Shown: piece after piece, positions 1-64,000 of the stretch | Layout: the number at the start of each line of letters is the position of its first letter | How positions within the stretch are numbered: the stretch's first letter is position 1 | Virus record (IMG/VR): IMGVR_UViG_3300009181_000042 | Location: 38,746 to 102,745 of that record | Source: a virus | Strand: one strand, 5' to 3' | DNA length: 64,000 nucleotides | Notes under the pieces: generated by a model | Database searches by the model: none | Seen by the model: the letters and a program-made list of their open reading frames with translations, nothing else | What the model was told of the DNA's origin: nothing | Made by a program: the position numbers and the translations under genes

Positions 1-218
1 TCTATGAACAGCTTGATACCTGCTGGTGCCAACCGCCAACCTTGATTCACAAACAGCGCACGGCGTGCTCGCAGCAGTGCAGTTTCTGTGATAGGATCCT
101 GCGCATCAATTATACCTGCACGAGCAACTGCATCAATGCCGTATTGTTGTAACCATGCATCTGGACCCAACGAGCCCAGGTCCCACAAGTGTTGATAAGG
201 CCAATCTTTTTTATCCAC
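1..218 (-). CDS. hypothetical phage protein, truncated by the left window edge
   Basis: GTG at 218 opens a stop-free frame to base 1 (MDKKDWPYQHLWDLG...GWRLAPAGIKLFI). TAAATA lies 4 nt upstream. Confidence 0.6.
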   Translation of the reverse strand, partial: MDKKDWPYQHLWDLGSLGPDAWLQQYGIDAVARAGIIDAQDPITETALLRARRALFVNQGWRLAPAGIKLFI

Positions 219-235
219 TTGTTATTTAATAACGG

Positions 236-457
236 CTAGAACTTGCCGCCGTCTTGTTTGATCTCTGCACTCATGATCTGCTGCTGTAGATCAATCACGA
301 GATCAGCCAGCTCTGCTTCTCTGGACAGCATCACAGCAATGCTTGCAGCCAACACGTCAGCATCCTGCATGGTCAAACGAATCTCTCGGCTGTTGGCCAT
401 CTTGGCTATGCGATGCTTCTCGAGAAAGCTGCGCACCTGGTTCTTCACATCTGTCAT
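236..457 (-). CDS. small hypothetical protein (73 aa)
   Basis: Start reassigned to ATG 457 (MTDVKNQ...DGGKF), giving an ATGA overlap with the upstream stop. Confidence 0.7.
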   Translation of the reverse strand: MTDVKNQVRSFLEKHRIAKMANSREIRLTMQDADVLAASIAVMLSREAELADLVIDLQQQIMSAEIKQDGGKF

Positions 458-933
458 ACTCGTGATACTCTCTTCTTTTGAGCCATGGCATTCTGCATCT
501 CTAGCTTGGTGCGGAACGGGCCAATGAATTGATTTTCTTCTAGCGTCTGTGTGCGTGGACAGTAGCTGCCGGTCCACCCGTGCTCAAAGTCCAGTGCATA
601 GTAACCGGCTGCAAATCTAGCCTTGCTCTTGCTGGCTTTGCTATAGGTAACGATGTCGCCTTCTTCAACGTCAAACACTGCCTTGTGCTTGATTGGATAA
701 CCGTTGATCTGTCCGATCTCGTCTTCTTTGTCATCCTCAGATTCTCTGGCTTCAATGGTAAGATCGCCACCTAGATACCGAGTGAGCTCGTCTGCATCAC
801 CAAATACTTTCTTATCAAACGGACCGATGACCTTGAATCCATCTGTGCTAACCGTGACCAACCCTGTGTTGCTGCCGTCCTTTTCGAGGATGTAACTGGT
901 CTCTGTGAGTTCTTTAAGCTTGTAATGGCTCAT
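454..933 (-). CDS. hypothetical phage protein (159 aa)
   Basis: ORF coupled by 4-nt overlaps to both neighbours. Confidence 0.8.
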   Translation of the reverse strand: MSHYKLKELTETSYILEKDGSNTGLVTVSTDGFKVIGPFDKKVFGDADELTRYLGGDLTIEARESEDDKEDEIGQINGYPIKHKAVFDVEEGDIVTYSKASKSKARFAAGYYALDFEHGWTGSYCPRTQTLEENQFIGPFRTKLEMQNAMAQKKRVSRV

Positions 934-1919
934 GCTGTCTCCATCTTGAGATGGCCTTCATACAGTGCGCTCAAAGTCGCCGAGTAGTCATTCACGTTCT
1001 TCTCGATGCGCACAAGGCCGTTGATGTTGCAGAATCGCATCAGTGCCAGACCCACTTGTTTCTTGGCAACTTGATTGACTTCGTCGACAATGCAACGATC
1101 AAATTTATCAATGAGATCTGGTGGCTGTCGTGTGAGATCGATCAGCATCTTGTTTCGTTCGTAATCGTCGCGCACTCTGTGTTCAGCATTCTCGTGATCT
1201 ACCCACTTGCTGAGCATGAGATTGTTCCACGCATACCCGCGATTATGTCGATCTTCAAACGCAGCTTCTAGCTTGGTCTTGCGCACGCCAGGAAACGCAC
1301 TCATCACGTTGTCACTGTCGTCGCCACGTATGCATTTTTCAAACAGTATCCATTCTGGATTTGGTATTGGCAACTGCTTGCCCTGCTTGTTTATAGCTAG
1401 GTTGCCGTCCTTGTCATAGATACCCTGGTGTGTATACAGCAGGCTAGCGATGCCATTGTATAGTATCACGTTCTCTGAAATCAGCTGCTGGAAGTCGCTG
1501 TCACTTGAGATGATCACATGCTTGTCATCTGGATGCAACTGGATCCAGCGTGCGATCATATCATCTGCTTCTGCATTGGGATGACGCAGCACTGTGCAGT
1601 TGGTCTTGGTCTTGACAAACTCGACAAATCCGTCCATGCTTTCGAAGAACACTACATCTTCTTCGACTTCACGCTCGGTGCGCTTTGCTGCTGCTACCTT
1701 GCGGTTGGCCTTGTATGGCGTATAAACATCCTTGCGCCAGCTGCGACCTTCCAAACAAAACACAGTATGGCTACCCTCGAAGTCAGTCCACACTTTCTTG
1801 ATGCTGTTGAATATGATGTGCAGTGCCATGCCCAGCTGCAGCTCGGTGTTAGGAGCTTTGATGCCGTGACGCACTCTCATGAAGAGATTCTGTGTATCGA
1901 TGATCAGATATGTGGTCAT
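930..1919 (-). CDS. rnh: T4 RNase H-like 5'-3' exonuclease (FEN/PIN fold)
   Basis: Motifs LIIDTQN, SWRKDVYTPYKANR, EADDMIA, IISSDSDFQQL, GDDSDNV-PGV. AAGGAG SD precedes ATG 1919. Confidence 0.9.
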   Translation of the reverse strand: MTTYLIIDTQNLFMRVRHGIKAPNTELQLGMALHIIFNSIKKVWTDFEGSHTVFCLEGRSWRKDVYTPYKANRKVAAAKRTEREVEEDVVFFESMDGFVEFVKTKTNCTVLRHPNAEADDMIARWIQLHPDDKHVIISSDSDFQQLISENVILYNGIASLLYTHQGIYDKDGNLAINKQGKQLPIPNPEWILFEKCIRGDDSDNVMSAFPGVRKTKLEAAFEDRHNRGYAWNNLMLSKWVDHENAEHRVRDDYERNKMLIDLTRQPPDLIDKFDRCIVDEVNQVAKKQVGLALMRFCNINGLVRIEKNVNDYSATLSALYEGHLKMETA

Positions 1920-1940
1920 GATGGACTCCTTACGATAGCT

Positions 1941-1968
1941 ATTGTAACATATCACACGCGATATGCAA
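1941..1968 (-). promoter_or_regulatory. sigma70-like promoter for rnh
   Basis: TTGCAT-N16-TACAAT with TGn extended -10. Confidence 0.5.
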
Positions 1969-1991
1969 TGCCTATCTTATCACATAAATGC

Positions 1992-2666
1992 TTAACCATC
2001 TTTGGACCAGTCGTATCTGTTATCTATCATTGGTGTTCGTTCGGGATCAAGCCGTATCTCTGGCGGCGTCTCTATCCTGCGCTTGATATTAGAGTCTTTC
2101 ATGAGGCGGTCCAGCACTGCTTCTGGCACTGTGGTTGTGTCTATGAGTTCACCTAGTGCAGCTAATGTTTTGTAATTCCATGCATTATACATAGTCTGCG
2201 CCCTAGCTACTCCTATCCAGTCGCATATCAGTGTTGATGTGGGCGGACTCACATAGTGTAACGGATCGAGCCAGTTTAGTCGATTCTGCCCAAAGTTTAT
2301 CATGAGATCGGTCCTGGTGTGCACTATGTAATCGTAATCATACGCAGCTTGTATCTGTTGTAGGGCTGTGAACGATTGATAATACATCCTGAATATGTTT
2401 GATGCAGGATACTCGCCGTAGTTGATCTTATCATAGAATTGTGCACAACGGCGAACTGAAGGCGGGCTCAGCATTATCACGTTGTCAACCAAGTCTTCTG
2501 CGATTACATCTATGGCGTTGTTGTCGCGACAGGTCTTCCAAGTTGCCAGATAGCTGTGTACCTCATCACCACCATCGCTAAACTGCTCTAATAGGTTCTT
2601 GATGTTCTTGTTGACTGCTCCCGCATTCGGTCTTATGGGACCTCTGAATAAAACTGCGATGCGCAT
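1992..2666 (-). CDS. putative glycosyltransferase-like protein (paralogue of 33281 and 34985)
   Basis: N-terminal RIAVLFRGPIR and YDYIVHTRTDL motifs are shared with the two paralogues in the glycosylation operon. Confidence 0.55.
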   Translation of the reverse strand: MRIAVLFRGPIRPNAGAVNKNIKNLLEQFSDGGDEVHSYLATWKTCRDNNAIDVIAEDLVDNVIMLSPPSVRRCAQFYDKINYGEYPASNIFRMYYQSFTALQQIQAAYDYDYIVHTRTDLMINFGQNRLNWLDPLHYVSPPTSTLICDWIGVARAQTMYNAWNYKTLAALGELIDTTTVPEAVLDRLMKDSNIKRRIETPPEIRLDPERTPMIDNRYDWSKDG

Positions 2667-2734
2667 GTTCGGTACCTTGGGTTAATTTCGCAAATATCTA
2701 CGAATTATACAATAGCATTGACTGTTAACGCAAA

Positions 2735-3316
2735 TCAATTCTTGTACCAGTACCAACCATCATTGGATACCATGCGTACTTGCTTGCTGGGTATGCCGTG
2801 TGCTTTTGCCCAGCTGGTAACAGCAAAGTTCACAGAAAACAGATTGGCATCATGTCCTGCAATAAGACCACCTGATCTGATCTTTGGCACGTAGCTGTCT
2901 AGATCTGCCAGCACTTGCTTCATGCTGTGGCCACCATCTATGAAAACGAAATCATACGCATCGTCTTCAAGCTGTGCTGCTGCTTTGGTGCTGTCTGCTC
3001 GCAGGAAATTATAGCGAGACCCCATCAGCGGCATGTTGGCTTGCAATATGGCAAAATTAGCTTCTTGCTCGACTTTGGGTATTGGACGATCCCAGTCCAC
3101 ATATGGTGCATAGTGATCTATGCCTGTCAGGCTAACGATGTTGTGGCATTCGTTGAGCATGAACCAACTGTTCATACCTAGCCCAACTCCGATCTCTAAT
3201 CCCACCGCAGGATACGGGAGACGCATGAGCTCGTCAATTATGCCTCGGCTGGCCTGCTGCTTGTAAATGCGCGGCCATTCTGGGCTATCAAATAGTGTTG
3301 TAAGTGTCTGGTTCAC
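2735..3316 (-). CDS. class I SAM-dependent methyltransferase (Methyltransf_24-like)
   Basis: LEIGVGLG, DFVFIDGGHS, GGLIAGHD. Confidence 0.85.
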   Translation of the reverse strand: MNQTLTTLFDSPEWPRIYKQQASRGIIDELMRLPYPAVGLEIGVGLGMNSWFMLNECHNIVSLTGIDHYAPYVDWDRPIPKVEQEANFAILQANMPLMGSRYNFLRADSTKAAAQLEDDAYDFVFIDGGHSMKQVLADLDSYVPKIRSGGLIAGHDANLFSVNFAVTSWAKAHGIPSKQVRMVSNDGWYWYKN

Positions 3317-3323
3317 GTATTAT

Positions 3324-3845
3324 TTATGGCTTTTGCCACAGCCAGCTCTTAACTCCGTGCGATTCCCATAAGCTGCCTTCAAACAATTGGTACCCTGGCA
3401 CTAATTCGTTGCAGGCCTGTTCTATGCCATTGATGTTATCTGGTGCCCAATCGTGCCCACCTATGTAACCGCCTGATTTTATCTTAGGCAACCAAGCATT
3501 GATATCAGCTGTTACTGATTCGTAAGAGTGATCAGCATCGATGTATACAAAATCCAAGCTTGAATTGTCGTACTCTGTAGCAGCCTGCACGCTTCCTGTG
3601 ATCACAGGTTTGAAATGATCTTTTAACACTGTTAGACTAGCAGAGAAGCTATCGCCTATGTCAACTAGGTCAAGCTTTATCTGCTTGCCGCTATTGACTA
3701 TCTCTACCAGCATGTATGCTGCACTGCAACCACAATACACACCAACTTCAACAAAGTGTGCAGACTCTGGTGCAGAGTCCACCATCTTGGTATAAAGTTC
3801 TTGGAAATCAAACCAGCCCGGAATGTCTTTATAAAAATGATCCAT
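3324..3845 (-). CDS. class I SAM-dependent methyltransferase (Methyltransf_24-like)
   Basis: VEVGVYCG, DFVYIDADHSYE, GGYIGGHD. Start moved to ATG 3845 (MDHFYKD) to avoid overlapping the upstream gene. Confidence 0.85.
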   Translation of the reverse strand: MDHFYKDIPGWFDFQELYTKMVDSAPESAHFVEVGVYCGCSAAYMLVEIVNSGKQIKLDLVDIGDSFSASLTVLKDHFKPVITGSVQAATEYDNSSLDFVYIDADHSYESVTADINAWLPKIKSGGYIGGHDWAPDNINGIEQACNELVPGYQLFEGSLWESHGVKSWLWQKP

Positions 3846-3852
3846 GCAGTAT

Positions 3853-4446
3853 TTAACTGTGCTCAGTCTTGCCGTCATCTCTGCGAATACGACGCACGTT
3901 GCTAACAAATTCTGGATCTGTGGGTGCCATCTCGTTGAGTATGCTGTTGCAGACATCATTCAGCCAACGGTTGATGCACTCTTCGTCAGTACCTTGGTAA
4001 CCGTTGCCCCGCAGTGATTCTACGAATGCAGGGTTGTAGTCTAGCTCAAAGAAAGTCTTGCTAGGGTCAACTGGGTCCCAGCTGATCTTGGGCATAGCCA
4101 TGTATGGCTCGTTAGCAATATCAGCACGCTTGCGCTCGTGTTCGTGTGCAGATATGCGATTGTGCTTGAGATCAACTTCTAGCTTGGCCAATGCCAGTGC
4201 TTGCTCGGCAGTATTGTCCATCTCTGCTAGCCGGGTGTCGTGATCATACGCTGTCATCTTGCCGTATGCTAGATCAATGGCCATTATGCGCTTGGTAAAC
4301 TCTGGTGAGTCGATGCCGTGCTCGATCTTGGCTACTTCGACATCTAGTTCATATCCTGACAGATAGTATTCTGCTTCGGCTAGCTGTCGGCTCTTGCCTT
4401 TTAAACCCCAGCTGCCTGGTAACCAGTTAAATGGTATCTTGCTCAT
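3853..4446 (-). CDS. hypothetical phage protein (197 aa)
   Basis: Long ORF abutting the queE stop. Confidence 0.8.
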   Translation of the reverse strand: MSKIPFNWLPGSWGLKGKSRQLAEAEYYLSGYELDVEVAKIEHGIDSPEFTKRIMAIDLAYGKMTAYDHDTRLAEMDNTAEQALALAKLEVDLKHNRISAHEHERKRADIANEPYMAMPKISWDPVDPSKTFFELDYNPAFVESLRGNGYQGTDEECINRWLNDVCNSILNEMAPTDPEFVSNVRRIRRDDGKTEHS

Positions 4447-4447
4447 G

Positions 4448-5359
4448 TTATCTTCCTATCACATTGCTAAAGATCCAGCAGTGTATACGAGCTGCTACGT
4501 TGTATCCGCGTTTGAGCGCTTCTTCAGTAACCCACATCTGCACATCTTCTTGTTCTTGTCTAGTAGCGCCAACTGGCATAACCCACACTGGCCAGTCTAC
4601 CCCAACTGCACGGAATGCATCAACTGCACGTTCTAACTCATCCCAGGTCCGTGTATCTTTGTCCAACACAAACTTCAGCTGCCCTGCGTCGCTAAGCAAC
4701 CTGTACTGCTTGATGATGTCTGGTTTGATAGCTGCATCCCAGCTCTCGCCGCTGGTACCCAGCTTAGGGCTGCAACTCCAAAACACTTCACCGTCATACA
4801 TACCGCGGTTGGCAAAGTACTCTTCGAAATTCTTTCGCAGTGCTTGTGTGCCGTTGGTCTCGATAGTAATGTGTCGCGGGCTGTCGTTTTGCATGCGTAA
4901 CGTGTTCATGATATCTACGATACCAGTTTGGCTCATCATTGGCTCGCCGCCAGTGAATGCCAAGTGCACGTCTTGTCCACTGCGAGGATGTTTAAAGCTA
5001 TGGCCCTGCAATCTTGAACGAAAATCTGCACAGATCTCTTCTGCTGTGCTCTGATGTGCCAAGTGTCCGTACTTGGTGCTCCAGCTGTAGCTGCTATCAC
5101 ATCCTGTGGTCCAAACTGGCAGTTCGTCCATGCTTTTGATGCCTGCTGCCGCTGGATCGTAGTCTTTGTAATGTAGTTCGTATGTGCTTGTATCTCTTGG
5201 ATCTTTTTGTCCAAAACCGTCACAATTGAAGTTACATCCCCAGAAGCGTATCCACACTGTTGGATGCCCAGCATACTTGCCTTCTCCCTGGATGGTAGGA
5301 GTTGGACCGTCATTGCCACCAAATACTTCGCTGTATCGGTATTTCTTAACTGAGCTCAT
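4448..5359 (-). CDS. queE: 7-carboxy-7-deazaguanine synthase (radical SAM)
   Basis: YSEVF..TIQGEG, IRFWGCNFNC...GCDSSYSW, FTGGEPM, TIETNGT, SCSPKL, LKFV. Clustered with queD and folE. Confidence 0.9.
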   Translation of the reverse strand: MSSVKKYRYSEVFGGNDGPTPTIQGEGKYAGHPTVWIRFWGCNFNCDGFGQKDPRDTSTYELHYKDYDPAAAGIKSMDELPVWTTGCDSSYSWSTKYGHLAHQSTAEEICADFRSRLQGHSFKHPRSGQDVHLAFTGGEPMMSQTGIVDIMNTLRMQNDSPRHITIETNGTQALRKNFEEYFANRGMYDGEVFWSCSPKLGTSGESWDAAIKPDIIKQYRLLSDAGQLKFVLDKDTRTWDELERAVDAFRAVGVDWPVWVMPVGATRQEQEDVQMWVTEEALKRGYNVAARIHCWIFSNVIGR

Positions 5360-5537
5360 TGTTTGCCTCATCAGTGCTGTGTTCGCTGTGTGTTGAATCA
5401 AAGATGTCATCAACAGTGTCATGCCATCCCATTTGGTCTAATGCCGAATCTATCCGCACAACCTGCTTGACAGGTTTACCATCCTTCATCACTGTTATGG
5501 TCCAAGTACCGTCTGGGTTTTGAAATGATTCAGGCAT
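5346..5537 (-). CDS. small hypothetical protein
   Basis: Fills the gap in the operon with short overlaps on both sides. Confidence 0.6.
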   Translation of the reverse strand: MPESFQNPDGTWTITVMKDGKPVKQVVRIDSALDQMGWHDTVDDIFDSTHSEHSTDEANNELS

Positions 5538-5778
5538 GTGTCTCTGCTGAGTCTCTTTTGAGTTGATAAAGCATTATAGCTTGATCCAGCAGCTCGCGCA
5601 AGTCCGGATCGGTTTCAGCAGCACGTATTACGTCGCGTAATAAGCTTAGCTGCTTGCCATTCTTTGGAATGAGTGAGTTATTATTACCCGACAACAACCG
5701 TCTATCAGTTTTACCAAATTCTCTTACATACACAGTTTTACCACCGTCTGGGCTTTCGTATATTTTAGGGTTGGACAT
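5530..5778 (-). CDS. small hypothetical phage protein
   Basis: MSNPKIYESPDGGKTVYVREFG; AGAGAGA precedes ATG 5778. Confidence 0.7.
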   Translation of the reverse strand: MSNPKIYESPDGGKTVYVREFGKTDRRLLSGNNNSLIPKNGKQLSLLRDVIRAAETDPDLRELLDQAIMLYQLKRDSAETHA

Positions 5779-6859
5779 GTCGTTCTCTCTGTGTGCGCAG
5801 CTGTCCATGCAACCCGTGATAGCCACGAGTTGTGAACAACTCTCGATTGTGTTTTATGGTATTAAAGTCGGATATCCAGCATTGAGTGAGAAACTGTGAT
5901 TCCATCTCGCATATTCTCTTGGCTTCTGAAAGCCATGCATCTAGCCTAGTCTGCCAGTCTGCTATGTAATCGTAGGAATAATCTATCCAGTTTGGTAACT
6001 GGAACCCTCTTGCATGTATGTCTTTGACCAATCCGCTGTAACCAAACGGTAGTATAAAATGTCCTTTGATCAACGGATCGTAAGTCTTTTCTGTGATGCA
6101 ACCTGCTAATTCGCCTGTGGTTACCGTTTCTACATAGATACTGACATGACTGGTCTCATAATAATGATTAGCCGCTGGTAACCAGCAACCTGCCCCTTTG
6201 TTAACAAGCACTGCATCGATACTAGGATCACAATCCTCTGGTTCTAAAAAATACGCATTGCTTTCATTCGGGTAATATCCTTGATAACCTTTGAGCAAAT
6301 CTAACAACATGCGTCTGGCTATCATTCGAGGTTCTTCGGCATACTCTTTATAAAACCGTGTGGGACTAAGGTAATTAACACAGTTTATCTTGTTTGATAC
6401 AAGTTCATTGAGTGTGTAGCTGCGTTCTGTAGAAGACCATATCCATGGCCCAACTGGGTATTTTTGATACATATTATCAACAAAATATGCCTTTTGTCGA
6501 TTCCACATGATATCGTAAAAAACGTGCTTAGGGTTTAAATTCTTTTGATTATGGTGCACAACTGTTACTCGATCAGTCAAGGTAGAGAACTGGTTGGCCA
6601 GCATGTCAGTGTTTAATTCAAAATCTTGGTTATCTTGCATATGAAAAAGATTTAAAATCGCTAAAGTCTGGCCTTGGTATATGGATCTTAACTCGTTGAT
6701 TATTTCATCAACTGTACTCCATATCATAACAGGTATAATGTCTGCATCAGCCGGGTCGGATACATATTGCCATAGGTGATCTTCAATGCGAAACGGTATC
6801 ATATGGCTAGACATGTCTGCGCATATCTTGCTTTCTAGCGGTGGTATATATAACTTCAT
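5765..6859 (-). CDS. putative glycosyltransferase (GT10/fucosyltransferase-like C-terminal motif)
   Basis: SIYVETV...ITEKTYDPL...PFG...GF...IDYSYD resembles the ITEK nucleotide-sugar-binding motif. Confidence 0.5.
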   Translation of the reverse strand: MKLYIPPLESKICADMSSHMIPFRIEDHLWQYVSDPADADIIPVMIWSTVDEIINELRSIYQGQTLAILNLFHMQDNQDFELNTDMLANQFSTLTDRVTVVHHNQKNLNPKHVFYDIMWNRQKAYFVDNMYQKYPVGPWIWSSTERSYTLNELVSNKINCVNYLSPTRFYKEYAEEPRMIARRMLLDLLKGYQGYYPNESNAYFLEPEDCDPSIDAVLVNKGAGCWLPAANHYYETSHVSIYVETVTTGELAGCITEKTYDPLIKGHFILPFGYSGLVKDIHARGFQLPNWIDYSYDYIADWQTRLDAWLSEAKRICEMESQFLTQCWISDFNTIKHNRELFTTRGYHGLHGQLRTQRERHVQP

Positions 6860-7053
6860 CAGAGATCTGTGGGTGCGACTGGTTCAACCTTGCGCACAAC
6901 CACACGCCCGGTGGCTTCGTCAGTGTCCCAGTTGATAGTGTCGCCTACTTTCCATCCCAGCTGTTCCATGAGGTCCTCTGGAAACTGTAGAAACAGTTCA
7001 CCGTTTTCATCCTCTTGCACGTCTATGATCATGCTGTGTTTGATATCAGTCAT
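6859..7053 (-). CDS. AbrB/MazE/SpoVT-like DNA-binding protein
   Basis: GELFLQFPEDLMEQLGWKVGDTINW swapped-hairpin pattern. Confidence 0.65.
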   Translation of the reverse strand: MTDIKHSMIIDVQEDENGELFLQFPEDLMEQLGWKVGDTINWDTDEATGRVVVRKVEPVAPTDL

Positions 7054-7282
7054 CGTTAGTCTCCTTGCCTAGTGTTGCCGGCGAATGATCCAAGTATGGT
7101 TCACGCTGTTGGTTCATGTAGAAATACGCATCCTCATCGGTGATGGTCACACAGAGATCGCTGTGATGTATGTCATAGTCTACAAACTCGCCGTTGTCTT
7201 TGTATACCCTGAACACCCAAGCTTGCTCGCCAAACATAGGTAGCAATACTCCTTTGACACCGTTGGCCGACTGTGAGTTCAT
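7046..7282 (-). CDS. hypothetical protein
   Basis: Coupled ORF in operon. Confidence 0.7.
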   Translation of the reverse strand: MNSQSANGVKGVLLPMFGEQAWVFRVYKDNGEFVDYDIHHSDLCVTITDEDAYFYMNQQREPYLDHSPATLGKETNDD

Positions 7283-7776
7283 CAGTGGTCATCCCTGGTT
7301 AGTGCACGCCACATTTCAGCCTGCTGTCGCAGGTCCTCATATTCTTGTTCCATGTGTTTGAGCTGGTGCAGCGCAGCGTCCATGATTTGCTGAATAGCAG
7401 AATCTATGGCTACATCATACGACTCGCCTAGCTCGCGCATGGGTTCATAGTCGCATTCAAGTGTGTGATCGCGCTGCATGATGCCCATTAAACGCTCTAA
7501 TCTGGCCAAGCGTGCAAACACACCGTCGTTATCGTGTGTGGTATCACTCTGGAAGATATCGCCCTTGCCGTCGCCCTTGCCGCTGACACGAATTGCTACC
7601 TTATTGGGTGTTGTATTTGCCCAAACAAGTGATGCTGCAGTTGAATTGTTATATATCTGCCCGGCCCCGCTAGGCGAACTTGAAATAGTCAAAGGCCCGC
7701 TTGCCGAAAGGCTAGTTGTATAACCGCCTATACTGATTGCCGAGTCAATGTCCACACTGTTAACAGGGCAAGTCAT
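7282..7776 (-). CDS. hypothetical protein
   Basis: TGATG-coupled on both sides. Confidence 0.7.
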   Translation of the reverse strand: MTCPVNSVDIDSAISIGGYTTSLSASGPLTISSSPSGAGQIYNNSTAASLVWANTTPNKVAIRVSGKGDGKGDIFQSDTTHDNDGVFARLARLERLMGIMQRDHTLECDYEPMRELGESYDVAIDSAIQQIMDAALHQLKHMEQEYEDLRQQAEMWRALTRDDH

Positions 7777-8069
7777 CAGTGCCTCAGGCTATGCTGCATG
7801 ATGATACTGGTCAGTTCTGGACCCAGTTCAGCATCTTCATGTATGATGTATAGCTCGCGGTTCGTGCGATCCTTGAGATTATCGTAGCTGCTGATCTCTA
7901 TGACTCGCCCACCGACTGCATCATGCACACGTATATTAGCTGATTCACGACTATCTAAATCTCGGCTAATAGATACTGACTTTATTACTGCCGAGCTGTC
8001 GCGATTTTCTCGTGCAGCCTCCCAGGCTTTCTTTGATTGCTTTTGGAACCACCTGTCAAACCATTTCAT
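7776..8069 (-). CDS. hypothetical phage protein
   Basis: Coupled ORF, MKWFDRWFQKQSKKAW. Confidence 0.75.
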   Translation of the reverse strand: MKWFDRWFQKQSKKAWEAARENRDSSAVIKSVSISRDLDSRESANIRVHDAVGGRVIEISSYDNLKDRTNRELYIIHEDAELGPELTSIIMQHSLRH

Positions 8070-8452
8070 TTTTTAACCCCCACCTTTCCGTTATATAACT
8101 CAGCCCAGGCTCTAGCAGGCATCATGCTAATATCGTCAACCCACACATCTTTGTAGGTAGAGCCTCTTGTGCTAGTTGCATTTTTTGGATAGGCTCTTTT
8201 CATTTCATTCTCAAGTACCTGCTCGCGCAGCCTATCCATATCTCTGCGTAACATCTGCATTTCTCTATCTGTGCGTTGCTGCGAGTTGCGCATCTGTGTA
8301 AATGGCCCATCTACAGCATCTTCCTGATTGCGTGTGAGTGCGACCAGCATTACCAAGCTGCTCAGCGCATTTTGTACACGCGGATCGTCGCTTGTGATCG
8401 CCGCGTCAAATACTTTGATCATTTGCTCAAAATCAATCATGATATTCTCCAT
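8066..8452 (-). CDS. hypothetical protein with coiled-coil segment
   Basis: ATG 8452 overlaps the queD stop (TAATG). Confidence 0.7.
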   Translation of the reverse strand: MENIMIDFEQMIKVFDAAITSDDPRVQNALSSLVMLVALTRNQEDAVDGPFTQMRNSQQRTDREMQMLRRDMDRLREQVLENEMKRAYPKNATSTRGSTYKDVWVDDISMMPARAWAELYNGKVGVKK

Positions 8453-8946
8453 TAGATTAGTTCCTCGTTCCATTCGCGATGGCCCTCGCGGAACGCCATG
8501 TTGGACTGCGTCTCACGCACTTCTACACGATAGCACCACAAGCGTTCTGATTCACCGGGTCCCCACAGGTCTGGGATGTAAACGCCGTTGACATACTTGT
8601 ATAACATGTCAGCCAAGCCTTCGCAACCAAGCCGAGGCAGTATGGTCAGCTTGGCCATCTTCTTGCTCTGCAGCAGCTTGAATGTTTCTAGTTCTGGATC
8701 GTCTTCAGCTACCAACAGTGTGTGATCAAACTGATCTTCCAACGTCTTCTTGAGCTCCTTGAGACCGCCGTAGTCAGCTGCCCAGTTGCGAACATCTAGA
8801 TTATCTGTCCCAAAGTAAAACTTCATGCTAAATGAATAACCGTGTATGGTGTTGCAGTGGCTGTCTGCTCGCCATTGCCTATAAGCACAGGGGAATGCAT
8901 CGTGATATTCCTTGGTGCTGGTGTACTTGTATGCTACTGGTGTCAT
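8452..8946 (-). CDS. queD: 6-carboxy-5,6,7,8-tetrahydropterin synthase
   Basis: SHCNTIHGY (CxxxHG), DYGGLK, FDHTLL, VEVRET; AGGAG SD. Confidence 0.9.
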   Translation of the reverse strand: MTPVAYKYTSTKEYHDAFPCAYRQWRADSHCNTIHGYSFSMKFYFGTDNLDVRNWAADYGGLKELKKTLEDQFDHTLLVAEDDPELETFKLLQSKKMAKLTILPRLGCEGLADMLYKYVNGVYIPDLWGPGESERLWCYRVEVRETQSNMAFREGHREWNEELI

Positions 8947-8953
8947 GGTCTTG

Positions 8954-9020
8954 CTCCTATGTTAATAATACCATAGGCTGCAGAATTTGTATAGCGGGAA
9001 TGAAGCCCAAAGCGCCGCTT
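8954..9020 (-). ncRNA. candidate cis-regulatory structured leader (riboswitch-like) of queD
   Basis: Stem AGCGG/CCGCU; loop UGGGCU can pair with downstream AGCCUA; a competing CCUAUG/CAUAGG hairpin covers the SD. Confidence 0.45.
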
Positions 9021-9027
9021 GTTGTAC

Positions 9028-9714
9028 TTATCGCGGTGCAAATTCCTGTTGCAGCTTGATGTTGTCAAAGAACTCTTTCTTGGTGCTTTGATCTTCATAA
9101 AACACGCCCTTGAGCACAGTGGTCTGTGTCAAACTGCTGTGTGCCATGATGCCTCGGTTCTCGCAGCATCCATGGGTTGCTTGGATATACACACCCACAT
9201 TCACAGTGCCTGTGGCTGTGATGATCTCTCGAGCAATGTCATTGCACAGTTCTTCTTGCAGTGTGCCACGACGAGCGCACCACTGTGCGATACGAGTGTA
9301 CTTGCTGAGACCAATCAGTTTGGTTGCTGCGATGATACCAATATATGCAACACCTGACACTGGTTGGTGATGATGGCTGCACATGCTGGTCAATTCGCTG
9401 CGCACGACCAACATGCCCTCGTAACGATCGTCACCGTCATTGGGAAAGCTGGTCGCTTTGGGGCGTGCGCTATAGCGCCCAGCCATCAGCTCTTTGACAT
9501 ACATCTTGGCAAGCCTGCGACCGGTATCGTTGCTGTTGGGATCGTTCTCACGATCGATCACCAAGCTGTCTAGCACAGCATCAAATCGATCATGCAGTTC
9601 ATTGATCAGCTCATCTATCTCACCGTCTTTGATGTATTCGCTGATGTTGTCGTTGGCATTGAATCTAGCGCCAGCTTTTAGGATACGCTGACGAATCTTG
9701 TCTGAAGTGCTCAC
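9028..9714 (-). CDS. folE: GTP cyclohydrolase I
   Basis: SMCSHHHQP, IGLSKYTRI, LQEEL, HGCCENRG. Confidence 0.95.
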   Translation of the reverse strand: MSTSDKIRQRILKAGARFNANDNISEYIKDGEIDELINELHDRFDAVLDSLVIDRENDPNSNDTGRRLAKMYVKELMAGRYSARPKATSFPNDGDDRYEGMLVVRSELTSMCSHHHQPVSGVAYIGIIAATKLIGLSKYTRIAQWCARRGTLQEELCNDIAREIITATGTVNVGVYIQATHGCCENRGIMAHSSLTQTTVLKGVFYEDQSTKKEFFDNIKLQQEFAPR

Positions 9715-9720
9715 TGTGGT

Positions 9721-9746
9721 CTCCGATGTTAACGCAGTGGATTGCG
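9721..9746 (-). ncRNA. candidate mini-pseudoknot leader of folE
   Basis: CGCA-AUCCAC-UGCG-UUAACAUC-GGAG; loop UCC is complementary to GGA of the SD. Confidence 0.35.
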
Positions 9747-9785
9747 AATTGTTTCTATTGTACTTTATTTAGGCGGTAACTGCAA

Positions 9786-10406
9786 CTAGTCCTCAGCCCA
9801 ATCGTTATAACTTTCCCACGCTCGGCCATCGCGAAAATATTCTTGTACTGCTGGTACGAGTGTATCATTATGGCTTGCAGGGGTGTAGCTGTAGCTGCCA
9901 TATGCAGAATACCCAGACGGGACTGCTCCGTATATGGGATGCGTACCACCAACTGCGCCAACTGCGCCAACTGCGCCAACTGCTCCGGTTGCGCCAATTG
10001 TGTTGGATGATGTCTGAGGAACTGCTATACCAGTGCTGACTGCGATGATTCCGGTATTGGTGAGAATTGACGATGTGGGAGGAAACATCCCTGAGAGTTG
10101 ACCAAGGTCTACCGTAAGAGTATCTTCTTCCAGATCGTTCCAAAGATCAGTAACTGTGTCATCTCCGATTGAAAGATTAGCCATCACAGGATCACTGCCG
10201 TCGTCAATCATCTTGGTCATGATCTTGCGCATGCTTTGAAGCTCGTGGGTCATACGAGCCCGGCTTTCCTGCAGTGCTTCGCGCTGCTTGACATACGCTG
10301 CACGCACTGCTTCTTGGTCTTGCTCATTTTGCACAAGCTTGGACTTCAACCGGCGATAGCGATTGAAGTAGCTGTCCATGGCTTCCAAGCGTTCTGTGTC
10401 GTTCAT
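9786..10406 (-). CDS. hypothetical protein, N-terminal coiled coil and (GAV)n low-complexity tail
   Basis: ATGA-coupled start at 10406; 9-bp tandem repeat near 9949-9985. Confidence 0.7.
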   Translation of the reverse strand: MNDTERLEAMDSYFNRYRRLKSKLVQNEQDQEAVRAAYVKQREALQESRARMTHELQSMRKIMTKMIDDGSDPVMANLSIGDDTVTDLWNDLEEDTLTVDLGQLSGMFPPTSSILTNTGIIAVSTGIAVPQTSSNTIGATGAVGAVGAVGAVGGTHPIYGAVPSGYSAYGSYSYTPASHNDTLVPAVQEYFRDGRAWESYNDWAED

Positions 10407-10927
10407 GCCTGCTCGTCCTGCCCATACGCTGACCATGGTGTAAATGTCTTGCGATCCATGAGATCATGCAGGCTGTGTACCCACACGCCCGGATTGCTAG
10501 CTTTGAACCCAGTGTCGTCAATCTTCACGCAGGTATTGTAGTTTCCCAATCCGGCATAGGGTATCTTCACGCTGATCTGCGGAATGAACTGTGCATGGCT
10601 CATGGCAACCATTTCACAGGCACCTAGCCATTGTGCGATATCAAAATCCAGTGTGACCCAATACCCATGATCTAGCAGTGCAGTGCAAAGCTTGTCCCAG
10701 CGATCCCAACCAGCTGCATCGTCATATGCAGTCACGTCAAAGCTCTGATTGGCACCCAGATAGATGTGCCTACAGACCTTGCGTTCAGCAACACTTACGA
10801 TGTGCTCAACTGGGTGTACACCCACCACAAACAGCGTGTGTGCACCGCGTTGCGGAGTGTTTTCTACTTCCATGCCGGTGAAGAACACCACGTCGTTTTT
10901 TATACCGTCAACATAATCTCGTTCCAT
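10403..10927 (-). CDS. hypothetical protein translationally coupled to the dpdA-like gene
   Basis: TGATG overlap; alternating beta/alpha pattern (TLFVVG, HIYLGANQSF, WVTLDFD). Confidence 0.8.
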   Translation of the reverse strand: MERDYVDGIKNDVVFFTGMEVENTPQRGAHTLFVVGVHPVEHIVSVAERKVCRHIYLGANQSFDVTAYDDAAGWDRWDKLCTALLDHGYWVTLDFDIAQWLGACEMVAMSHAQFIPQISVKIPYAGLGNYNTCVKIDDTGFKASNPGVWVHSLHDLMDRKTFTPWSAYGQDEQA

Positions 10928-12588
10928 CACATGTCCTCTACTAACATTGAAACATCATTGTTGGCATCCATGCCAGTTATACTTTGTAACATCTTCTCAT
11001 GCTTCATGATTAGATCCATAGGACGTTCGCTAGTGAATATATCATCAACTAGGTCCTTGAATTCTAATAGGTCGCGTGTGAGATATTCTTTGGCTTCGCT
11101 AATAGGCAAGTCCTGACAACGGTTAGCTGCTTGTATAGCGTTGACATGCAGTTCTGTGTTGTGATTCATTGCCAACAAGTAGCTGAAACCATCCATGCTG
11201 CTGGGCCACTTTTCTTGATACTGTCCCAGCGAGTTAGCAAACTGATTGGTGCCAAGATCAAACAGCCCGCCATTCTCATGGCTGTGGATTTGGTATTCCT
11301 TGTATGCTTTGGTCCACTTGAATGGATCGTTAGCTTTGCCTTCTGGCGTGCTTGCCCAGTATCCGCAGTCGATCTCTTTTTTAGTAAATGCAATCTTCTT
11401 GCTTTCGAGATCATCATATCCGCGCACACAGATGTCGCCTACACTCACTCGATCGCCAATACGGCTGCGCACCGGAACCATCTTCTTAGGTAAGTTAGCA
11501 GCCATCCAATCGTTTAGTAGTTGCGGATTGTTCTTGAGCTCTTTACGATCTACAATAGGCCCGCCTTTGAAGCTGACATTCTCTGAACTAAGCTCGTGTC
11601 CATAATACATTTGTCCTTTGGCAGTCATCACAAACGGGCTTGCTGCGTCAAAGCTGATGGTTAGCTGAGGGTCAACATGCTTGCGCAGTGCACGTTGCAC
11701 TGATGTTAGTGCGCAGCCTGCTTTGATCTTGCCGTTACCCAGATAGTGCAACCACTCTCGACCTGCTAGATAGTTTTCATCGCGCATGATGATCAAGCGA
11801 CGCAGGTTGATGGTAAAGTTTGATGCCTGCACGTTAGAGAACGCCCAGCTTTCAAACGGCAAGTCTTTGGTTGCATCCCACCATACATCGCCTTCTTCCA
11901 TGTTACGACCCTGCAACACGTTGAGGAACTTGGTAGCACCCTCTTTGCGATGCTTGATGAAGAAGTGGTGATTGTCCAAGCTACCAGTCAAGCAGTCATT
12001 AAAGCTCTTGAGACTGGGATGCAAGCTGGCACCAGTGACTGGATCTAATCCAAACTTAACCAGCGCATACGTGGGCCAATCCAACACCATGCTGTAGTCT
12101 GCTGTGGCTTCTAGCCAGCGCAGCAGCTTCATGCGCACATCGTCTTTGTCGCTTTGATGTTCTTCTGCAGTTTGCTTGGCTTTAGCATGCCATGGATACT
12201 TGAGCACGCCTGTGGCTGCTTGGAACCCACCGCTGTCGCCCACCATCACAGTGTTAGCACGATTGCGCTGCTGTACCATGCGTTCTTGTACCCAGCTCTC
12301 AGCTGGGTCAAGTATAGCATGTCCTGCCGAATACAGTGCCACGGGATAGTAAAACAAGCTATTAGCAGGATCAAGAAAGTCCAGGTCTTTGAGGCCCTGT
12401 GGCAATCCTGCTGGCATCTTGTCACGCATGTTATACTGTACCATGCTTACGATCTTAGCATAGATCATGCTAATGCTCGGCAAGAACAGTGCATAATCGC
12501 TTTGTGTCGCTGCCATGTTGCGCACTTCTGGATTGAACTTGATGTGATCAGTATCGAAACTGAACCGCTTGAAATCTGGATTTATCAT
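10927..12588 (-). CDS. dpdA: TGT-fold transglycosylase, DpdA-like (inserts a 7-deazaguanine derivative into DNA)
   Basis: TGT motifs in order: GDSGGFQ, MVLDWP, NVLQG, LHYLGNG, ISFDAAS (catalytic Asp). Adjacent to folE/queD/queE. The subfamily cannot be assigned by eye. Confidence 0.8.
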   Translation of the reverse strand: MINPDFKRFSFDTDHIKFNPEVRNMAATQSDYALFLPSISMIYAKIVSMVQYNMRDKMPAGLPQGLKDLDFLDPANSLFYYPVALYSAGHAILDPAESWVQERMVQQRNRANTVMVGDSGGFQAATGVLKYPWHAKAKQTAEEHQSDKDDVRMKLLRWLEATADYSMVLDWPTYALVKFGLDPVTGASLHPSLKSFNDCLTGSLDNHHFFIKHRKEGATKFLNVLQGRNMEEGDVWWDATKDLPFESWAFSNVQASNFTINLRRLIIMRDENYLAGREWLHYLGNGKIKAGCALTSVQRALRKHVDPQLTISFDAASPFVMTAKGQMYYGHELSSENVSFKGGPIVDRKELKNNPQLLNDWMAANLPKKMVPVRSRIGDRVSVGDICVRGYDDLESKKIAFTKKEIDCGYWASTPEGKANDPFKWTKAYKEYQIHSHENGGLFDLGTNQFANSLGQYQEKWPSSMDGFSYLLAMNHNTELHVNAIQAANRCQDLPISEAKEYLTRDLLEFKDLVDDIFTSERPMDLIMKHEKMLQSITGMDANNDVSMLVEDM

Positions 12589-12593
12589 ATAAC

Positions 12594-12622
12594 AGTATGG
12601 CCTATGGCTGTGATCTTGTCAA
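12594..12622 (-). promoter_or_regulatory. sigma70-like promoter giving a probably leaderless dpdA mRNA
   Basis: TTGACA-N17-CATACT-N5-ATG, no SD. Confidence 0.6.
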
Positions 12623-13713
12623 GCATGAGTCAGCGCTTGTTTCAATGCGGTTGCGTTAAAGAACTTGTTACCAACCTGCTCGGCTTCGGCAAGTGCATGT
12701 GCTGCTAGGCTATTGCGCGACATCGCACTGCGAATGTGTGCAACAATCTTGTCTTTGTTAGCTTGATAGCTGTCCCAGTTCATGGTCCATTCGCTTGGAT
12801 AGCATTCCGACCACATCTCAGTGTAGCTCAGGCGATCTGGTACCATTGGATACGTGCCAACCAGCGCAGCTTCATACATGCTGATACCCAGTGTTTCTTG
12901 CAAGTTAGCACTGAATGCGATCTTGCTTTCGGCCAAGTGCTTGTGATACTCATTCTTGCTGAGTTTCTGATCCTGTGCTATGAACCACTCATACTCTGGC
13001 ATCGTCGCTGCTAGATCCTTGAATATCTCCAGTTGCTTCTCTGGTGCCAAGCGATGCGGGAATATGATCTTGTCCTGCTTGGCTGTGCTAGCAAATGGTG
13101 CCAGCAATGGTGCCATGTATTCCATGGGCCACCCAGTCAGCTTGAGACGATTGATCTCACTGTCCAAACACCCAGTGATGAACTCTTCGGTTTCGTCTTC
13201 AGAAAATAGAGTATCTACACCCAGTAGTTCGCGCAAGAACAAGTTGCTGTGGAATCGTGTGGCAAACCAATTGGTATCATAGGTATAGAACATGCTGGAT
13301 TCTGCATTGCGTACCCAAGGCTTATCGCCAACTAGCCGTCCCAAGAAGTCTTGCGGGTCATAGCTGCCAGCATGCCAAAGACCGTGTATCTCGATCTTTT
13401 TGCCAAGCAATTCAGCCATGTAGCGCAGCTGTATCACAGTAGGATTCCACGCATCAGTGTAGAGGAATTTGTCGCCGTCGTGTATGAGATTCTCACGAAA
13501 CAGCTGTGCGATGCTCATCAGCTGGCTGCTCTTGTAGATGTTTGTAGCACCAAAATCTAAGAACGCACCCGGTGTTGGTGTTGCAGGAACATTGTCCCCT
13601 TCGATGATGGCTACATCCGAGCCAACTGCGTCTAGCAGTTCGGGAATGTGTTCATACCACTGGCGTGTGTAGCGAGTGTCAATTGGTTCGATAGGGACGA
13701 TGTATATGGTCAT
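12619..13713 (-). CDS. GT-B glycosyltransferase (GT4-like)
   Basis: FPHRLAPEKQ and ETLGISMYE (Ex7E) motifs; ATGA-coupled start (MTIYIVPIEP). Confidence 0.8.
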   Translation of the reverse strand: MTIYIVPIEPIDTRYTRQWYEHIPELLDAVGSDVAIIEGDNVPATPTPGAFLDFGATNIYKSSQLMSIAQLFRENLIHDGDKFLYTDAWNPTVIQLRYMAELLGKKIEIHGLWHAGSYDPQDFLGRLVGDKPWVRNAESSMFYTYDTNWFATRFHSNLFLRELLGVDTLFSEDETEEFITGCLDSEINRLKLTGWPMEYMAPLLAPFASTAKQDKIIFPHRLAPEKQLEIFKDLAATMPEYEWFIAQDQKLSKNEYHKHLAESKIAFSANLQETLGISMYEAALVGTYPMVPDRLSYTEMWSECYPSEWTMNWDSYQANKDKIVAHIRSAMSRNSLAAHALAEAEQVGNKFFNATALKQALTHA

Positions 13714-14267
13714 TTTGGCTCCAGTGTCACGTTTAACTGTTCTAGTATCTCTAGGTAATGCTGCTCGCCAGCCGACACTTGCTCTAGCCAAGCTTGTCCG
13801 GCAGCAGCATCTGCATTATCGCTTATGTACTTGTAAACTTCAACTTCAATGTCTGCTGCTATAGCTGCTCGGACCACGCTGTATGCTTCCATCTCTACGA
13901 TATCGCAAGGTGCACGCAGCTTGTGTGGTTCAGTGACAAACAAATCACCACTGGCACAGATCTTGCCGTCTCCGCCTAGGTCGATGAAGCTAAGCTCATC
14001 TGCGAGATTCTCACAGGGTTGCAGTCCGATTGGTGTGTGGTTCATGTCGTGTTGGAAGAACTTGCTGCAGCGATAGATACCACTGCTCACTGTTATGCCG
14101 CCCGCAGTACCGAGATTGATCACACGTATGGGATCATGCAAGCTGATCAACCGCGACGTGTTGACGGCGCTGGCAACTTTGCCAACGCCGATAGCAAACA
14201 CGTTATCGTAGTTCCTTATGAGATTAGGCGCTTCGCTGGGCAGTGCCAGCAGTACCAGATCTCTCAT
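13710..14267 (-). CDS. MTA/SAH nucleosidase-like protein (PNP_UDP_1 family)
   Basis: ALPSE, GVGKVASA, VINLGTAGG, SGDLFV, VEMEAY, KYISDNAD. Confidence 0.85.
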   Translation of the reverse strand: MRDLVLLALPSEAPNLIRNYDNVFAIGVGKVASAVNTSRLISLHDPIRVINLGTAGGITVSSGIYRCSKFFQHDMNHTPIGLQPCENLADELSFIDLGGDGKICASGDLFVTEPHKLRAPCDIVEMEAYSVVRAAIAADIEVEVYKYISDNADAAAGQAWLEQVSAGEQHYLEILEQLNVTLEPK

Positions 14268-14650
14268 CAGACTTTCCAGCGCAGAAATGCACCGTTTTCG
14301 TCATCTTCGCTGACTTGGATCCAAACTTCTCGGCCTGGATAGCGTGCGGCAATCTGCTCGTACAGTGCTTCGCTGATCATCTCGCAGCTGCGATAGTTCA
14401 GTTCTAGTGTCTTTTCTGCATACAGCTTTTCTAGCCAACGCTTGAATTGGATGAACTCGATGTCGCGATCATTGTGTGTGACTGAGATCCATACTTGGAA
14501 GTGGAAGATGTGCCTGTGTGGATAGCCTAGGAAACTGACATCATACTCGTCGCCAGTAGCCAGCGCAGGATCAGTCAGCGCTGCTGGGTACTTGTGGATG
14601 CCTTCTTTATGGAATTTAACCCATATCATGCGCGAAGTTGGATCTGTCAT
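14267..14650 (-). CDS. T-fold QueD paralogue, DpdL-like (putative CDG decarboxylase)
   Basis: LGYPHRHIF matches the LxxxHRHxF signature I recall for DpdL; SCEMISE and VSEDDENG fit a QueD-like T-fold. GGAG SD. Confidence 0.7.
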   Translation of the reverse strand: MTDPTSRMIWVKFHKEGIHKYPAALTDPALATGDEYDVSFLGYPHRHIFHFQVWISVTHNDRDIEFIQFKRWLEKLYAEKTLELNYRSCEMISEALYEQIAARYPGREVWIQVSEDDENGAFLRWKV

Positions 14651-14673
14651 TATCATTCTCCATTTGATGAACA

Positions 14674-14702
14674 ATAATAACACAGTCTGGCGATCTAATC
14701 AA
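14674..14702 (-). promoter_or_regulatory. sigma70-like promoter heading the deazaguanine operon
   Basis: TTGATT-N17-TATTAT with TGn. Confidence 0.5.
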
Positions 14703-14706
14703 GTGG

Positions 14707-17700
14707 TCAAGTGTCTATAGCTGTTCTCACGCTCTTGATTATCATAGTAGCACTGGTATTGGGAGTGAACAGCAGTTCAACCATGTTGCTGACTATGTCG
14801 GCTTGAAACAGTCCCAAGCTTTGGTTGGTATAGATGTCGCCGTATTCAGTCAAGTACACATCGGTGCCATCATGTATCAGCATGACCTGTGTGGCTTGGT
14901 AATAGCTATTGGTTGTATCAGTTACCTGTACCATGTAATGCGCAGTCCTAAATGTTGCTGCAGGCCACGCATCAACAACTTGCTGGAACGTGCTGGTACT
15001 AGTATGCGCATTACCGTCAATTACCCAGGTGTTGCCGCTCACATACCCATTGCTCTGTAGCACCTGTACATTAGCAAATCCGCGTATGTTCAAGCTAGCG
15101 CCATTGACAGCGCCGTTGCTTTCAATTCGGCTACCAGTGATCGTGCTGTTAGCTTGTATCGTAGTATTGCTAGTGACAGTGTTGGCAAGCAGGCTAGTGC
15201 CGGCTTGTATCGTAGTATTGCTAGTGACAGTGTTAGCAAGCAAGCTAGTGCCAGCTTGTATTGTGGTATTGCTGGTGACAGTGTTAGCAAACAGATCGCT
15301 GCTAGCTTGTATGGTAGCGTTGCTGAACAAGCTTGCTGCAGTGATAGCATTGCTGGCTATAACATAGCTAAACTGCGCACTGTTGTTAACAACAATATTG
15401 CCTCCGACAAAGAGGTTGCCTATGACGCCTACGCCACCGGCTACAGTCAGTGCACCAGTGGTGCTACTGGTTGCAGTGTTGCTACCAAATATGTTGATGT
15501 TGCCAGTGAAGTTGCTGAGTTGTCCGCCAACATTGATGTTGCCATCTGTGCCTATACCGCCTAGGGATACTACGCCGCCGCTGTTAGTATCTGTGCTGAT
15601 GCTTTGTGCGTTTCCAAGCCAGATGTTGCCAAACGTTGCACCGCCATATATGATACCTGGGTACAGCGTGATCTCGTTGCTGACATTGAGTTCACCCGGT
15701 GCTACGTTGGTCACATATATCAATCGACCAGTGCTGTTGTCATAGCCCATGAACGCATGATTGAATCCAGCAGTTTCGCCGTTGTACGCCGGATTGTGGT
15801 AGTAATCCATCAACACGCCGCGATCATACCCGTCGTCAACAACCAGCGGTGTTCCACCTGTGCCAATACCAAGTTCGATCACAGGATCAACGATGGTCAA
15901 GCTCTGCACGTTGATAACAGTGGTGTTACCAGACAGCGTTAGGTTACCAGTTACCGTTAAGTTACCGGATATCGTGCTGTCGCCTACAACATCAATACCG
16001 CCGCTGGTGATATAGCTGCGAGTGTTAGCAGTGAAGTTGTTGAATACTGCAGCACCATTGCTCTGTATGGTGGTATTGCTGGTCAAGCTGTCTACCACTA
16101 CAGCACCACTTGTATTCAGTGTAGCACCGAATATGTTGGTATTGCTGATCAGTTCATTTACGGTAGCAGTGCCGCCACTCTGTATGGTACCATTGCTGCT
16201 GATGCTAGCAAATGTTGCTGCACCGCTGCTGGTTATGGTATCTGTGCTGATCACCGTGTTCACAGTGAGGCTGCTTGCTTGTGCTGCACCGGTGCTGTTA
16301 AATGTAACAGTAGTGATGTTGGTATTGCTGATCAGATCATTGACAGTGGCAATGCCTGCACTTTGTATGGTGCCATTGCTGGTCAACGAGCCGGTTACTA
16401 TCTCGCCTGTAGCAGTGATAGCGCTAAATGTAGCAAGCCCGCCGACATCAAATACGCCGCCAACGTTTAGGTTGCCACCGATACCCACCCCACCTGCTAC
16501 AGTGAGTGCACCAGTAGCAGTTGATATGCTAGGTGTGGTCTGGCCAATCACCAATCCTTGTCCGTAAACCAATCGAGCCGCTTCGTTGCCAGGACTATCG
16601 CCACCTTGAGTAAACACGATGTCGTTGTTGGCCAGCGTGCCCAGTATGAGATTACCGCCACCTGTTACTGTGTTGCCGGCTACGTACAAGTATCCGTCGT
16701 TAGCACGGTCTACTAAACCCGGTGCGAACGTGCTGCTGTTGATACCCATGTTGATATAGGTATCTGTGCTATTACCATTGTCAGCTGTGACCACGATATC
16801 GCCGCTGGCAGCAGTTCCTGGATTGATGTTCTGCAGGTTAAGCTGGGCAAAATCATCAACGTTAGCACTGAGCTGTAACACAGTGTTAGGTTGATAAACA
16901 TATCCAGAGATTATGCCACCATACAGTGCACCGAATCCATAGGTGTCGCCATAGAACACACCGCTATTACCAGTTATCTGGTTAACGTTGCCAGTAAGCG
17001 TGATGTTACCAGTGATGTTTAGATTACCAACTATGCCAACGCCGCCGTATACAGTCAGTGCTCCGTTCAACGGCGACGTGCTTTGCACGTTGCTGTTGAT
17101 GAACACGCTGCTTACGCCCAGGGTTGTGTTGCCGGTGTGCCAAATTAAGCTACCACTGTTGCCGCTAAACGTGTTGGCTGCGCCAGCAAACTGTATGGTA
17201 CCCTGTGTACCATAGCTTGGCGTGTAGAATGCAGCAGTTTCTTGGAACGTACCGTCTGGGAACAGTATACCGCTGGTAGTGGACGCAGTGTTGCCAATAT
17301 GTATGTTGCCGTAGATATCAAGTGGGTATTGGACAGTGGCAGTGCCAATACCCACGTTAACGTTTGCAATCAGCTGTCGTGCATTTATGTAAGTGCCAGC
17401 AGTCACGCTGGTATTGCTTACGATCACGTTGAATTCAGTGATGTTGCTAACGATTAGATTGCTAGCAGTTATAGTAGCATTGGCAAAGATGTCCTGCGCT
17501 ATTACTGTGTTGCGTATGTTCAGGCTTTGACCGTTGATCGCACCATTGCTTTCAAAGCTGCTACCAGTGATAGTGCCATTAGCCTGTATCGTAACATTGC
17601 TGGTTATTGTTCTAGCTACCAGGTCGTTGGCAACAGTAACATCGTTAGCAGTTATAGCTGCGTTAACTACCAATGCATTCAGAGTAGCAGTCCCGATACC

Positions 17701-20700
17701 CTGTATGGTGGTATTGGCAACAAAGCTGTTGACTTGTGCAGCACCTGTGCTGTTGATGGTAGCTGTGGTTATGTTGGTGTTGCTAACCAAGCTACCGACT
17801 ATAGCACCACCAGCGCCAACATTTAAGCTTGCAGTGCTAGTAGCTGTGTTTACATTTAAGCTATTGGTGTAACTAACACCAGCAATATTAAGGTTAGCGC
17901 TGTAGATGTTGGCATTGCTGATCAGCTGATTGACAGTCGCAGTGCCTGCGCTTTGTATAGAAGTGTTGCTGGTGATAGACCCGGCTACTAGGTTGCCTGT
18001 GACATTGACATTGCTTACAGTGATGGCGGTGTTGACCACTAGTGCATTTACAGTGGTAGTGCCTGCACTTTGTATAGTTGTATTGCTGTCTATGCCATTG
18101 AACACAGCAGCGCCTGTGCTGTTGATAGTAGCTGTGGTTATGTTGTTGTTGCTGACCAAGCTATCAACAATAGCACCACCTGCACCTACATTTAAGCTGT
18201 TAGTGCTGGTAGCAGCATTCACGTTTAAACTGTTGACCTGTGCCAGTCCAGCAATATTGAGATTAGCACCGTAGATGTTGGCATTGCTGATCAAGCTACC
18301 AACAACTGCGCCACCTGCACCAACATTCAGTGATGCAGTGCTAGTGGCGGTGTTTACGTTCAGGCTGTTGACTTGCGTCTCACCGGCTATGTTTAAATTA
18401 GCGCCGTAGATATTGGCATTGCTGATCAGCTGATTGACAGTAGCCAGTCCTGCACTTTGTATGATGCCGTTGCTGTAGACATTGCCCTGCCAAGCAGTGC
18501 CGCTGATGTTGAGATTGGCACCTGTGACGTTGGCATTGGCCAATAGCGAATTTACCGTAACAGCACCAGCGGCCTGTATAGTAGTGTTGCTGTTAATGCT
18601 GTCAAACACTGCAGCGCCAGTGCTGTTGATGCTAGCAGTGGTTATGTTGTTGTTGCTGATCAAACTATTGACTGTAGCCAGCCCATTCACGTTAACAGTG
18701 TCACCGTAGATGTTGTTATTAGCTACTAGCGAATTAACAGTAGTAACACCTGCGCTTTGTATAGTGGTGTTGCTGGTAATTGCCCCAGCAACCAAGTTGC
18801 CTGTGACGCTGATGTTGCTGACGATTATAGCTGTGTTAACTACCAGTGCGTTTAAAGTAGCAGTGCCTGCACTTTGTATCGTAGTGTTGCTGTCTATGCT
18901 GGCAAACACAGCTTTACCGCTACTGCCATAGGTTGCACTATAGATGTTAGTGTTGCTGACGATGTCTTGTCCGGTGATCAGCGTAGTTGCCTGCACATTA
19001 GGCGTGATCACAGCAATATTACCAACCAGTATGTTACCAGTCATGTTATTCAGCGCTGTGATACCAGCTGATGTAATACTGGTATTGGCAGCTATCAGCA
19101 GTGCGCTGATCTGGTTAGTAGCACTTATATTAGTGCTGCTAACTTCGTTGTTTGCATGCACAGCGCCGCCGCTTATCAGACCAACTGCACTGATGGCTGC
19201 ATTAGAATTCAATTGGTTAGCTAAGAGATCTTGACCAAATCTACCAGCACCCGTAGTGGCTATTTGTCCGGTGGCGTTAACATTGCCACCGATACCAACG
19301 CCACCTGTAACTACCAGGGCACCAGTGCTGCTGTTGATGCTTACTGTAGAATTGCTGAGATATAGCTCGCCAAACTGTGCAGCCCCATATACAAAGCCAG
19401 ATACGCTCTCAAACGGGTTAAAAACATTGGTAACACCTGGTTGCACGTTGTTTAGATATACGAACCTACCTGTGCTGTTTTGCCAGCCCATGAATGCATG
19501 GTTGTCTTCAGTCACATAGTAGTGCATGATTATGCCACGGTCGTAACCGTCATTGCTGGTCAGCGGCGGGTTATTAGCGCTGTCAGATCCTACTTCTATG
19601 GTTGGTCCCAACACGCTAATAGTGTTGGTATTAAATATGGTTGTGTTACCAATTACAATGAGGTTGCCGTTGATGCGTACATTGCCGTCAAGCAGCGTGT
19701 CGCCTAGCACATTGAGATTGCCACCAATACCAACACCGCCTGTGACCACCAATGCACCGCTGCTGGTGCTGTAGCTTTCGGTGTTGTTGGTCACGGTTGC
19801 CAAGCCGCTAACCGTGAGATTGGCAGTGGTCGTAGACACATTAGCCGTGATAGTATTGCCGCTGATACCGTTAAATGCATTGATACCCAGCGCAGTGACA
19901 CTGGTATTGCTGTTTACAGTCTGGAATAGTGCAGTGCCTGCGCTTTGTATGGTGGTGTTGCTGGTAATGGTCTGCACTATAGCGTTTGTGATCACGTTCA
20001 ACGTGCTGGTAACAACAGCAGTATTAACCTGCAGGCTGCTTACGAGAGCGAGATCGCTGGTCTTGAGAGTGACACCTTCAACAAATCCGTTGCTGCGAAA
20101 GTCGCTACCGCTGATTAAACTGCCTGCACTTATGGTTGTGTTACTGACCACAGTCCTAGCAGTAACCTGCGTGTTGGCCTGAACGAACGTGTTGCTAGTG
20201 AGACTGCCAACTACTGCACCACCATCACCAACTGTTAGCGATGCAGTGCTGATATCTGCGTTTACATTTAAGCTATTGATGTAGCCACGCCCGGCTATGT
20301 TGAGATTGGCACCGTAGATGTTGGCATTGCTGATCAGTGCATTTACCGATGCTGTATCTGTGCTTTGCAGATTAGTTGCAACAACGTTGGTATTGCTGTT
20401 TAAGCTGTTGACCTGCGCAGCACCTGTGCTGTTTATACTAGCAGTGGTTATGTTGTTGTTACTGACCAAGCTACCGACTATAGCACCACCAGCACCTACA
20501 TTGAGACTAGCAGTGCTGGTAGCGGTGTTTACATTCAAGCTATTGATCTGTGCTAGGCCAGCTATGTTGAGATTGGCACCGTAGATGTTGGCATTGCTGA
20601 TCAGAGAATTAACTGTGGCAGTATCAGCACTCTGTATAGTCGTGTTGCTGGTTATCGACCCGGCTACTAGGTTGCCTGTGACATTGACATTGCTTACAGT

Positions 20701-21867
20701 GATGGCTGTGTTGACCACTAGTGCATTTACAGTGGTAGTGCCTGCACTCTGTATGGTGGTGTTGCTGTCTATGCCATTGAACACAGCAGCGCCTGTGCTG
20801 TTGATAGTAGCAGTGGTTATGTTGTTGTTGCTGACCAAGCTGCCAACTATGGCGCCGCCAGCACCCACATTCAGTGATGCAGTGCTGGTAGCTGTGTTTA
20901 CATTCAGGCTGTTGACCTGAGTAGCACCGGTTGAGTTCAGCGTAGCAGTGGTTATGTTGTTGTTGCTGACCAAGCTATCAACTATAGCGCCACCGGCGCC
21001 AACGTTCAGCGATGCAGTGCTAGTAGCTGTGTTTACATTTAGGCTGTGTACTTGAGCTAGGTCGGCTATGTTTAAGTTAGCGCCATAGATATTGGCGTTA
21101 CTGATCAGCTGATTGACTGTAGTTAATCCTGCGCTTTGTATAGTTGTGTTGCTGCTTATGCTGTTGCCGAGTATGAACGTACCGGCCTGCACAAACGTGT
21201 TACTGATTACGCTGTTAACTACAAGATCTTGCGCTATTGCTAAGTTACTGAATGTAACAGTACCTCTGACAAACAAGTTGCCGTTTACGTCGAGATCGGT
21301 ACCTATGTTACCCGATCCAGCAATTACCAAACTGTTTCCAGTAAACACATTTGCTGTGATCAGATCGGCGCCGGTGATACTACCGTTAATACCTGTTATC
21401 GAGATGTTGCTTGCAGCGAGCAAACCAAGAACATTGATGTTGCTGGTGTTCAATGCTAGATTAACGTTGTCCCAATAGAAATTAGCATAATCACCGCTGA
21501 AGCTATTACCGCTACCTGCGAATTGGACAGTACCAGGATACCCATAGCTGGTTCCTGCCCCAGTACCAAAGGCAGCAGTGGTCATGAACGTACCGTCAGG
21601 GAACTTTATACCACTGGTTGTTGTGGCAGTGTTGGTGATCTTGATGTTGCCCCAGACATCTATCGGATACTGTGGGCCGTTAGTACCTATACCAACAGTT
21701 GTAAACGTACCTTGTCCGGCTGCGATATTAGCATTACTGCCATTAGGTAATAAAAAGCTGATGGTACCGTCAGCATTGGTAACACGGGGCCCTTGTTTGC
21801 CCAGGCTGAGATCACCTGATACGCCACTAAGCTTAAAGTCGAACGTTGGGTTATTTGGCAGCGACAT
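14707..21867 (-). CDS. giant repetitive virion fibre/structural protein (2386 aa)
   Basis: N/T/S/G/A/V/I-rich 17-aa repeats, STSTGALxVxGGVGIGGN modules, C-terminal FRTAHYMVQV...HDG...TEYG domain. TAAATA upstream. Confidence 0.8.
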   Translation of the reverse strand: MSLPNNPTFDFKLSGVSGDLSLGKQGPRVTNADGTISFLLPNGSNANIAAGQGTFTTVGIGTNGPQYPIDVWGNIKITNTATTTSGIKFPDGTFMTTAAFGTGAGTSYGYPGTVQFAGSGNSFSGDYANFYWDNVNLALNTSNINVLGLLAASNISITGINGSITGADLITANVFTGNSLVIAGSGNIGTDLDVNGNLFVRGTVTFSNLAIAQDLVVNSVISNTFVQAGTFILGNSISSNTTIQSAGLTTVNQLISNANIYGANLNIADLAQVHSLNVNTATSTASLNVGAGGAIVDSLVSNNNITTATLNSTGATQVNSLNVNTATSTASLNVGAGGAIVGSLVSNNNITTATINSTGAAVFNGIDSNTTIQSAGTTTVNALVVNTAITVSNVNVTGNLVAGSITSNTTIQSADTATVNSLISNANIYGANLNIAGLAQINSLNVNTATSTASLNVGAGGAIVGSLVSNNNITTASINSTGAAQVNSLNSNTNVVATNLQSTDTASVNALISNANIYGANLNIAGRGYINSLNVNADISTASLTVGDGGAVVGSLTSNTFVQANTQVTARTVVSNTTISAGSLISGSDFRSNGFVEGVTLKTSDLALVSSLQVNTAVVTSTLNVITNAIVQTITSNTTIQSAGTALFQTVNSNTSVTALGINAFNGISGNTITANVSTTTANLTVSGLATVTNNTESYSTSSGALVVTGGVGIGGNLNVLGDTLLDGNVRINGNLIVIGNTTIFNTNTISVLGPTIEVGSDSANNPPLTSNDGYDRGIIMHYYVTEDNHAFMGWQNSTGRFVYLNNVQPGVTNVFNPFESVSGFVYGAAQFGELYLSNSTVSINSSTGALVVTGGVGIGGNVNATGQIATTGAGRFGQDLLANQLNSNAAISAVGLISGGAVHANNEVSSTNISATNQISALLIAANTSITSAGITALNNMTGNILVGNIAVITPNVQATTLITGQDIVSNTNIYSATYGSSGKAVFASIDSNTTIQSAGTATLNALVVNTAIIVSNISVTGNLVAGAITSNTTIQSAGVTTVNSLVANNNIYGDTVNVNGLATVNSLISNNNITTASINSTGAAVFDSINSNTTIQAAGAVTVNSLLANANVTGANLNISGTAWQGNVYSNGIIQSAGLATVNQLISNANIYGANLNIAGETQVNSLNVNTATSTASLNVGAGGAVVGSLISNANIYGANLNIAGLAQVNSLNVNAATSTNSLNVGAGGAIVDSLVSNNNITTATINSTGAAVFNGIDSNTTIQSAGTTTVNALVVNTAITVSNVNVTGNLVAGSITSNTSIQSAGTATVNQLISNANIYSANLNIAGVSYTNSLNVNTATSTASLNVGAGGAIVGSLVSNTNITTATINSTGAAQVNSFVANTTIQGIGTATLNALVVNAAITANDVTVANDLVARTITSNVTIQANGTITGSSFESNGAINGQSLNIRNTVIAQDIFANATITASNLIVSNITEFNVIVSNTSVTAGTYINARQLIANVNVGIGTATVQYPLDIYGNIHIGNTASTTSGILFPDGTFQETAAFYTPSYGTQGTIQFAGAANTFSGNSGSLIWHTGNTTLGVSSVFINSNVQSTSPLNGALTVYGGVGIVGNLNITGNITLTGNVNQITGNSGVFYGDTYGFGALYGGIISGYVYQPNTVLQLSANVDDFAQLNLQNINPGTAASGDIVVTADNGNSTDTYINMGINSSTFAPGLVDRANDGYLYVAGNTVTGGGNLILGTLANNDIVFTQGGDSPGNEAARLVYGQGLVIGQTTPSISTATGALTVAGGVGIGGNLNVGGVFDVGGLATFSAITATGEIVTGSLTSNGTIQSAGIATVNDLISNTNITTVTFNSTGAAQASSLTVNTVISTDTITSSGAATFASISSNGTIQSGGTATVNELISNTNIFGATLNTSGAVVVDSLTSNTTIQSNGAAVFNNFTANTRSYITSGGIDVVGDSTISGNLTVTGNLTLSGNTTVINVQSLTIVDPVIELGIGTGGTPLVVDDGYDRGVLMDYYHNPAYNGETAGFNHAFMGYDNSTGRLIYVTNVAPGELNVSNEITLYPGIIYGGATFGNIWLGNAQSISTDTNSGGVVSLGGIGTDGNINVGGQLSNFTGNINIFGSNTATSSTTGALTVAGGVGVIGNLFVGGNIVVNNSAQFSYVIASNAITAASLFSNATIQASSDLFANTVTSNTTIQAGTSLLANTVTSNTTIQAGTSLLANTVTSNTTIQANSTITGSRIESNGAVNGASLNIRGFANVQVLQSNGYVSGNTWVIDGNAHTSTSTFQQVVDAWPAATFRTAHYMVQVTDTTNSYYQATQVMLIHDGTDVYLTEYGDIYTNQSLGLFQADIVSNMVELLFTPNTSATMIIKSVRTAIDT
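15152..15304. repeat. 3 x 51-bp coding tandem repeat (17 aa)
   Basis: gcttgtatcgtagtattgctagtgacagtgtt... recurs with period 51. Confidence 0.85.
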
Positions 21868-21932
21868 CTGGTCTCCGGCTGAGTATTAGGCCATTAGAGT
21901 TCCTAATATTTAGTTTGGCCTAACCAGCAAGA

Positions 21933-24146
21933 TTAACTGTAGTCCATGGTTATGCGATAAGCACCTTGTGTACTGGTTCCTACGCCAACAAATGCCTTGA
22001 TTGCAGTGGTTGTTATCACTGGATAACTCAGTGATGTGGTGTAAGATCCCACAGTTGTAGTATCTATCAGCGTGTTGTCCATGAGCAAACCTGGTATGCT
22101 GTCAGTACCTATAGATATGTTGCTGGCTGAGTCGTTAAATGCTGTGGTTATCTGCACATCTAAGAACACCACAGTCTTAGGTGCTGCCATGGTACCAACC
22201 ATAACTGGACTTGTGCTAGTGTATGTGCCAGCAGCTAGGAAGTTATAGATCAGCGTGGTGCTGCCAACCGAGCTGTTACCAATGTTATGACCATCTGTGC
22301 TCAGTCCGATTGGTTGCCATATAGTAGGAACGAGTGCTGCTGCAATGTACGCTTGGTTATGACCGCTGCCGTCGTCGTATACATACACAATCGTGCCCTG
22401 CGTCACAGTCAGCGCATCACGGTCAGCAATGGTATTGACAAAATAACCAACTGCAACACCTGTTGGCCCAGTCGGACCAGTCAGCTGGCTGATGCTGCTG
22501 ATGCTCCAGGCTACGATATCAACAAGGTCGCCTGTTACGCTAGGCGCATTTAGCGTGATCACGTTTCCGTTATTAGCCAGATATTCACTAGGAGTAAGCT
22601 TAACACCGTTGACAAAGACTTCTACATAGGGCGGCGTGTATGCACACACAAACTGCGTTTGCCCATTGGTAGCCGCAAAATTATATTCTTGGAACGCACC
22701 AACGTTTGCAGGACCAGTGGGACCAGTAGCCCCGCTGCCTGTTGGGCCAGTAGCACCTGTTGGATTGATACCTGCCAGCTGCCATGCTATGATGGTAACA
22801 GGATCCCCGCCAACTGCTGCGTTGTCTAGTACTACTGTAACGCCGTCTGTAGCCACATACAGATCCGGAGTTAACAATATACCGTTATAATAAACGTCTA
22901 TCCATCCTACGTAGTAGGCAGCTGGAAAAACCGTTTGGCCATTTGTGGCTACAATGTCAAATCGAGCATACGCACCCAGTGCTGCGGGACCAGTAGGACC
23001 AATAGGCCCAGTTGAACCGCTTGTACCAGTTGGTCCGGTAGCACCTGTGTTCACTGCAGTGCCTGGGGTACCAGTTGGTCCAGTTGGACCGGTTGGACCA
23101 GTAAATCCTGTGCTGCTACCTATCACTTGCCAGTATGCATTGGTATCTGTTGGATTGATACAGATGTATGCCACATGTGTGGTGATGTTGATCCATATAC
23201 TGCCAAATCCATACCCAATGGTCTCATCGTCATTGACAGTTGGCGGATTAAGTGCAGTGTAGTTGTTTAGAGGTCCAACATAACCAACCTGTGCAAGCTT
23301 TACTGCGCTAGCATCGTCAATCTTGATATAGACCGGCATAGCAAGATTGTTGGGTCTGACAGTTGTTAGCCCGCCAGGGACAGTGGTGCTTAGATATAGT
23401 ACATCACCGGGTAATCCCGGCAGGCCGCTGAGCCCGTACAGTATCTTGCCGCGCGGTTCCCAACTAAAATAATCATAACCAGGTATACCCAGCTGTCGTA
23501 CTGTACCGATCACAGCAGTAGTTGTGTAACTATTTGCTATGGCTAGCTGATATGATCCGTCGTTGCGTAGATATATGACATCGCCGACATCAAACCCGTA
23601 CCCCGGTTGGAATATGGTTACCAGATTCTGTTTGAGGTTTCTTGACTCAAACTTGCTGATGACATCTTGCAGGAACCCTGGATAGGGTTGTATGAAGCTG
23701 TTGTACAGTGTTAGCGTGTGGAATACAGGAATACCGTCTTCGTCTATGGCAAATATGAATCCCGGATCGCCAGTTGCTGCAACACCGTCTTGGCTAGAGA
23801 ACTGTTCCCAACGGCCAGTGTCTTCGATAACACATTCGATGTAATCAGCTGTTGCTGTGGTTATCTGCACTATCTGGGTACATTTACCAGTAGCAGCCTC
23901 GCCGTACCACATGCCAACTTGTATGTCTAATCCGTCGTATATGTACAGCTGAGGTGTGCTAAAGCTGCTGTGATTCTGCTGTATGACCGTGGCAGTCATG
24001 GTCCAGCGATAGGGCTGCGGAGCAGGACCGCCTTGCCACCATTGATCTTCGCCATATACCGGACCTTCGTCGACTGGCCAATAGTCTAAGGGAGTTATGG
24101 TGATGTTGTCTACAAACAGCGTGAGGATTGGTAGGATGGATGCCAT
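21933..24146 (-). CDS. virion structural protein with short GPT collagen segments (737 aa)
   Basis: GPTGPTG runs separated by two ATNGQT-F...DVYYNG/EVFVNG domains. Confidence 0.75.
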   Translation of the reverse strand: MASILPILTLFVDNITITPLDYWPVDEGPVYGEDQWWQGGPAPQPYRWTMTATVIQQNHSSFSTPQLYIYDGLDIQVGMWYGEAATGKCTQIVQITTATADYIECVIEDTGRWEQFSSQDGVAATGDPGFIFAIDEDGIPVFHTLTLYNSFIQPYPGFLQDVISKFESRNLKQNLVTIFQPGYGFDVGDVIYLRNDGSYQLAIANSYTTTAVIGTVRQLGIPGYDYFSWEPRGKILYGLSGLPGLPGDVLYLSTTVPGGLTTVRPNNLAMPVYIKIDDASAVKLAQVGYVGPLNNYTALNPPTVNDDETIGYGFGSIWINITTHVAYICINPTDTNAYWQVIGSSTGFTGPTGPTGPTGTPGTAVNTGATGPTGTSGSTGPIGPTGPAALGAYARFDIVATNGQTVFPAAYYVGWIDVYYNGILLTPDLYVATDGVTVVLDNAAVGGDPVTIIAWQLAGINPTGATGPTGSGATGPTGPANVGAFQEYNFAATNGQTQFVCAYTPPYVEVFVNGVKLTPSEYLANNGNVITLNAPSVTGDLVDIVAWSISSISQLTGPTGPTGVAVGYFVNTIADRDALTVTQGTIVYVYDDGSGHNQAYIAAALVPTIWQPIGLSTDGHNIGNSSVGSTTLIYNFLAAGTYTSTSPVMVGTMAAPKTVVFLDVQITTAFNDSASNISIGTDSIPGLLMDNTLIDTTTVGSYTTSLSYPVITTTAIKAFVGVGTSTQGAYRITMDYS

Positions 24147-24159
24147 GGTTATGCTTCCA

Positions 24160-25491
24160 TCATCCGGTGAATATCATGGTAACCCAGAGATATCCATTAC
24201 CGCTAGTTGGTATACCAGTGTTACCAGGCGTCAGTGCAAACAAGCTGGTACTGTCAATAGTCAAGCTCAATGCGCTGTATGATCCGCCAGTTGCACCAGT
24301 TGGCACTGTTTGCCTATAAGCACCTGCTGGTTGGACCAACGGTCCACCCTGGCAGCTCACTATGCTAGGGTATTGGTTCAAGTTGTGATCAATGGTGATC
24401 TGTGTATCACTCAGTCTGGTTATCTGAGGTGCTGTTATGTTGACCAAGTTGTCCGCAAATGCAGTCGGTGCAATGATACCGCTGTTAAAGATCAATCTAA
24501 AGCTTATCAGGCTGGTTGCTGCTGGACCAGCTGAGCCAGTAGGACCACTTGGACCAGTAACGCCCTGTGTACCAGTCGGACCTGTTACTGCGCTGACAGG
24601 ACCCGTTGGTCCAGAATTACCCGTGGGCCCTGTGCCACCAGTCGGGCCAATTGGCCCGCCACTAGGACCCGTAGGACCGGTAACAGTTGATAGATTGGCT
24701 ATCTCCCAGGCTACAATGCTGACTGGGTCGCCGCCCAGCGCAGCGTTAGTTAATGTTACAGACGTGCCGTTGTCTGCGATATAATCGTTGGTTGGTACTA
24801 ACAACAGCCCGTTGTAGTAGACATCAACAAATCCTGGTTCGTATGCAGCAGCAAACACAGTCTGTCCGGGTGCTGCATACGTGTCGTATCGCATGAATGC
24901 ACCACTAGCAGCCGGACCAGTGGGGCCTGCGTTGCCAGTTGGACCTGTGCTATTTGGTCCGGTTGGACCTGGCGGACCCGGCGGGCCTTGTGCACCACCA
25001 GTGTTGGTAGCCTGCGGTGCATTGCCGCCGCCGGCAATGGCACCATAATTCAGCAGTATCTGACTGACCTGACCAACGAAATATACATCAGTTGGCGGCG
25101 GTACGAGATACTTGCGATCTACAACAGCACGCACCCAAACATAGTTGCCACTAAAATTGTAAGCGTAAATGCCAGTGTCACCGTTGGACGAATTAGGTGA
25201 TCCGTTTAGTGGCCATTGATTTAATTCTGGATTATAACCAGTTGGCAGTGCAGGATCTAACGGGAATTGCACATATGATGTGCCGTACCCGATTGGAATG
25301 TTGAACCAATCAGTTTCCTTTGGATCACTAGCCAAGCTGCCCTGTATATAGATGCGGCCTGTGAAATTGTCCAAATTGATGCTGACGGTGTGATTATTAC
25401 CAACCGTGTTGTTATAACCAGCGCCAGGCTGTTTAATGCCAATGACGTTGAGCTGATCTCTGGTATTAGTTAATAGTGTGACGCTGATCAT
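24160..25491 (-). CDS. virion structural protein with GPT collagen segments (443 aa)
   Basis: Same GQTVF...DVYYNG domain and collagen runs; TAAATA upstream. Confidence 0.75.
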   Translation of the reverse strand: MISVTLLTNTRDQLNVIGIKQPGAGYNNTVGNNHTVSINLDNFTGRIYIQGSLASDPKETDWFNIPIGYGTSYVQFPLDPALPTGYNPELNQWPLNGSPNSSNGDTGIYAYNFSGNYVWVRAVVDRKYLVPPPTDVYFVGQVSQILLNYGAIAGGGNAPQATNTGGAQGPPGPPGPTGPNSTGPTGNAGPTGPAASGAFMRYDTYAAPGQTVFAAAYEPGFVDVYYNGLLLVPTNDYIADNGTSVTLTNAALGGDPVSIVAWEIANLSTVTGPTGPSGGPIGPTGGTGPTGNSGPTGPVSAVTGPTGTQGVTGPSGPTGSAGPAATSLISFRLIFNSGIIAPTAFADNLVNITAPQITRLSDTQITIDHNLNQYPSIVSCQGGPLVQPAGAYRQTVPTGATGGSYSALSLTIDSTSLFALTPGNTGIPTSGNGYLWVTMIFTG

Positions 25492-25529
25492 GGTACCGCC
25501 TGAATACTGCGTTATTTAGCGGTAAGCAC

Positions 25530-25712
25530 TTAGCCTAATTCAGCGAGCTCGACTATGATAGATGCATCATTGAGCACTTCTTCAATCAGCGCAGGGGCAG
25601 TAGCCTCTAATAAGCTGCGCTGTTCTTCAGTTAGCACAGCATTAGGTGCTGTATTATCCTTGACCATGCGGGTCAACTTGATAACGACCAATTCTTCTAC
25701 TAGTTTTGCCAT
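25530..25712 (-). CDS. small hypothetical phage protein
   Basis: AGGGAG SD; TAAGTA promoter variant upstream. Confidence 0.7.
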   Translation of the reverse strand: MAKLVEELVVIKLTRMVKDNTAPNAVLTEEQRSLLEATAPALIEEVLNDASIIVELAELG

Positions 25713-25758
25713 GATGTATCTCCCTGTTGGCTAGAAATACTTATGGTGTTTTTAGCAA

Positions 25759-26091
25759 TTAATTACGAATCTTTGGCTTGCGTCCTCGCTTACGACCAGT
25801 CGTTCGCATGGTACCGTCTGGTTTAACATTGTAGATATCAGCATATCTGTCTATGTTCATGCCATCTATTGCAGTGATGTCTTGGCTAGCAACTGTGATC
25901 TCATTGGTACCATTTGCTTGCTTTAGCGAAAACATTGCACTGTGTCCGTCGTGGTTGATTGATTGCAGTAGGTAATCATCAGCAACGTAACTGACCATGC
26001 CAAACTTGTTAGTAGTACCTCTGCGAGCAGTGACTATATTGTCCTTGACCAGTGCACCTATGCTGATTAATGTGTCTATCACATCTGTCAT
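25759..26091 (-). CDS. hypothetical protein with basic C-terminal tail (GRKRGRKPK)
   Basis: ATGA-coupled to clpA. Confidence 0.75.
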   Translation of the reverse strand: MTDVIDTLISIGALVKDNIVTARRGTTNKFGMVSYVADDYLLQSINHDGHSAMFSLKQANGTNEITVASQDITAIDGMNIDRYADIYNVKPDGTMRTTGRKRGRKPKIRN

Positions 26092-28373
26092 TGCACAACC
26101 TCTGCAACGTCTGACATCAGCAACAGCTGTTCTGATACTGGTTCTGGATTGCTGAGATACTCAAATTCAAGTTTATGGTCCTTGACAGTGATCATCACAG
26201 CACCACCGTTGCGCAGCCGTCCGAACAGTATTTCTTTGCTGATAGGCTGCTTGATGTTGTCGGCCATCACACGTGCCAACGGGCGTGCACCCATGTTCTT
26301 GTCAAAGCCTTTGTCAACCAACCACTGCTTGGCAGTGGGGTCGCACACCACGTTGACGTTCTTGCGCGAGCTTAGACTGTTGAGTTCTGCCAAGAACTTG
26401 TCAACGATGCTGTGCATGTTGTCCTTGTCAAGGCGGTTAAACTTGACCACGGCATCCAAGCGGTTCCTGAACTCTGGAGTGAAGAACTTGTTGATAGCTT
26501 GTGTATCTTCGTCTCTAGTTTCATTCTTGGTAAATCCAATCAGTTCCTTTTCCATCTCAGCTGCACCGAGGTTACTGGTGAAGATCACGATAGCATTGCG
26601 TGCGCTAGCACTCTTGCCTTGGCTGCTGGTCACAGTGCCGTGGTCCATCATAGCAAGGAAGATGTTGTACACATCTGGGTGTGCTTTTTCGATCTCATCA
26701 AACAGCAGCACACAGTGAGGATGTGTTTCCAGTTCGTTGATCAGCATGCCCCCACCTGCTCCGCCGTCACCATAACCAACGTAACCTGGAGGCGAGCCGA
26801 TGAATTTGCTGACAGTATGGCGTTCCTGAAACTCGCTCATGTCAAATCGTGTGAAGTGTACACCCAAGCTCTTGGCCAACTGCTTGGCCACTTCTGTCTT
26901 GCCAACCCCACTCGGTCCACTAAACAAGAAGCTGCCCACTGTTTTATCGCCTTCGCGCAATCCACTACGGCTCATATAGATTGCATTGACCACATTGTCA
27001 ATCGCATCTGCTTGACCAAAGATCTTGTTTTTCAGATCAGTGTCTAGCTGAGCTAGTCGATCAGCTTCCTTGCTCTTGACTGTGGTCACAGGCACCTTGG
27101 CAACCCTGCTGACTTCGGCTTCGATCTCAGCTTTGGTGATGACCTTGAGACGGTCACTTTCTGGTTTGATCCGCTGCCAGGCTGCTGCACTGTCAATGAT
27201 GTCGATGGCCTTGTCCGGCAAACACTTGTCATGCATGTGCTTGCTGGTCAGATCCACTGCTGCATCTAGTGCATCTGGATCAAAAGACAATCCGTGATAT
27301 TCTTCATAGTGCTTGGCAATGCCAGACAGTATGCGCTTGCTATCCTCAACGCTGGGTTCAAAGATATCCAGCTTTTGGAAACGCCGCACCAATGCACGAT
27401 CTTTCTCAAAGTGCTTGCGATATTCTTCGTTAGTGGTGCTGCCGATGCAACAAATCTCTCCGCGGCTCAGCGCAGGTTTCAGTATGTTAGCAGCATCCAG
27501 GCTTCCACCTGCACCGCCGCCGCTGCCGGCACCCATGATCATGTGGATTTCGTCAATGAACATGATGGTGTTAGGCAGCGTGGTGAACGCAGTGATGATC
27601 TGTTTCATGCGTTCTTCAAAGTCACCTCTGAACTTGGTGCCAGCTACCAGCGTGGCCACATCCAGGTTCCAGATCACGCGATCGAGCAAGATGTCAGGTA
27701 CATCTTTTTCCACGATGCGACGTGCTAACCCTTCTACGATCACGGTCTTACCCACACCCGGTTCACCGATCATGACCACATTGTGCTTGTTGCGCCGCGC
27801 AATGATTTGGGTGATGTTTTCAACTTCTTTCTCGCGACCAATCAGCGGATCTATGCGACCTGCTTGTGCCTTGGTGTTGAGGTTGATGCAGTACTGACTG
27901 AGTATCTCCAACGCAGTTGCACTGTCCATGATGCTGTCAGCACCGTCGTCTTTGCGGCCAACCAATTCTGCTATCTTTTCTTTTGGTGGTGCAAAGTTTT
28001 CAATGAACCAGCTGGCTGGACTATCTGGTATGTGATACAGTGCTAGCAGTATATCAATAGGGCCAATATCCTTGCGGCCGCTAAACATGCTCTGGGTCTT
28101 GGCTTTCTTGATCACGTTGCTGAGCAAGCTAGTGTGCCTGGGCTGGAAGCTACCTGTTCTCACTACTACATGATTGGCTTCGTTGTTAAGCCAATCGCTG
28201 GTATGTTTGACAAGTTTCTCAATATCGCCGCCCGCACCAACGATCAACTGTTGGATCTGTTCTTGCTCTAACAGCCCGGCCAGCAAGTGTTCTAGCGTGA
28301 CCAGTTCGTGGTTCAAGCTAGCTGCTAGCTGATATGCCCGCTGCAATGGTTGTTCAAATGCGCTAATGCTCAT
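26088..28373 (-). CDS. clpA: ATP-dependent Clp protease ATPase subunit, ClpA-like
   Basis: Clp N-domain (EHLLAGLL), two AAA+ modules (GEPGVGKT/FIDEIH; GPSGVGKT/FDEIEKAH), IGF loop, no ClpB middle domain. Confidence 0.93.
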   Translation of the reverse strand: MSISAFEQPLQRAYQLAASLNHELVTLEHLLAGLLEQEQIQQLIVGAGGDIEKLVKHTSDWLNNEANHVVVRTGSFQPRHTSLLSNVIKKAKTQSMFSGRKDIGPIDILLALYHIPDSPASWFIENFAPPKEKIAELVGRKDDGADSIMDSATALEILSQYCINLNTKAQAGRIDPLIGREKEVENITQIIARRNKHNVVMIGEPGVGKTVIVEGLARRIVEKDVPDILLDRVIWNLDVATLVAGTKFRGDFEERMKQIITAFTTLPNTIMFIDEIHMIMGAGSGGGAGGSLDAANILKPALSRGEICCIGSTTNEEYRKHFEKDRALVRRFQKLDIFEPSVEDSKRILSGIAKHYEEYHGLSFDPDALDAAVDLTSKHMHDKCLPDKAIDIIDSAAAWQRIKPESDRLKVITKAEIEAEVSRVAKVPVTTVKSKEADRLAQLDTDLKNKIFGQADAIDNVVNAIYMSRSGLREGDKTVGSFLFSGPSGVGKTEVAKQLAKSLGVHFTRFDMSEFQERHTVSKFIGSPPGYVGYGDGGAGGGMLINELETHPHCVLLFDEIEKAHPDVYNIFLAMMDHGTVTSSQGKSASARNAIVIFTSNLGAAEMEKELIGFTKNETRDEDTQAINKFFTPEFRNRLDAVVKFNRLDKDNMHSIVDKFLAELNSLSSRKNVNVVCDPTAKQWLVDKGFDKNMGARPLARVMADNIKQPISKEILFGRLRNGGAVMITVKDHKLEFEYLSNPEPVSEQLLLMSDVAEVVQ

Positions 28374-28885
28374 GCTGTTGCTTTCTGACGCTGTTGATTC
28401 TTCTGCTTCTTAGCTATCTTACGCTTTGCCATATCTAGCTGCACTCTGCCCACCCGGTCATCTATCATGATGCCTTGTAGATGGTCAAATTCGTGCAAGA
28501 ACACACGGGACCAACCTTCACCCATGTCCTGCACTTGTTGGTTGCCGTTACGGTCCCTGAACATGACCTTGATCTGCTTGGACCGCCGCAGGTTAAGCAC
28601 GATACCCGGCAAGCTGAGACAACCTTCTGGGTACAAGTCTGTTTCGCTACTTGCACTGATCACCACGGGATTTACAAACACATGCTCTTGACCTTCAAGC
28701 TTTACTACAAAAAGACTCAGGCTGTGTCCAACTTGTGGCGCAGCTAAGCCGACACCGCCGCTTGCTGCCAAAGTTTCAAACATATCATTGATCAAAGGCT
28801 GTAGGTTTGTTATCTCGGTGGGTTCAACCAACTGCGCTTGCTGTTTAAGTATTGGATTTGGTCGCTTAACTATTGGTAAAATCAT
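28370..28885 (-). CDS. def: peptide deformylase
   Basis: GVGLAAPQVG, EGCLS, HEFDHLQG. Confidence 0.95.
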   Translation of the reverse strand: MILPIVKRPNPILKQQAQLVEPTEITNLQPLINDMFETLAASGGVGLAAPQVGHSLSLFVVKLEGQEHVFVNPVVISASSETDLYPEGCLSLPGIVLNLRRSKQIKVMFRDRNGNQQVQDMGEGWSRVFLHEFDHLQGIMIDDRVGRVQLDMAKRKIAKKQKNQQRQKATA

Positions 28886-29772
28886 TTGATGTTTGCAGTC
28901 CTCTGAGTTTGTAGATCTTTCAATAAGTCTATGTGCTGTTGCGATAGATCAGTTGGTACAACTATGTTGATCCTGATGTACAAGTCGCCTCGCTGTCTAG
29001 CGTTATTATGCATTGGCATACCGTGACCTTGCAACCTGAGAACTGCGCCTGCTTGCGTGCCCGCTGGCACTTTTATGTTAAGCTTGGTACCATCTATGCT
29101 TGCAAGTACTTGATCGGCTCCTAGCATTGCTGCGATAGCGTCCACACTTATCTCTGTCTGCAAGTGCGGCCCATCTCTGTGGAATACTGCGTGATCATTG
29201 ATGATTATGGTTACATAGAGATCGCCTGGCGGCTGATTGGGTATGCTGCGATCGCCGTGGCCTTGGAAACGCAACTTGCTACCGTGCTGCACGCCTGCTG
29301 GGATGCTCACACTAATGTTAGTGTGCTGCCCATTAACTTCAAACCCGATAGGCATGTTCTTGCCAGTGTATGCTTCTTCCAGCGTAAGATTGAGATTGAA
29401 CTGATAATCTCGGTTGCGCTGCGGCTGTTGATACTGCGGCCGACCAAAACCCTGTCCAAAGAATTGGTTTATGATGTCGTCAAAATGTTGTCCGCCACCA
29501 AAATTAAAGTGGAAATCAGCGCCGGGAGCCCCGCCGCCGAAGTACTGATTCTGATTGCCGCCGCCTCTGCGCTGTTGGTCGTACTGGGCTCGTTTGCCTG
29601 CATCGCTCAGCATGTCGTTGGCTTCGTTGATCTGCTTGAATTTAGCTTCAGCAGCAGGGTTTCCCTTGTTGAGATCTGGGTGATGCACCTTGGCTAACCG
29701 CCGATATGCAGTTTTGATCTCATCTGGGCTAGCTGACTCGCTCAGCTCTAAAATCTTGTAATAGTCTTCCAT
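28882..29772 (-). CDS. dnaJ: DnaJ/CbpA-type co-chaperone (class B, no zinc finger)
   Basis: DYYKIL...HHPD J-domain, G/F-rich linker, C-terminal GDLY repeats. Confidence 0.92.
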   Translation of the reverse strand: MEDYYKILELSESASPDEIKTAYRRLAKVHHPDLNKGNPAAEAKFKQINEANDMLSDAGKRAQYDQQRRGGGNQNQYFGGGAPGADFHFNFGGGQHFDDIINQFFGQGFGRPQYQQPQRNRDYQFNLNLTLEEAYTGKNMPIGFEVNGQHTNISVSIPAGVQHGSKLRFQGHGDRSIPNQPPGDLYVTIIINDHAVFHRDGPHLQTEISVDAIAAMLGADQVLASIDGTKLNIKVPAGTQAGAVLRLQGHGMPMHNNARQRGDLYIRINIVVPTDLSQQHIDLLKDLQTQRTANIK

Positions 29773-29777
29773 GCTCA

Positions 29778-29807
29778 AGTGTAACCTATGTTGTGGTGAT
29801 ATGTCAA
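29778..29807 (-). promoter_or_regulatory. sigma70-like promoter, probably leaderless dnaJ-def-clpA transcript
   Basis: TTGACA-N18-TACACT-N5-ATG. Confidence 0.55.
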
Positions 29808-29862
29808 TGCCACACCAATGCCATAAATATGTATTGTTGCAGCTAGTATCAAGGGATTAGAA

Positions 29863-30552
29863 TTGGATTCGAAACAACAAATAACGCTAGTCCAGATATT
29901 CATGCGGTATCTCAAGACTACTAACCCACTTGTGATTGGGTTGCACCTCATCTATTTGGCAATTACTACGTTGATATTCAGCGCAGCCTATGTGGTCAGT
30001 TTTCATTTTACCACATTGGTATCCTTATACGAAGAAGCACACAGCATACAGAGCTTTGGCCTTAATCTCAAGACTTCGGTTGAAAATGACAATGCCATAT
30101 ATGCCAATTTGACTCGATTACAAACAGATGCTGGCGGCATGAGAACCTATGTATATAGATATCACAATGGTTTAGCAGCTATAAGTGGTGTGCCATTCTT
30201 CTTTCAGACCATGACGCACGAAGTGATTGCGCCGGGTGCAGCAAGGATAATGAGCTTTGAACAGCGCATACCTGCTGGTATACACATGGCCATAAACAAC
30301 GCATTCGTAACTGACAAGTGCGCAGTGATACGCAACACTGACCGAGACAAGGAAAATCAGGACTATTATTTCTGGGCAAGCAGGGGTGCCAGAAACCTTG
30401 TGCGTTGTCCTATATACATGCCAAATGGTGACTTGTTTGGCTTTGTTGGCGTTGACTTTGCTGGCGACATGGGCAATGTTGCCAATGTTGAGAAACAGAC
30501 CAAAGACACTGCCAGTGAGATATCTAAGATATTTGCCAAGGCTGCTCGCTGA
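29863..30552 (+). CDS. single-pass membrane protein with GAF-like C-terminal domain, possibly T4 holin T-like
   Basis: Hydrophobic segment VIGLHLIYLAITTLIFSAAYVVSF; C-terminal CPIY...GDLFGFVGVDF; TAAATA at 29824. Confidence 0.5.
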   Translation: MDSKQQITLVQIFMRYLKTTNPLVIGLHLIYLAITTLIFSAAYVVSFHFTTLVSLYEEAHSIQSFGLNLKTSVENDNAIYANLTRLQTDAGGMRTYVYRYHNGLAAISGVPFFFQTMTHEVIAPGAARIMSFEQRIPAGIHMAINNAFVTDKCAVIRNTDRDKENQDYYFWASRGARNLVRCPIYMPNGDLFGFVGVDFAGDMGNVANVEKQTKDTASEISKIFAKAAR

Positions 30553-30582
30553 AATATTTAGGAAAGATCTGATTTTAGCCTT

Positions 30583-30588
30583 TAAATA
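30583..30588 (+). promoter_or_regulatory. T4-late-like promoter heading the RLP/glycosyltransferase operon
   Basis: TAAATA in the intergenic gap, 27 nt before ATG 30616. Confidence 0.55.
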
Positions 30589-30615
30589 GGTTAAACGCAC
30601 AGGGACTTTCTACGC

Positions 30616-31329
30616 ATGCAGATCCTAATACCAATGAGCGGCGCCGGTAAGCGCTTTGCAGAAGTGGGATACGACAAACCCAAACCACTGATAGAGTTTT
30701 TTGGCAAGCCAATGGTCGAGCATGTGCTTGAAAACCTTGGATTGCATAACGAATTCATACTGTGCGTGCAGCGTGCGCATTATGATGCCAATCCTGCACT
30801 GTTTGCAAGATTGCGAGCACAAACAGCTGATCTAAAGCTGGTGTTTGTGGAACAGCTAACACAGGGTGCAGCCGAAACCTGCTTGCTAGCACGCGAGCAT
30901 ATCAAGCTAGATGAACCCTTGTTCATTGCCAACTGCGATCAGATGATGGTCTGGGATCAAGACCATTTCGAAGAATGGTTTGCTGCTGAACGACTGGACG
31001 GCTGCATGTTTACGTTTTTCAAGGACACTACTGCTTATAGCTATGTTGCAGTTGATGACAATAGTCTAGCTGTACGCACCGCAGAGAAGCAAGTGATCAG
31101 CACGCATGCTACTACTGGCATCTATGTATGGGCCAGAGGCAGTGATTTCATCTGGGCAGCCGAAAAAATGATAGCAGATAACGTGCGGGTGAATAATGAA
31201 TTCTATGTGTGCCCGGTGTATAATTGGAACATAGCACGCGGTGATCGCATTGGCATATATCCTCCGCAGGAACATTGGCCGATAGGTACACCAGAGGACC
31301 TAGACATCTACATCGAGGCGCACGCATGA
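30616..31329 (+). CDS. sugar-phosphate nucleotidyltransferase (BcbE/GlmU-like GT-A fold)
   Basis: IPMSGAGKRF...PKPLI, TQGAAET, IANCDQ, AEKQVIS, NEFYVCPVYN, GTPEDL. Confidence 0.88.
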   Translation: MQILIPMSGAGKRFAEVGYDKPKPLIEFFGKPMVEHVLENLGLHNEFILCVQRAHYDANPALFARLRAQTADLKLVFVEQLTQGAAETCLLAREHIKLDEPLFIANCDQMMVWDQDHFEEWFAAERLDGCMFTFFKDTTAYSYVAVDDNSLAVRTAEKQVISTHATTGIYVWARGSDFIWAAEKMIADNVRVNNEFYVCPVYNWNIARGDRIGIYPPQEHWPIGTPEDLDIYIEAHA

Positions 31330-31664
31330 AACTATATGATCCCACCAGCTTTAAAGGTGGCTGGTTCATAGGTGATTTTGAACCTAGCATCTGGCGAACC
31401 AGCGCATACGAAGTTGGGTATAAGCATCACATTGCCGGCGAGCCGTGGCCTGCTCATTATCACGAACACATGGACGAAGTTACTTTCTTGTTAGAGGGTA
31501 CCATGCGCATGCAAGACCAAGTGCTAACAGGACCTGTGCTGTTCTTGATAGAACGCAACGACGTAGCCGATCCAGTGTTTGTGACAGATTGCAAAGTGTT
31601 CATAGTAAAAGCACCCAGCGTGCCAGGCGACAAAATTGAAATCAACAAAGGACAACTCAAATGA
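31326..31664 (+). CDS. cupin-fold protein
   Basis: GGWFIGDF; AHYHEHMDEVTFLLEG (HxHxxxxE); ATGA-coupled. Confidence 0.75.
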   Translation: MKLYDPTSFKGGWFIGDFEPSIWRTSAYEVGYKHHIAGEPWPAHYHEHMDEVTFLLEGTMRMQDQVLTGPVLFLIERNDVADPVFVTDCKVFIVKAPSVPGDKIEINKGQLK

Positions 31665-32803
31665 CGATTGATATCGTACGAGACGAAAAAGAGCTAGGTA
31701 CGTATTTCTATGTTACCTATGAAGTGGAGAGCACGGTCAGTGTATACGATGCTGGGTGGAACATTGCAGTCGGACAAAGCATAGGTAACCCCACCAAGCG
31801 CAGTGTCTGGGAGACAGACGACATGATCGAGAACCACTGTGCAAAGATAATGCGCAGTAAGGACTTTGAAAAGAAGAAAGGGCGTGTCACTATTGCGTAC
31901 CCTAACGCAAACATAGACTGGGAAACTGACGGTATCGCGCATCTACTGTGCATGATACAGGGCGGACAAGTAGACATTGATACCATCAGGAAATGTCGAG
32001 TAGTTGACCTAGAGATACACCCCCAGACCATAGACACCTATTTCCGTAAACCAAAATACGGTATCACAGGTATGCGCGAGTACACAGGGAACTTCGGCAA
32101 GCCATTCTTTGGTGGGATCGTAAAACCCAAGACAGGTATCACGCCACAGATCCTGCTGGAAATGACCAAAGAACTAGTCGAAGGCGGTGTTAACTTCATC
32201 AAGGAAGATGAGATACTCAGCAATCCAAACATATGCCGCTTGGAAGATCGTGTTGAGCTGATCAGCAATTACTTACAAGACAAGCGAGTCGTATACTGCT
32301 TCTGCATCAACAGCGACCCTGCACACATCGAAAACCGCGCTCGCTTTGTTAGCCAGAACGGTGGTAACGGTGTACACATCAACGTGTGGAGCGGGCTCGG
32401 CAGCTATCGTACCATACGCAATTTGGATCTGCCGCTGTTCATACACTATCAAAAGAGCGGCGACAAGGTGATCACCGGCAAGCGTAACCCGTTTGGTATC
32501 GAATGGACTGTGCTGTGCCAGCTGGCTGCTATGAGCGGAGTTGATACCATACATGCTGGTATGTGGGGCGGTTATCTCAGCGATCCAGAAGATGAGATCA
32601 CTGCATACATGAAGGTGCTGCACGACGGTAATGTAGTCCCTGCACTTAGCTGCGGTATGACTGCGGAATTGATCCCACCGATTGTTGAGAAGTTTGGCAT
32701 AGATTGGATGGCCAATGTGGGCGGCGCTATACATGGTCATCCAGATGGCACACTAGCTGGTGCTCGCAAGATACGCAACGCTATTGATACATACCAATAT
32801 TGA
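31661..32803 (+). CDS. RuBisCO-like protein (form IV), 380 aa
   Basis: GGIVKPKTG, GGVNFIKEDE (carbamylation motif), GVDTIHAG, PALSCG, GGAIHGHPDG. Confidence 0.92.
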   Translation: MTIDIVRDEKELGTYFYVTYEVESTVSVYDAGWNIAVGQSIGNPTKRSVWETDDMIENHCAKIMRSKDFEKKKGRVTIAYPNANIDWETDGIAHLLCMIQGGQVDIDTIRKCRVVDLEIHPQTIDTYFRKPKYGITGMREYTGNFGKPFFGGIVKPKTGITPQILLEMTKELVEGGVNFIKEDEILSNPNICRLEDRVELISNYLQDKRVVYCFCINSDPAHIENRARFVSQNGGNGVHINVWSGLGSYRTIRNLDLPLFIHYQKSGDKVITGKRNPFGIEWTVLCQLAAMSGVDTIHAGMWGGYLSDPEDEITAYMKVLHDGNVVPALSCGMTAELIPPIVEKFGIDWMANVGGAIHGHPDGTLAGARKIRNAIDTYQY

Positions 32804-32819
32804 AACGCTGCGAGGACTG

Positions 32820-33293
32820 ATGCTGATCATAGCACATAGAGGATTGCTTGATGGTCCGGATGCCGACAGGGAGAATCGCCCAGATCAGATACAGCAGGCG
32901 CTAGCCGAAGGGTTTGATGTCGAGATTGATCTATGGCGCATAGATCATACATGGATGCTGGGCCACGATGTTCCAACATACATGGTGTCTGAAAATTTCA
33001 TCAAACAGGACGGCCTTTGGATACACTGCAAGAATCTCGCTGCATTCTTCTATCTGCGAAACATTGGTAGCGAATACAATTTCTTTTGGCACGATAGCGA
33101 TCTCATTGTCATGACCAGCAGGTTCTTAACCTGGACATATTTTGGTAAGCCAGAAACTGCGCATCACACGAGCGTGTGTGTCATGCCAGAAGTTACATAC
33201 GATTGGCCTACCATAGAAAACATGTTCGACAAGAACGAGTGGTATGGATTCTGCACAGATTATCCGAGGAAGCTTGCTGCATGCAAAAGATAG
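32820..33293 (+). CDS. GDPD/PLC-like phosphodiesterase-fold protein
   Basis: IIAHRG...EN...GFDVEIDLW...LGHD...WIHCKN...CTDYP; GAGGA SD. Confidence 0.8.
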   Translation: MLIIAHRGLLDGPDADRENRPDQIQQALAEGFDVEIDLWRIDHTWMLGHDVPTYMVSENFIKQDGLWIHCKNLAAFFYLRNIGSEYNFFWHDSDLIVMTSRFLTWTYFGKPETAHHTSVCVMPEVTYDWPTIENMFDKNEWYGFCTDYPRKLAACKR

Positions 33294-34018
33294 CGCTATG
33301 TCTCACAGGGCACTTTAGGAATTTTGAAATTGCCTGGCCCTATCTAAAGAAACATGTGATAGATCCGTATCAACCAGACGTGTTTGGATTTGCGTGGGGC
33401 GATACATTTGGCAATTTCATGCATGCTAAAGATAAAGATCATCCCAGTTACACGCTAGGGTATGATCCGGCTAGCCAGGACATACCTCGCGACTATGCAG
33501 AAAGTGTCGCCAGGCGTTTACATCCCAAGGTACTTGAAGTATTTGATCCAACTAGTATCAACCCACTGCTAGATGAACTGATAGCCAAGCATAAAGATGT
33601 TGAACCAGACTGGGAATGGCACCGTCCTAGATCAAAGTATCAGATGTTGTACGGCCGTGCGCATTGCAACAATCTACGGCTAGAATATGAGAAGCTGTGT
33701 GGTGCTAGTTACGACAAGATCATATTCACTCGTTGGGATATAATACACGAAGATCCATTGCCGCAATGGTGCCTCTGGGACACTAGATTGATATTACCAC
33801 GTAGATATGCATACAACGGACCGTCTGATATATGGGCAGTAGGTACCAGTAGCCAGGTCAATGCATATGCAGATATGCTGTCGTCCTATGACGCCGTCAA
33901 ACAAACTCCAAATTTCGTATCAAATCCACACTTATGGTTGCGCGATGCGCTGGCATATTCTAATGTAGAGTGGATATTGTGCAATATCCCTGTAATGATA
34001 GCAAACAGGCCATTCTGA
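33281..34018 (+). CDS. putative glycosyltransferase-like protein
   Basis: KIALCLTGHFR, YDKIIFTRWDI, SDIWAVG; start reassigned to ATG 33281. Confidence 0.6.
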   Translation: MQKIALCLTGHFRNFEIAWPYLKKHVIDPYQPDVFGFAWGDTFGNFMHAKDKDHPSYTLGYDPASQDIPRDYAESVARRLHPKVLEVFDPTSINPLLDELIAKHKDVEPDWEWHRPRSKYQMLYGRAHCNNLRLEYEKLCGASYDKIIFTRWDIIHEDPLPQWCLWDTRLILPRRYAYNGPSDIWAVGTSSQVNAYADMLSSYDAVKQTPNFVSNPHLWLRDALAYSNVEWILCNIPVMIANRPF

Positions 34019-34025
34019 GGTACCA

Positions 34026-34988
34026 ATGAAGATAGCTGTATATGGTCTGGCAAAAAATGACCTAAATTTGATAGATCGATGGATTCACAGCGTGTCACCC
34101 GCTGATTATCTCGTCATTGGTGATCTTGGTAGCAGCGACGGCAGCGTAGATGTGCTGCGAAGTAACACCGTGACAGTGCATGAGATCAGCATGAGCAGAT
34201 TGCGATTTGATCGTGCTCGAAACACAGTATTAAATCTACTACCAAATGATACCGACGTTTGTATCAGTTGCGACCTCAGAGAATTTATGATGCCTGGGTG
34301 GCGATCGAACATCGAAAGGAGCTGGGTGTCAGGCAGCACCCGCATGATACACTCGTATGTACAAAGTTTCAACTTAGATCAGTATCCACCATTTAGATCA
34401 GCTGAGAACATGATACATGCTAGACATGGATCAAACTGGCGTCGTCCGATACGAGAACGTCTTGGATCAACTACACTAGACAAATGGATAACCAACCTCG
34501 ATATAGTGTTGTGCCATAATGGCGAGCCCTATATCGATGCAGCCGAACTGTTAGATTTGTTACAAGTATCGCATGCTGAAGATCCTACTTGCTTGGAAAC
34601 TATGTTCTTGTTTGGCAGCGAGCTTGCACATCGAGGTATCAAACCACATGCAATTACTATGTTGCGCAAGTTCCTCAATGCGCCATCGATTGGGTTATCG
34701 GTCGAACGTAGTGAAGCCTGGCGCTTGTTAGCTGGTCTCGAGCCGCATGAGAAGTTGAAGAATCTACGTCTTAGCACAATAGCAGATCAGACTCGTCGAG
34801 AGCCTTGGTTAGAGCTCTGTGAGCATTATCTAAAGGTATCCGATTGGGCCAATCTCTACGCTGCTTGCAAGGAAGCTATGCAAATACAAAAAAACACACT
34901 TAACAGCGCTGATAATCCCGATGCATGGAGCAATCGATTCTCAGAATTGCAAAGCACTGCTATAGCTGAACTTGGTATATCAAAATGA
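34026..34988 (+). CDS. GT2-like glycosyltransferase with TPR-like tail, degenerate DxD
   Basis: DLGSSDGS, RFDRARN, CISCDLRE; helical C-terminus paralogous to 35646 and 36715. Confidence 0.75.
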   Translation: MKIAVYGLAKNDLNLIDRWIHSVSPADYLVIGDLGSSDGSVDVLRSNTVTVHEISMSRLRFDRARNTVLNLLPNDTDVCISCDLREFMMPGWRSNIERSWVSGSTRMIHSYVQSFNLDQYPPFRSAENMIHARHGSNWRRPIRERLGSTTLDKWITNLDIVLCHNGEPYIDAAELLDLLQVSHAEDPTCLETMFLFGSELAHRGIKPHAITMLRKFLNAPSIGLSVERSEAWRLLAGLEPHEKLKNLRLSTIADQTRREPWLELCEHYLKVSDWANLYAACKEAMQIQKNTLNSADNPDAWSNRFSELQSTAIAELGISK

Positions 34989-35644
34989 CCACGTTGGCAC
35001 TGTGTTTTGCAGGTCTACCTCGCATAACAGACACTAGCACTGATAGCTGGCGTCGACTGATAGAACAACACAATACTGATGTATTTGTGCATGCATGGTC
35101 AACTGAGACAGAACTTGCTCGCAACTGGATCAGTGCTACCTATGCACCAGTTGAAATGATAATAGATGCCCCTCGACAGTTTGATACAAGCCGATATGTT
35201 AACAGGATCTGGGCGTACATATCAGAACCTCGTAATGTGCTAAGCATGTGGTACAGCATAGCACAAAGCTTGTCGCTTGCTGATAGGTATGCGCATGCAC
35301 ATCGCAAGACCTATGATTATGTTGCACGAGCTCGGTTTGATTGGCACTGTGACCAGTTCACGCTAGAAACATATGACGGCCTAACAGTACCGGATGATCC
35401 GGGTCTTTGCAATCACAATTTCCAGCACAGAGGACAATGGTATGTGGCACACAATGATCAATTTGGTTATGGCAGCATGCACGTGATGCGAGACTACGGT
35501 GAAACATTCTCGAGGATACCCTGGTTATATGCCACAGATGGCATAGACTTCTGCAGTGAATTATTTTTAACAACAAATATGATAACCAAGCAAATTCCGG
35601 TTAAATTACAAAAGGGCATGCGCTATCGCATGGTAAGGAACTGA
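34985..35644 (+). CDS. putative glycosyltransferase-like protein
   Basis: LALCFAGLPR, DVFVHAW, SMWYSI, YDYVARARFD, NDQFGYG. Confidence 0.6.
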   Translation: MTTLALCFAGLPRITDTSTDSWRRLIEQHNTDVFVHAWSTETELARNWISATYAPVEMIIDAPRQFDTSRYVNRIWAYISEPRNVLSMWYSIAQSLSLADRYAHAHRKTYDYVARARFDWHCDQFTLETYDGLTVPDDPGLCNHNFQHRGQWYVAHNDQFGYGSMHVMRDYGETFSRIPWLYATDGIDFCSELFLTTNMITKQIPVKLQKGMRYRMVRN

Positions 35645-35645
35645 T

Positions 35646-36713
35646 ATGAAAATCGCCGTATATACCATATCACTTAACGAGATCAAGCACTGCGAACGCT
35701 GGGCTAACAGCGTAACAGATGCTGATTATCGCGTGGTACTCGATACAGGTAGCACAGATGGCACGGTAGAAAAACTCAGAGAGCTGGGTGTCACAGTATT
35801 TGAACAGCGTTTTGATCCGTGGCGGTTTGATCATGCTCGCAATGCTGCACTAGCATGTGTACCAGATGATGCAGAGATCTGCATCAGCCAGGACATGGAT
35901 GAGTTCCTTGCAGAAGGATGGCGGCCTAAGATGACAGCTGCTTGGCACACAGGCGAGACCACACGCTTGGCCTATACGTATGTGTTTGATTATCGAGACG
36001 GCGGGGCCAATGCCGGTTTCCGCATGGACAAGATACATGCCAGGACAGGCTACGAATGGAAAAGGCCTGTACATGAGACTGTTTTTAACACAACGGGTCG
36101 TGAGGTTGTAGCAGAAGATCTCAGCATTGCATTGAACCAGATACAGGACCGCAACAAGGGCACACGCAGCAATTATCTACCACTGATGGCCGTAGCCACC
36201 AAAGAAGATCCCAAGGATAGCCAGCTGAGCTTTTGGTATGGGCGCGAGCTGATGTATGCCAATCAACACAGCGAAGCGGTTGCAGAACTAAATCGATATC
36301 TTGATCTTGAGACCAGCAGATGGCCGGTTGAACGTAGCGAAGCTATGCTCTATATGTCTCGCATGAGCGATAGCCGCAAGCTTGAATTCATACAGCGTGC
36401 GCTGATATGCTCGCCTGAGCGCAGGCAAGTATGGTTAGAACTGGCCCGCTATTATTACAACACGCAAGATTGGCACGGACTGCTATGGGCATGCGGAAGC
36501 GGTATGGAGCGTAGCAGACGTGATCACAGCTACTTAGATCATGCAGAAGCCTGGGGCAACCAGCTGCTGGATTTTGGTGCTATTGCAGCAGCAAATCTAG
36601 GTTGGTATACTCAAGCAGCCGATTGGTGCCAACAAGCACTGGACCTGCAGCCAACAGACGATAGATTAAAGAACAATCTGCAGTGGATGCAGAGCAAGAA
36701 AAAGGAGCAGTGA
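35646..36713 (+). CDS. GT2 glycosyltransferase with TPR repeats
   Basis: DTGSTDGT, WRFDHARN, CISQDMDE, WKRPVHE; TPR-like C-terminus. Confidence 0.88.
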   Translation: MKIAVYTISLNEIKHCERWANSVTDADYRVVLDTGSTDGTVEKLRELGVTVFEQRFDPWRFDHARNAALACVPDDAEICISQDMDEFLAEGWRPKMTAAWHTGETTRLAYTYVFDYRDGGANAGFRMDKIHARTGYEWKRPVHETVFNTTGREVVAEDLSIALNQIQDRNKGTRSNYLPLMAVATKEDPKDSQLSFWYGRELMYANQHSEAVAELNRYLDLETSRWPVERSEAMLYMSRMSDSRKLEFIQRALICSPERRQVWLELARYYYNTQDWHGLLWACGSGMERSRRDHSYLDHAEAWGNQLLDFGAIAAANLGWYTQAADWCQQALDLQPTDDRLKNNLQWMQSKKKEQ

Positions 36714-36714
36714 T

Positions 36715-37788
36715 ATGCGTATTGCAATATATGGACCAACCAAGAATCAAGTGCATCACGTACAAGCATGGTACGACAGCTGCAAGGATGCTGATGCAAT
36801 ATGCATAGCTGATACCGGCAGCACAGATGGTACCAAAGAAGCCATGATTGCACTGGGCATACAAGTGACAGATGTTAGGATCGTGCCGTGGAGGTTTGAT
36901 GATGCGTTCAACACGGCAATGTATTTGGTACCAGATGACATTGATGTTTGTATACGACTGGACACTGATGAGCGATTGGTCAAAGGCTGGCGCAAGGCAT
37001 TGGAAAAAGCATGGACAGCTGAGACCACACGGCTGCGATATCCGTACACCTGGAACTGGAACCCAGATGGCACTCCTGGCCGCCAATGGTATGGCGATCG
37101 CATACATGCTCGCAAAGGGTATCGTTGGATGGGTGCCACGCATGAAGGTTTGATCAGCCGCACACCAGAGATCCAGACATTCACTGAAAATGTCAAGATA
37201 CATCATTTCCCAGATCCAAAAAGCAAATCTGGTGACTTATCGCTGCTAGAAGAAAGCGTGCGCGAATGGCCGCATGATGCTAGGATCAAAGCGTACTTGG
37301 CTCGCGAATACATGTACCAAAAGCAGTTTGATAAAGCTGCAGAGACCTACAAAGAATTCCTCGGCATGAGCTATGACACTGCAGAACGCTGCCAGGCGCT
37401 AACATCATTAGCACAAGCCGAACCAGACAACAAAGTGTTTTGGTTGAAGCAAGCTGCGTATGAAGTCCCAACTCACCGCGAACCTCTGGTGTATCTAGCA
37501 CAGCATTACTATGAAAAAGCTGAGTGGAAGAACTGCTATGATCATGCCAAGCGTGCGCTAAAGATCACTAAACATCCAATGGATTATACATGCACACCAG
37601 AAGCTTGGGGCTGGCAACCACTTGATCTAGTGAGTATTGCTGCATGGAACCTCAAGTTGTACGAAGAATGCTTGGAATACGCAAAGTTAGCACTTGAAAA
37701 ATTGCCAAACGATACCAGGCTTCAAAATAACCTGAGATTGATCGAAGAATTCATAGAAAAGAACCTACGGTCAAATGATGCTGTTTGA
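36715..37788 (+). CDS. GT2 glycosyltransferase with TPR repeats
   Basis: DTGSTDGT, WRFDDAFN, CIRLDTDE, WMGATHE; TPR-like C-terminus. Confidence 0.88.
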   Translation: MRIAIYGPTKNQVHHVQAWYDSCKDADAICIADTGSTDGTKEAMIALGIQVTDVRIVPWRFDDAFNTAMYLVPDDIDVCIRLDTDERLVKGWRKALEKAWTAETTRLRYPYTWNWNPDGTPGRQWYGDRIHARKGYRWMGATHEGLISRTPEIQTFTENVKIHHFPDPKSKSGDLSLLEESVREWPHDARIKAYLAREYMYQKQFDKAAETYKEFLGMSYDTAERCQALTSLAQAEPDNKVFWLKQAAYEVPTHREPLVYLAQHYYEKAEWKNCYDHAKRALKITKHPMDYTCTPEAWGWQPLDLVSIAAWNLKLYEECLEYAKLALEKLPNDTRLQNNLRLIEEFIEKNLRSNDAV

Positions 37789-37803
37789 TTCATAAATAAT
37801 GTT

Positions 37804-38412
37804 ATGAAACTGTTAGATCTCGATAACCATACCACAATCTGTCTCGCAGAAGACCGGTCCTCGTTTGCATTCATGGGCGAGGCAGGTACAGGACGAGTTG
37901 TCAAAGGTGTCAACACAACGCCAGATGTTGGGGTTAACGAGATACCACGGCAGGCTGCTAAGTTTAAGATACAAGTTAACAGAGACGGTTATCCGCCCGT
38001 AGCTCGTAGCAACGGTAAGATACCCAAGCTTGAATCTGCTGATATTAACGAAGCTAATAAATGGCTCAAGGCTGGTGCAGTAGCAGCAGCGCTAGCTGGG
38101 GCTGGCATGGGCGGTACAGCTCGTGCTCAGGATACTACTTCAACTAATGTTGCAATGCAATCGCAAGCACAACTGGTAGATCCTACATTTATGGGTAAAA
38201 ATTCCCGGGTACTTGTGGTTAATAAGAACAAATGGTTGGCAACTAATCCTCGGCCAGCCCAAATTGAAGATTATAACGAAATGATCGATTTCTTTAACAG
38301 ATCAGTACCAGTTACTGGTAAAGATGGCAGGAAGACAGCAATTATAGGAACTATAAAGTGGTTAGCTGATCCGCGCAATGCCGGAAGAGGTTTTAACGAA
38401 TCTAAACGATAG
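37804..38412 (+). CDS. hypothetical late protein with internal signal-peptide-like segment
   Basis: TAAATA 5 nt upstream; internal KWLKAGAVAAALAGAGMGGTARAQD. Confidence 0.75.
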   Translation: MKLLDLDNHTTICLAEDRSSFAFMGEAGTGRVVKGVNTTPDVGVNEIPRQAAKFKIQVNRDGYPPVARSNGKIPKLESADINEANKWLKAGAVAAALAGAGMGGTARAQDTTSTNVAMQSQAQLVDPTFMGKNSRVLVVNKNKWLATNPRPAQIEDYNEMIDFFNRSVPVTGKDGRKTAIIGTIKWLADPRNAGRGFNESKR

Positions 38413-38419
38413 TCAAGGA

Positions 38420-38444
38420 TCGAGGCGGACAATGCCCGCCTCGA
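38420..38444. terminator. GC-rich hairpin between convergent genes
   Basis: Perfect 9-bp stem TCGAGGCGG/CCGCCTCGA with a 7-nt loop; no clear U tract. Confidence 0.55.
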
Positions 38445-38450
38445 CTGATA

Positions 38451-38645
38451 TCAGATTCTGCTACGCTTGCTTGCTGCTTTAGCATCTTCCTCTGTAGCTT
38501 CAACTGCGATAGGAACCCAGCGCTGTGGGATCGGTAATCCACTTTTTCGATAGTAATCCAAATCAGCATCAGGATCGTCTACTTGTGTCCAAACCATCCA
38601 TTTGCCGTCAAGTGCACGCTGTTTGATATCGTGTTTCTTTTCCAT
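38451..38645 (-). CDS. small hypothetical protein
   Basis: 64-aa ORF filling the gap, with purine-rich leader. Confidence 0.65.
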   Translation of the reverse strand: MEKKHDIKQRALDGKWMVWTQVDDPDADLDYYRKSGLPIPQRWVPIAVEATEEDAKAASKRSRI

Positions 38646-38730
38646 CTCTGGTTCTCTTTTGGCCTAGTTAAAATACACTGGGATCAGTCCCAGCTCTGCA
38701 GTTTAGTAGACAAATAACAGTCTACCAAAT

Positions 38731-39258
38731 TCATTGTGACGATGCTGTGGTCCACCAGTTTTCATATGGAAATTCGATCCACACATCTTCTTCGGCTTTG
38801 TTGATTTCCATCGCTGCATAATCTATCTTGGATGTGCTAGCTAGATTATTGACTAGCATAGCAAAGCGAACGTTGCCATGCCACACTGTGTCCCAACGAT
38901 TGTTGCTTGGCATGCAGCTGCTGCGCCAGTCGCGCTTGATCCATTCTAGCGTAGCACCGGTATCATTGATGTCGTCAACGATGAGAATACGCTGGGGTTC
39001 TTTCTCGTATCCGTATGCATCTTCTGACATCCAGCAGTTGCTTTCGCTTTCACCACTGCCGTCACGTAAGCTGACTTTGAGAGTGTTGCATGGTACACCA
39101 AACCAGTGGCTCAGTAACACAGCCGGCAATAATCCACCTCTGGTGAGGCCAACAATATAGTCTGGCGTCCAGCCATCGCTGGTCATCTGCCTTGCAAGTT
39201 CAGCAACTTGTGAATGCACATCTGCATAGCTGAGATATCGTTTCTTGATCATTGGCAT
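38731..39258 (-). CDS. type I purine phosphoribosyltransferase (Gpt-like)
   Basis: IVGLTRGGLLPA, ILIVDDINDTGATL (PRPP loop), WIEFPYE. Confidence 0.88.
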   Translation of the reverse strand: MPMIKKRYLSYADVHSQVAELARQMTSDGWTPDYIVGLTRGGLLPAVLLSHWFGVPCNTLKVSLRDGSGESESNCWMSEDAYGYEKEPQRILIVDDINDTGATLEWIKRDWRSSCMPSNNRWDTVWHGNVRFAMLVNNLASTSKIDYAAMEINKAEEDVWIEFPYENWWTTASSQ

Positions 39259-39278
39259 TTCCACATTGTTGTAATGCC

Positions 39279-39306
39279 ATTATAACAGTTTGTGCTTAGT
39301 CGTCAA
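39279..39306 (-). promoter_or_regulatory. sigma70-like promoter for the PRTase
   Basis: TTGACG-N16-TATAAT with TGn. Confidence 0.65.
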
Positions 39307-40147
39307 CCGCTAATATCAGATGATTCTTGCCGTCGCTTATGGTAACATGCTCGTCTGCACATTCCACATAGTACTGGCTTCCTAGCATGCTCTGCAGTGC
39401 AATACTTTCTCTCAGTACCTGACTGCCTATGTTAAGACCAAACACGGGTATGCTTGCAGTTGCCCCGCTCTTGTAAGCAGCGATCCTGTACACACGCTGT
39501 TGACCTCGATCTGTGAGGCGCAACCACTCACCGCGTACTTCTACGTTTTCAACTAGGCTGTTGTTAAAAAAACGTCCAATGTGCTCAGCAGTTGGCATCT
39601 TAGCTGCTGTCTGGGGTGCATTTGTAGCAGTATCCACTGGTGGTGCTGCCGGTTCTGCTGGCGGTGCTGCGGGTTCTGACACTGTGGCAGGTGCAGTCTT
39701 TTCGTCGTCTGTGTCGTCTTTTACTTCGATGGAACTTGGATCCAAGTTAACATGCTTGCGTATCAGATCTTCTGTGAGATCGTAAAACTTGTCCTCTGGT
39801 GCATCATAGGGATGGAACTGCCATTTCTTGGTAGCAGTGAGATTGCTGACCTGTTGGCACATTTCCACTACTCTGGTGGGATATTCTTCGTTCCTGGTCA
39901 TTTCAACAAATACTAGGTAGTAACCGTCATCGGTTGGCGCAGGGCTGACTTCTGTATCCAAAGGTCGTATGCTGCTCTTCTCTATAAACACGCCTAGATC
40001 GGCAGCAGGATCGAGGTCGGTTACATAAAATCCTGTTACTATGACGCGCCTGTCGTCAATCTTGCTTTCATACTCGTCTATGGTGACCAACGGCATCACC
40101 AGATACTCTAAAGCGTTCCTGTCTAGACCTTCTCTGAGTTTTCTCAT
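39296..40147 (-). CDS. hypothetical late protein with Pro/Ala linker
   Basis: 283-aa ORF, ATGA-coupled. Confidence 0.8.
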   Translation of the reverse strand: MRKLREGLDRNALEYLVMPLVTIDEYESKIDDRRVIVTGFYVTDLDPAADLGVFIEKSSIRPLDTEVSPAPTDDGYYLVFVEMTRNEEYPTRVVEMCQQVSNLTATKKWQFHPYDAPEDKFYDLTEDLIRKHVNLDPSSIEVKDDTDDEKTAPATVSEPAAPPAEPAAPPVDTATNAPQTAAKMPTAEHIGRFFNNSLVENVEVRGEWLRLTDRGQQRVYRIAAYKSGATASIPVFGLNIGSQVLRESIALQSMLGSQYYVECADEHVTISDGKNHLILAVDD

Positions 40148-40656
40148 TGTGGCCTGACCGCTTGTTCTGAATCAATACCTTCTGCTTCGGCATCGTCAAC
40201 TGTTTCAACATCGACTTCTTCTTCGTACTGGTCCAACACTTCTTTGTCCAGGTTTCTCACGAACTTGCGAGGTATCAACATGTCTATCAACCAGATTTTC
40301 ACTTTCTTCATCTTGGGCTTCTTGGTACCGGGTTGGTAATCGCTTTCGTTCTCAACCTTTACCGGTACTTCTTCTTCGGCTATCTTGAAATTGATCTTGG
40401 TGCCGTGCTGCAGCAATCGCAGGCCGCCCTCTGGGTCTGGCATCTTTTCATATGGATACTTGAGCGTGACTCTGATCCAGTATGGCTTGGTAAATGGCCC
40501 TGCAACCACCTCACCTAGTATCCAATTTTTGTAAACATAAAGATTGTTGCTATCGAAATAATTCTCGATATCAATGAGTATGTCAACGAGATCTTCTGAA
40601 TCAGAGATCCTGTTTACTACGTCCTGTGCTGAGTTACTATTGTGTTGATGCGGCAT
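40144..40656 (-). CDS. hypothetical late protein with acidic tail
   Basis: TATAAATA 5 nt upstream. Confidence 0.8.
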   Translation of the reverse strand: MPHQHNSNSAQDVVNRISDSEDLVDILIDIENYFDSNNLYVYKNWILGEVVAGPFTKPYWIRVTLKYPYEKMPDPEGGLRLLQHGTKINFKIAEEEVPVKVENESDYQPGTKKPKMKKVKIWLIDMLIPRKFVRNLDKEVLDQYEEEVDVETVDDAEAEGIDSEQAVRPQ

Positions 40657-40661
40657 GATGA

Positions 40662-40669
40662 TATTTATA
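40662..40669 (-). promoter_or_regulatory. T4 late promoter consensus TATAAATA
   Basis: Exact match in the intergenic gap. Confidence 0.7.
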
Positions 40670-40689
40670 CATGCCGCATCATGGTTGTG

Positions 40690-41451
40690 TCATTCTTCGC
40701 CGTACATTCGGAGGATATCGGTTATGATAGGATGGCGTTCTATGCTGTCTTTGCCAAAATGACACACACGTATGCTAGCCGTACCATCAAACCTGGCCAC
40801 GAAATCAGTGAGACCGTTGTCTTTACCTCGGTCGCTTTGCCTCACGTCACCAGTGATGATCATCTTAGTACCCTCGCCTATTCGCGTGAGTGCACTGAGC
40901 ATGCTGGTGCGTGTGGTGTTCTGTGCTTCGTCTAGTATCACTATGCTATTTTTGAAAGTCCTTCCTCTTAGGTATGCTATAGGTACTAGTTCTATGATAC
41001 CTTCTTCTATCATGTGAGCGATTTCTTTACTGTTATAATGTTCTTCAAAAACATCTAACACCGGCTTGGTCCACGGAGCCATCTTCTTTAGGATGTCGCC
41101 GGGTAAGAATCCAATGTCCTTGTCATCGACTGCGATATTTGGTCTGGTGATGACTACCTTGCTGACTGCACCAGCTCGTAACTGCTGGATAGCATACAGC
41201 GTGCTCAGGTATGTCTTACCCGAACCTGCATAACCTAATGCAAATACCATGTTGACTGAAGGATCTTCGAGCGCTTCTATATAAGATTCTTGCGCTACGT
41301 TCTTGGGCAACAACTTTATGCGCTGTCGCTGAGGAGTTCGATGGAACTGTTCTATTCTTACTACATTACCGTGTTGTTGTGTTTCTACATGTTTATGGAA
41401 ATCGTTGTCGTAATTTGCTCTATGGGCAGAGCGACGCGCACGTTTAGCCAA
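40690..41451 (-). CDS. phoH: PhoH-family ATPase
   Basis: GYAGSGKT, ITRP, IGFLPG, AYLRGRTF, LDEAQN, TGDVRQSD, RHP. TTG 41451 has a GGGAGG SD; GTG 41475 is the alternative start. Confidence 0.95.
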   Translation of the reverse strand: MAKRARRSAHRANYDNDFHKHVETQQHGNVVRIEQFHRTPQRQRIKLLPKNVAQESYIEALEDPSVNMVFALGYAGSGKTYLSTLYAIQQLRAGAVSKVVITRPNIAVDDKDIGFLPGDILKKMAPWTKPVLDVFEEHYNSKEIAHMIEEGIIELVPIAYLRGRTFKNSIVILDEAQNTTRTSMLSALTRIGEGTKMIITGDVRQSDRGKDNGLTDFVARFDGTASIRVCHFGKDSIERHPIITDILRMYGEE

Positions 41452-41478
41452 ATGGTCCTCCCTATGTTCGACCACTAA

Positions 41479-41486
41479 TATTTATA
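41479..41486 (-). promoter_or_regulatory. T4 late promoter consensus TATAAATA upstream of phoH
   Basis: Exact match; a divergent TAAATA lies at 41534-41539 on +. Confidence 0.65.
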
Positions 41487-41536
41487 GACAACGGTCTATA
41501 TCAATGCTGATATAGCCTTCAATAGTATCCCGCTAA

Positions 41537-45730
<4,194 letters not shown>

Positions 45731-45739
45731 TATAACAAC

Positions 45740-46135
45740 ATGGCCGGTATTCCATTAAACACGTTTAAGACCTATACAAAGACGGTTCCGTATCTAGACC
45801 CGACTAGTACCACACCACCAGGTCTACCAATTATTAGTAATCCGTACTTTGTCTACCAGGCACCTCCGGGTACCACAGGTATTATTTTGTATCTGCAAGT
45901 AGCCAACACAGATCTAGTTGATACTCACGCTTCCAGCGCATGGCATTACAGACCAAGTGCACTGACCTACACCAACATTGTGCTGAACGTACCATGTCCG
46001 GTCGCTGACACACGCATCATGCTGGGTGGTAAGTTGGTATTAGAAACTGGAGATATGCTTTATCTGAGTACTGACGACGTCTCTGGCACTTATATGAAGA
46101 TGATCGCCAGCTTATTAGAATCTGCCAACCAGTGA
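45740..46135 (+). CDS. small virion structural protein
   Basis: All-beta-like 131 aa (YQAPPG...QVAN...KLVLETGD) between fibre genes. Confidence 0.65.
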   Translation: MAGIPLNTFKTYTKTVPYLDPTSTTPPGLPIISNPYFVYQAPPGTTGIILYLQVANTDLVDTHASSAWHYRPSALTYTNIVLNVPCPVADTRIMLGGKLVLETGDMLYLSTDDVSGTYMKMIASLLESANQ

Positions 46136-46181
46136 TGCAATAAATCACTGCTAAATATCAGATACCTTAGGTGCACCATAA

Positions 46182-51860
<5,679 letters not shown>

Positions 51861-51913
51861 TTCTTCGCTAAATATCACACATGTTGTGGCATTAGTGGGG
51901 AAAGGGAACCTTA

Positions 51914-54900
51914 GTGACCGCCAAGAATCAAGACTTTGTAGTCAAGAATGGACTACAGGTCACCAGCAATCTCGTAGTTGGTACCTACACCAGTAATCCT
52001 AGCGTAGCTCAATCGGCTAACGGTGCCATAATCAGTGGCAACGTGGGTATCGGCACCAGTGCCATTGCTCAGGGCACTAAACTAGTTGTTGCCAACGGTA
52101 ACATACAGACCAGCACGCTTGGCTTTGGGTATGTGTTCCCTGACGGTACCTTCCAAACCACTGCAGCCACCTATACTGTGCCTGGCGGCGGCAATACACA
52201 GATACAGTTTAATCTCAATAACACCTTTGCTGGCAACAGCCAGTTCGTGTTTGATGCCAGCAATGTGCGACTTGGTATAGGTACTGCAACAGCACGCAGC
52301 ACGCTAGATGTGATTGGTAACATACTGATATCTAACAGTGTTTCTAGCACAACTGGCATAATATTCCCCGACGGTTCGTTCCAAACCACAGCTGTTACAC
52401 CCACACCAAGCTTTGGAACTCAATATACCATACAGTTCGCTGGCATTGGCAATACCTTCAGTGGCGACAGCAACAATCTGGTTTGGAGCAGCAGCAATGC
52501 TACACTTCTGTCCAGTAATATCGCGGTTGCCAATCGTTTATCTGCCAATGATATCACAATAGCCAATTCTGCTGTGATCAACGGCAGCATGACCGTGATC
52601 AATGCAGTGACAGCTAATATTTTTATCGGAAACACAGCGGCTATTAGTGGTAATGTCACGGCTGGTAACCTAGTTGGCAACACAGCCACTGTCAGTGGCA
52701 ACAGCACGTTTGGCGGTAATGTGGTCATCACCAGCAACACAGCTGCCACAAGCCAAGGTACCGGAGCTCTACAAGTACAGGGCGGAGCCAGCATCGGTGG
52801 CAACCTATTCCTCGCTGGTAACTTTACCGTAAGCGGTAACTTAAACATCGCCAATGTAGGCGGCATACAGGACTTAGTTGTTAACAGCCTGACTGCTAAT
52901 ACTTTCATACAGTCGGCTGGTATCATATCCGGCAGTGCTATAAACAGCAATGCCAGCATAACTGCTATTAACTATGTGAATGCCAATCAATTCATAGCCA
53001 ACACCAACGTGGGCATTGGCACTGCAACAGTACAATATCCCTTAGATGTGTATGGCAACATTCATATTGGTAACACTGCTACCATCAGCGGCATATTGTT
53101 CCCAGACGGCACGTTCCAAGACACCGCAGCTGTCACGACTGTAGCAACTCCTAGCTATGGCGCACAAGGTACAGTGCAGTTTGCAGGTGCCGGTAACACG
53201 TTCAGCGGTAATACCGCTGCGCTGTTCTGGGACAACACCAATTATAGCTTGTACGCAAATGCAATAACCACATCTGCGTTTAATTCAACTGGCAATGCGC
53301 AAGTTAACAGGCTTGTTTCTAATCTGTCAGTGGGTATAGGTACTACCACAGCAGTTGGTATTGCTAACGCATTTGCAGTATACGGGTCAGAGAATCTCTA
53401 CGGTAACTTGGTGCTGCAAACTGCTGCAGGCAGCACAACCAGCGGTATATATTTCGCAGACGGATCATATCTCATAACCGCAGGCGGCGGCGGAAGCTAC
53501 AGCAATGCCAACGTGACCAGCTACCTTAGCGGACCTGTGCAGATTGGTAACCTCAGTGTAAACAATACCACCGTCAGCACCAACACTGCTAGCGGGGCGC
53601 TGCTGGTTGGTGGTGGCGTTGGCATAGGCGGCAATCTCAATGTTGGCGGTGCACAGAGCCTGTTTTCCAACAGTGTGGGCATAGGAACTGGTACTGCACC
53701 TGTATCGAACAACATACTGAACCTGTATGGCAATGTCGTTATCAGCAATACAGTGTCAGGCGGATCTGGAGTGTATTTCCCAGATGGCAGCTTCCAGACC
53801 ACTGCTGTTACACCAACCAACAGCTACGGCACAGCGGGTACCATTCAGTTTGCTGGATCGGCTAATACTTTTAGTGGTAACAGCAGTGCACTGTTCTGGG
53901 ATAGCAGCAACAATTGGCTGGGTATAGGCACTAACTTACCCACACAGCCTCTCACGCTGCTGGGTAATCTGTTAGCATACGGTAACACTCATGTGATGTT
54001 TGGCCGACTGGGTATAGGTACCAGCAACATCAAGATTGGTGATAATCTCACTGTGGTTGGTGGTAACATCAACGTGGCCAGCTATGGTACTGGTATATTC
54101 TTCCCAGATGGTAGCTTCCAACAAAGTTCAGCTGGTAGTTCTGCTGCAGGAAGTGACAAGAATGTGCAGTTCAATGACGGCGGGTTTTTTGCTGGACAGA
54201 ACAATTTCATATTTGACAAGACCAATCTGAGGTTAGGCATTGGTACTGCTAGCCTGACCAACAGCTTGATGGTATACAGTGCTACTCCGGCAATATTCAA
54301 TACCACCAATGGTGGTGATCAGCAGATCATAGTGGGTAACACCACATCAGATGGCACTGTGATAGGTTTCAACAGCGCCACGACTATTGCATACGGATAC
54401 ATGAAATCCGCAGGTGGCGTAACTAACATAGTGGTCACCAAGACCGGCACAGGTATAGGCGGTATAACTGTGCCCCAGAACACATTGGATGTTGGTGGTC
54501 GCACAGCCATAGGCTTTGCTTATGCAGGTGTGTTTACTGCACCCACAGATAGCTTGATCGTAAGTGGTAAAGTTGGTATAGGCACGTACTTGCCCTACAG
54601 CGCACTTGACGTGATGACCAATGCTAGCATCCGTGGTAATGTCAGCATTGCTGTCAACGCCAATATCGAAAAACTAGTAGTAAATTCAGACATAACAGTT
54701 AGCACGGTTACTGTCGGTGGGATGGCACTGGTTAACTCGTTGGTTAGCAACACCTATGGTGTGTTTGGACAAAACGTAACGGTCAATTCAACCAATTCAT
54801 CTACGTCAACAACCACTGGTGCACTGGTAGTAGCAGGCGGTATAGGTGTTAGCGGCAACGTCTATGCAGGCAATCTAAACGTTGGCAATCACATTGATCT

Positions 54901-57900
54901 AACTCCAGTCAGCACTGTGGGCAACACTGCGCCCGAATATCTAGAAGGTCGCATATTCTACGATAACGACCAGTATACTGCAGTGCTAATGGCCGATGCG
55001 GCTGATATGCCGTTGCCTTGGGGCGAACGCGAAGTAGTCATCTGCCGCAACAAGACTGGTGCGATGATTCCGATCGGTACGCCTGTGTATGTTACTGGTG
55101 TACACATACCAGGACATCCTATACACGGGCACCATCCTACCATAGCTCCTGCTGATGCAAGCACTGTTGCTAAGAGCCAAGTGATAGGTATAACTGGCCA
55201 TGACATCATGGACGGTATGCATGGATACGTAGTGGTTCGCGGTTGGATTGGATCTTTTGATACCAGCACTCTAATTGGCAATGGTGCACCTGTGTTTAAT
55301 GGGTTCTCATCGCCAGGTACGCTTACAGCCTACGCACCTGAATATCCAAACTATCCATTCCAAGTAGGGGTGTGCTTAACCAGTGGCAATGCCACAGTTG
55401 GTACGCTATACGTGGCTCTATCCGACGAATCGCCAGCCAGATTGCATGTGCAAGGATCAAGCTGGTTCGATCAGGACTTGACCGTAGGTGGCAACCTAAC
55501 TGTACAAGGTGCTAGCACTGCACTTGTGGTGCAGACACTGAACATAGGCGACCAATATGTATACGTCGGTGCCGGCAATGATGTTACTGGTGTGTTCTAC
55601 GGTACAGGATTAAACGACGGTACGTTCACCGGGCATTTCCAAGGTAATGTTGATACCAGTTACTATGTTAAGATAGACAATGTCACTGTGGTACCAAACA
55701 CATTTGCATGGTCATACGACAATTTTGTTACTACCCAAGCTGGCAATGTTGTGATCACAACACAGCCACAGCCGTTAAGCTATGGTATCAGCGTGCAGTT
55801 CCAGAGCACAGCCGGTCATACTCTTAGCGATTATTGGATAGGTAATGCTGCAATCAGCAATACTGACTTCGGGCTCGTGGGCAATTACGTGCAAGGCACC
55901 TATACGCATGCTGGTATGTTCCGTAGTGCAGCTGACAATTCGTTCACATTTTTCCGCCGCTATAATCCCGAGCCAACTGGAAACATAAACGTCAACGATA
56001 GCAGCTTCCTATTAGGTAACACCACAGTAGAGAAGAGCGTCGCAAATTACGTGACTGTGATCGGCACTGCACCAAGCACATCCTGGTTAAATGGTGCATT
56101 GACGGTAGCAGGCGGAGTAGGTATTGCAGGAAACCTCAACACTAACGGGCAGCAAAGCATCGTAGGTGGACAATTACAAGTCGGTAGTGGGTTAACAGCA
56201 GGAACGATCTATAGCAACGGATTTGTCCAAGCTGCAGGCACTATAACGGCTGCAGCAATCAACTCGAATGGCACTATAGTTGGTGCTAGCATCTACAGCA
56301 ACGGCACTGTGCAAGCTGCAGGTTTGGTCACAGTAAATGCACTCGTAAGCAATAACAACGTGTTTGGTGCTACGCTGCAGAGCAGCGGCCAAGCACTAGT
56401 TAACAGTTTGATTAGTAATAATAATATTACTACTTCTACCCTGAATTCAACTGGTGCTGCAATAGTCAGCAGCTTGACCAGCAATACCACAATACAAAGC
56501 GCAGGCACTGCTACGCTGAATGCTGTGATTGCTAATAACAACGTGTTTGGTTCTACGCTGCAGAGCAGCGGTCAAGCGTTGGTTAACAGCTTGGTCAGCA
56601 ACAACAACATAACCACCGCTACGCTAAACTCAACTGGTGCTGCACAAGTAAACAGCTTTATCGCTAATACCACGATACAGGGTATAGGTACTGCTACTGT
56701 AAATGCGTTAATTGGCAACAACAACGTATTTGGTGCTACGCTACAGAGCAGCGGCCAAGCAACAGTCAATAACCTAGTTGGTAACAACAACGTGTTTGGT
56801 GCCACGCTGCAGAGCAGTGGGCAAGCACTAGTCAATAGCTTGGTCAGCAACACAACTATATCAACGTTGAGCATGACCTTGCTAGGAACGTTGACAGCAG
56901 GCAATGTCTACAGCAATGGGTTCACACAGACAGCGGGATTAACCACTACTAATCAGCTGATATCTAACGCTAACATCTACGGCGCTAACCTAAACATTGC
57001 TGGACTTGTGCAGCTCAACAGCTTGATCAGCAATACCACCATACAGAGTATAGGTACTGCCACAGTCAATGCGCTGATCAGCAACAACAATATCACCGGT
57101 GCTACGCTTAATACTAGTGGTTTAGCACAACTCAACAGCTTGATCAGCAACACAACTGCACAAGTCGGCGGTACTGCTACGGTCAATGCACTGAACAGCA
57201 ACAACAACATATTTGGTGCTACGCTTAATACCAGCGGATTGGCACAGTTCAATAGCATCATCAGCAACAACAACATCGCGGGTGCTACCTTAAACATCAC
57301 AGGTGCTGCACAAGTCAACAGCTTGATCAGCAATACCAACATCACTGCTGCTACTATTATTAGTAGTGGTGCTGTTGTGGTTAATAGCCTCACCAGCAAT
57401 ACCACAATACAAGCAGCGGGTGCTGCCACAGTAAATTCGCTGTTGGCCAATGCCAACATCACAGGTGCCAATCTCAACATCAGCGGCACTGCGTGGCATG
57501 GCAATGTCTATAGTAATGGTTTTACACAGACCACCGGTCTTGCTACAGTCAATCAGCTGATCAGCAATGCCAACATCTACGGCGCCAACCTCAATATTGC
57601 TGGGTTGGGTTATATCAACAGTCTCAATGTCAACACCAGCACCAGCACTGCTAGCCTAAACGTTGGCAACGGTGGTGCTATAGTTGGTAACTTGATCAGC
57701 AATGGGTACATAACCACAGCTACTCTCAATGTTACTGGCAATGCACAAGTAAATGACATCACGGTTAACACTGTGGTGCGCACAAGTACAATAACCAGTA
57801 CTGGTGCAGCAATATTTGCTAACATCAACAGCAATGGTATCATACAGAGCGCTGGCACCACCACTGTAAATAAACTGATCAGCAACACCAACATATTCGG

Positions 57901-60900
57901 TGATACACTGAATATCAACGGTAAAGTTGTAATTGGCAGTTTGACCAGCAACACCACCATACAGAGCAATGGCGCGGCAGTATTCAACAACTTCACTGCC
58001 AACACTCGTAGTTTTATCACCAGTGGTGGTATTGATGTAACTGGTGACAGCTTGATTACTGGTAACTTACAGATAACCGGTAATCTGGTGTTTGGTGGTA
58101 ACAGCTTTGTAATTAACACGCAAAGCTTGACCATCGTTGACCCTGTGATCGAACTTGGTATTGGCACCGGTGGAACTGCACTAACTGTAGACGACGGGTA
58201 TGATCGCGGCGTGTTGATGGATTACTTCCATAATCCGGCGTACAATGGTGAAACTGCTGGGTTCAACCATGCCTTCATGGGATATAATAACAGCACAGGC
58301 CAGTTGATCTATGTGACCAACGTGGCACCAGGCAATGTCAATGTTAACAACAACATTGAGAGCTACCCAGGCATCATCTACGGCGGAGCAGTGTTTGGTA
58401 ACATCTGGCTTAGCAATGTAAAGAGCATCAGCACAGATACTACCAGCGGCGGCGTGGTATCCCTGGGTGGCATAGGTGCAGGCGGCAATATCAACATTGG
58501 TGGTCAGCGCAACAACTTCAGCGGCAACATCAACATATTTGGCAACAACACAGCAATCAGTAGCACTACTGGTGCACTGACTGTAGCCGGCGGCGTAGGC
58601 ATCATAGGCAACCTCTTTGTTGGCGGTAACTTAACCTCTAATAATGGTGCACAGTTCAGCTTTGTCATAGCCAGCAATGCTATCACAGCAGCAAGCTTGT
58701 TCAGCAATGGTGCTGTGCAATCAGGTGGTACTGTGACTGCTGCTGCAATTAACAGCAATGGCACTATAGTTGGTGCTAATGTATACAGCAACGGATTTGT
58801 GCAAGCAGCAGGCACTGTTACTGCTGCGCTAGTCAATAGCAACGGCACTATAGTTGGTGCTAACGTCTACAGCAATGGTTTCGTACAAGCTACTGGTACT
58901 GTAACTGCTGCATTGATTAACAGCAATGGCGCAATAGTTGGCCAGAGTGTAACCAGCAACAGCACCATACAAGGTGCTGGTACAGCAATTATCAATGCTA
59001 TCTACAGCAATACTTTCATACAGGCTGCTGGCACAATCACATCCAATGGCGTCATAAGCAATGTGTATGGCGTGTTCGGGCAGAACGTAACTGTGAACAG
59101 TGCCAACACCAGTACCAGCACCAGCACTGGTGCACTGATAGTCACCTCTGGTGGAGTTGGTATTGGCGGTAACATCAATGTTGGCGGCACTCGCAACCTG
59201 TTTACTAACAATGTGGGTATAGGTACTAGCACCGCAACTGGCCTGGGCAATGTGCTTGCTGTTTATGGCACGGAGAACCTCTATGGTAATCTAGTGATCA
59301 GCAACACTGCTGCTGGCGGATCAGGTATCTACTTCCCAGACGGTACCTTCCAACAGACTGCTGGTACCATAGGCGGTGTGAACCAAAGCGTGCAGTTCAA
59401 TGACAACGGTGCGTTTGGTGGTACCACTACGTTCTTGTTTGATAAGACCAACCTGCGGTTAGGCATCGGTACTGCAAGCTTGACCAACAGCTTGATGGTA
59501 TACAGTGCTACTCCAGCAATATTCAATACCACCAATGCTGGTGATCAGCAGATCATAGTTGGTAACACCACATCAGACGGCACTGTGATAGGTTTCAACA
59601 GTGCAACTGCTCCTGCATACGGATACATGAAATCCGCAGGCGGCGTGACTAACATAGTGGTCACCAAGACAGGTACTGGTATAGGCGGTATCACTCAACC
59701 TCAAAACACCTTAGACGTTAGCGGAAGAACTGCAATAGGTTTTGCCTATGCAGGTGTGGTTGCTGCGCCCACAGACAGCCTCATAGTCAGCGGTAAAGTT
59801 GGTATTGGCACATATACACCGTTGAGCACACTAGATGTTCGCGGTGTTGGTAGCTTCCTCACTGCACTCAGCACAGGTGGCACTGCTAGTGTAAATGCAT
59901 TGATATCAAACAACAATGTGTTCGGCGCTACTCTGCAGAGCAGCGGACAGGCGCTGGTTGATAGCTTGGTCAGCAACGGTGCGATCAGCGGTGCCAGCAT
60001 TAGTCTAACTGGTGCAGCTGTGGTCAGCAGCTTGACCAGCAACACCACCATACAAAGCGCAGGCACTGCTACTCTGAATGCCGTGATAGCTAATAACAAT
60101 GTGTTTGGTGCCACGCTGCAGAGCAGTGGTCAATCACTGGTCAACAGTGCAGTAAGCAACAACAATATAACCACTGCTACTCTAAACAGCACAGGTGCAG
60201 CGCAAGTCAACAGTTTCATTGCCAATACCACGATACAAGGTATTAGCACTGCCACAGTCAACACGCTCATAAGCAACGTTTACGGTTTATTTGGGCAGAA
60301 CGTGACTGTAAATAGTGCTAACACAAGCACTACTACTAGCACAGGCGCACTGGTGATAACCACAGGTGGCGCTGGCATTGCTGGCAACATCAACGTTGGT
60401 GGTACCAGATCGCTGTTTACCAACAGTGTGGGTATAGGTACCAGCATACCAACCGGTACTAATAGCAATGTGTTTAGCGTGTATGGTACTGCGATGCATT
60501 ATGGCAACTTGGTTCTTCAGAACCAAGCAGCTGGCGGTGCAGGCATATACTTTGCTGATGGCACGTTCCAAGTTACTGCTACTGTACCATATAGCAATAC
60601 CAACGTAGCTAGCTATCTAAGCGGCCCGGTAGTCATCGGTAATTTGACCATAAGCAATACTACTGCATCAACATCAACTACTACAGGTGCACTGCTCATG
60701 GGCGGTGGCGCTGGTATACAGGGTAATGTTAATGTTGGCGGTAACTTATCGGTTGCGCTAGCTAGCCAGCTCAGCTTTGTTATAGCTAGCAACAGCGTCG
60801 TTGCATCGTCTATGACCAGCAATGGGGTTGTTCAAGCAGCAGGCGCAGTAACAGCTGCATACATAAACAGCAATGGCACTATAGTTGGCGCTAACATCTA

Positions 60901-63900
60901 CAGCAATGGCTTCGTGCAAGCAGCCGGTCCTGTTACAGCTGCATACATCAACAGCAATGGCACTATAGTTGGTAATAACATCTACAGCAATGGCTTTGTA
61001 CAAGCAGCCGGCACCATCACTGCTGCTAATATAGTAAGCAATGGGGATGTTAAGACATCTACGCTCAATGCTAGCAGCACGGCCACAGTAGGCGGATTGA
61101 ACAGCAATGCCCAGGTCCAGGCAGTTGGAGCAGTAACGGCTGCGTATATCAACAGCAACGGTACTATAGTTGGTGCTAATGTCTACAGCAATGGATTTGT
61201 GCAAGCAGCTGGTACTGTGACTGCTGCACTGATCAACAGCAATGGCACTATAGTTGGTGCCAACATCTACAGCAATGGCTTTGTACAGTCTGCAGGTACG
61301 TTAACTGCTGCACTAGTTAACAGCAATGGCACCATAGTAGGTGCTAACATCTATTCTAATGGATTTGTGCAAGCAGCTGGTACAGCAACTGTAAATGCAG
61401 CAGTAAGCAATGTCTACGGCTTATTTGGACAGAACGTCACAGTAAACAGCACCAACGCCAGCACTGCAACAACCAATGGTGCCCTGACAGTAGCAGGCGG
61501 CGTCGGCATAGCTGGTAACGTGATATCAGGCGGTAACTTGGTACATGCTGGTGCATCATCACTAAGTTTCGTTATAGCTAGCAACAGCATAGTTGGCTCG
61601 AGCATCACTAGCAACAGCTCGATACAATCAGCTGGTACTGCTATAGTGAATGCGTTAACAAGTAACGTATATGGCTTGTTTGGCCAAAACGTAACTGTTA
61701 ACTCAGCAAACGCAAGCACAAGCACTGGTACTGGTGCGCTGGTCATAACCACTGGTGGGTTAGGCGTCGGTGGTGCGATACATGCAGGCGGCCAAATCTA
61801 CACTGCAACGACGTTGAATGTAGCAGGTACTGCACAGGTTAACACATTAATCAGCAATGTCTACGGTTTATTTGGTCAGAACGTAACTGTTAACTCGACT
61901 AACGCAAGCACTGCAACAACCAATGGTGCGTTGACAGTAGCAGGTGGCATCGGTGTAGCAGGCAACGTGATATCAGGCGGTAACTTAATAGTACCACTTG
62001 CATCCAACCTGAGCTTTGTTGTAGCTAGCAACAGCATAGTTGGCTCAAGCATGACCAGCAACGGCTATGTTCAAGCTGCTACACAAGTACTTACTAATGC
62101 GATCATAAGCAACGTATATGGCCTGTTTGGCCAAAACGTAACAGTTAACAGTGCTAACACAAGCACTGCAACAACCAATGGTGCGCTTGTTGTTTCAGGT
62201 GGTGCTGGCATAGGTGGCAACATCAATGCGGGCGGTTCGCGCAACACCTTTACCAACTATGTGGGAGTGGGAACAAGCTCAGCATTGGGCACGAGTTCTA
62301 ACGTGTTGACCGTGTACGGCAGCGAGATGGTATATGGCAACATAGTCTTGCAGACTCCTGCAGGCAGCACAACCAGTGGCATATACTTTGCTGACGGGTC
62401 ATATCTCATAACTGCAGGAGGTGGCGGAAGCTATAGCAATGCCAACGTAACCAACTATCTCAGCGGGCCAGTGCAAGTTGGTAACTTGACCATCAACAAT
62501 GCTACTGCAAGCACCAGCACTGTAACTGGTGCACTGCTGATGTTTGGTGGTGCTGGCATACAGGGCAATGTTAACGTTGGCGGTAACTTATCGGTTGCGC
62601 TAGCTAGCCAGCTCAGCTTTGTGATTGCAAGCAACAGCATTGTTGGATCTAGCATCACTAGCAATAGCACGATCCAATCAGCTGGTACAGCAACAGTAAA
62701 TGCACTAGTAAGCAATGTTTACGGGTTGTTTGGACAAAATGTTACAGTCAACAGCACTAATGCTAGCACAAGTAGCTCAACAGGTGCACTGGTTGTTGCC
62801 GGTGGTCAGGGCCTTGGCGGAAACTTGTGTGTTGCTGCAGCAACAACCAGCTTGTTTGGCGGCAATATAGGCATAGGAACTACGTCAAGTCTTGGGGCTA
62901 CAAGCAACGTGCTTAGCGTTTACGGCACAGCGATGCTGTTTGGTAACCTGAAGATCAGCAACACTGCAGCTGGTGGTAGCGGTATCTATTTCTCAGATGG
63001 CACGTTCATGACCACTGCTGCTACCGGTAGCGGCGGTGGTAGTAGCACACCCGGTGGATCCAACACTCAGATACAGTATAACAACAACGGTAACCTAGCC
63101 GGTAGCACAGGGCTAGTGTTCTTTGGCAACACTACATCAGTTGGTATAGGCACAAGCGCTCCTGCATATAATCTCGATGTCTGGGGCAACATACACATAG
63201 GCAACAGCACCGCTGGAGGTAGCAATGGCATAGTGTTTGCTGATGGCAGCGTGCAGACCACTGCTGCTAATACGTCAATACAGACATTCACGTTCACTGC
63301 CACACTGGGTCAGACCACGTTCAGCGTGTTCCCATACGCACCGGGTCCGCAAGGTGTTAACTATACGCAGGTGTTCGTGAACGGTGTGTATCAGCGCACC
63401 AGCACTTATGCTTGGACTGGCACCAACATCGTGCTATCATCTGGTGCTGTGCAGTTTGCCAGAGTTGAGATACGCATCACTGTGGCAGCTGGCACGTTAA
63501 CCAACGTGGGTAGCCAGATAGCTGGCTCGAATGTGTTCAACGTGCAGACTGCTGGCATAACCGTGTGGAACACCGGCTTTACCTACACCGTGGGCTACTT
63601 AGATGTTTACATCAACGGCCTCAAGCTGGCGCTGGGCACGGATTATACTGCTGGTACTGGTACTAGTGTGACGTTTGCTACTGCACCAGCTATTAACAGC
63701 ATAGTGCAAATGACTGGCTGGAACACTAATGGTGTTCAGCAAGTCCAAGGCAGCAACGTGTTCAACGTGCAGACTGCAGGCATAACTGTGTGGTACACTG
63801 GCTTTACCTACACTGTGGGCTTCCTCGATGTGTATGTAAATGGCATCAAACTAGCCGACGGTTACGGGTACACTGCCACAACTGGCACGTCAGTGCAGTT

Positions 63901-64000
63901 TACCACTGCACCAAGTGTTAATAGCATGGTCACGTTTGAAGGATGGACACAGGGCAGCACACTGGGACAGATGGCCACGCAGCGCAAAGCATTTTATGTA
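51914..64000 (+). CDS. giant repetitive virion fibre protein, at least 4029 aa, truncated by the right edge (not in the ORF track)
   Basis: GTG 51914 gives MTAKNQDFVVKNGLQV..., and the same frame reads ...LGQMATQRKAFYV at 64000. The track lists no closed ORF in this frame. TAAATA at 51869; paralogous to 14707-21867. Confidence 0.88.
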   Translation, partial: MTAKNQDFVVKNGLQVTSNLVVGTYTSNPSVAQSANGAIISGNVGIGTSAIAQGTKLVVANGNIQTSTLGFGYVFPDGTFQTTAATYTVPGGGNTQIQFNLNNTFAGNSQFVFDASNVRLGIGTATARSTLDVIGNILISNSVSSTTGIIFPDGSFQTTAVTPTPSFGTQYTIQFAGIGNTFSGDSNNLVWSSSNATLLSSNIAVANRLSANDITIANSAVINGSMTVINAVTANIFIGNTAAISGNVTAGNLVGNTATVSGNSTFGGNVVITSNTAATSQGTGALQVQGGASIGGNLFLAGNFTVSGNLNIANVGGIQDLVVNSLTANTFIQSAGIISGSAINSNASITAINYVNANQFIANTNVGIGTATVQYPLDVYGNIHIGNTATISGILFPDGTFQDTAAVTTVATPSYGAQGTVQFAGAGNTFSGNTAALFWDNTNYSLYANAITTSAFNSTGNAQVNRLVSNLSVGIGTTTAVGIANAFAVYGSENLYGNLVLQTAAGSTTSGIYFADGSYLITAGGGGSYSNANVTSYLSGPVQIGNLSVNNTTVSTNTASGALLVGGGVGIGGNLNVGGAQSLFSNSVGIGTGTAPVSNNILNLYGNVVISNTVSGGSGVYFPDGSFQTTAVTPTNSYGTAGTIQFAGSANTFSGNSSALFWDSSNNWLGIGTNLPTQPLTLLGNLLAYGNTHVMFGRLGIGTSNIKIGDNLTVVGGNINVASYGTGIFFPDGSFQQSSAGSSAAGSDKNVQFNDGGFFAGQNNFIFDKTNLRLGIGTASLTNSLMVYSATPAIFNTTNGGDQQIIVGNTTSDGTVIGFNSATTIAYGYMKSAGGVTNIVVTKTGTGIGGITVPQNTLDVGGRTAIGFAYAGVFTAPTDSLIVSGKVGIGTYLPYSALDVMTNASIRGNVSIAVNANIEKLVVNSDITVSTVTVGGMALVNSLVSNTYGVFGQNVTVNSTNSSTSTTTGALVVAGGIGVSGNVYAGNLNVGNHIDLTPVSTVGNTAPEYLEGRIFYDNDQYTAVLMADAADMPLPWGEREVVICRNKTGAMIPIGTPVYVTGVHIPGHPIHGHHPTIAPADASTVAKSQVIGITGHDIMDGMHGYVVVRGWIGSFDTSTLIGNGAPVFNGFSSPGTLTAYAPEYPNYPFQVGVCLTSGNATVGTLYVALSDESPARLHVQGSSWFDQDLTVGGNLTVQGASTALVVQTLNIGDQYVYVGAGNDVTGVFYGTGLNDGTFTGHFQGNVDTSYYVKIDNVTVVPNTFAWSYDNFVTTQAGNVVITTQPQPLSYGISVQFQSTAGHTLSDYWIGNAAISNTDFGLVGNYVQGTYTHAGMFRSAADNSFTFFRRYNPEPTGNINVNDSSFLLGNTTVEKSVANYVTVIGTAPSTSWLNGALTVAGGVGIAGNLNTNGQQSIVGGQLQVGSGLTAGTIYSNGFVQAAGTITAAAINSNGTIVGASIYSNGTVQAAGLVTVNALVSNNNVFGATLQSSGQALVNSLISNNNITTSTLNSTGAAIVSSLTSNTTIQSAGTATLNAVIANNNVFGSTLQSSGQALVNSLVSNNNITTATLNSTGAAQVNSFIANTTIQGIGTATVNALIGNNNVFGATLQSSGQATVNNLVGNNNVFGATLQSSGQALVNSLVSNTTISTLSMTLLGTLTAGNVYSNGFTQTAGLTTTNQLISNANIYGANLNIAGLVQLNSLISNTTIQSIGTATVNALISNNNITGATLNTSGLAQLNSLISNTTAQVGGTATVNALNSNNNIFGATLNTSGLAQFNSIISNNNIAGATLNITGAAQVNSLISNTNITAATIISSGAVVVNSLTSNTTIQAAGAATVNSLLANANITGANLNISGTAWHGNVYSNGFTQTTGLATVNQLISNANIYGANLNIAGLGYINSLNVNTSTSTASLNVGNGGAIVGNLISNGYITTATLNVTGNAQVNDITVNTVVRTSTITSTGAAIFANINSNGIIQSAGTTTVNKLISNTNIFGDTLNINGKVVIGSLTSNTTIQSNGAAVFNNFTANTRSFITSGGIDVTGDSLITGNLQITGNLVFGGNSFVINTQSLTIVDPVIELGIGTGGTALTVDDGYDRGVLMDYFHNPAYNGETAGFNHAFMGYNNSTGQLIYVTNVAPGNVNVNNNIESYPGIIYGGAVFGNIWLSNVKSISTDTTSGGVVSLGGIGAGGNINIGGQRNNFSGNINIFGNNTAISSTTGALTVAGGVGIIGNLFVGGNLTSNNGAQFSFVIASNAITAASLFSNGAVQSGGTVTAAAINSNGTIVGANVYSNGFVQAAGTVTAALVNSNGTIVGANVYSNGFVQATGTVTAALINSNGAIVGQSVTSNSTIQGAGTAIINAIYSNTFIQAAGTITSNGVISNVYGVFGQNVTVNSANTSTSTSTGALIVTSGGVGIGGNINVGGTRNLFTNNVGIGTSTATGLGNVLAVYGTENLYGNLVISNTAAGGSGIYFPDGTFQQTAGTIGGVNQSVQFNDNGAFGGTTTFLFDKTNLRLGIGTASLTNSLMVYSATPAIFNTTNAGDQQIIVGNTTSDGTVIGFNSATAPAYGYMKSAGGVTNIVVTKTGTGIGGITQPQNTLDVSGRTAIGFAYAGVVAAPTDSLIVSGKVGIGTYTPLSTLDVRGVGSFLTALSTGGTASVNALISNNNVFGATLQSSGQALVDSLVSNGAISGASISLTGAAVVSSLTSNTTIQSAGTATLNAVIANNNVFGATLQSSGQSLVNSAVSNNNITTATLNSTGAAQVNSFIANTTIQGISTATVNTLISNVYGLFGQNVTVNSANTSTTTSTGALVITTGGAGIAGNINVGGTRSLFTNSVGIGTSIPTGTNSNVFSVYGTAMHYGNLVLQNQAAGGAGIYFADGTFQVTATVPYSNTNVASYLSGPVVIGNLTISNTTASTSTTTGALLMGGGAGIQGNVNVGGNLSVALASQLSFVIASNSVVASSMTSNGVVQAAGAVTAAYINSNGTIVGANIYSNGFVQAAGPVTAAYINSNGTIVGNNIYSNGFVQAAGTITAANIVSNGDVKTSTLNASSTATVGGLNSNAQVQAVGAVTAAYINSNGTIVGANVYSNGFVQAAGTVTAALINSNGTIVGANIYSNGFVQSAGTLTAALVNSNGTIVGANIYSNGFVQAAGTATVNAAVSNVYGLFGQNVTVNSTNASTATTNGALTVAGGVGIAGNVISGGNLVHAGASSLSFVIASNSIVGSSITSNSSIQSAGTAIVNALTSNVYGLFGQNVTVNSANASTSTGTGALVITTGGLGVGGAIHAGGQIYTATTLNVAGTAQVNTLISNVYGLFGQNVTVNSTNASTATTNGALTVAGGIGVAGNVISGGNLIVPLASNLSFVVASNSIVGSSMTSNGYVQAATQVLTNAIISNVYGLFGQNVTVNSANTSTATTNGALVVSGGAGIGGNINAGGSRNTFTNYVGVGTSSALGTSSNVLTVYGSEMVYGNIVLQTPAGSTTSGIYFADGSYLITAGGGGSYSNANVTNYLSGPVQVGNLTINNATASTSTVTGALLMFGGAGIQGNVNVGGNLSVALASQLSFVIASNSIVGSSITSNSTIQSAGTATVNALVSNVYGLFGQNVTVNSTNASTSSSTGALVVAGGQGLGGNLCVAAATTSLFGGNIGIGTTSSLGATSNVLSVYGTAMLFGNLKISNTAAGGSGIYFSDGTFMTTAATGSGGGSSTPGGSNTQIQYNNNGNLAGSTGLVFFGNTTSVGIGTSAPAYNLDVWGNIHIGNSTAGGSNGIVFADGSVQTTAANTSIQTFTFTATLGQTTFSVFPYAPGPQGVNYTQVFVNGVYQRTSTYAWTGTNIVLSSGAVQFARVEIRITVAAGTLTNVGSQIAGSNVFNVQTAGITVWNTGFTYTVGYLDVYINGLKLALGTDYTAGTGTSVTFATAPAINSIVQMTGWNTNGVQQVQGSNVFNVQTAGITVWYTGFTYTVGFLDVYVNGIKLADGYGYTATTGTSVQFTTAPSVNSMVTFEGWTQGSTLGQMATQRKAFYV

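Follow-up and report, generated by a model that had tools for sequence, protein, structure and literature searches.

The phage encodes a glycosyltransferase (GT) that is probably an active, retaining GT4-type nucleotide-sugar transferase fixed in a QueC-less 7-deazaguanine DNA pathway, where it would yield a glycosylated 7-deazaguanine. The cluster containing it is a strong candidate to produce a new hypermodified guanine, and our literature search found no paper on glycosylated 7-deazaguanine in DNA. We analyzed a 64,000-nucleotide stretch (the window) of the IMG/VR virus record IMGVR_UViG_3300009181_000042, positions 38,746 to 102,745. Its relevant features are:

14674..14702, minus strand: sigma70-like promoter match (TTGATT, 17 nt, TG-n-TATTAT; consensus match only)
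14267..14650, minus strand: DpdL-like QueD paralogue, 127 aa, proposed 7-carboxy-7-deazaguanine (CDG) decarboxylase (motif, phrog_17812 at 2e-30)
13710..14267, minus strand: short MTA/SAH-nucleosidase-like protein, 185 aa, accessory (Pfam PNP_UDP_1, 4.5e-10)
12619..13713, minus strand: GT4-type GT-B glycosyltransferase, 364 aa (predicted structure, structure matches, motifs)
10927..12588, minus strand: TGT-fold DpdA-like transglycosylase, 553 aa (predicted structure, PDB matches, motifs)
10403..10927, minus strand: conserved 175-aa protein, function not assigned (overlaps the end of the DpdA-like gene)
9028..9714, minus strand: GTP cyclohydrolase I, FolE (Pfam, 6.6e-37)
8452..8946, minus strand: QueD, CPH4 synthase of the PTPS family (Pfam PF01242, 5.9e-17)
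4448..5422, minus strand: QueE-like radical SAM enzyme, CDG synthase (Pfam Fer4_12, Radical_SAM)
3853..4446, minus strand: conserved 197-aa protein, function not assigned (follows QueE in the window clade, PA5oct and Phosso)
2735..3959, minus strand: two Methyltransf_24 SAM methyltransferases, accessory (Pfam, ~1e-16 each)

The order DpdL-like, nucleosidase-like, GT and DpdA-like on the minus strand is that of the original prediction, and the coordinates bear it out. The first three genes are translationally coupled, as had been proposed: the DpdL-like stop overlaps the nucleosidase start in TGATG, and the nucleosidase stop overlaps the GT start in ATGA. The GT and the DpdA-like gene do not overlap and are 30 nt apart. 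The DpdL-like protein starts at ATG 14650 (the longest ORF begins at GTG 14683) and the GT at ATG 13713, the 390-aa TTG ORF being an upstream extension. A sigma70-type promoter had also been predicted ahead of the DpdL-like gene. The consensus site is present just past the stop of a 2386-aa ORF and is followed by GGAG and then the start codon, but sites of this kind are no commoner in the region than in shuffled sequence (7 found, 7.1 expected), so the promoter is plausible as a consensus match only. The window holds a second, separate sugar operon at 30.6-38.4 kb, and TAAATA precedes it at 30616, as predicted. Another TAAATA box, at 9766-9771, lies 52 nt upstream of FolE.

The predicted structure of the GT (AlphaFold, pLDDT 88) places it in the GT4 branch of GT-B enzymes, as originally assigned. 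Its top structural matches (Foldseek, VIA) are BshA, sucrose-phosphate synthase, PimB', glycogen synthase and GlgM, with Z scores of 20-24. The profile match is weaker: the window GT scores 14.5 bits against Pfam Glycos_transf_1, under the 26.4 threshold, and weak PF00534 matches occur in 29 of 36 relatives. The residues E273-x7-E281 (the EX7E motif), R221 and K226 are invariant in 38 phage and bacterial sequences spanning 22-100% identity. With its fold, GT4 best matches and conserved catalytic residues, the GT looks active. It is acidic (pI 5.0; N-terminal domain 4.5), which does not suggest direct DNA binding by the GT, although the DpdA-like protein is acidic too (pI 6.0).

T4 alpha- and beta-glucosyltransferases act on DNA hydroxymethylcytosine, and the original prediction drew on them as an analogy. 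The GT-B fold and the link of a phage enzyme to DNA base modification are shared. The likeness is otherwise loose, as the T4 enzymes are more distant from the GT than BshA, PimA and sucrose-phosphate synthase are (T4 alpha-GT, 1y6f, is a recognisable match at Z 17.1), and the GT is paired with a purine base-exchange enzyme. The 102-kb contig shows no hydroxymethyl-pyrimidine pathway, since its only ThyA-family gene scores above the equivalog cut-offs for thymidylate synthase and is an ordinary thymidylate synthase.

The DpdL-like protein carries LGYPHRHIF, which fits the DpdL signature LxxxHRHxF (PMC10516641), and is 51-70% identical to the products of GT-adjoining genes in ACP17, PA5oct and Phosso. 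The DpdA-like model (pLDDT 90) has tRNA-guanine transglycosylases as all of its top 50 PDB matches. Its motifs GDSGGFQ (D118) and FDAASP (D314) are invariant and align with those of the 424-aa TGT-like protein of ACP17, a protein that is marginal in profile comparison with the 553-aa window enzyme (probability 31%). The 175-aa protein is found in ACP17 as well as in 72 of the 80 GT loci, and has no match in Pfam, PHROGs, NCBIfam, PADLOC, the PDB profile search or the Atlas. The QueE-like protein matches NCBIfam QueE models at 6e-11, under their cut-offs, and shares 34% identity with the protein annotated as QueE in PA5oct. The cluster is without QueC on the contig; QueC or further enzymes may be encoded outside it, because the contig is only ~20% of the genome by CheckV estimate.

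The nucleosidase, listed in the gene order of the original prediction, is not a conserved pathway component. It passes the PNP_UDP_1 cut-off (39.8 bits against 25.1), its best PDB matches are all MTA/SAH nucleosidases (1e-7), and its whole length matches NCBIfam PRK05634 with 95 bits, under the 129 cut-off. It is kept in just 1 of 160 related loci (0/80 GT loci and, among 80 DpdA loci, only L121). We consider it most likely a lineage-specific helper that clears 5'-deoxyadenosine or S-adenosylhomocysteine from the adjoining radical-SAM and methyltransferase enzymes. The Methyltransf_24 pair occurs in just 3 of 80 GT loci.

The linkage of the GT to deazaguanine genes, the check set out with the original prediction, holds in all 80 IMG/VR loci. 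DpdL is present in 78, the DpdA-like gene in 70, FolE in 62 and QueE in 49, the loci that miss a deazaguanine gene being those that end at a contig end. These counts are not independent, because a single phage clade, syntenic across its members, contributes most of the loci. The reverse search from the DpdA-like gene shows the GT in 56 of 80 loci, and most of the others are truncated. Five loci have 7-10 kb of flank and no detected GT. One of these, L155, has a gene for a divergent GT (PF00534) and, after it, one for an NAD-dependent nucleotide-sugar epimerase/dehydratase. Six independent lineages of isolated phages carry the linked GT (PA5oct, Phosso, ACP17, BUDD, BCSR5 and cyanophage BUCT-ZZ01), with identities from 47% down to 22% and differing gene orders; five of these lineages also have the DpdL motif close to the GT. 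The DNA polymerase gene adjoins the cluster, within the replication module, in PA5oct, Phosso, ACP17 and BUDD, and a FEN gene is located downstream of the cluster in the window and most related loci.

The association extends to alphaproteobacterial islands beside integrases or resolvases. A DpdA-like gene lies within ~3 kb of the GT in 20 of 20 such loci, and a Vut_1/YhhQ-type transporter, whose family includes queuosine-precursor importers, adjoins the GT in 18 of 20. The pterin enzymes are absent from these loci. Like bacterial Dpd (DpdA/B/C plus restriction genes DpdD-K), the islands combine a TGT-family enzyme for 7-deazaguanine insertion into DNA with a mobile setting, but the enzyme is accompanied here by the GT, the YhhQ-like transporter, a two-component pair (histidine kinase and response regulator) and a 588-aa protein. 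No PADLOC model matched either of the two island proteins scanned (the 588-aa protein and the histidine kinase), nor the GT and DpdA-like protein of the window. Full-length GT homologues away from deazaguanine genes were not found in the phages or bacteria searched; outside dpd contexts, GT-like phage matches are only partial and 23% identical (PhiXhv-12 group). Because the GT travels with a base-exchange enzyme in many unrelated phages and some bacteria, the linkage points to a sugar-bearing DNA base.

The closest known pathway is that of Cellulophaga phage phiST, which makes plain 2'-deoxy-7-deazaguanosine (dDG) with DpdL and DpdA3 (Cui et al. 2023, PMC10516641). Both systems have FolE, QueD and QueE without QueC, an LxxxHRHxF-containing QueD paralogue and a distant transglycosylase of TGT fold; the window module differs in its conserved GT4-type GT and 175-aa protein. 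As phiST makes plain dDG and is not among the GT tblastn matches, the GT is not needed for dDG as such. Expression of ACP17 DpdL and DpdA gave no dDG in E. coli, and Cui et al. suggested that further enzymes may be needed (PMC10516641). In ACP17, the GT and the 175-aa gene lie between and beside DpdL and DpdA.

We propose that FolE, QueD and QueE convert GTP to CDG and that the DpdL-like T-fold enzyme strips its carboxyl group. The DpdA-like enzyme would then replace guanine in phage DNA with the deazaguanine base, and the GT would add a sugar either to the free base before insertion or to DNA afterwards. The glycosylated 7-deazaguanine in the resulting virion DNA would block restriction. We infer which atom accepts the sugar, which sugar is donated, in what order the steps run and that DNA is the final target. 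7-Deazaguanine has no hydroxyl, and candidate attachment sites are N2 as in huimycin, O6, C7, or the carboxyl if the base is CDG. DNA is the likely target of the modification. PA5oct DNA resists five restriction enzymes with G in their sites, and nucleases that sense hypermodified DNA attack it (PMC12191111). The proposed chemistry also has precedents in HuiG and QTMAN, described below.

The GT could instead glycosylate a small molecule that never reaches nucleic acid, either a pterin, as cyanobacterial BGluT does, or free deazaguanine. The deazaguanine pathway passes through pterins, the acceptor domain is acidic, and a tetrahydrobiopterin glucosyltransferase matches the GT (5zer, Z 19.9, rmsd 3.1 over 281 residues; also 9v0l). 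Huimycin is itself a free glycosylated base: HuiG joins GlcNAc to a 7-deazaguanine base through its 2-amino group (PMC7439116). Both the huimycin cluster and the dapiramicins (PMC7439116) resemble the window in gene content and reaction, with a GT encoded beside FolE, QueD and QueE homologues. The huimycin product is, however, a secondary metabolite derived from preQ0, and its cluster has QueC and no transglycosylase. A small-molecule acceptor is unlikely, given that the invariant partner of the GT is a base-inserting transglycosylase rather than FolE or QueD, that bacterial loci retain the DpdA-like gene and base transporter without pterin enzymes, and that BGluT ranks under a dozen other GT4 enzymes. 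Action of the GT and TGT-like enzyme on RNA, giving a glycosylated queuosine-like base in tRNA, appears quite improbable. TGT-fold enzymes are classically tRNA enzymes, and glycosylated queuosine is known in tRNA: animal QTMAN and QTGAL add mannose or galactose to it, a reaction like the one proposed here in that a nucleic-acid 7-deazaguanine derivative receives a sugar. The bacterial islands, with precursor transporter and two-component regulator and without a recognisable restriction gene, would also fit. Yet the acceptor of QTMAN/QTGAL is the cyclopentenediol hydroxyl of queuosine, and no such side chain is possible in the window pathway. The resistance of PA5oct DNA itself and the cluster's replication-gene neighbors further favor DNA, the target of those phage de novo deazaguanine pathways that have been characterised to date (PMC10516641).

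Synteny could also arise without shared function, the GT acting on a different DNA base or on a glycan of the host or virion. Phage GTs often target hydroxymethyl-pyrimidines or host surfaces, one clade supplies most metagenomic loci, and the window has its separate sugar operon. This is very unlikely, as adjacency survives changes of gene order, six isolated lineages and transfer to bacterial islands, the contig encodes no hydroxymethylase, and GT-like phage proteins away from dpd genes are only distant, partial matches. Least probable of all is a GT that assists the DpdA-like enzyme without being catalytic itself, for instance as a subunit presenting DNA or the base. Bacterial DpdA requires its partner DpdB and the pairing here is constant, but the donor-binding and catalytic residues remain invariant down to 22% identity, and a nucleotide-sugar epimerase/dehydratase adjoins the divergent GT of L155. 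If the GT does act in the deazaguanine DNA pathway, the DNA of this giant phage would carry a sugar-bearing base.

The glycosyltransferase (GT) lies in a four-gene unit on the minus strand (10927-14650), in the order originally predicted.

14650 (ATG) to 14267, minus strand: DpdL-like protein, a QueD paralogue, with an LGYPHRHIF motif
14267-13710, minus strand: nucleosidase of 185 aa (Pfam PNP_UDP_1)
13713-12619, minus strand: GT of 364 aa (GT-B model)
12588-10927, minus strand: DpdA-like transglycosylase of 553 aa (TGT-fold model)

The first three genes are coupled, as had been proposed, through TGATG and ATGA overlaps, and a 30-nt gap separates the GT from the DpdA-like gene. The predicted sigma70-type promoter was borne out only in part: a box with an extended -10 is present at 14702-14674 and is followed by GGAG and the ATG, but such boxes occur here at chance density. 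Of all sigma70-like matches in the region, the best (TTGACA, 17 nt, CATACT, 10/12) is located at 12594-12622 on the minus strand, inside the 30-nt gap, where it overlaps the GT stop codon. Downstream of the DpdA-like gene, the same strand encodes a 175-aa protein, FolE, QueD, a QueE-like radical SAM protein, a 197-aa protein, two Methyltransf_24 proteins and a FEN nuclease. The 175-aa and 197-aa proteins are conserved unknowns. The window is the final 64 kb of a linear 102.7-kb IMG/VR virus record with a CheckV completeness of about 20%, and the contig is thus a fragment of a huge phage. A megablast search of 9000-15000 against GenBank phages gave no match.

Neither the GT nor the DpdA-like protein matches Pfam, so both were aligned with metagenomic relatives and structurally modelled. 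Direct sequence searches of PDB, Pfam, PHROGs, NCBIfam and PADLOC returned nothing significant for either, and their identification rests on the folds, together with weak PF00534 matches. The GT model (pLDDT 88) has a full GT-B fold with two Rossmann-like domains. Its full-length structural matches (BshA, sucrose-phosphate synthase, PimB' and glycogen synthase) reach Z scores of 20-24 and rmsd values of 3.2-3.8 over ~300 residues. The best are retaining GT4 and GT5 enzymes, namely sucrose-phosphate synthase (Z 24.3) and BshA (22.4), and also GlgM, PimB' and glycogen synthase; a tetrahydrobiopterin glucosyltransferase aligns at Z 19.9. The EX7E motif is formed by E273-x7-E281, with the glutamates eight residues apart. 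E273, E281, R221 and K226 are invariant in 36 close relatives, as well as in a 38-sequence alignment that includes phage homologues of 22-47% identity and bacterial homologues of 35-46% identity. We infer from the motif, rather than from superposing individual residues, that these are the counterparts of known GT4 residues. The GT scores 14.5 bits against Pfam Glycos_transf_1 (PF00534), below the gathering cut-off of 26.4, and weak matches to this family occur in 29 of the 36 relatives (best 1.7e-5). Judged by its sequence, the GT is a divergent subfamily of GT4-type enzymes. No fused, longer form of the GT turned up in a dedicated search, a negative that carries little weight. One related locus (L098) seemed to encode a 530-aa transporter-GT fusion, but this was dismissed as an ORF-calling artefact, and its N-terminal part is not YhhQ-like. 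Overall pI was dropped as an indicator of DNA binding because the DpdA-like protein is acidic too.

The original prediction compared the GT with the T4 DNA glucosyltransferases. This analogy probably concerns function rather than family: T4 alpha-GT aligns with the model at Z 17.1, ranking under about 30 GT4/GT5 entries, and T4 beta-GT is not listed among the matches. The sole ThyA-family gene on the contig encodes an ordinary thymidylate synthase (340 bits, cut-off 108). A T4-like hydroxymethyl-pyrimidine model was rejected, as there is no hydroxymethylase on the (incomplete) contig.

The DpdA-like model (pLDDT 90) is a TGT TIM-barrel, and the top 50 Foldseek matches in PDB are all bacterial, archaeal or eukaryotic TGTs with a probability of 1.00. 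All 39 sequences compared retain the motifs GDSGGFQ (D118) and FDAASP (D314); we take D118 and D314 to correspond to D102 and D280 of the Z. mobilis enzyme. The motifs align with VDSGGLQ and SYDS of the TGT-like protein of the isolated phage ACP17. An hhalign comparison with this 424-aa ACP17 protein, made to probe kinship with the DpdA3 subfamily (Cui et al. 2023), is marginal (probability 31%, E 5e-4, 195 columns), and tblastn gave no match between the two. There is likewise no match to Pfam, including TGT PF01702, or to NCBIfam at E <= 0.01. The CxCxxC...H zinc motif is absent from the DpdA-like protein, where the invariant residues C387, H476 and H481 could instead provide a different metal site.

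The LGYPHRHIF motif of the DpdL-like protein is an exact fit to the DpdL signature LxxxHRHxF, which replaces the CxxxHGH of QueD (PMC10516641). The signature is also found in the DpdL homologues near the GT in the isolated phages Phosso, ACP17, BUDD, BCSR5 and BUCT-ZZ01. The gene co-occurs with FolE, QueD, QueE and DpdA-like genes and without QueC, which is absent from the 102.7-kb contig (about 20% of the genome). We propose that the protein is a putative CDG decarboxylase; it has no PTPS match in Pfam at E <= 0.01. The 175-aa protein matches no family, a profile search of PDB gave chance matches only, and a search of Atlas features reached at most 0.76.

The predicted linkage of the GT to dpdA and dpdL was found in metagenomic, isolated-phage and bacterial loci alike. 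A search of IMG/VR confirmed at least 592 stretches with the GT among 600 candidates. Across the best 80 of these loci, mostly related to one another, the partners are DpdL (78), the 175-aa protein (72), the DpdA-like protein (70), FolE (62) and QueE (49). All of them are encoded on the GT strand in these 80 loci, and absences fall at contig ends. The DpdA-like gene is downstream of the GT in the close relatives of the window and upstream in most others, so gene order is not frozen. The reverse test, which started from the DpdA-like protein, found the GT at 56 of 80 loci; the remainder are mostly truncated. Five DpdA-like loci have 7-10 kb of flank without a detected GT. In one of them, from a divergent phage subclade (L155, 12914-16239), DpdL and FolE are separated by genes for a redoxin, a PF00534 GT and an NAD-dependent sugar epimerase/dehydratase. 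Here a divergent PF00534 GT occupies the usual GT place, and the epimerase/dehydratase that follows is of the GDP-mannose dehydratase type. The presence of this predicted enzyme directly supports, at the genomic level, the use of a nucleotide-sugar donor, and suggests that lineages may differ in the sugar used. Another DpdA/DpdL locus without a detectable GT (L141, 14354-17651) carries a 436-aa protein of unknown function and two radical SAM genes in its place.

Among isolated phages, all homologues that cover at least 77% of the GT come from deazaguanine-carrying lineages, with the context confirmed at the inspected loci (a set that does not include Xanthomonas phage X1). Outside the deazaguanine context, only partial, 23%-identical matches were found, in the PhiXhv-12 group, beside GlmS and a BshB-like deacetylase.

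Gene order around the GT in isolated phages
PA5oct: DpdA-like, GT, DpdL, then QueE
Phosso: DpdL, GT, FolE, then QueE
ACP17: FolE, 175-aa homologue, TGT-like, GT, DpdL, QueE
BUDD and BCSR5: GT adjoins an annotated TGT, with QueE and FolE nearby
Cyanophage BUCT-ZZ01: QueE, XGPRT, QueD, FolE, then DpdL, GT

The gene between QueE and QueD in Synechococcus phage BUCT-ZZ01 (L088, 2084-2545) is annotated as a xanthine-guanine phosphoribosyltransferase, a hint that some lineages may make a deazaguanine nucleotide.

The GT also occurs in Alphaproteobacteria. The DpdA-like gene is within ~3 kb of the GT in 20 of 20 loci, and a Vut_1/YhhQ-type transporter gene adjoins the GT in 18. Twelve of the 20 encode, in order, a histidine kinase, the transporter, the GT, the DpdA-like protein and a 588-aa protein of unknown function (L103, 7723-14202; likewise L104, L107-L114, L116 and L117). 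A LuxR-type response regulator is encoded beside this operon in 11 of the 12, often with a second GT1, and integrases or resolvases are nearby. The 588-aa partner has no match in Pfam, PADLOC or PDB, and no PADLOC model matched the histidine kinase. The GT is kept with the DpdA-like protein across phages and bacteria, and the invariant core is therefore GT plus transglycosylase. To this core, phages add predicted de novo synthesis of the base and bacteria a putative importer. In all likelihood, the GT is an active sugar transferase that belongs to the deazaguanine pathway.

The nucleosidase lies outside the conserved module: none of the 80 best GT loci encodes it, not even one whose GT is 86% identical, and only one of 80 DpdA loci (L121) carries it. 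As hardly any related locus has the gene, a part in the metabolism of deazaguanine nucleosides was discarded as the leading interpretation. The protein passes the Pfam PNP_UDP_1 cut-off (39.8 bits, cut-off 25.1) and falls below those of NCBIfam PRK05634 'nucleosidase', which it matches over its full length (95.3 bits, cut-off 129), and PRK05584 (55.6 bits, cut-off 169). Of its 34 PDB matches at E <= 1, 33 are MTAN, futalosine-type or aminofutalosine-type nucleosidases, as are all at E <= 0.2 (best 1.3e-7), and the solved structures closest to it are all MTA/SAH nucleosidases (MTAN). 5'-Deoxyadenosine and SAH inhibit radical-SAM enzymes and methyltransferases, and their removal is the established role of MTAN. 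The resemblance to MTAN suggests that the nucleosidase may remove one of these compounds.

Several other features of the window were recorded. Overall, TAAATA is not in excess (20 copies against 26.6 expected). Eight intergenic copies in the right orientation lie 22-52 nt upstream of starts, including those of FolE and of giant ORFs (9766, 21907, 25513, 29824, 30583, 41534, 46152 and 51869), and three more lie 4-6 nt upstream (37793, 40662 and 41479). The motif looks like a T4-late-type promoter box, and if it is a promoter, FolE and the DpdL-GT unit would be differently transcribed. An operon at 30616-38412 on the plus strand is led by a sugar nucleotidyltransferase and encodes two DUF7796 proteins and a GT2 protein and its neighbour, both with TPR repeats. 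It also includes a RuBisCO large-subunit-like protein (31661-32803, Pfam 5e-37), which is unusual in a phage sugar operon. Weak matches to collagen triple-helix repeats, below the Pfam cut-off, occur in 21933-24146 and 24160-25491 on the minus strand, whose products may be fibre proteins. A chaperone and maturation set at 26088-29778 on the minus strand comprises a ClpB-like AAA+ protein, a peptide deformylase and a DnaJ-like protein. G+C content is 0.55-0.57 at 46-50 kb and about 0.48 elsewhere.

Giant ORFs in the window and in a related locus
14707-21867: 2386 codons
41567-45730: 1387 codons
46182-51860: 1892 codons
51914-64000: more than 4029 codons
L004, 3891-14954: 3687 codons

There are precedents for two routes to a sugar-bearing base. 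The sugar could be added to the free base, as by HuiG, which transfers GlcNAc onto the 2-amino group of free deazaguanine (PMC7439116), or to a base already in nucleic acid, as by QTMAN, which adds mannose to queuosine within tRNA. GT and transglycosylase are paired whichever way the base is supplied. Attachment of the sugar to one particular C7 side chain is thus less likely than attachment to something that 7-deazaguanines share, or to the base within the polymer. PA5oct virion DNA withstands five restriction enzymes whose sites contain G, and END nucleases sense it (PMC12191111), which makes DNA the probable final target. The DpdL and DpdA of ACP17 gave no dDG (Cui et al., PMC10516641), a result compatible with a requirement for the GT, the 175-aa protein or both, which lie among those genes. 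The literature searched reports no 7-deazaguanine in DNA that carries a sugar, and does not mention this GT.

Our broadest reading is tentative, and we rate it slightly below an even chance. A 7-deazaguanine carrying a sugar, outside the eight known derivatives, would take the place of guanine in the DNA of PA5oct-, ACP17-, BUDD- and Phosso-like phages and of a very abundant clade of huge aquatic phages. In Alphaproteobacteria, the GT, transglycosylase, precursor transporter, two-component regulator and 588-aa protein would together make up a DNA-modification island, possibly for defence, that has yet to be described. To our knowledge, none of the eight 7-deazaguanine derivatives known in DNA bears a sugar, and a glycosylated derivative would represent a hypermodified purine of a new class. 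Such a base could explain the modified G of PA5oct, a therapeutic candidate phage, and the failed reconstitution of dDG from ACP17 DpdL and DpdA alone. The module is carried by cultivable phages, which allows direct testing. It would probably also affect restriction, CRISPR, modification-sensing nucleases and sequencing chemistry. With at least 8000 relatives in the protein collection and at least about 590 confirmed IMG/VR stretches, the GT belongs to a very large family, and the glycosylated base would therefore be common in nature.

Follow-up and report, generated by a model that had tools for sequence, protein, structure and literature searches.

A RuBisCO-like protein in a gene cassette of a giant freshwater phage that probably takes part in making an unusual activated sugar destined for a surface glycan

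The RuBisCO-like proteins (RLPs) that have been characterised all act in salvage or catabolic pathways, and the chemistry known for them leads to open-chain keto phosphates. To our knowledge, activated-sugar biosynthesis has never been shown for any RuBisCO-like protein. About 80 phage RLPs, termed "form IV-like", have been reported with their function left open (Jaffe, Castelle, Dupont and Banfield, Mol Biol Evol 2019, PMC6389311). These divergent proteins, which cluster with Beckwithbacteria, are encoded by phage contigs that are large, of myovirus type and found across many environments; the text of that paper describes no nucleotidyltransferase (NTase), cupin or GDPD neighbourhood and does not contain the terms "nucleotidyl" or "glycosyl". 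The presence of an RLP in a phage, for which the original prediction knew of no characterised example, was thus already described, and what is new here is the biosynthetic context. A precedent for the activation of an open-chain ketose phosphate is established in the Campylobacter jejuni HS:5 CDP-6-D-fructose/CDP-6-D-glucitol pathway, where the NTase acts via the primary phosphate (CTP + fructose-6-P to CDP-6-fructose; PMC10918830). BcbE of Pasteurella multocida, the capsule NTase to which the cassette enzyme was originally likened, is required together with BcbG for the fructose side chain (PMC13552107).

The window (the whole stretch of 64,000 nucleotides that was analysed) shows that the giant freshwater phage carries a nine-gene cassette at positions 30616–37788, all on the + strand. 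The features are as follows.

30581–30588, + strand: TTTAAATA motif, a possible late-type promoter, within the gap of 63 nt that precedes the NTase gene
30616–31329, + strand: NTase (NTP_transferase fold), 237 aa (PF00483, PHROG 3980)
31326–31664, + strand: small metal-type cupin, 112 aa (HxH...E motif, AF2 model, PHROG 24762)
31661–32803, + strand: form IV-like RLP, 380 aa (PF00016 and PF02788)
32820–33293, + strand: miniature GDPD-fold phosphodiesterase-like protein, 157 aa (invariant motifs, AF2/Foldseek)
33281–34018, + strand: DUF7796-like protein, paralogue a, 245 aa (PF25072 4e-7, PHROG 13607)
34026–34988, + strand: GT2-like + TPR protein, paralogue a, 320 aa (PHROG 13126 8e-49)
34985–35644, + strand: DUF7796-like protein, paralogue b, 219 aa (PF25072 1e-4, below cut-off; PHROG 13607 2e-14)
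35646–36713, + strand: GT2 + TPR glycosyltransferase, paralogue b, 355 aa (PF00535 7.7e-6, TPR matches, PHROG 13126 2.5e-85)
36715–37788, + strand: GT2 + TPR glycosyltransferase, paralogue c, 357 aa (PHROG 13126 5e-92, TPR matches, weak PF00535)

The genes are co-directional and overlap or nearly abut. There are 4-nt ATGA overlaps at the NTase/cupin, cupin/RLP and GT/DUF junctions; the remaining junctions consist of one 13-nt overlap and gaps of 1–16 nt. Both coordinates and junctions bear out the earlier description of nine tightly coupled genes. The promoter-like motif noted ahead of them is indeed present, but TTTAAATA has no statistical weight because there are two matches in the window and 1.5 are expected by chance. 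A sigma-70-like site is absent from the gap upstream of the NTase gene. A tenth co-directional gene follows GT2-TPR paralogue c (positions 37804–38412) and a terminator-like hairpin is found at 38525–38542, which suggests that the transcription unit may extend past position 37788.

The RLP is a member of the RuBisCO large-subunit superfamily, with matches to PF00016 (5e-37, 128.1 bits, cut-off 30.1) and PF02788 (31.3 bits, cut-off 20.7). The tree places it in a separate, well-supported clade of form IV (SH-aLRT 99) that unites 75 sequences from phages and cells (phage, SAR11, Legionella, actinomycete, CPR and DPANN). The A3 profile gives 326–671 bits within the clade and at most 178 outside. 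None of the 75 clade members aligned has lost K175, K177, K201, D203, E204, H327, S379, G381 or G403, and G404 is retained in 73. H294 is replaced by Q and K334 by Y in every member, R295 by K in 73 of the 75 and H298 by D in 68; the corresponding residues of the window RLP are Q264, Y305, K265 and D268. In the same alignment the reference forms I–III show the canonical residues. With H294, K334 and H298 lost, the RLP is not a carboxylase; the retained enolisation residues point to a non-carboxylating, yet enolase-type catalyst.

The top PDB and NCBIfam sequence matches are form III RuBisCOs, as would be expected of a bona fide CO2-fixing enzyme (form III-like) that supports nucleotide salvage. 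The likelihood of this is close to nil, however: the full catalytic set of forms I–III is missing through the replacements listed above, E60 and N123 are unconserved, the form III model gives 177 bits against a cut-off of 497, and the tree joins the clade to form IV RLPs and keeps it away from form III.

The window RLP shares with MtnW and OiaX the fold, the Mg-carbamate enolisation residues and the non-carboxylating character. It lies below every curated NCBIfam cut-off, including the MtnW, OiaX and form III models, and its scores for the first two are 102–130 bits against cut-offs of 409–700. As predicted, it is placed outside the methionine-salvage group: two models of MtnW (DK-MTP-1-P enolase) give 102 bits (cut-off 513.6) and 127 bits (cut-off 409), and its clade is separate in a tree built without any bona fide MtnW sequence. 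OiaX (3-oxo-isoapionate-4-P decarboxylase) gives 130 bits against 700, and the OiaX-like RLPs group together (SH-aLRT 100) in a clade distinct from that of the window RLP. K177 is present in the window clade but missing from OiaX-like proteins; K334 and H294 show the reverse pattern. MtnW and OiaX are also catabolic or salvage enzymes with no link to an NTase, unlike the window RLP.

The window RLP groups with the form IV-like phage/Beckwithbacteria clade of Jaffe et al., a placement made via Beckwithbacteria L096, not with the authors' own sequences; the phage-rich crown to which the window RLP belongs has L096 as its sister. Relative to the earlier work, the clade described here adds SAR11, Legionellaceae, Nonomuraea, Azospirillum, Turneriella and DPANN, and it is tied to the NTase by synteny and fusion.

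The cassette NTase is predicted to be a sugar-phosphate nucleotidyltransferase by its membership in PF00483 (2e-9, 37.7 bits, cut-off 21.2) and matches PHROG 3980 at 7e-61. In the N-terminal signature G-x-G-x-R-(x)n-K, G9 and R13 are invariant and G11 and K23 near-invariant. The best PDB match of the family profile is 4evw, an NDP-sugar pyrophosphorylase (3e-37), followed by GMPP, RmlA, GlmU and HddC; GMPP, RmlA and HddC are found at 1e-12 to 1e-7, compared with 1e-4 for IspD-type enzymes. The NCBIfam matches are all sugar-1-P NTases.

The small protein encoded next belongs to the cupin superfamily, with an invariant H44-x-H46...E51...G58 motif and a match to PHROG 24762 (1e-21); no Pfam family scores above cut-off. 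Its AF2 model (pLDDT 95) has small cupins as top Foldseek matches, among them 7zvy and 7zvm, which are minimal phosphomannose isomerases from Thermococcus.

The miniature GDPD has no Pfam or NCBIfam match. At 157 aa it is shorter than the full (beta/alpha)8 barrel of PF03009 (~240 aa), but its invariant residues (H6, R7, E35, D37, H49, H69, K71, H91 and D94) include those of the HR, E-x-D and H motifs. Its profile matches the N-terminal half of the GDPD 7e0v (7e-5), and all top Foldseek matches of the AF2 model (pLDDT 93.7) are GDPDs, with a TM-score of about 0.5–0.6. GDPDs normally hydrolyse glycerophosphodiesters, and we know of no established biosynthetic role for them.

A survey of 130 loci of the RLP clade (80 viral and 50 cellular) shows that the NTase adjoins the RLP in 124 (78 viral, 46 cellular). 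The cupin is present in 73 of the 80 viral loci and a GDPD-like gene in 65; in 11 cellular loci a full-length PF03009 GDPD substitutes for the miniature form. Recurrence of the four-gene set had been foreseen for phages and bacterial glycan loci; it is found on a massive scale, with archaeal glycan loci as well, although the order varies (more than 20 gene orders). The minimal loci consist of RLP and NTase alone (17 such arrangements). RLP–NTase fusion proteins (~670 aa) are seen in no fewer than 19 protein clusters, RLP–NTase–cupin triple fusions are represented by P0121 and P0122 (813–817 aa), and L043 and L057 are in-frame NTase–cupin fusions. The fusions that include the RLP give direct support for a coupled pathway.

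The recurrent neighbours are an NAD-dependent sugar epimerase/dehydratase, WavE-like, GT11, GT6, GT4 and GT2 proteins, a DegT aminotransferase and a UDP-GlcNAc 2-epimerase. LicD adjoins RLP–NTase in four Legionellaceae, and GT2 does so in Nonomuraea. The cellular cassettes of SAR11, Legionella and DPANN lie within cell-surface glycan loci.

These neighbourhoods bear on the view that the RLP serves salvage or catabolism as the product of an auxiliary metabolic gene, which would recycle nucleoside-derived sugars during infection (methionine/MTA salvage, 5-deoxyribose disposal or an AMP/ribose-1,5-bisphosphate pathway) and have its glycan neighbours by coincidence. Pathways of this sort are where characterised RLPs work, and an RLP and cupin pair is known from the MTA-isoprenoid shunt of Rhodospirillum rubrum. 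An APH/MtnK-family kinase follows the RLP in eight viral loci, and there is a weak PNP_UDP_1 (nucleosidase-like) match elsewhere in the window phage. The view is nevertheless very unlikely, given that the near-obligate NTase adjacency and fusion have no role in salvage pathways and the MtnW scores are far below cut-off. Moreover, a search of this record and of four related phage records (two complete) reveals no gene of the MtnA/R15P-isomerase (IF-2B/MtnA) family, and the distal-site residues (K265, D268, H298) appear polar or basic, not hydrophobic as for a methylthio or deoxy tail.

It is most likely that the RLP makes a sugar phosphate that is then nucleotide-activated, because the NTase adjoins it almost everywhere, fusions exist and the neighbours are glycan genes. 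The cassette would thus be a horizontally mobile module for a nucleotide-activated sugar in which the RLP is the "feeder" of the NTase, with an open-chain product slightly favoured; the probability of this reading is put at roughly 0.6. The analysis establishes which genes are present, their folds and motifs, the clade of the RLP, the conservation of the neighbourhood and the fusions, whereas the substrate, every chemical step, the nucleotide and the acceptor proposed below are inferred.

The RLP would bind a ketose phosphate that probably comes from the pentose-phosphate pool (a pentulose or a longer sugar) and may be a bisphosphate. Its Mg-carbamate machinery (K175, K177, K201, D203, E204) would form an enediolate and isomerise or epimerise the substrate, with no carboxylation and no cleavage. 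The small metal cupin may perform a further aldose–ketose isomerisation or epimerisation, and the NTase would join the phosphate of the product to an NMP, which gives an NDP-linked sugar. The miniature GDPD may serve a phosphodiester step somewhere in the pathway, although the usual hydrolytic activity of GDPDs speaks against such a part. That the sugar is "rearranged or branched", as originally proposed, is pure conjecture. An open-chain, primary-phosphate-linked keto-sugar or polyol (cf. CDP-6-fructose, CDP-ribitol) is slightly favoured as the product over a classical sugar-1-phosphate donor.

In the classical alternative, which leaves the general role of the cassette unchanged, RLP and cupin would convert a ketose phosphate to an aldose phosphate, and the sugar-1-phosphate, obtained by a host mutase or by ketose-1-P to aldose-1-P isomerisation of a bisphosphate, would be turned by the NTase into the NDP-hexose or NDP-heptose that Leloir glycosyltransferases use. 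The RLP retains its P1 phosphate site and, at position 295, a basic residue, which is bisphosphate-compatible. Leloir GTs and NDP-sugar epimerase/dehydratases are numerous in the loci; GT11 together with a GDP-mannose-dehydratase-like SDR is among them. The NTase matches are to sugar-1-phosphate enzymes (GMPP, RmlA, GlmU and HddC), the cupin resembles minimal phosphomannose isomerases, and the NTase–cupin fusions mirror ManC (GDP-mannose pyrophosphorylase/phosphomannose isomerase), in which NTP_transferase precedes cupin as in L043, L057, P0121 and P0122. This matching and pairing favour the classical donor over the open-chain variant. The cassette differs from ManC in its cupin, which has 112 aa and is below Pfam cut-offs, and in its RLP and GDPD partners, which are missing from ManC pathways. 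Against the classical donor, the conserved core has no mutase or anomeric kinase, the minimal RLP + NTase loci and the RLP–NTase fusions imply consecutive steps, and open-chain keto phosphates are what known RLP chemistry delivers. A classical donor is possible but less likely.

The RLP-less relatives of the NTase also bear on the choice. Modules of cyanophages S-CAM9, S-PRM1, B3, S-SM2, Bellamy and S-SKS1 have NTases 28%–45% and mini-GDPDs 32%–43% identical to those of the cassette and lie in GT-rich loci, but lack an RLP. Here the NTase is fused to HAD_2 (S-CAM9, B3 and also a gammaproteobacterium), fused to RibB, the DHBP synthase (S-SKS1), or found beside class II aldolase and GmhA-like genes (S-SM2). 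The NTase family without an RLP thus appears to pair with other sugar-phosphate enzymes as feeders. HAD_2 is of the beta-phosphoglucomutase family, which is in favour of the classical donor; in contrast, the product of RibB has a primary phosphate only, and a sugar-1-phosphate would be impossible from the RibB–NTase fusion. The NTase family is accompanied by LicD and TagF-like phosphotransferases in Legionellaceae and other gammaproteobacteria, in line with CDP-ribitol logic. Unlike the HS:5 and CDP-ribitol systems, the cassette core has no conserved reductase, and none of the viral RLP loci carries a LicD or TagF-like gene, which counts against the open-chain variant.

The last five genes of the cassette would transfer sugars to an acceptor in the window phage. 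Two of them, formerly considered GT-like and placed ahead of all three GT2-TPR genes, are instead DUF7796-like and alternate with the latter. This family is found in 46 of 131 clustered loci (window counted), often as two or three paralogues, and the nearest Atlas clusters of paralogue b are viral DUF7796. All three GT2-TPR proteins match PHROG 13126, annotated as "beta-1,4-glycosyltransferase" (8e-49 to 5e-92). PF00535 gives 26.4 bits for 35646–36713 (cut-off 23.3) and 16.6 bits, below cut-off, for 36715–37788; the product of 34026–34988 has no Pfam match, but its N-terminus is paralogous to paralogues b and c. The four-gene core is widespread, whereas the GT2-TPR genes lie outside it, as they are confined to the six or seven closest relatives. 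Transfer to virion proteins, as originally proposed, is a possibility at most. Eight kb downstream, a 1892-aa open reading frame (46182–51860) has 840 residues in Gly-X-Y runs, with 218 of 280 triplets being G-X-T. By its proximity, this Gly-X-Thr collagen-like fibre may be the glycan acceptor.

Alternatively, the activated sugar could decorate phage DNA (hypermodified bases) or the envelope of the infected host, not virion proteins. Large phages are known to glycosylate DNA, and the position of the cellular cassettes in cell-surface glycan loci is consistent with an envelope target. However, the three GT2 proteins carry TPR domains, which suggests that proteins are the acceptors, and the G-X-T collagen-like protein is nearby; DNA or envelope decoration is thus unlikely.

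The feeder reading may be extended, tentatively, to a RuBisCO fold recruited for biosynthesis: a new keto-, epimerised or rearranged sugar phosphate would be directly nucleotide-activated (in one polypeptide in the fusions) and installed on SAR11, Legionella and DPANN envelopes, and here on the Gly-X-Thr collagen-like fibre. If the proposal is true, both the RLP reaction class and the nucleotide-sugar would be new, and abundant organisms (SAR11, phages of fresh and marine waters, Legionella and CPR/DPANN) would display on their surfaces an activated sugar not described so far, which could bear on phage–host recognition. The natural RLP–NTase–cupin fusions and culturable carriers (Legionella nautarum, Nonomuraea rosea) make the question directly testable. 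The RuBisCO superfamily would gain a biosynthetic role through a clade that is large, has been transferred widely and is coupled to an NTase in glycan loci.

The window covers bases 38746-102745 of a 102,745-bp IMG/VR virus record. The CheckV completeness of this record is 20%, so the whole genome should measure about 500 kb. The same four-gene cassette (nucleotidyltransferase or NTase, cupin, RuBisCO-like protein or RLP, and a GDPD-like protein termed mini-GDPD) is present on L005 (IMGVR_UViG_3300017917_001342), a complete genome (CheckV 100%) of 518,643 bp with direct terminal repeats, whose RLP is 77% identical to that of the window. L005 would be a suitable reference for phages of this group. 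Several studies of freshwater and lakes have metagenome runs that contain near-identical DNA; megablast and tblastn searches found neither the operon nor the RLP in 50,697 phage records, a set that may lack near-identical entries.

ORF listing and translation show that the nine + strand genes of the original prediction are present at positions 30616-37788.

Genes of the nine-gene run (window positions, strand, assignment and its basis where applicable)
30616-31329, +, NTase (PF00483); ORF calling, families from Pfam, NCBIfam and PHROGs
31326-31664, +, cupin; homologue alignment and predicted fold
31661-32803, +, RLP; Pfam and NCBIfam family evidence
32820-33293, +, GDPD-like protein, 157 aa; homologue alignment and predicted fold
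33281-34018, +, DUF7796-like protein (PF25072-related family)
34026-34988, +, glycosyltransferase 2-like protein with TPR (GT2-TPR)
34985-35644, +, DUF7796-like protein
35646-36713, +, GT2-TPR protein
36715-37788, +, GT2-TPR protein

Adjacent genes overlap by 4 nt, or in one case by 13 nt, or are separated by 1-16 nt. The TAAATA-type motif reported ahead of the run (TTTAAATA) is found at 30581-30588, but it is not enriched in the window; the promoter search gave no convincing sigma-70 sites. Co-directional genes without annotated function flank the run at 29863-30552 (+) and 37804-38412 (+), and both are conserved in the nearest relatives only (in 6 and 4 loci, respectively). Given these genes and a terminator-like hairpin at 38525-38542, the transcription unit may exceed nine genes. 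Elsewhere in the window, at ~13710-14267 (-) (G000:C1:52503-52940), there is a weak match to PNP_UDP_1, a nucleosidase/phosphorylase family (38.6 bits summed).

In sequence searches the window RLP matches form III RuBisCOs and several RLPs best, always at low identity, and it misses every curated NCBIfam cut-off. It scores 177 bits with the form III model (cut-off 497) and 130 bits with that of OiaX, a characterised form IV RLP (cut-off 700). As had been expected, it stays far below the cut-offs of the methionine-salvage (MtnW) models, with 127 and 102 bits against 409 and 514. No member of the MtnA/IF-2B family was found in the five phage records searched.

A quick IQ-TREE analysis of 99 sequences, with no authentic MtnW among them, included as references form III proteins above cut-off and form I, form II and OiaX-like proteins labelled by NCBIfam in the genome search. 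RLPs linked to an NTase form one clade (SH-aLRT 99, stem 1.04), nested in a form IV grouping (97); forms I, II and III and the OiaX-like RLPs (100) fall outside this clade. Its deepest branches are cellular: Nonomuraea, Elusimicrobia and Turneriella come first, then Legionellaceae/Francisellaceae, and after these a branch that unites DPANN with one SAR11 set. The phage-rich crown has Beckwithbacteria as its sister, and the window RLP lies inside this crown with those of related loci L003-L009 (98). Scored with a profile built from the clade, members reach 326-671 bits and all other sequences at most 178 bits. The clade appears to match the “form IV-like” phage/Beckwithbacteria group whose function was left open by Jaffe et al. 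2019 (PMC6389311); its presence in phages is already published.

Catalytic positions were compared between 75 clade members and labelled references of forms I, II and III and of the OiaX-like type. The references have the canonical residues, and the C-terminal alignment columns are thereby validated. K175, K177, K201, D203, E204, H327, S379, G381 and G403/G404 are kept across the clade. H294 is replaced by Q, K334 by Y and G380 by C in all 75 members, R295 by K in 73 and H298 by D in 68, and E60 and N123 show no conservation. In the window RLP, H262 aligns to H292 and Q264 to H294. As judged from these residues, enolisation chemistry is plausible for the clade and carboxylation is not. One clade RLP, P0142 (724 aa, from a 59-kb contig), carries a C-terminal extension of ~340 aa that is unmatched by the window cassette proteins.

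Neither the cupin nor the GDPD-like protein reaches Pfam cut-offs; homologues were therefore aligned (sets of 58 and 49) and both proteins were folded. The cupin model (pLDDT 95) resembles small cupins, including the minimal phosphomannose isomerases of Thermococcus. For the GDPD-like protein (pLDDT 93.7), all top Foldseek matches of the predicted structure are glycerophosphodiester phosphodiesterases, and no homologue in the alignment departs from the HR, ExD and H motifs. The DUF7796-like family occurs in 46 of 131 clustered loci (130 and the window), often as 2-3 paralogues; its profile found nothing meaningful among PDB sequences, and in the Atlas the only matches were to its own viral family.

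The predicted recurrence of the cassette is borne out by 80 IMG/VR loci whose RLPs are 53-92% identical to that of the window: tblastn detects an NTase in 78 of these, a cupin in 73 and a mini-GDPD in 65, nearly always on the same strand and at most 1-3 kb away. Among 50 loci of named genomes, an adjacent NTase is found in 46, a mini-GDPD in 23 and a cupin in 16. Carriers include a complete Pelagibacter chromosome, Legionella nautarum, L. maceachernii, L. drozanskii, Nonomuraea rosea, Azospirillum oleiclasticum, and CPR and DPANN MAGs. A full-length PF03009 GDPD is present in 11 loci that lack the mini form. The order NTase-cupin-RLP-GDPD occurs 53 times and RLP-NTase 17 times; over 20 further arrangements exist. 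The genes remain neighbours even though their order is so variable, which argues for selection on co-location.

Fusions provide the strongest evidence that RLP, NTase and cupin act in one pathway. NTase and cupin are joined in frame in two loci (L043 and L057). A length-shifted homologue search (residues 140-380) yielded at least 19 clusters of ~670-aa proteins with both PF00016 and PF00483, in which BLAST places the RLP at positions 1-393 and the NTase at 430-657. The same search gave two more, of 813-817 aa, with the layout RLP (1-375), NTase (398-629) and cupin (719-810); P0121 is such a natural triple fusion.

The NTase family also occurs without an RLP. Cultured Synechococcus myophages have an NTase (28-45% identity) together with a mini-GDPD; in S-CAM9 and B3 the NTase is fused to HAD_2, and in S-SM2 it lies by class II aldolase and GmhA-like genes. 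Among 400 sampled Gammaproteobacteria genomes, 10 carry the NTase family, and only Legionella among these has the RLP. The RLP-less contexts there are LicD with HAD_2-NTase; a TagF-like glycerophosphotransferase with HAD_2 and Wzy_C; and NTase-NTase with GT2. The mini-GDPD profile has zero matches in these 10 genomes, so the NTase is not always accompanied by a mini-GDPD. The NTase is thus the element that stays constant, and the RLP is one of several feeders that can replace one another, each working on sugar phosphates.

Several fused forms were seen in this family. S-SKS1 (NC_020851) encodes a 475-aa protein (L135:7001-8428) with an N-terminal NTase and a bona fide DHBP synthase/RibB domain (5e-65). 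This fusion would imply that a four-carbon keto phosphate is nucleotide-activated, or that ribulose-5-P is used. A tandem NTase-NTase fusion of 557 aa lies beside GT2 in gammaproteobacterium G448 (L188:4521-6194), and a 522-aa protein beside GT61 in S-SM2 (L084:7001-8569); each has two NTP_transf_3 stretches.

All ORFs of the loci were clustered and representatives scanned. Recurrent neighbours are NAD-dependent sugar epimerase/dehydratase, WavE-like, GT11, GT6, GT4, GT2, DegT aminotransferase, SDR, DHQS-like cyclase, UDP-GlcNAc 2-epimerase, radical SAM and APH-family kinase genes, and LicD adjoins RLP-NTase divergently in Legionellaceae, L. nautarum among them. The GT2-TPR genes of the window are found only in the 6-7 closest relatives. 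In Nonomuraea rosea (L122, NZ_BAABDQ010000069, ~5000-14700), genes for GDPD-like protein, RLP, cupin, NTase, GT2, a dehydrogenase and a kinase lie between a phage-type integrase and a transposase, i.e. on a mobile island in an actinomycete. The dehydrogenase is NAD-dependent with an AdoHcyase-type NAD domain, and the kinase is dNK-like.

Synteny, fusions and context thus give good support to a glycan pathway leading from RLP to NTase. With a probability of roughly 0.6, the RLP makes a sugar phosphate by enediolate chemistry and the NTase activates it for glycan synthesis. No paper in the literature searched describes the coupling to NTase, cupin and GDPD or the RLP fusions, or joins an RLP to a cytidylyltransferase, capsule or LicD; phage RLPs are not mentioned in the Lac Pavin paper (PMC9875498).

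The product could be a classical sugar-1-phosphate donor: the nearest characterised relatives of the NTase, the PMI-like cupin, an architecture like that of ManC and the large number of Leloir glycosyltransferases speak for this. However, we lean slightly towards an open-chain donor with the NMP on a primary phosphate, for which there is a precedent in CDP-6-fructose (PMC10918830); the chemistry of RLPs, the fusion with RibB, partners such as LicD and TagF-like proteins, and the association with a GDPD point in this direction.

As to the acceptor, 8 kb downstream of the run there is a 1892-aa ORF (46182-51860, +) in which 20 collagen-like Gly-X-Y runs, the longest of 135 aa, account for 840 residues; 218 of 280 triplets (78%) are G-X-T. 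Shorter Gly-X-Y tracts are found at 41567-45730, 21933-24146 and 24160-25491. The 1892-aa protein is a candidate substrate for O-glycosylation. Its richness in G-X-T, together with the TPR-bearing GT2 proteins, makes it a reasonable idea that the phage pathway may serve protein glycosylation.

Follow-up and report, generated by a model that had tools for sequence, protein, structure and literature searches.

Operon Organization at the Phage Locus

The window analyzed here is a stretch of 64,000 nucleotides from a huge-phage fragment (IMG/VR record IMGVR_UViG_3300009181_000042, 102,745 bp, CheckV completeness 20%). The window carries tail-fibre genes, of which collagen-like ones lie on both flanks of an operon with genes on the + strand joined by ATGA overlaps. 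At 30616–31329, a sugar-phosphate nucleotidyltransferase gene (PF00483, 2e-9; PF12804; PDB 4evw, 2e-15) has a stop codon that overlaps the start of a cupin gene (ATGA). Its product most resembles sugar-1-phosphate enzymes, and the match to the KdsB model is marginal (E 0.11). The cupin gene (31326–31664), which overlaps the start of the following gene in the same manner (ATGA), encodes a small protein of 112 aa with an invariant HxH...E metal site (H44, H46, and E51). Its best profile matches among PDB cupins include a quercetin dioxygenase domain, and no match to the PMI Pfam family was found. The next gene, at 31661–32803, encodes the RuBisCO large-chain homologue that is the subject of this study (RLP).

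Downstream of RLP lies a miniature GDPD-like phosphodiesterase of 157 aa (mini-GDPD, 32820–33293) with invariant HR(G)..N..E.D..LGHD motifs. A Pfam scan of 33 mini-GDPD sequences gave nothing significant, and the only match came from a PDB profile search (7e0v, 6e-5). The first of two DUF7796 proteins (33281–34018; PF25072, 4e-7) is probably a GT-A-fold transferase; it shares a blastp cluster and an alignment (A4) with the second copy (34985–35644), to which it is 18% identical. Because a sequence-profile search of the PDB with DUF7796 found nothing, the GT-A fold is taken from the AF2 prediction of the second copy (pLDDT 95.3), for which the best Foldseek matches are GT6 glycosyltransferases (E 3e-7, TM 0.5–0.57). 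An Atlas search for DUF7796 returned only DUF7796 clusters. Between the two copies, a 320-aa paralogue of the GT2-TPR proteins (34026–34988) has no Pfam match of its own and was recognized by tblastn, with 32–38% identity to ORFs in other loci that are also matched by the 355-aa GT2-TPR protein. The operon continues with a GT2 glycosyltransferase bearing a TPR tail (35646–36713; PF00535, 8e-6; TPR matches, with a weak match to TPR_P4H at 0.001) and a second GT2-TPR protein (36715–37788; TPR_2, 6e-6; PF00535, 0.008). No HAD gene is present in the window operon. When the operon was scanned for promoters and terminators, fewer promoter-like sites turned up than in shuffled sequences.

RLP Is a Compact Protein with a Complete RuBisCO Fold

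RLP (P0001, 380 aa) is a genuine RuBisCO large-chain homologue. Both large-chain domains are matched above the Pfam cut-offs (PF00016 at 5e-37 and the N-terminal PF02788 at 2.5e-7), and 2cwx (1e-35) is the best hit by sequence in the PDB. The AF2 model, a check that the first-pass annotation had proposed, shows the complete two-domain fold, with an N-terminal α/β domain and a C-terminal TIM-barrel domain (pLDDT 94.7, pTM 0.92). In Foldseek, the model matches the Pyrococcus horikoshii form III enzyme with a TMq of 0.90. It aligns over residues 1–380 to RuBisCOs and RLPs at Z 39–43 and rmsd 2.1–2.6, a range in which all of these proteins tie, so that a ranking by fold cannot tell the forms apart.

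RLP had been described as compact, and this is borne out: the median length of its family is 380 aa, compared to 423.5 aa for other superfamily representatives. RLP is without 9–28 N-terminal residues, 24–27 C-terminal residues, and two loops. Residues 3–380 of the model correspond to residues 22–429 of the spinach enzyme, which extends further by about 20 residues at the N terminus and about 45 at the C terminus. The shortness had also been read as a sign of a separate substrate class, which does not follow from length alone; the evidence for a new substrate class is instead the conserved gene neighborhood and the gene fusions described below.

The Active Site Retains the Metal Center and Has Replaced Carboxylation Residues

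RLP residues were mapped onto RuBisCO by three agreeing methods, namely HMMER pairwise alignment, MAFFT L-INS-i alignment of 112 sequences, and profile–profile alignment with hhalign. RLP retains the activator Lys, the acidic metal ligands, and the KPK motif. RLP K155-P156-K157 (32123–32131) aligns with RuBisCO K175-P-K177 and is invariant (MAFFT, hhalign). K181-E182-D183-E184 (32201–32212) aligns with RuBisCO K201 and the metal ligands, such that K181, D183, and E184, each found in 112/112 sequences, stand for K201, D203, and E204 (MAFFT, hhalign). In RuBisCO, K201 is the carbamylated Lys and D203/E204 are metal ligands, and by this correspondence K181 of RLP is probably carbamylated as well. 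RLP H298, the equivalent of RuBisCO H327, opens a segment that runs through a shortened loop 6 to Y305 (32552–32575), and both of these residues are conserved in 112/112 sequences. S330-C331-G332 (32648–32656) corresponds to S379-G380-G381 with a G380-to-Cys exchange, all three positions being 112/112 in the MAFFT alignment. G354-G355 (32720–32725; 112/112 and 110/112; HMMER, hhalign) corresponds to G403-G404, which contributes to the P1 phosphate site. The residues that the first-pass annotation listed as kept (K175/K177, K201/D203/E204, H327, S379, and G403/G404) are thus kept in all three alignments, and its calls in the C-terminal domain were correct throughout, for kept and changed residues alike. 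Of its further statement that Mg-carbamate enolization should be intact, the intact and invariant metal triad and KPK motif are observed directly, and we infer enolization itself.

In the C-terminal domain, Q264-K265 (32450–32455) replaces RuBisCO H294-R295, with Gln in 112/112 sequences and Lys in 110/112, the remaining two having Arg, and Y305 replaces K334. In line with the first-pass annotation, neither the canonical K334 nor the canonical H294 is recovered in any of the three alignments. Two proposed exchanges in the N-terminal domain had to be corrected. RuBisCO E60 aligns with G38 rather than with Gln, and Q39 falls at the position of S61 (31772–31777; family motif GQS[IV]GNP; both 112/112). 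Likewise, N123 aligns with G102 (112/112), and Q103 (107/112) falls at V124 (31964–31969; family motif GGQ). Each stretch lies between gap-free anchors (I-A...S-I-G and L-L...G...R-x-x-D), which places the two earlier Gln calls one residue out of register; the register at E60 and N123 rests on the three sequence methods together with these anchors. Further exchanges that had not been listed are T65 to N43, W66 to P44, D198 to N178, RuBisCO H298 to D268, and G380 to C331. The positions of RuBisCO E60, N123, H294, and K334, which are essential for carboxylation, are thus occupied by G38, G102, Q264, and Y305. With all four replaced, CO2 fixation by RLP is very unlikely, in agreement with the initial expectation.

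Seventeen of the mapped positions (G38, Q39, N43, P44, G102, K155, K157, K181, D183, E184, Q264, H298, Y305, S330, C331, G332, and G354 in RLP numbering) are invariant in all 112 non-identical family members, viral and cellular, from phages, bacteria, and archaea. The RLP gene is under purifying selection, with dN/dS values of 0.028 and 0.069 against two homologues. This invariance and these ratios indicate that the active-site pattern is not a product of chance. They also bear on the possibility that RLP has no catalytic activity and serves as a scaffold or regulatory subunit, its only function being to bind a sugar phosphate. Some RLPs are without demonstrated activity, which gives this reading a precedent, but metal ligands and a KPK motif that are invariant across 112 sequences at a dN/dS of ~0.03, and the fusion of an RLP to an enzyme, which suggests a metabolic step, make it very improbable.

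RLP Falls in a Clade That Matches a Described Group without an Assigned Function

RLP reaches no curated functional RLP family. Its NCBIfam scores are all far below the cut-offs, for the RuBisCO models (TIGR03326, rubisco_III, 177 bits vs 497; NF003252, 167 vs 438; NF010002, 99.5 vs 489), for the MtnW models (NF007095, 127 vs 409; TIGR03332, 102 vs 513.6), and for the OiaX model (NF042437, 130 vs 700). In a tree of 132 rows, built with FastTree only, 22 viral and 27 cellular sequences form a single branch with a support of 100 that excludes 82 other, unnamed representatives of the superfamily. The branch includes sequences from phages, Beckwithbacteria (L095), DPANN, SAR11 (Pelagibacter), and Legionella. 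Its separation, at full support, from the unnamed representatives speaks against membership in the IV-DeepYkr group (5-methylthioribulose-1-phosphate isomerase, Rhodospirillum rubrum type).

By description and tree position, this phage-rich branch matches the "Form IV-like" RuBisCO-related proteins of phages and Beckwithbacteria reported by Jaffe, Castelle, Dupont, and Banfield (Mol Biol Evol 2019, PMC6389311). Those proteins are encoded on large IMG/VR phage contigs, are highly divergent from other RLPs, retain key residues only in part, and were left without an assigned function; a linkage to nucleotidyltransferases is not discussed (PMC6389311). RLP shares the large phage contigs, including very large genomes, as well as the divergence, the partial retention of key residues, and the grouping with Beckwithbacteria apart from other RLPs. 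No conflicting feature was found in this comparison by description and tree position. The first-pass annotation had named identity with a known RLP subfamily as a finding that would speak against it, and this applies by half: the clade, including L095 at a support of 100, matches a described group, and that group has no assigned function. A 2026 survey of the superfamily collapsed RLPs as an outgroup. To the description of the clade we add a residue-level signature, a wider host range, and a near-obligate nucleotidyltransferase linkage with gene fusions.

Relatives are widespread. A search at E ≤ 0.001 retrieved 2570 related proteins, a count that includes other members of the RuBisCO superfamily. 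Relatives of RLP are encoded on 180 viral contigs, some of them 200–520 kb, and by SAR11, Legionella, DPANN, Actinomycetota, and Beckwithbacteria (CPR). The cultivable carriers include Legionella drozanskii and Nonomuraea rosea. A tblastn search of 50,697 GenBank phage records with RLP gave no match, so that there is no cultured-phage reference in that set.

A Nucleotidyltransferase Is the Near-Constant Neighbor of RLP

De novo clustering of neighboring genes places a nucleotidyltransferase beside RLP in 120/127 loci, and it neighbors RLP in 78/80 viral and 46/50 cellular loci. The cupin (79/127) and the mini-GDPD (76/127) are less constant, both being missing from many cellular loci. Glycosyltransferases are frequent nearby, and GDP-mannose 4,6-dehydratase (Gmd), scoring above its equivalog cut-off, neighbors RLP in 43 loci. 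Other recurrent neighbors are methyltransferases, WavE, GT25, and DegT, and in Legionella nautarum a LicD gene adjoins the RLP locus. Several of these partners are fused: RLP to the nucleotidyltransferase in P0122, the nucleotidyltransferase to the cupin in L044 and L058, and a β-phosphoglucomutase (β-PGM)-like HAD domain to the nucleotidyltransferase in L018, L022, and L013. Of the 28 neighbor clusters listed, we annotated numbers 1–11, 14–16, 20, and 21, along with the flanks in two cellular loci. A literature search joining RLP, nucleotidyltransferase, and glycosyltransferase found no paper.

This context, together with the model scores and the active-site residues, led us to reject the known identities of carboxylase, MtnW enolase, and OiaX. 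An unusual but true RuBP carboxylase that aids host carbon fixation during infection would account for the complete fold and the intact metal site. The best sequence and structure matches are indeed archaeal form III enzymes (P. horikoshii 2cwx/2d69 and Thermococcus kodakarensis 3a12; 28% identity, TMq 0.90, Z 43), which share the two-domain fold, the KPK motif, and the K-x-D-E metal site. RLP, however, differs from them in the replacement of RuBisCO E60, N123, H294, R295, H298, and K334, is 40–60 aa shorter, has no C-terminal tail, and is without the AMP-pathway context: genes for PRK, AMP phosphorylase, and R15P isomerase are absent from the window operon and the annotated neighbor clusters. 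Together with the rubisco_III score, these differences render carboxylation extremely improbable. A β-keto-acid decarboxylase or transcarboxylase of the OiaX type, as in the RLPs of the apiose pathway, or another known RLP activity, is also improbable. Such RLPs perform C–C chemistry without K334, and the OiaX model does match, but the score is a fraction of its cut-off and the RLP family stands on its own fully supported branch. Moreover, the neighborhood is biosynthetic (nucleotidyltransferase, glycosyltransferases) rather than catabolic, and the window operon and annotated neighbor clusters hold no acid-sugar kinase/dehydrogenase set.

The gene partners themselves suggest two other known systems. 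In methionine salvage of Bacillus, the enolase MtnW is followed by the HAD phosphatase MtnX and the cupin dioxygenase MtnD. By analogy, RLP might enolize a 2,3-diketo-1-phosphate, HAD might remove the phosphate, the cupin might cleave the ene-diol oxidatively to a 2-keto acid, and the nucleotidyltransferase might activate this acid in the manner of CMP-ulosonic acids. The three folds do co-occur, as RLP, a cupin with an HxH...E site and best PDB matches to a quercetin dioxygenase domain, and, in several loci, a HAD domain on the same chain as the nucleotidyltransferase. The DK-MTP-1-P enolases (MtnW/YkrW; Geobacillus kaustophilus 2oem and Bacillus subtilis 2zvi), to which RLP has a structural Z of 40–41, use the carbamate–Mg site only for enolization of a carbonyl-adjacent phosphate ester and have a HAD phosphatase and a cupin as partners. 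RLP differs from them in falling far short of the MtnW cut-offs, in its separate branch, and in having Gly at the N123 position, where YkrW-type enzymes have their catalytic Lys. Its context is one of glycan biosynthesis and not methionine salvage: the window operon, the two annotated cellular loci, and the annotated neighbor clusters contain no methionine-salvage genes, with nothing resembling MtnA, MtnB, or MtnK in the annotated parts of the neighborhood. Finally, the HAD domain is β-phosphoglucomutase-like and absent from the window operon, and the nucleotidyltransferase resembles sugar-1-phosphate enzymes more than KdsB. We therefore regard an acireductone-type route as unlikely.

The second system is type II phosphomannose isomerase/GDP-mannose pyrophosphorylase, in which a nucleotidyltransferase and a cupin form one chain. 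The RLP partner genes have the same architecture, with nucleotidyltransferase and metal cupin adjacent or, as noted, fused, and with a genuine Gmd as a frequent neighbor. They differ from it in that the cupin lacks a PMI match and in that the module has two insertions, RLP and the mini-GDPD, to which nothing in the GDP-mannose pathway corresponds.

Proposed Reaction of RLP

We favor, with moderate confidence, the reading that RLP is an active Mg-carbamate enolizing isomerase, not a carboxylase, that contributes to the making of an unusual activated sugar. In this proposal, K181 would be carbamylated, and the carbamate, D183, and E184 would hold Mg2+. A ketose phosphate would dock so that the retained P1 site (G332, G354, and G355) takes up the phosphate group and the metal coordinates the carbonyl and hydroxyl oxygens. 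Abstraction of the proton beside the carbonyl would then give a metal-stabilized enediolate. Because RuBisCO E60, N123, H294, and K334 and the C-terminal tail are gone, CO2 addition or product processing would be impossible, and the enediolate would be reprotonated elsewhere to yield an isomer or epimer or, less likely, would lose phosphate. Candidate proton donors, all new and invariant, are Y305, H298, Q264, and H239/N241 (RLP numbering). The product would pass, in many genomes by way of a cupin and a HAD step, to the adjacent nucleotidyltransferase to become an activated sugar, which the downstream GT-A-fold and GT2-TPR transferases would attach to an acceptor, plausibly the flanking collagen-like tail fibres. 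This reading draws on a chemical precedent, since RuBisCO itself is established to misprotonate its enediol and so form xylulose bisphosphate as a side product (PMC9833046).

Several points weigh against the isomerase. The gene neighborhood is circumstantial evidence, the mini-GDPD has no role in the model, and the trio of RLP, HAD, and metal cupin also resembles the enolase/phosphatase/dioxygenase logic of methionine salvage. In addition, the usual products of RLP chemistry are ketose phosphates whose phosphate is primary, whereas the nucleotidyltransferase is sugar-1-phosphate-like, so at least one step (mutase or isomerase) would have no assigned gene in the window.

The enediolate could also be diverted differently. 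RLP might act as a phosphate-eliminating lyase that enolizes a ketose 1-phosphate or bisphosphate and expels the β phosphate, giving a 1-deoxy-2,3-diulose phosphate as a deoxy-sugar precursor. In work by Larimer, Harpel, and Hartman in 1994, RuBisCO mutated at E60 or at K334 reportedly still enolizes RuBP but diverts the enediol to β-elimination of phosphate; both positions are replaced in RLP (G38 and Y305), and the deoxy-sugar genes Gmd and DegT are frequent neighbors. The conserved P1 site, however, fits binding and is silent on elimination, none of the constant partners is a reductase, and a literature search turned up only reviews of misfire products. We consider such a lyase unlikely, slightly more so than the acireductone-type route.

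Implications

The isomerase proposal leads to a broader one, which we put forward as evenly poised: the RuBisCO fold of this clade may make a sugar-phosphate precursor of an unusual nucleotide-activated sugar that decorates surface structures of its carriers (huge phages, SAR11, Legionella, CPR bacteria, and DPANN archaea), here probably the collagen-like tail fibres. RLPs are the main evidence for roles of the RuBisCO fold before or besides CO2 fixation. To our knowledge, only a handful of RLP activities have been identified, all of them in salvage or catabolism. The exact 20-residue signature makes the clade easy to recognize and offers clear targets for mutagenesis. The clade is large and widespread, with an invariant, distinctive active site and a nearly obligate nucleotidyltransferase partner. 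If this linkage reflects chemistry, RLP would be the first of its kind in glycan-precursor biosynthesis and would point to a previously unrecognized activated sugar on the surfaces of phages and bacteria.

Active-Site Residues

The active site of P0001, the 380-residue RuBisCO-like protein (RLP), was mapped using three independent alignments: a HMMER pairwise alignment of P0001 to PDB chains; a MAFFT L-INS-i alignment of 112 family and superfamily sequences, with a representative carrying every canonical motif as reference; and a profile–profile alignment (hhalign) of a 50-sequence family alignment to canonical sequences (probability 100, 358 columns). All three gave an identical residue map. 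K175 and K177 (K155 and K157 in P0001), K201, D203, and E204 (K181, D183, and E184), H327 (H298), S379 (S330), G381 (G332), and G403 and G404 (G354 and G355) are kept, while H294 is changed to Q264, R295 to K265, RuBisCO H298 to D268, K334 to Y305, G380 to C331, and T65 and W66 to N43 and P44. The C-domain calls of the first-pass annotation, made by eye, are thereby borne out, both for the kept residues (K175/K177, K201/D203/E204, H327, S379, and G403/G404) and for the changes at H294, R295, and K334. Its two N-terminal calls, E60 and N123 to Gln, are each one residue off. In all three alignments, E60 falls on G38 and S61 on Q39, N123 on G102 and V124 on Q103, placing a Gln next downstream at both sites. 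The flanking identities are ungapped (NIAvGQSIG in P0001 against rIAsESSIG; LL..i.GGQ....R..D against LF..vaGNV....R..D), so a register shift would require two compensating indels.

Twenty positions are invariant (112/112) in the family, as counted over 112 non-identical proteins encoded at viral and cellular loci: G38, Q39, N43, P44, G102, K155, K157, K181, D183, E184, R197, H239, N241, Q264, H298, Y305, S330, C331, G332, and G354. At position 265, 110 proteins have Lys and 2 have Arg. The dN/dS of P0001 is 0.028 against a 92%-identity homologue and 0.069 against an 80%-identity homologue, with dS near saturation. With this invariance and low dN/dS, the active site is selected and distinctive, not decaying, which speaks against a dead scaffold.

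Fold and Family Placement

The reading frame (31661-32803, + strand) translates without internal stops. Both RuBisCO large-chain Pfam domains are detected (PF00016, 5.4e-37; PF02788, 2.5e-7), and the closest solved structures are archaeal form III enzymes, 2cwx first (1.3e-35), with RLPs close behind. The AF2 model is confident (pLDDT 94.7, pTM 0.92), but its fold does not separate the forms, with Z at 39-43 against form I, II/III, and III enzymes and RLPs alike. The median length is 380 residues in close relatives and 423.5 in other superfamily representatives, which confirms the shortness remarked on earlier; shortness by itself is not evidence for a distinct class. P0001 is shorter than canonical sequences by 9-28 residues at the N terminus and 24-27 at the C terminus, and it also lacks a loop of 6 residues after residue 206 and 4-20 residues after 321-323. 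Model residues 3-380 span spinach residues 22-429, and thus the predicted structure is missing a C-terminal extension of ~45 residues. In closed RuBisCO, loop 6 is covered by this extension.

Two less likely readings of P0001, an MtnW/X/D-like acireductone route and an OiaX-like decarboxylase, involve enzymes with curated NCBIfam models. P0001 matches these models at 127 bits (MtnW NF007095, cut-off 409), 102 bits (MtnW TIGR03332, cut-off 513.6), and 130 bits (OiaX NF042437, cut-off 700), and rubisco_III (TIGR03326) at 177 bits (cut-off 497); none of these four is above its cut-off. When 1.84 billion representatives were searched exhaustively with HMMER, the family came out at ~450-170 bits, followed by ordinary RuBisCOs and RLPs at ≤150 bits and ~30% identity. 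In a FastTree phylogeny of 132 rows, one branch (support 100, length 0.45) unites 22 viral and 27 cellular sequences and separates them from 82 other representatives; these 82 are unnamed, so placement against named RLP subgroups is not claimed. A Beckwithbacteria sequence lies within this branch, adjoining the viral group.

Jaffe et al. reported ~80 phage "Form IV-like" RLPs from IMG/VR that grouped with Beckwithbacteria, had partly conserved key residues, and were of unknown function (PMC6389311). The P0001 clade matches these proteins, which are already described though uncharacterized (PMC6389311). P0001 reaches none of the curated functional models, and given the Beckwithbacteria placement and this match, the separate class proposed in the first-pass annotation is a clade already described. 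The underlying observation is real and mostly correct apart from its two register errors, and its reading of retained enolization, lost carboxylation, and distinctness is reasonable.

Genomic Context

The IMG/VR virus record containing the window is 102,745 bp with a CheckV completeness of 20%, and viral contigs bearing P0001 relatives reach 518 kb. The window also encodes several collagen-like tail-fibre genes, a ClpB-like ATPase, an exonuclease, and a QueE-like gene. Because of the low completeness, the tail-fibre genes, and the large related contigs, we conclude that the replicon is a huge tailed phage. The QueE-like radical SAM gene (4448-5422, − strand; phrog_2076, 1.7e-52) suggests 7-deazaguanine modification of phage DNA. 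The ClpB/ClpA-like ATPase (761 aa, region 26088-29778, − strand; phrog_4871, 2e-246) has peptide deformylase-like and DnaJ-type chaperone-like ORFs directly upstream on the same strand, as read by eye from translations.

Nine closely packed + strand genes, linked by ATGA start/stop overlaps, form the operon, and the RLP is third among them. It is preceded by a nucleotidyltransferase (30616-31329; PF00483; closest in the PDB to the nucleoside-diphosphate-sugar pyrophosphorylase 4evw) and a 112-residue cupin whose H, H, and E metal ligands are invariant. It is followed by a miniature GDPD (157 aa; invariant HR(G)..N..E.D..LGHD; profile match to 7e0v, 6e-5), two DUF7796 proteins, and three GT2-TPR paralogues. 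The predicted structure of one DUF7796 protein has a confident GT-A glycosyltransferase fold, with GT6 enzymes as top matches (E 3e-7, TM 0.5-0.57). One GT2-TPR protein weakly matches the collagen-binding TPR of prolyl 4-hydroxylase (E 0.001). Giant tail-fibre genes with collagen-like G-P-T repeats are exceptionally concentrated on both sides of the operon (41567-45730, 46182-51860, and 51914-64000, + strand; 14707-21867, 21933-24146, and 24160-25491, − strand). One of these ORFs encodes at least 4029 residues and is open at the window end; others encode 2386, 1892, and 1387 residues.

All neighbours within 6 kb of 127 RLP loci were clustered. A nucleotidyltransferase is present at 120 loci, a cupin at 79, a mini-GDPD at 76, DUF7796 at 44, and GDP-mannose 4,6-dehydratase, scoring over the equivalog cut-off, at 43; methyltransferases, WavE, GT25, and DegT also recur. 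Fusions tie the RLP, nucleotidyltransferase, cupin, and HAD parts together: RLP–nucleotidyltransferase (P0122, 667 aa), nucleotidyltransferase–cupin (loci L044 and L058), and HAD–nucleotidyltransferase (L018, L022, L038, L078, and L013), the HAD domain being nearest the beta-phosphoglucomutase family. Cellular carriers include a complete Pelagibacter chromosome, three Legionella species, Nonomuraea rosea, Azospirillum oleiclasticum, CPR bacteria, and DPANN archaea, and the nucleotidyltransferase adjoins the RLP in 46/50 cellular loci. In Legionella nautarum (L124), a LicD-family phosphotransferase gene (6648-7499, − strand; PF04991, 1e-42) lies divergent from the RLP–nucleotidyltransferase pair, and transfer of the activated product in Legionella may thus involve a phospho-sugar or phospho-alcohol, not a glycosyl group.

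Several further architectures were also observed. In N. rosea (L121, 10876-12908), adenosylhomocysteinase-like NAD-binding and deoxynucleoside-kinase-like proteins follow the RLP/cupin/nucleotidyltransferase/GT2 set, and the entire region is flanked by integrase and transposase genes; this may be a nucleoside-linked pathway variant on a mobile island. In nine phage loci (e.g., L033, 10146-11207), the neighbours up to 6 kb from the RLP include an AroB-like sugar-phosphate cyclase of the 3-dehydroquinate-synthase family. It scores 207 bits, under the aroB cut-off of 305, and may point to cyclitol or C7 sugar chemistry in certain versions of the module. In the metagenome protein P0196 (583 aa), an N-terminal TIR domain (PF13676, 3e-13) is fused to both RuBisCO domains; this unusual arrangement might tie the RuBisCO fold to defence signalling by NAD cleavage. 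P0160 (726 aa) and P0164 (742 aa), with 7 and 8 of the 8 canonical motifs screened, fuse RuBisCO to a domain of the IF-2B family, to which ribose-1,5-bisphosphate isomerase and MtnA belong, and appear to combine two consecutive AMP-pathway steps in a single polypeptide.

Proposed Function

In RuBisCO, the Lys-Asp-Glu triad and KPK motif make and stabilize the enediolate, and K334, N123, E60, H294, and the C-terminal tail serve to polarize CO2, to hydrate and cleave the adduct, or for closure of loop 6. P0001 conserves the former set and has lost the latter. Of the phosphate sites, P1 is intact and the distal one is altered, with K265 and D268 replacing R295 and H298. A true carboxylase would fit the enolizing residues and not the loss of the CO2-handling ones. 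Given this combination, we propose that P0001 would be a Mg-carbamate enolizing isomerase or epimerase with a ketose phosphate as its substrate; phosphate beta-elimination is a less likely outcome. Isomerizing chemistry on this scaffold has a documented precedent in RuBisCO, whose enediol can be mis-protonated to give xylulose bisphosphate (PMC9833046).

The nucleotidyltransferase, and after it the transferases, would take up the product of this putative isomerase or epimerase, sometimes once the cupin and a HAD step have acted on it. As judged from sequence, the nucleotidyltransferase looks like a sugar-1-phosphate enzyme, whereas the RLP would supply a ketose with a primary phosphate, a mismatch where the operon lacks a HAD gene, as in the window. 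Because the collagen-like fibres flank the operon and a GT2-TPR protein weakly matches the prolyl 4-hydroxylase TPR, we infer only that these fibres may be the acceptor of the sugar. The point of interest is what the invariant P0001-type active site makes for its nucleotidyltransferase partner.
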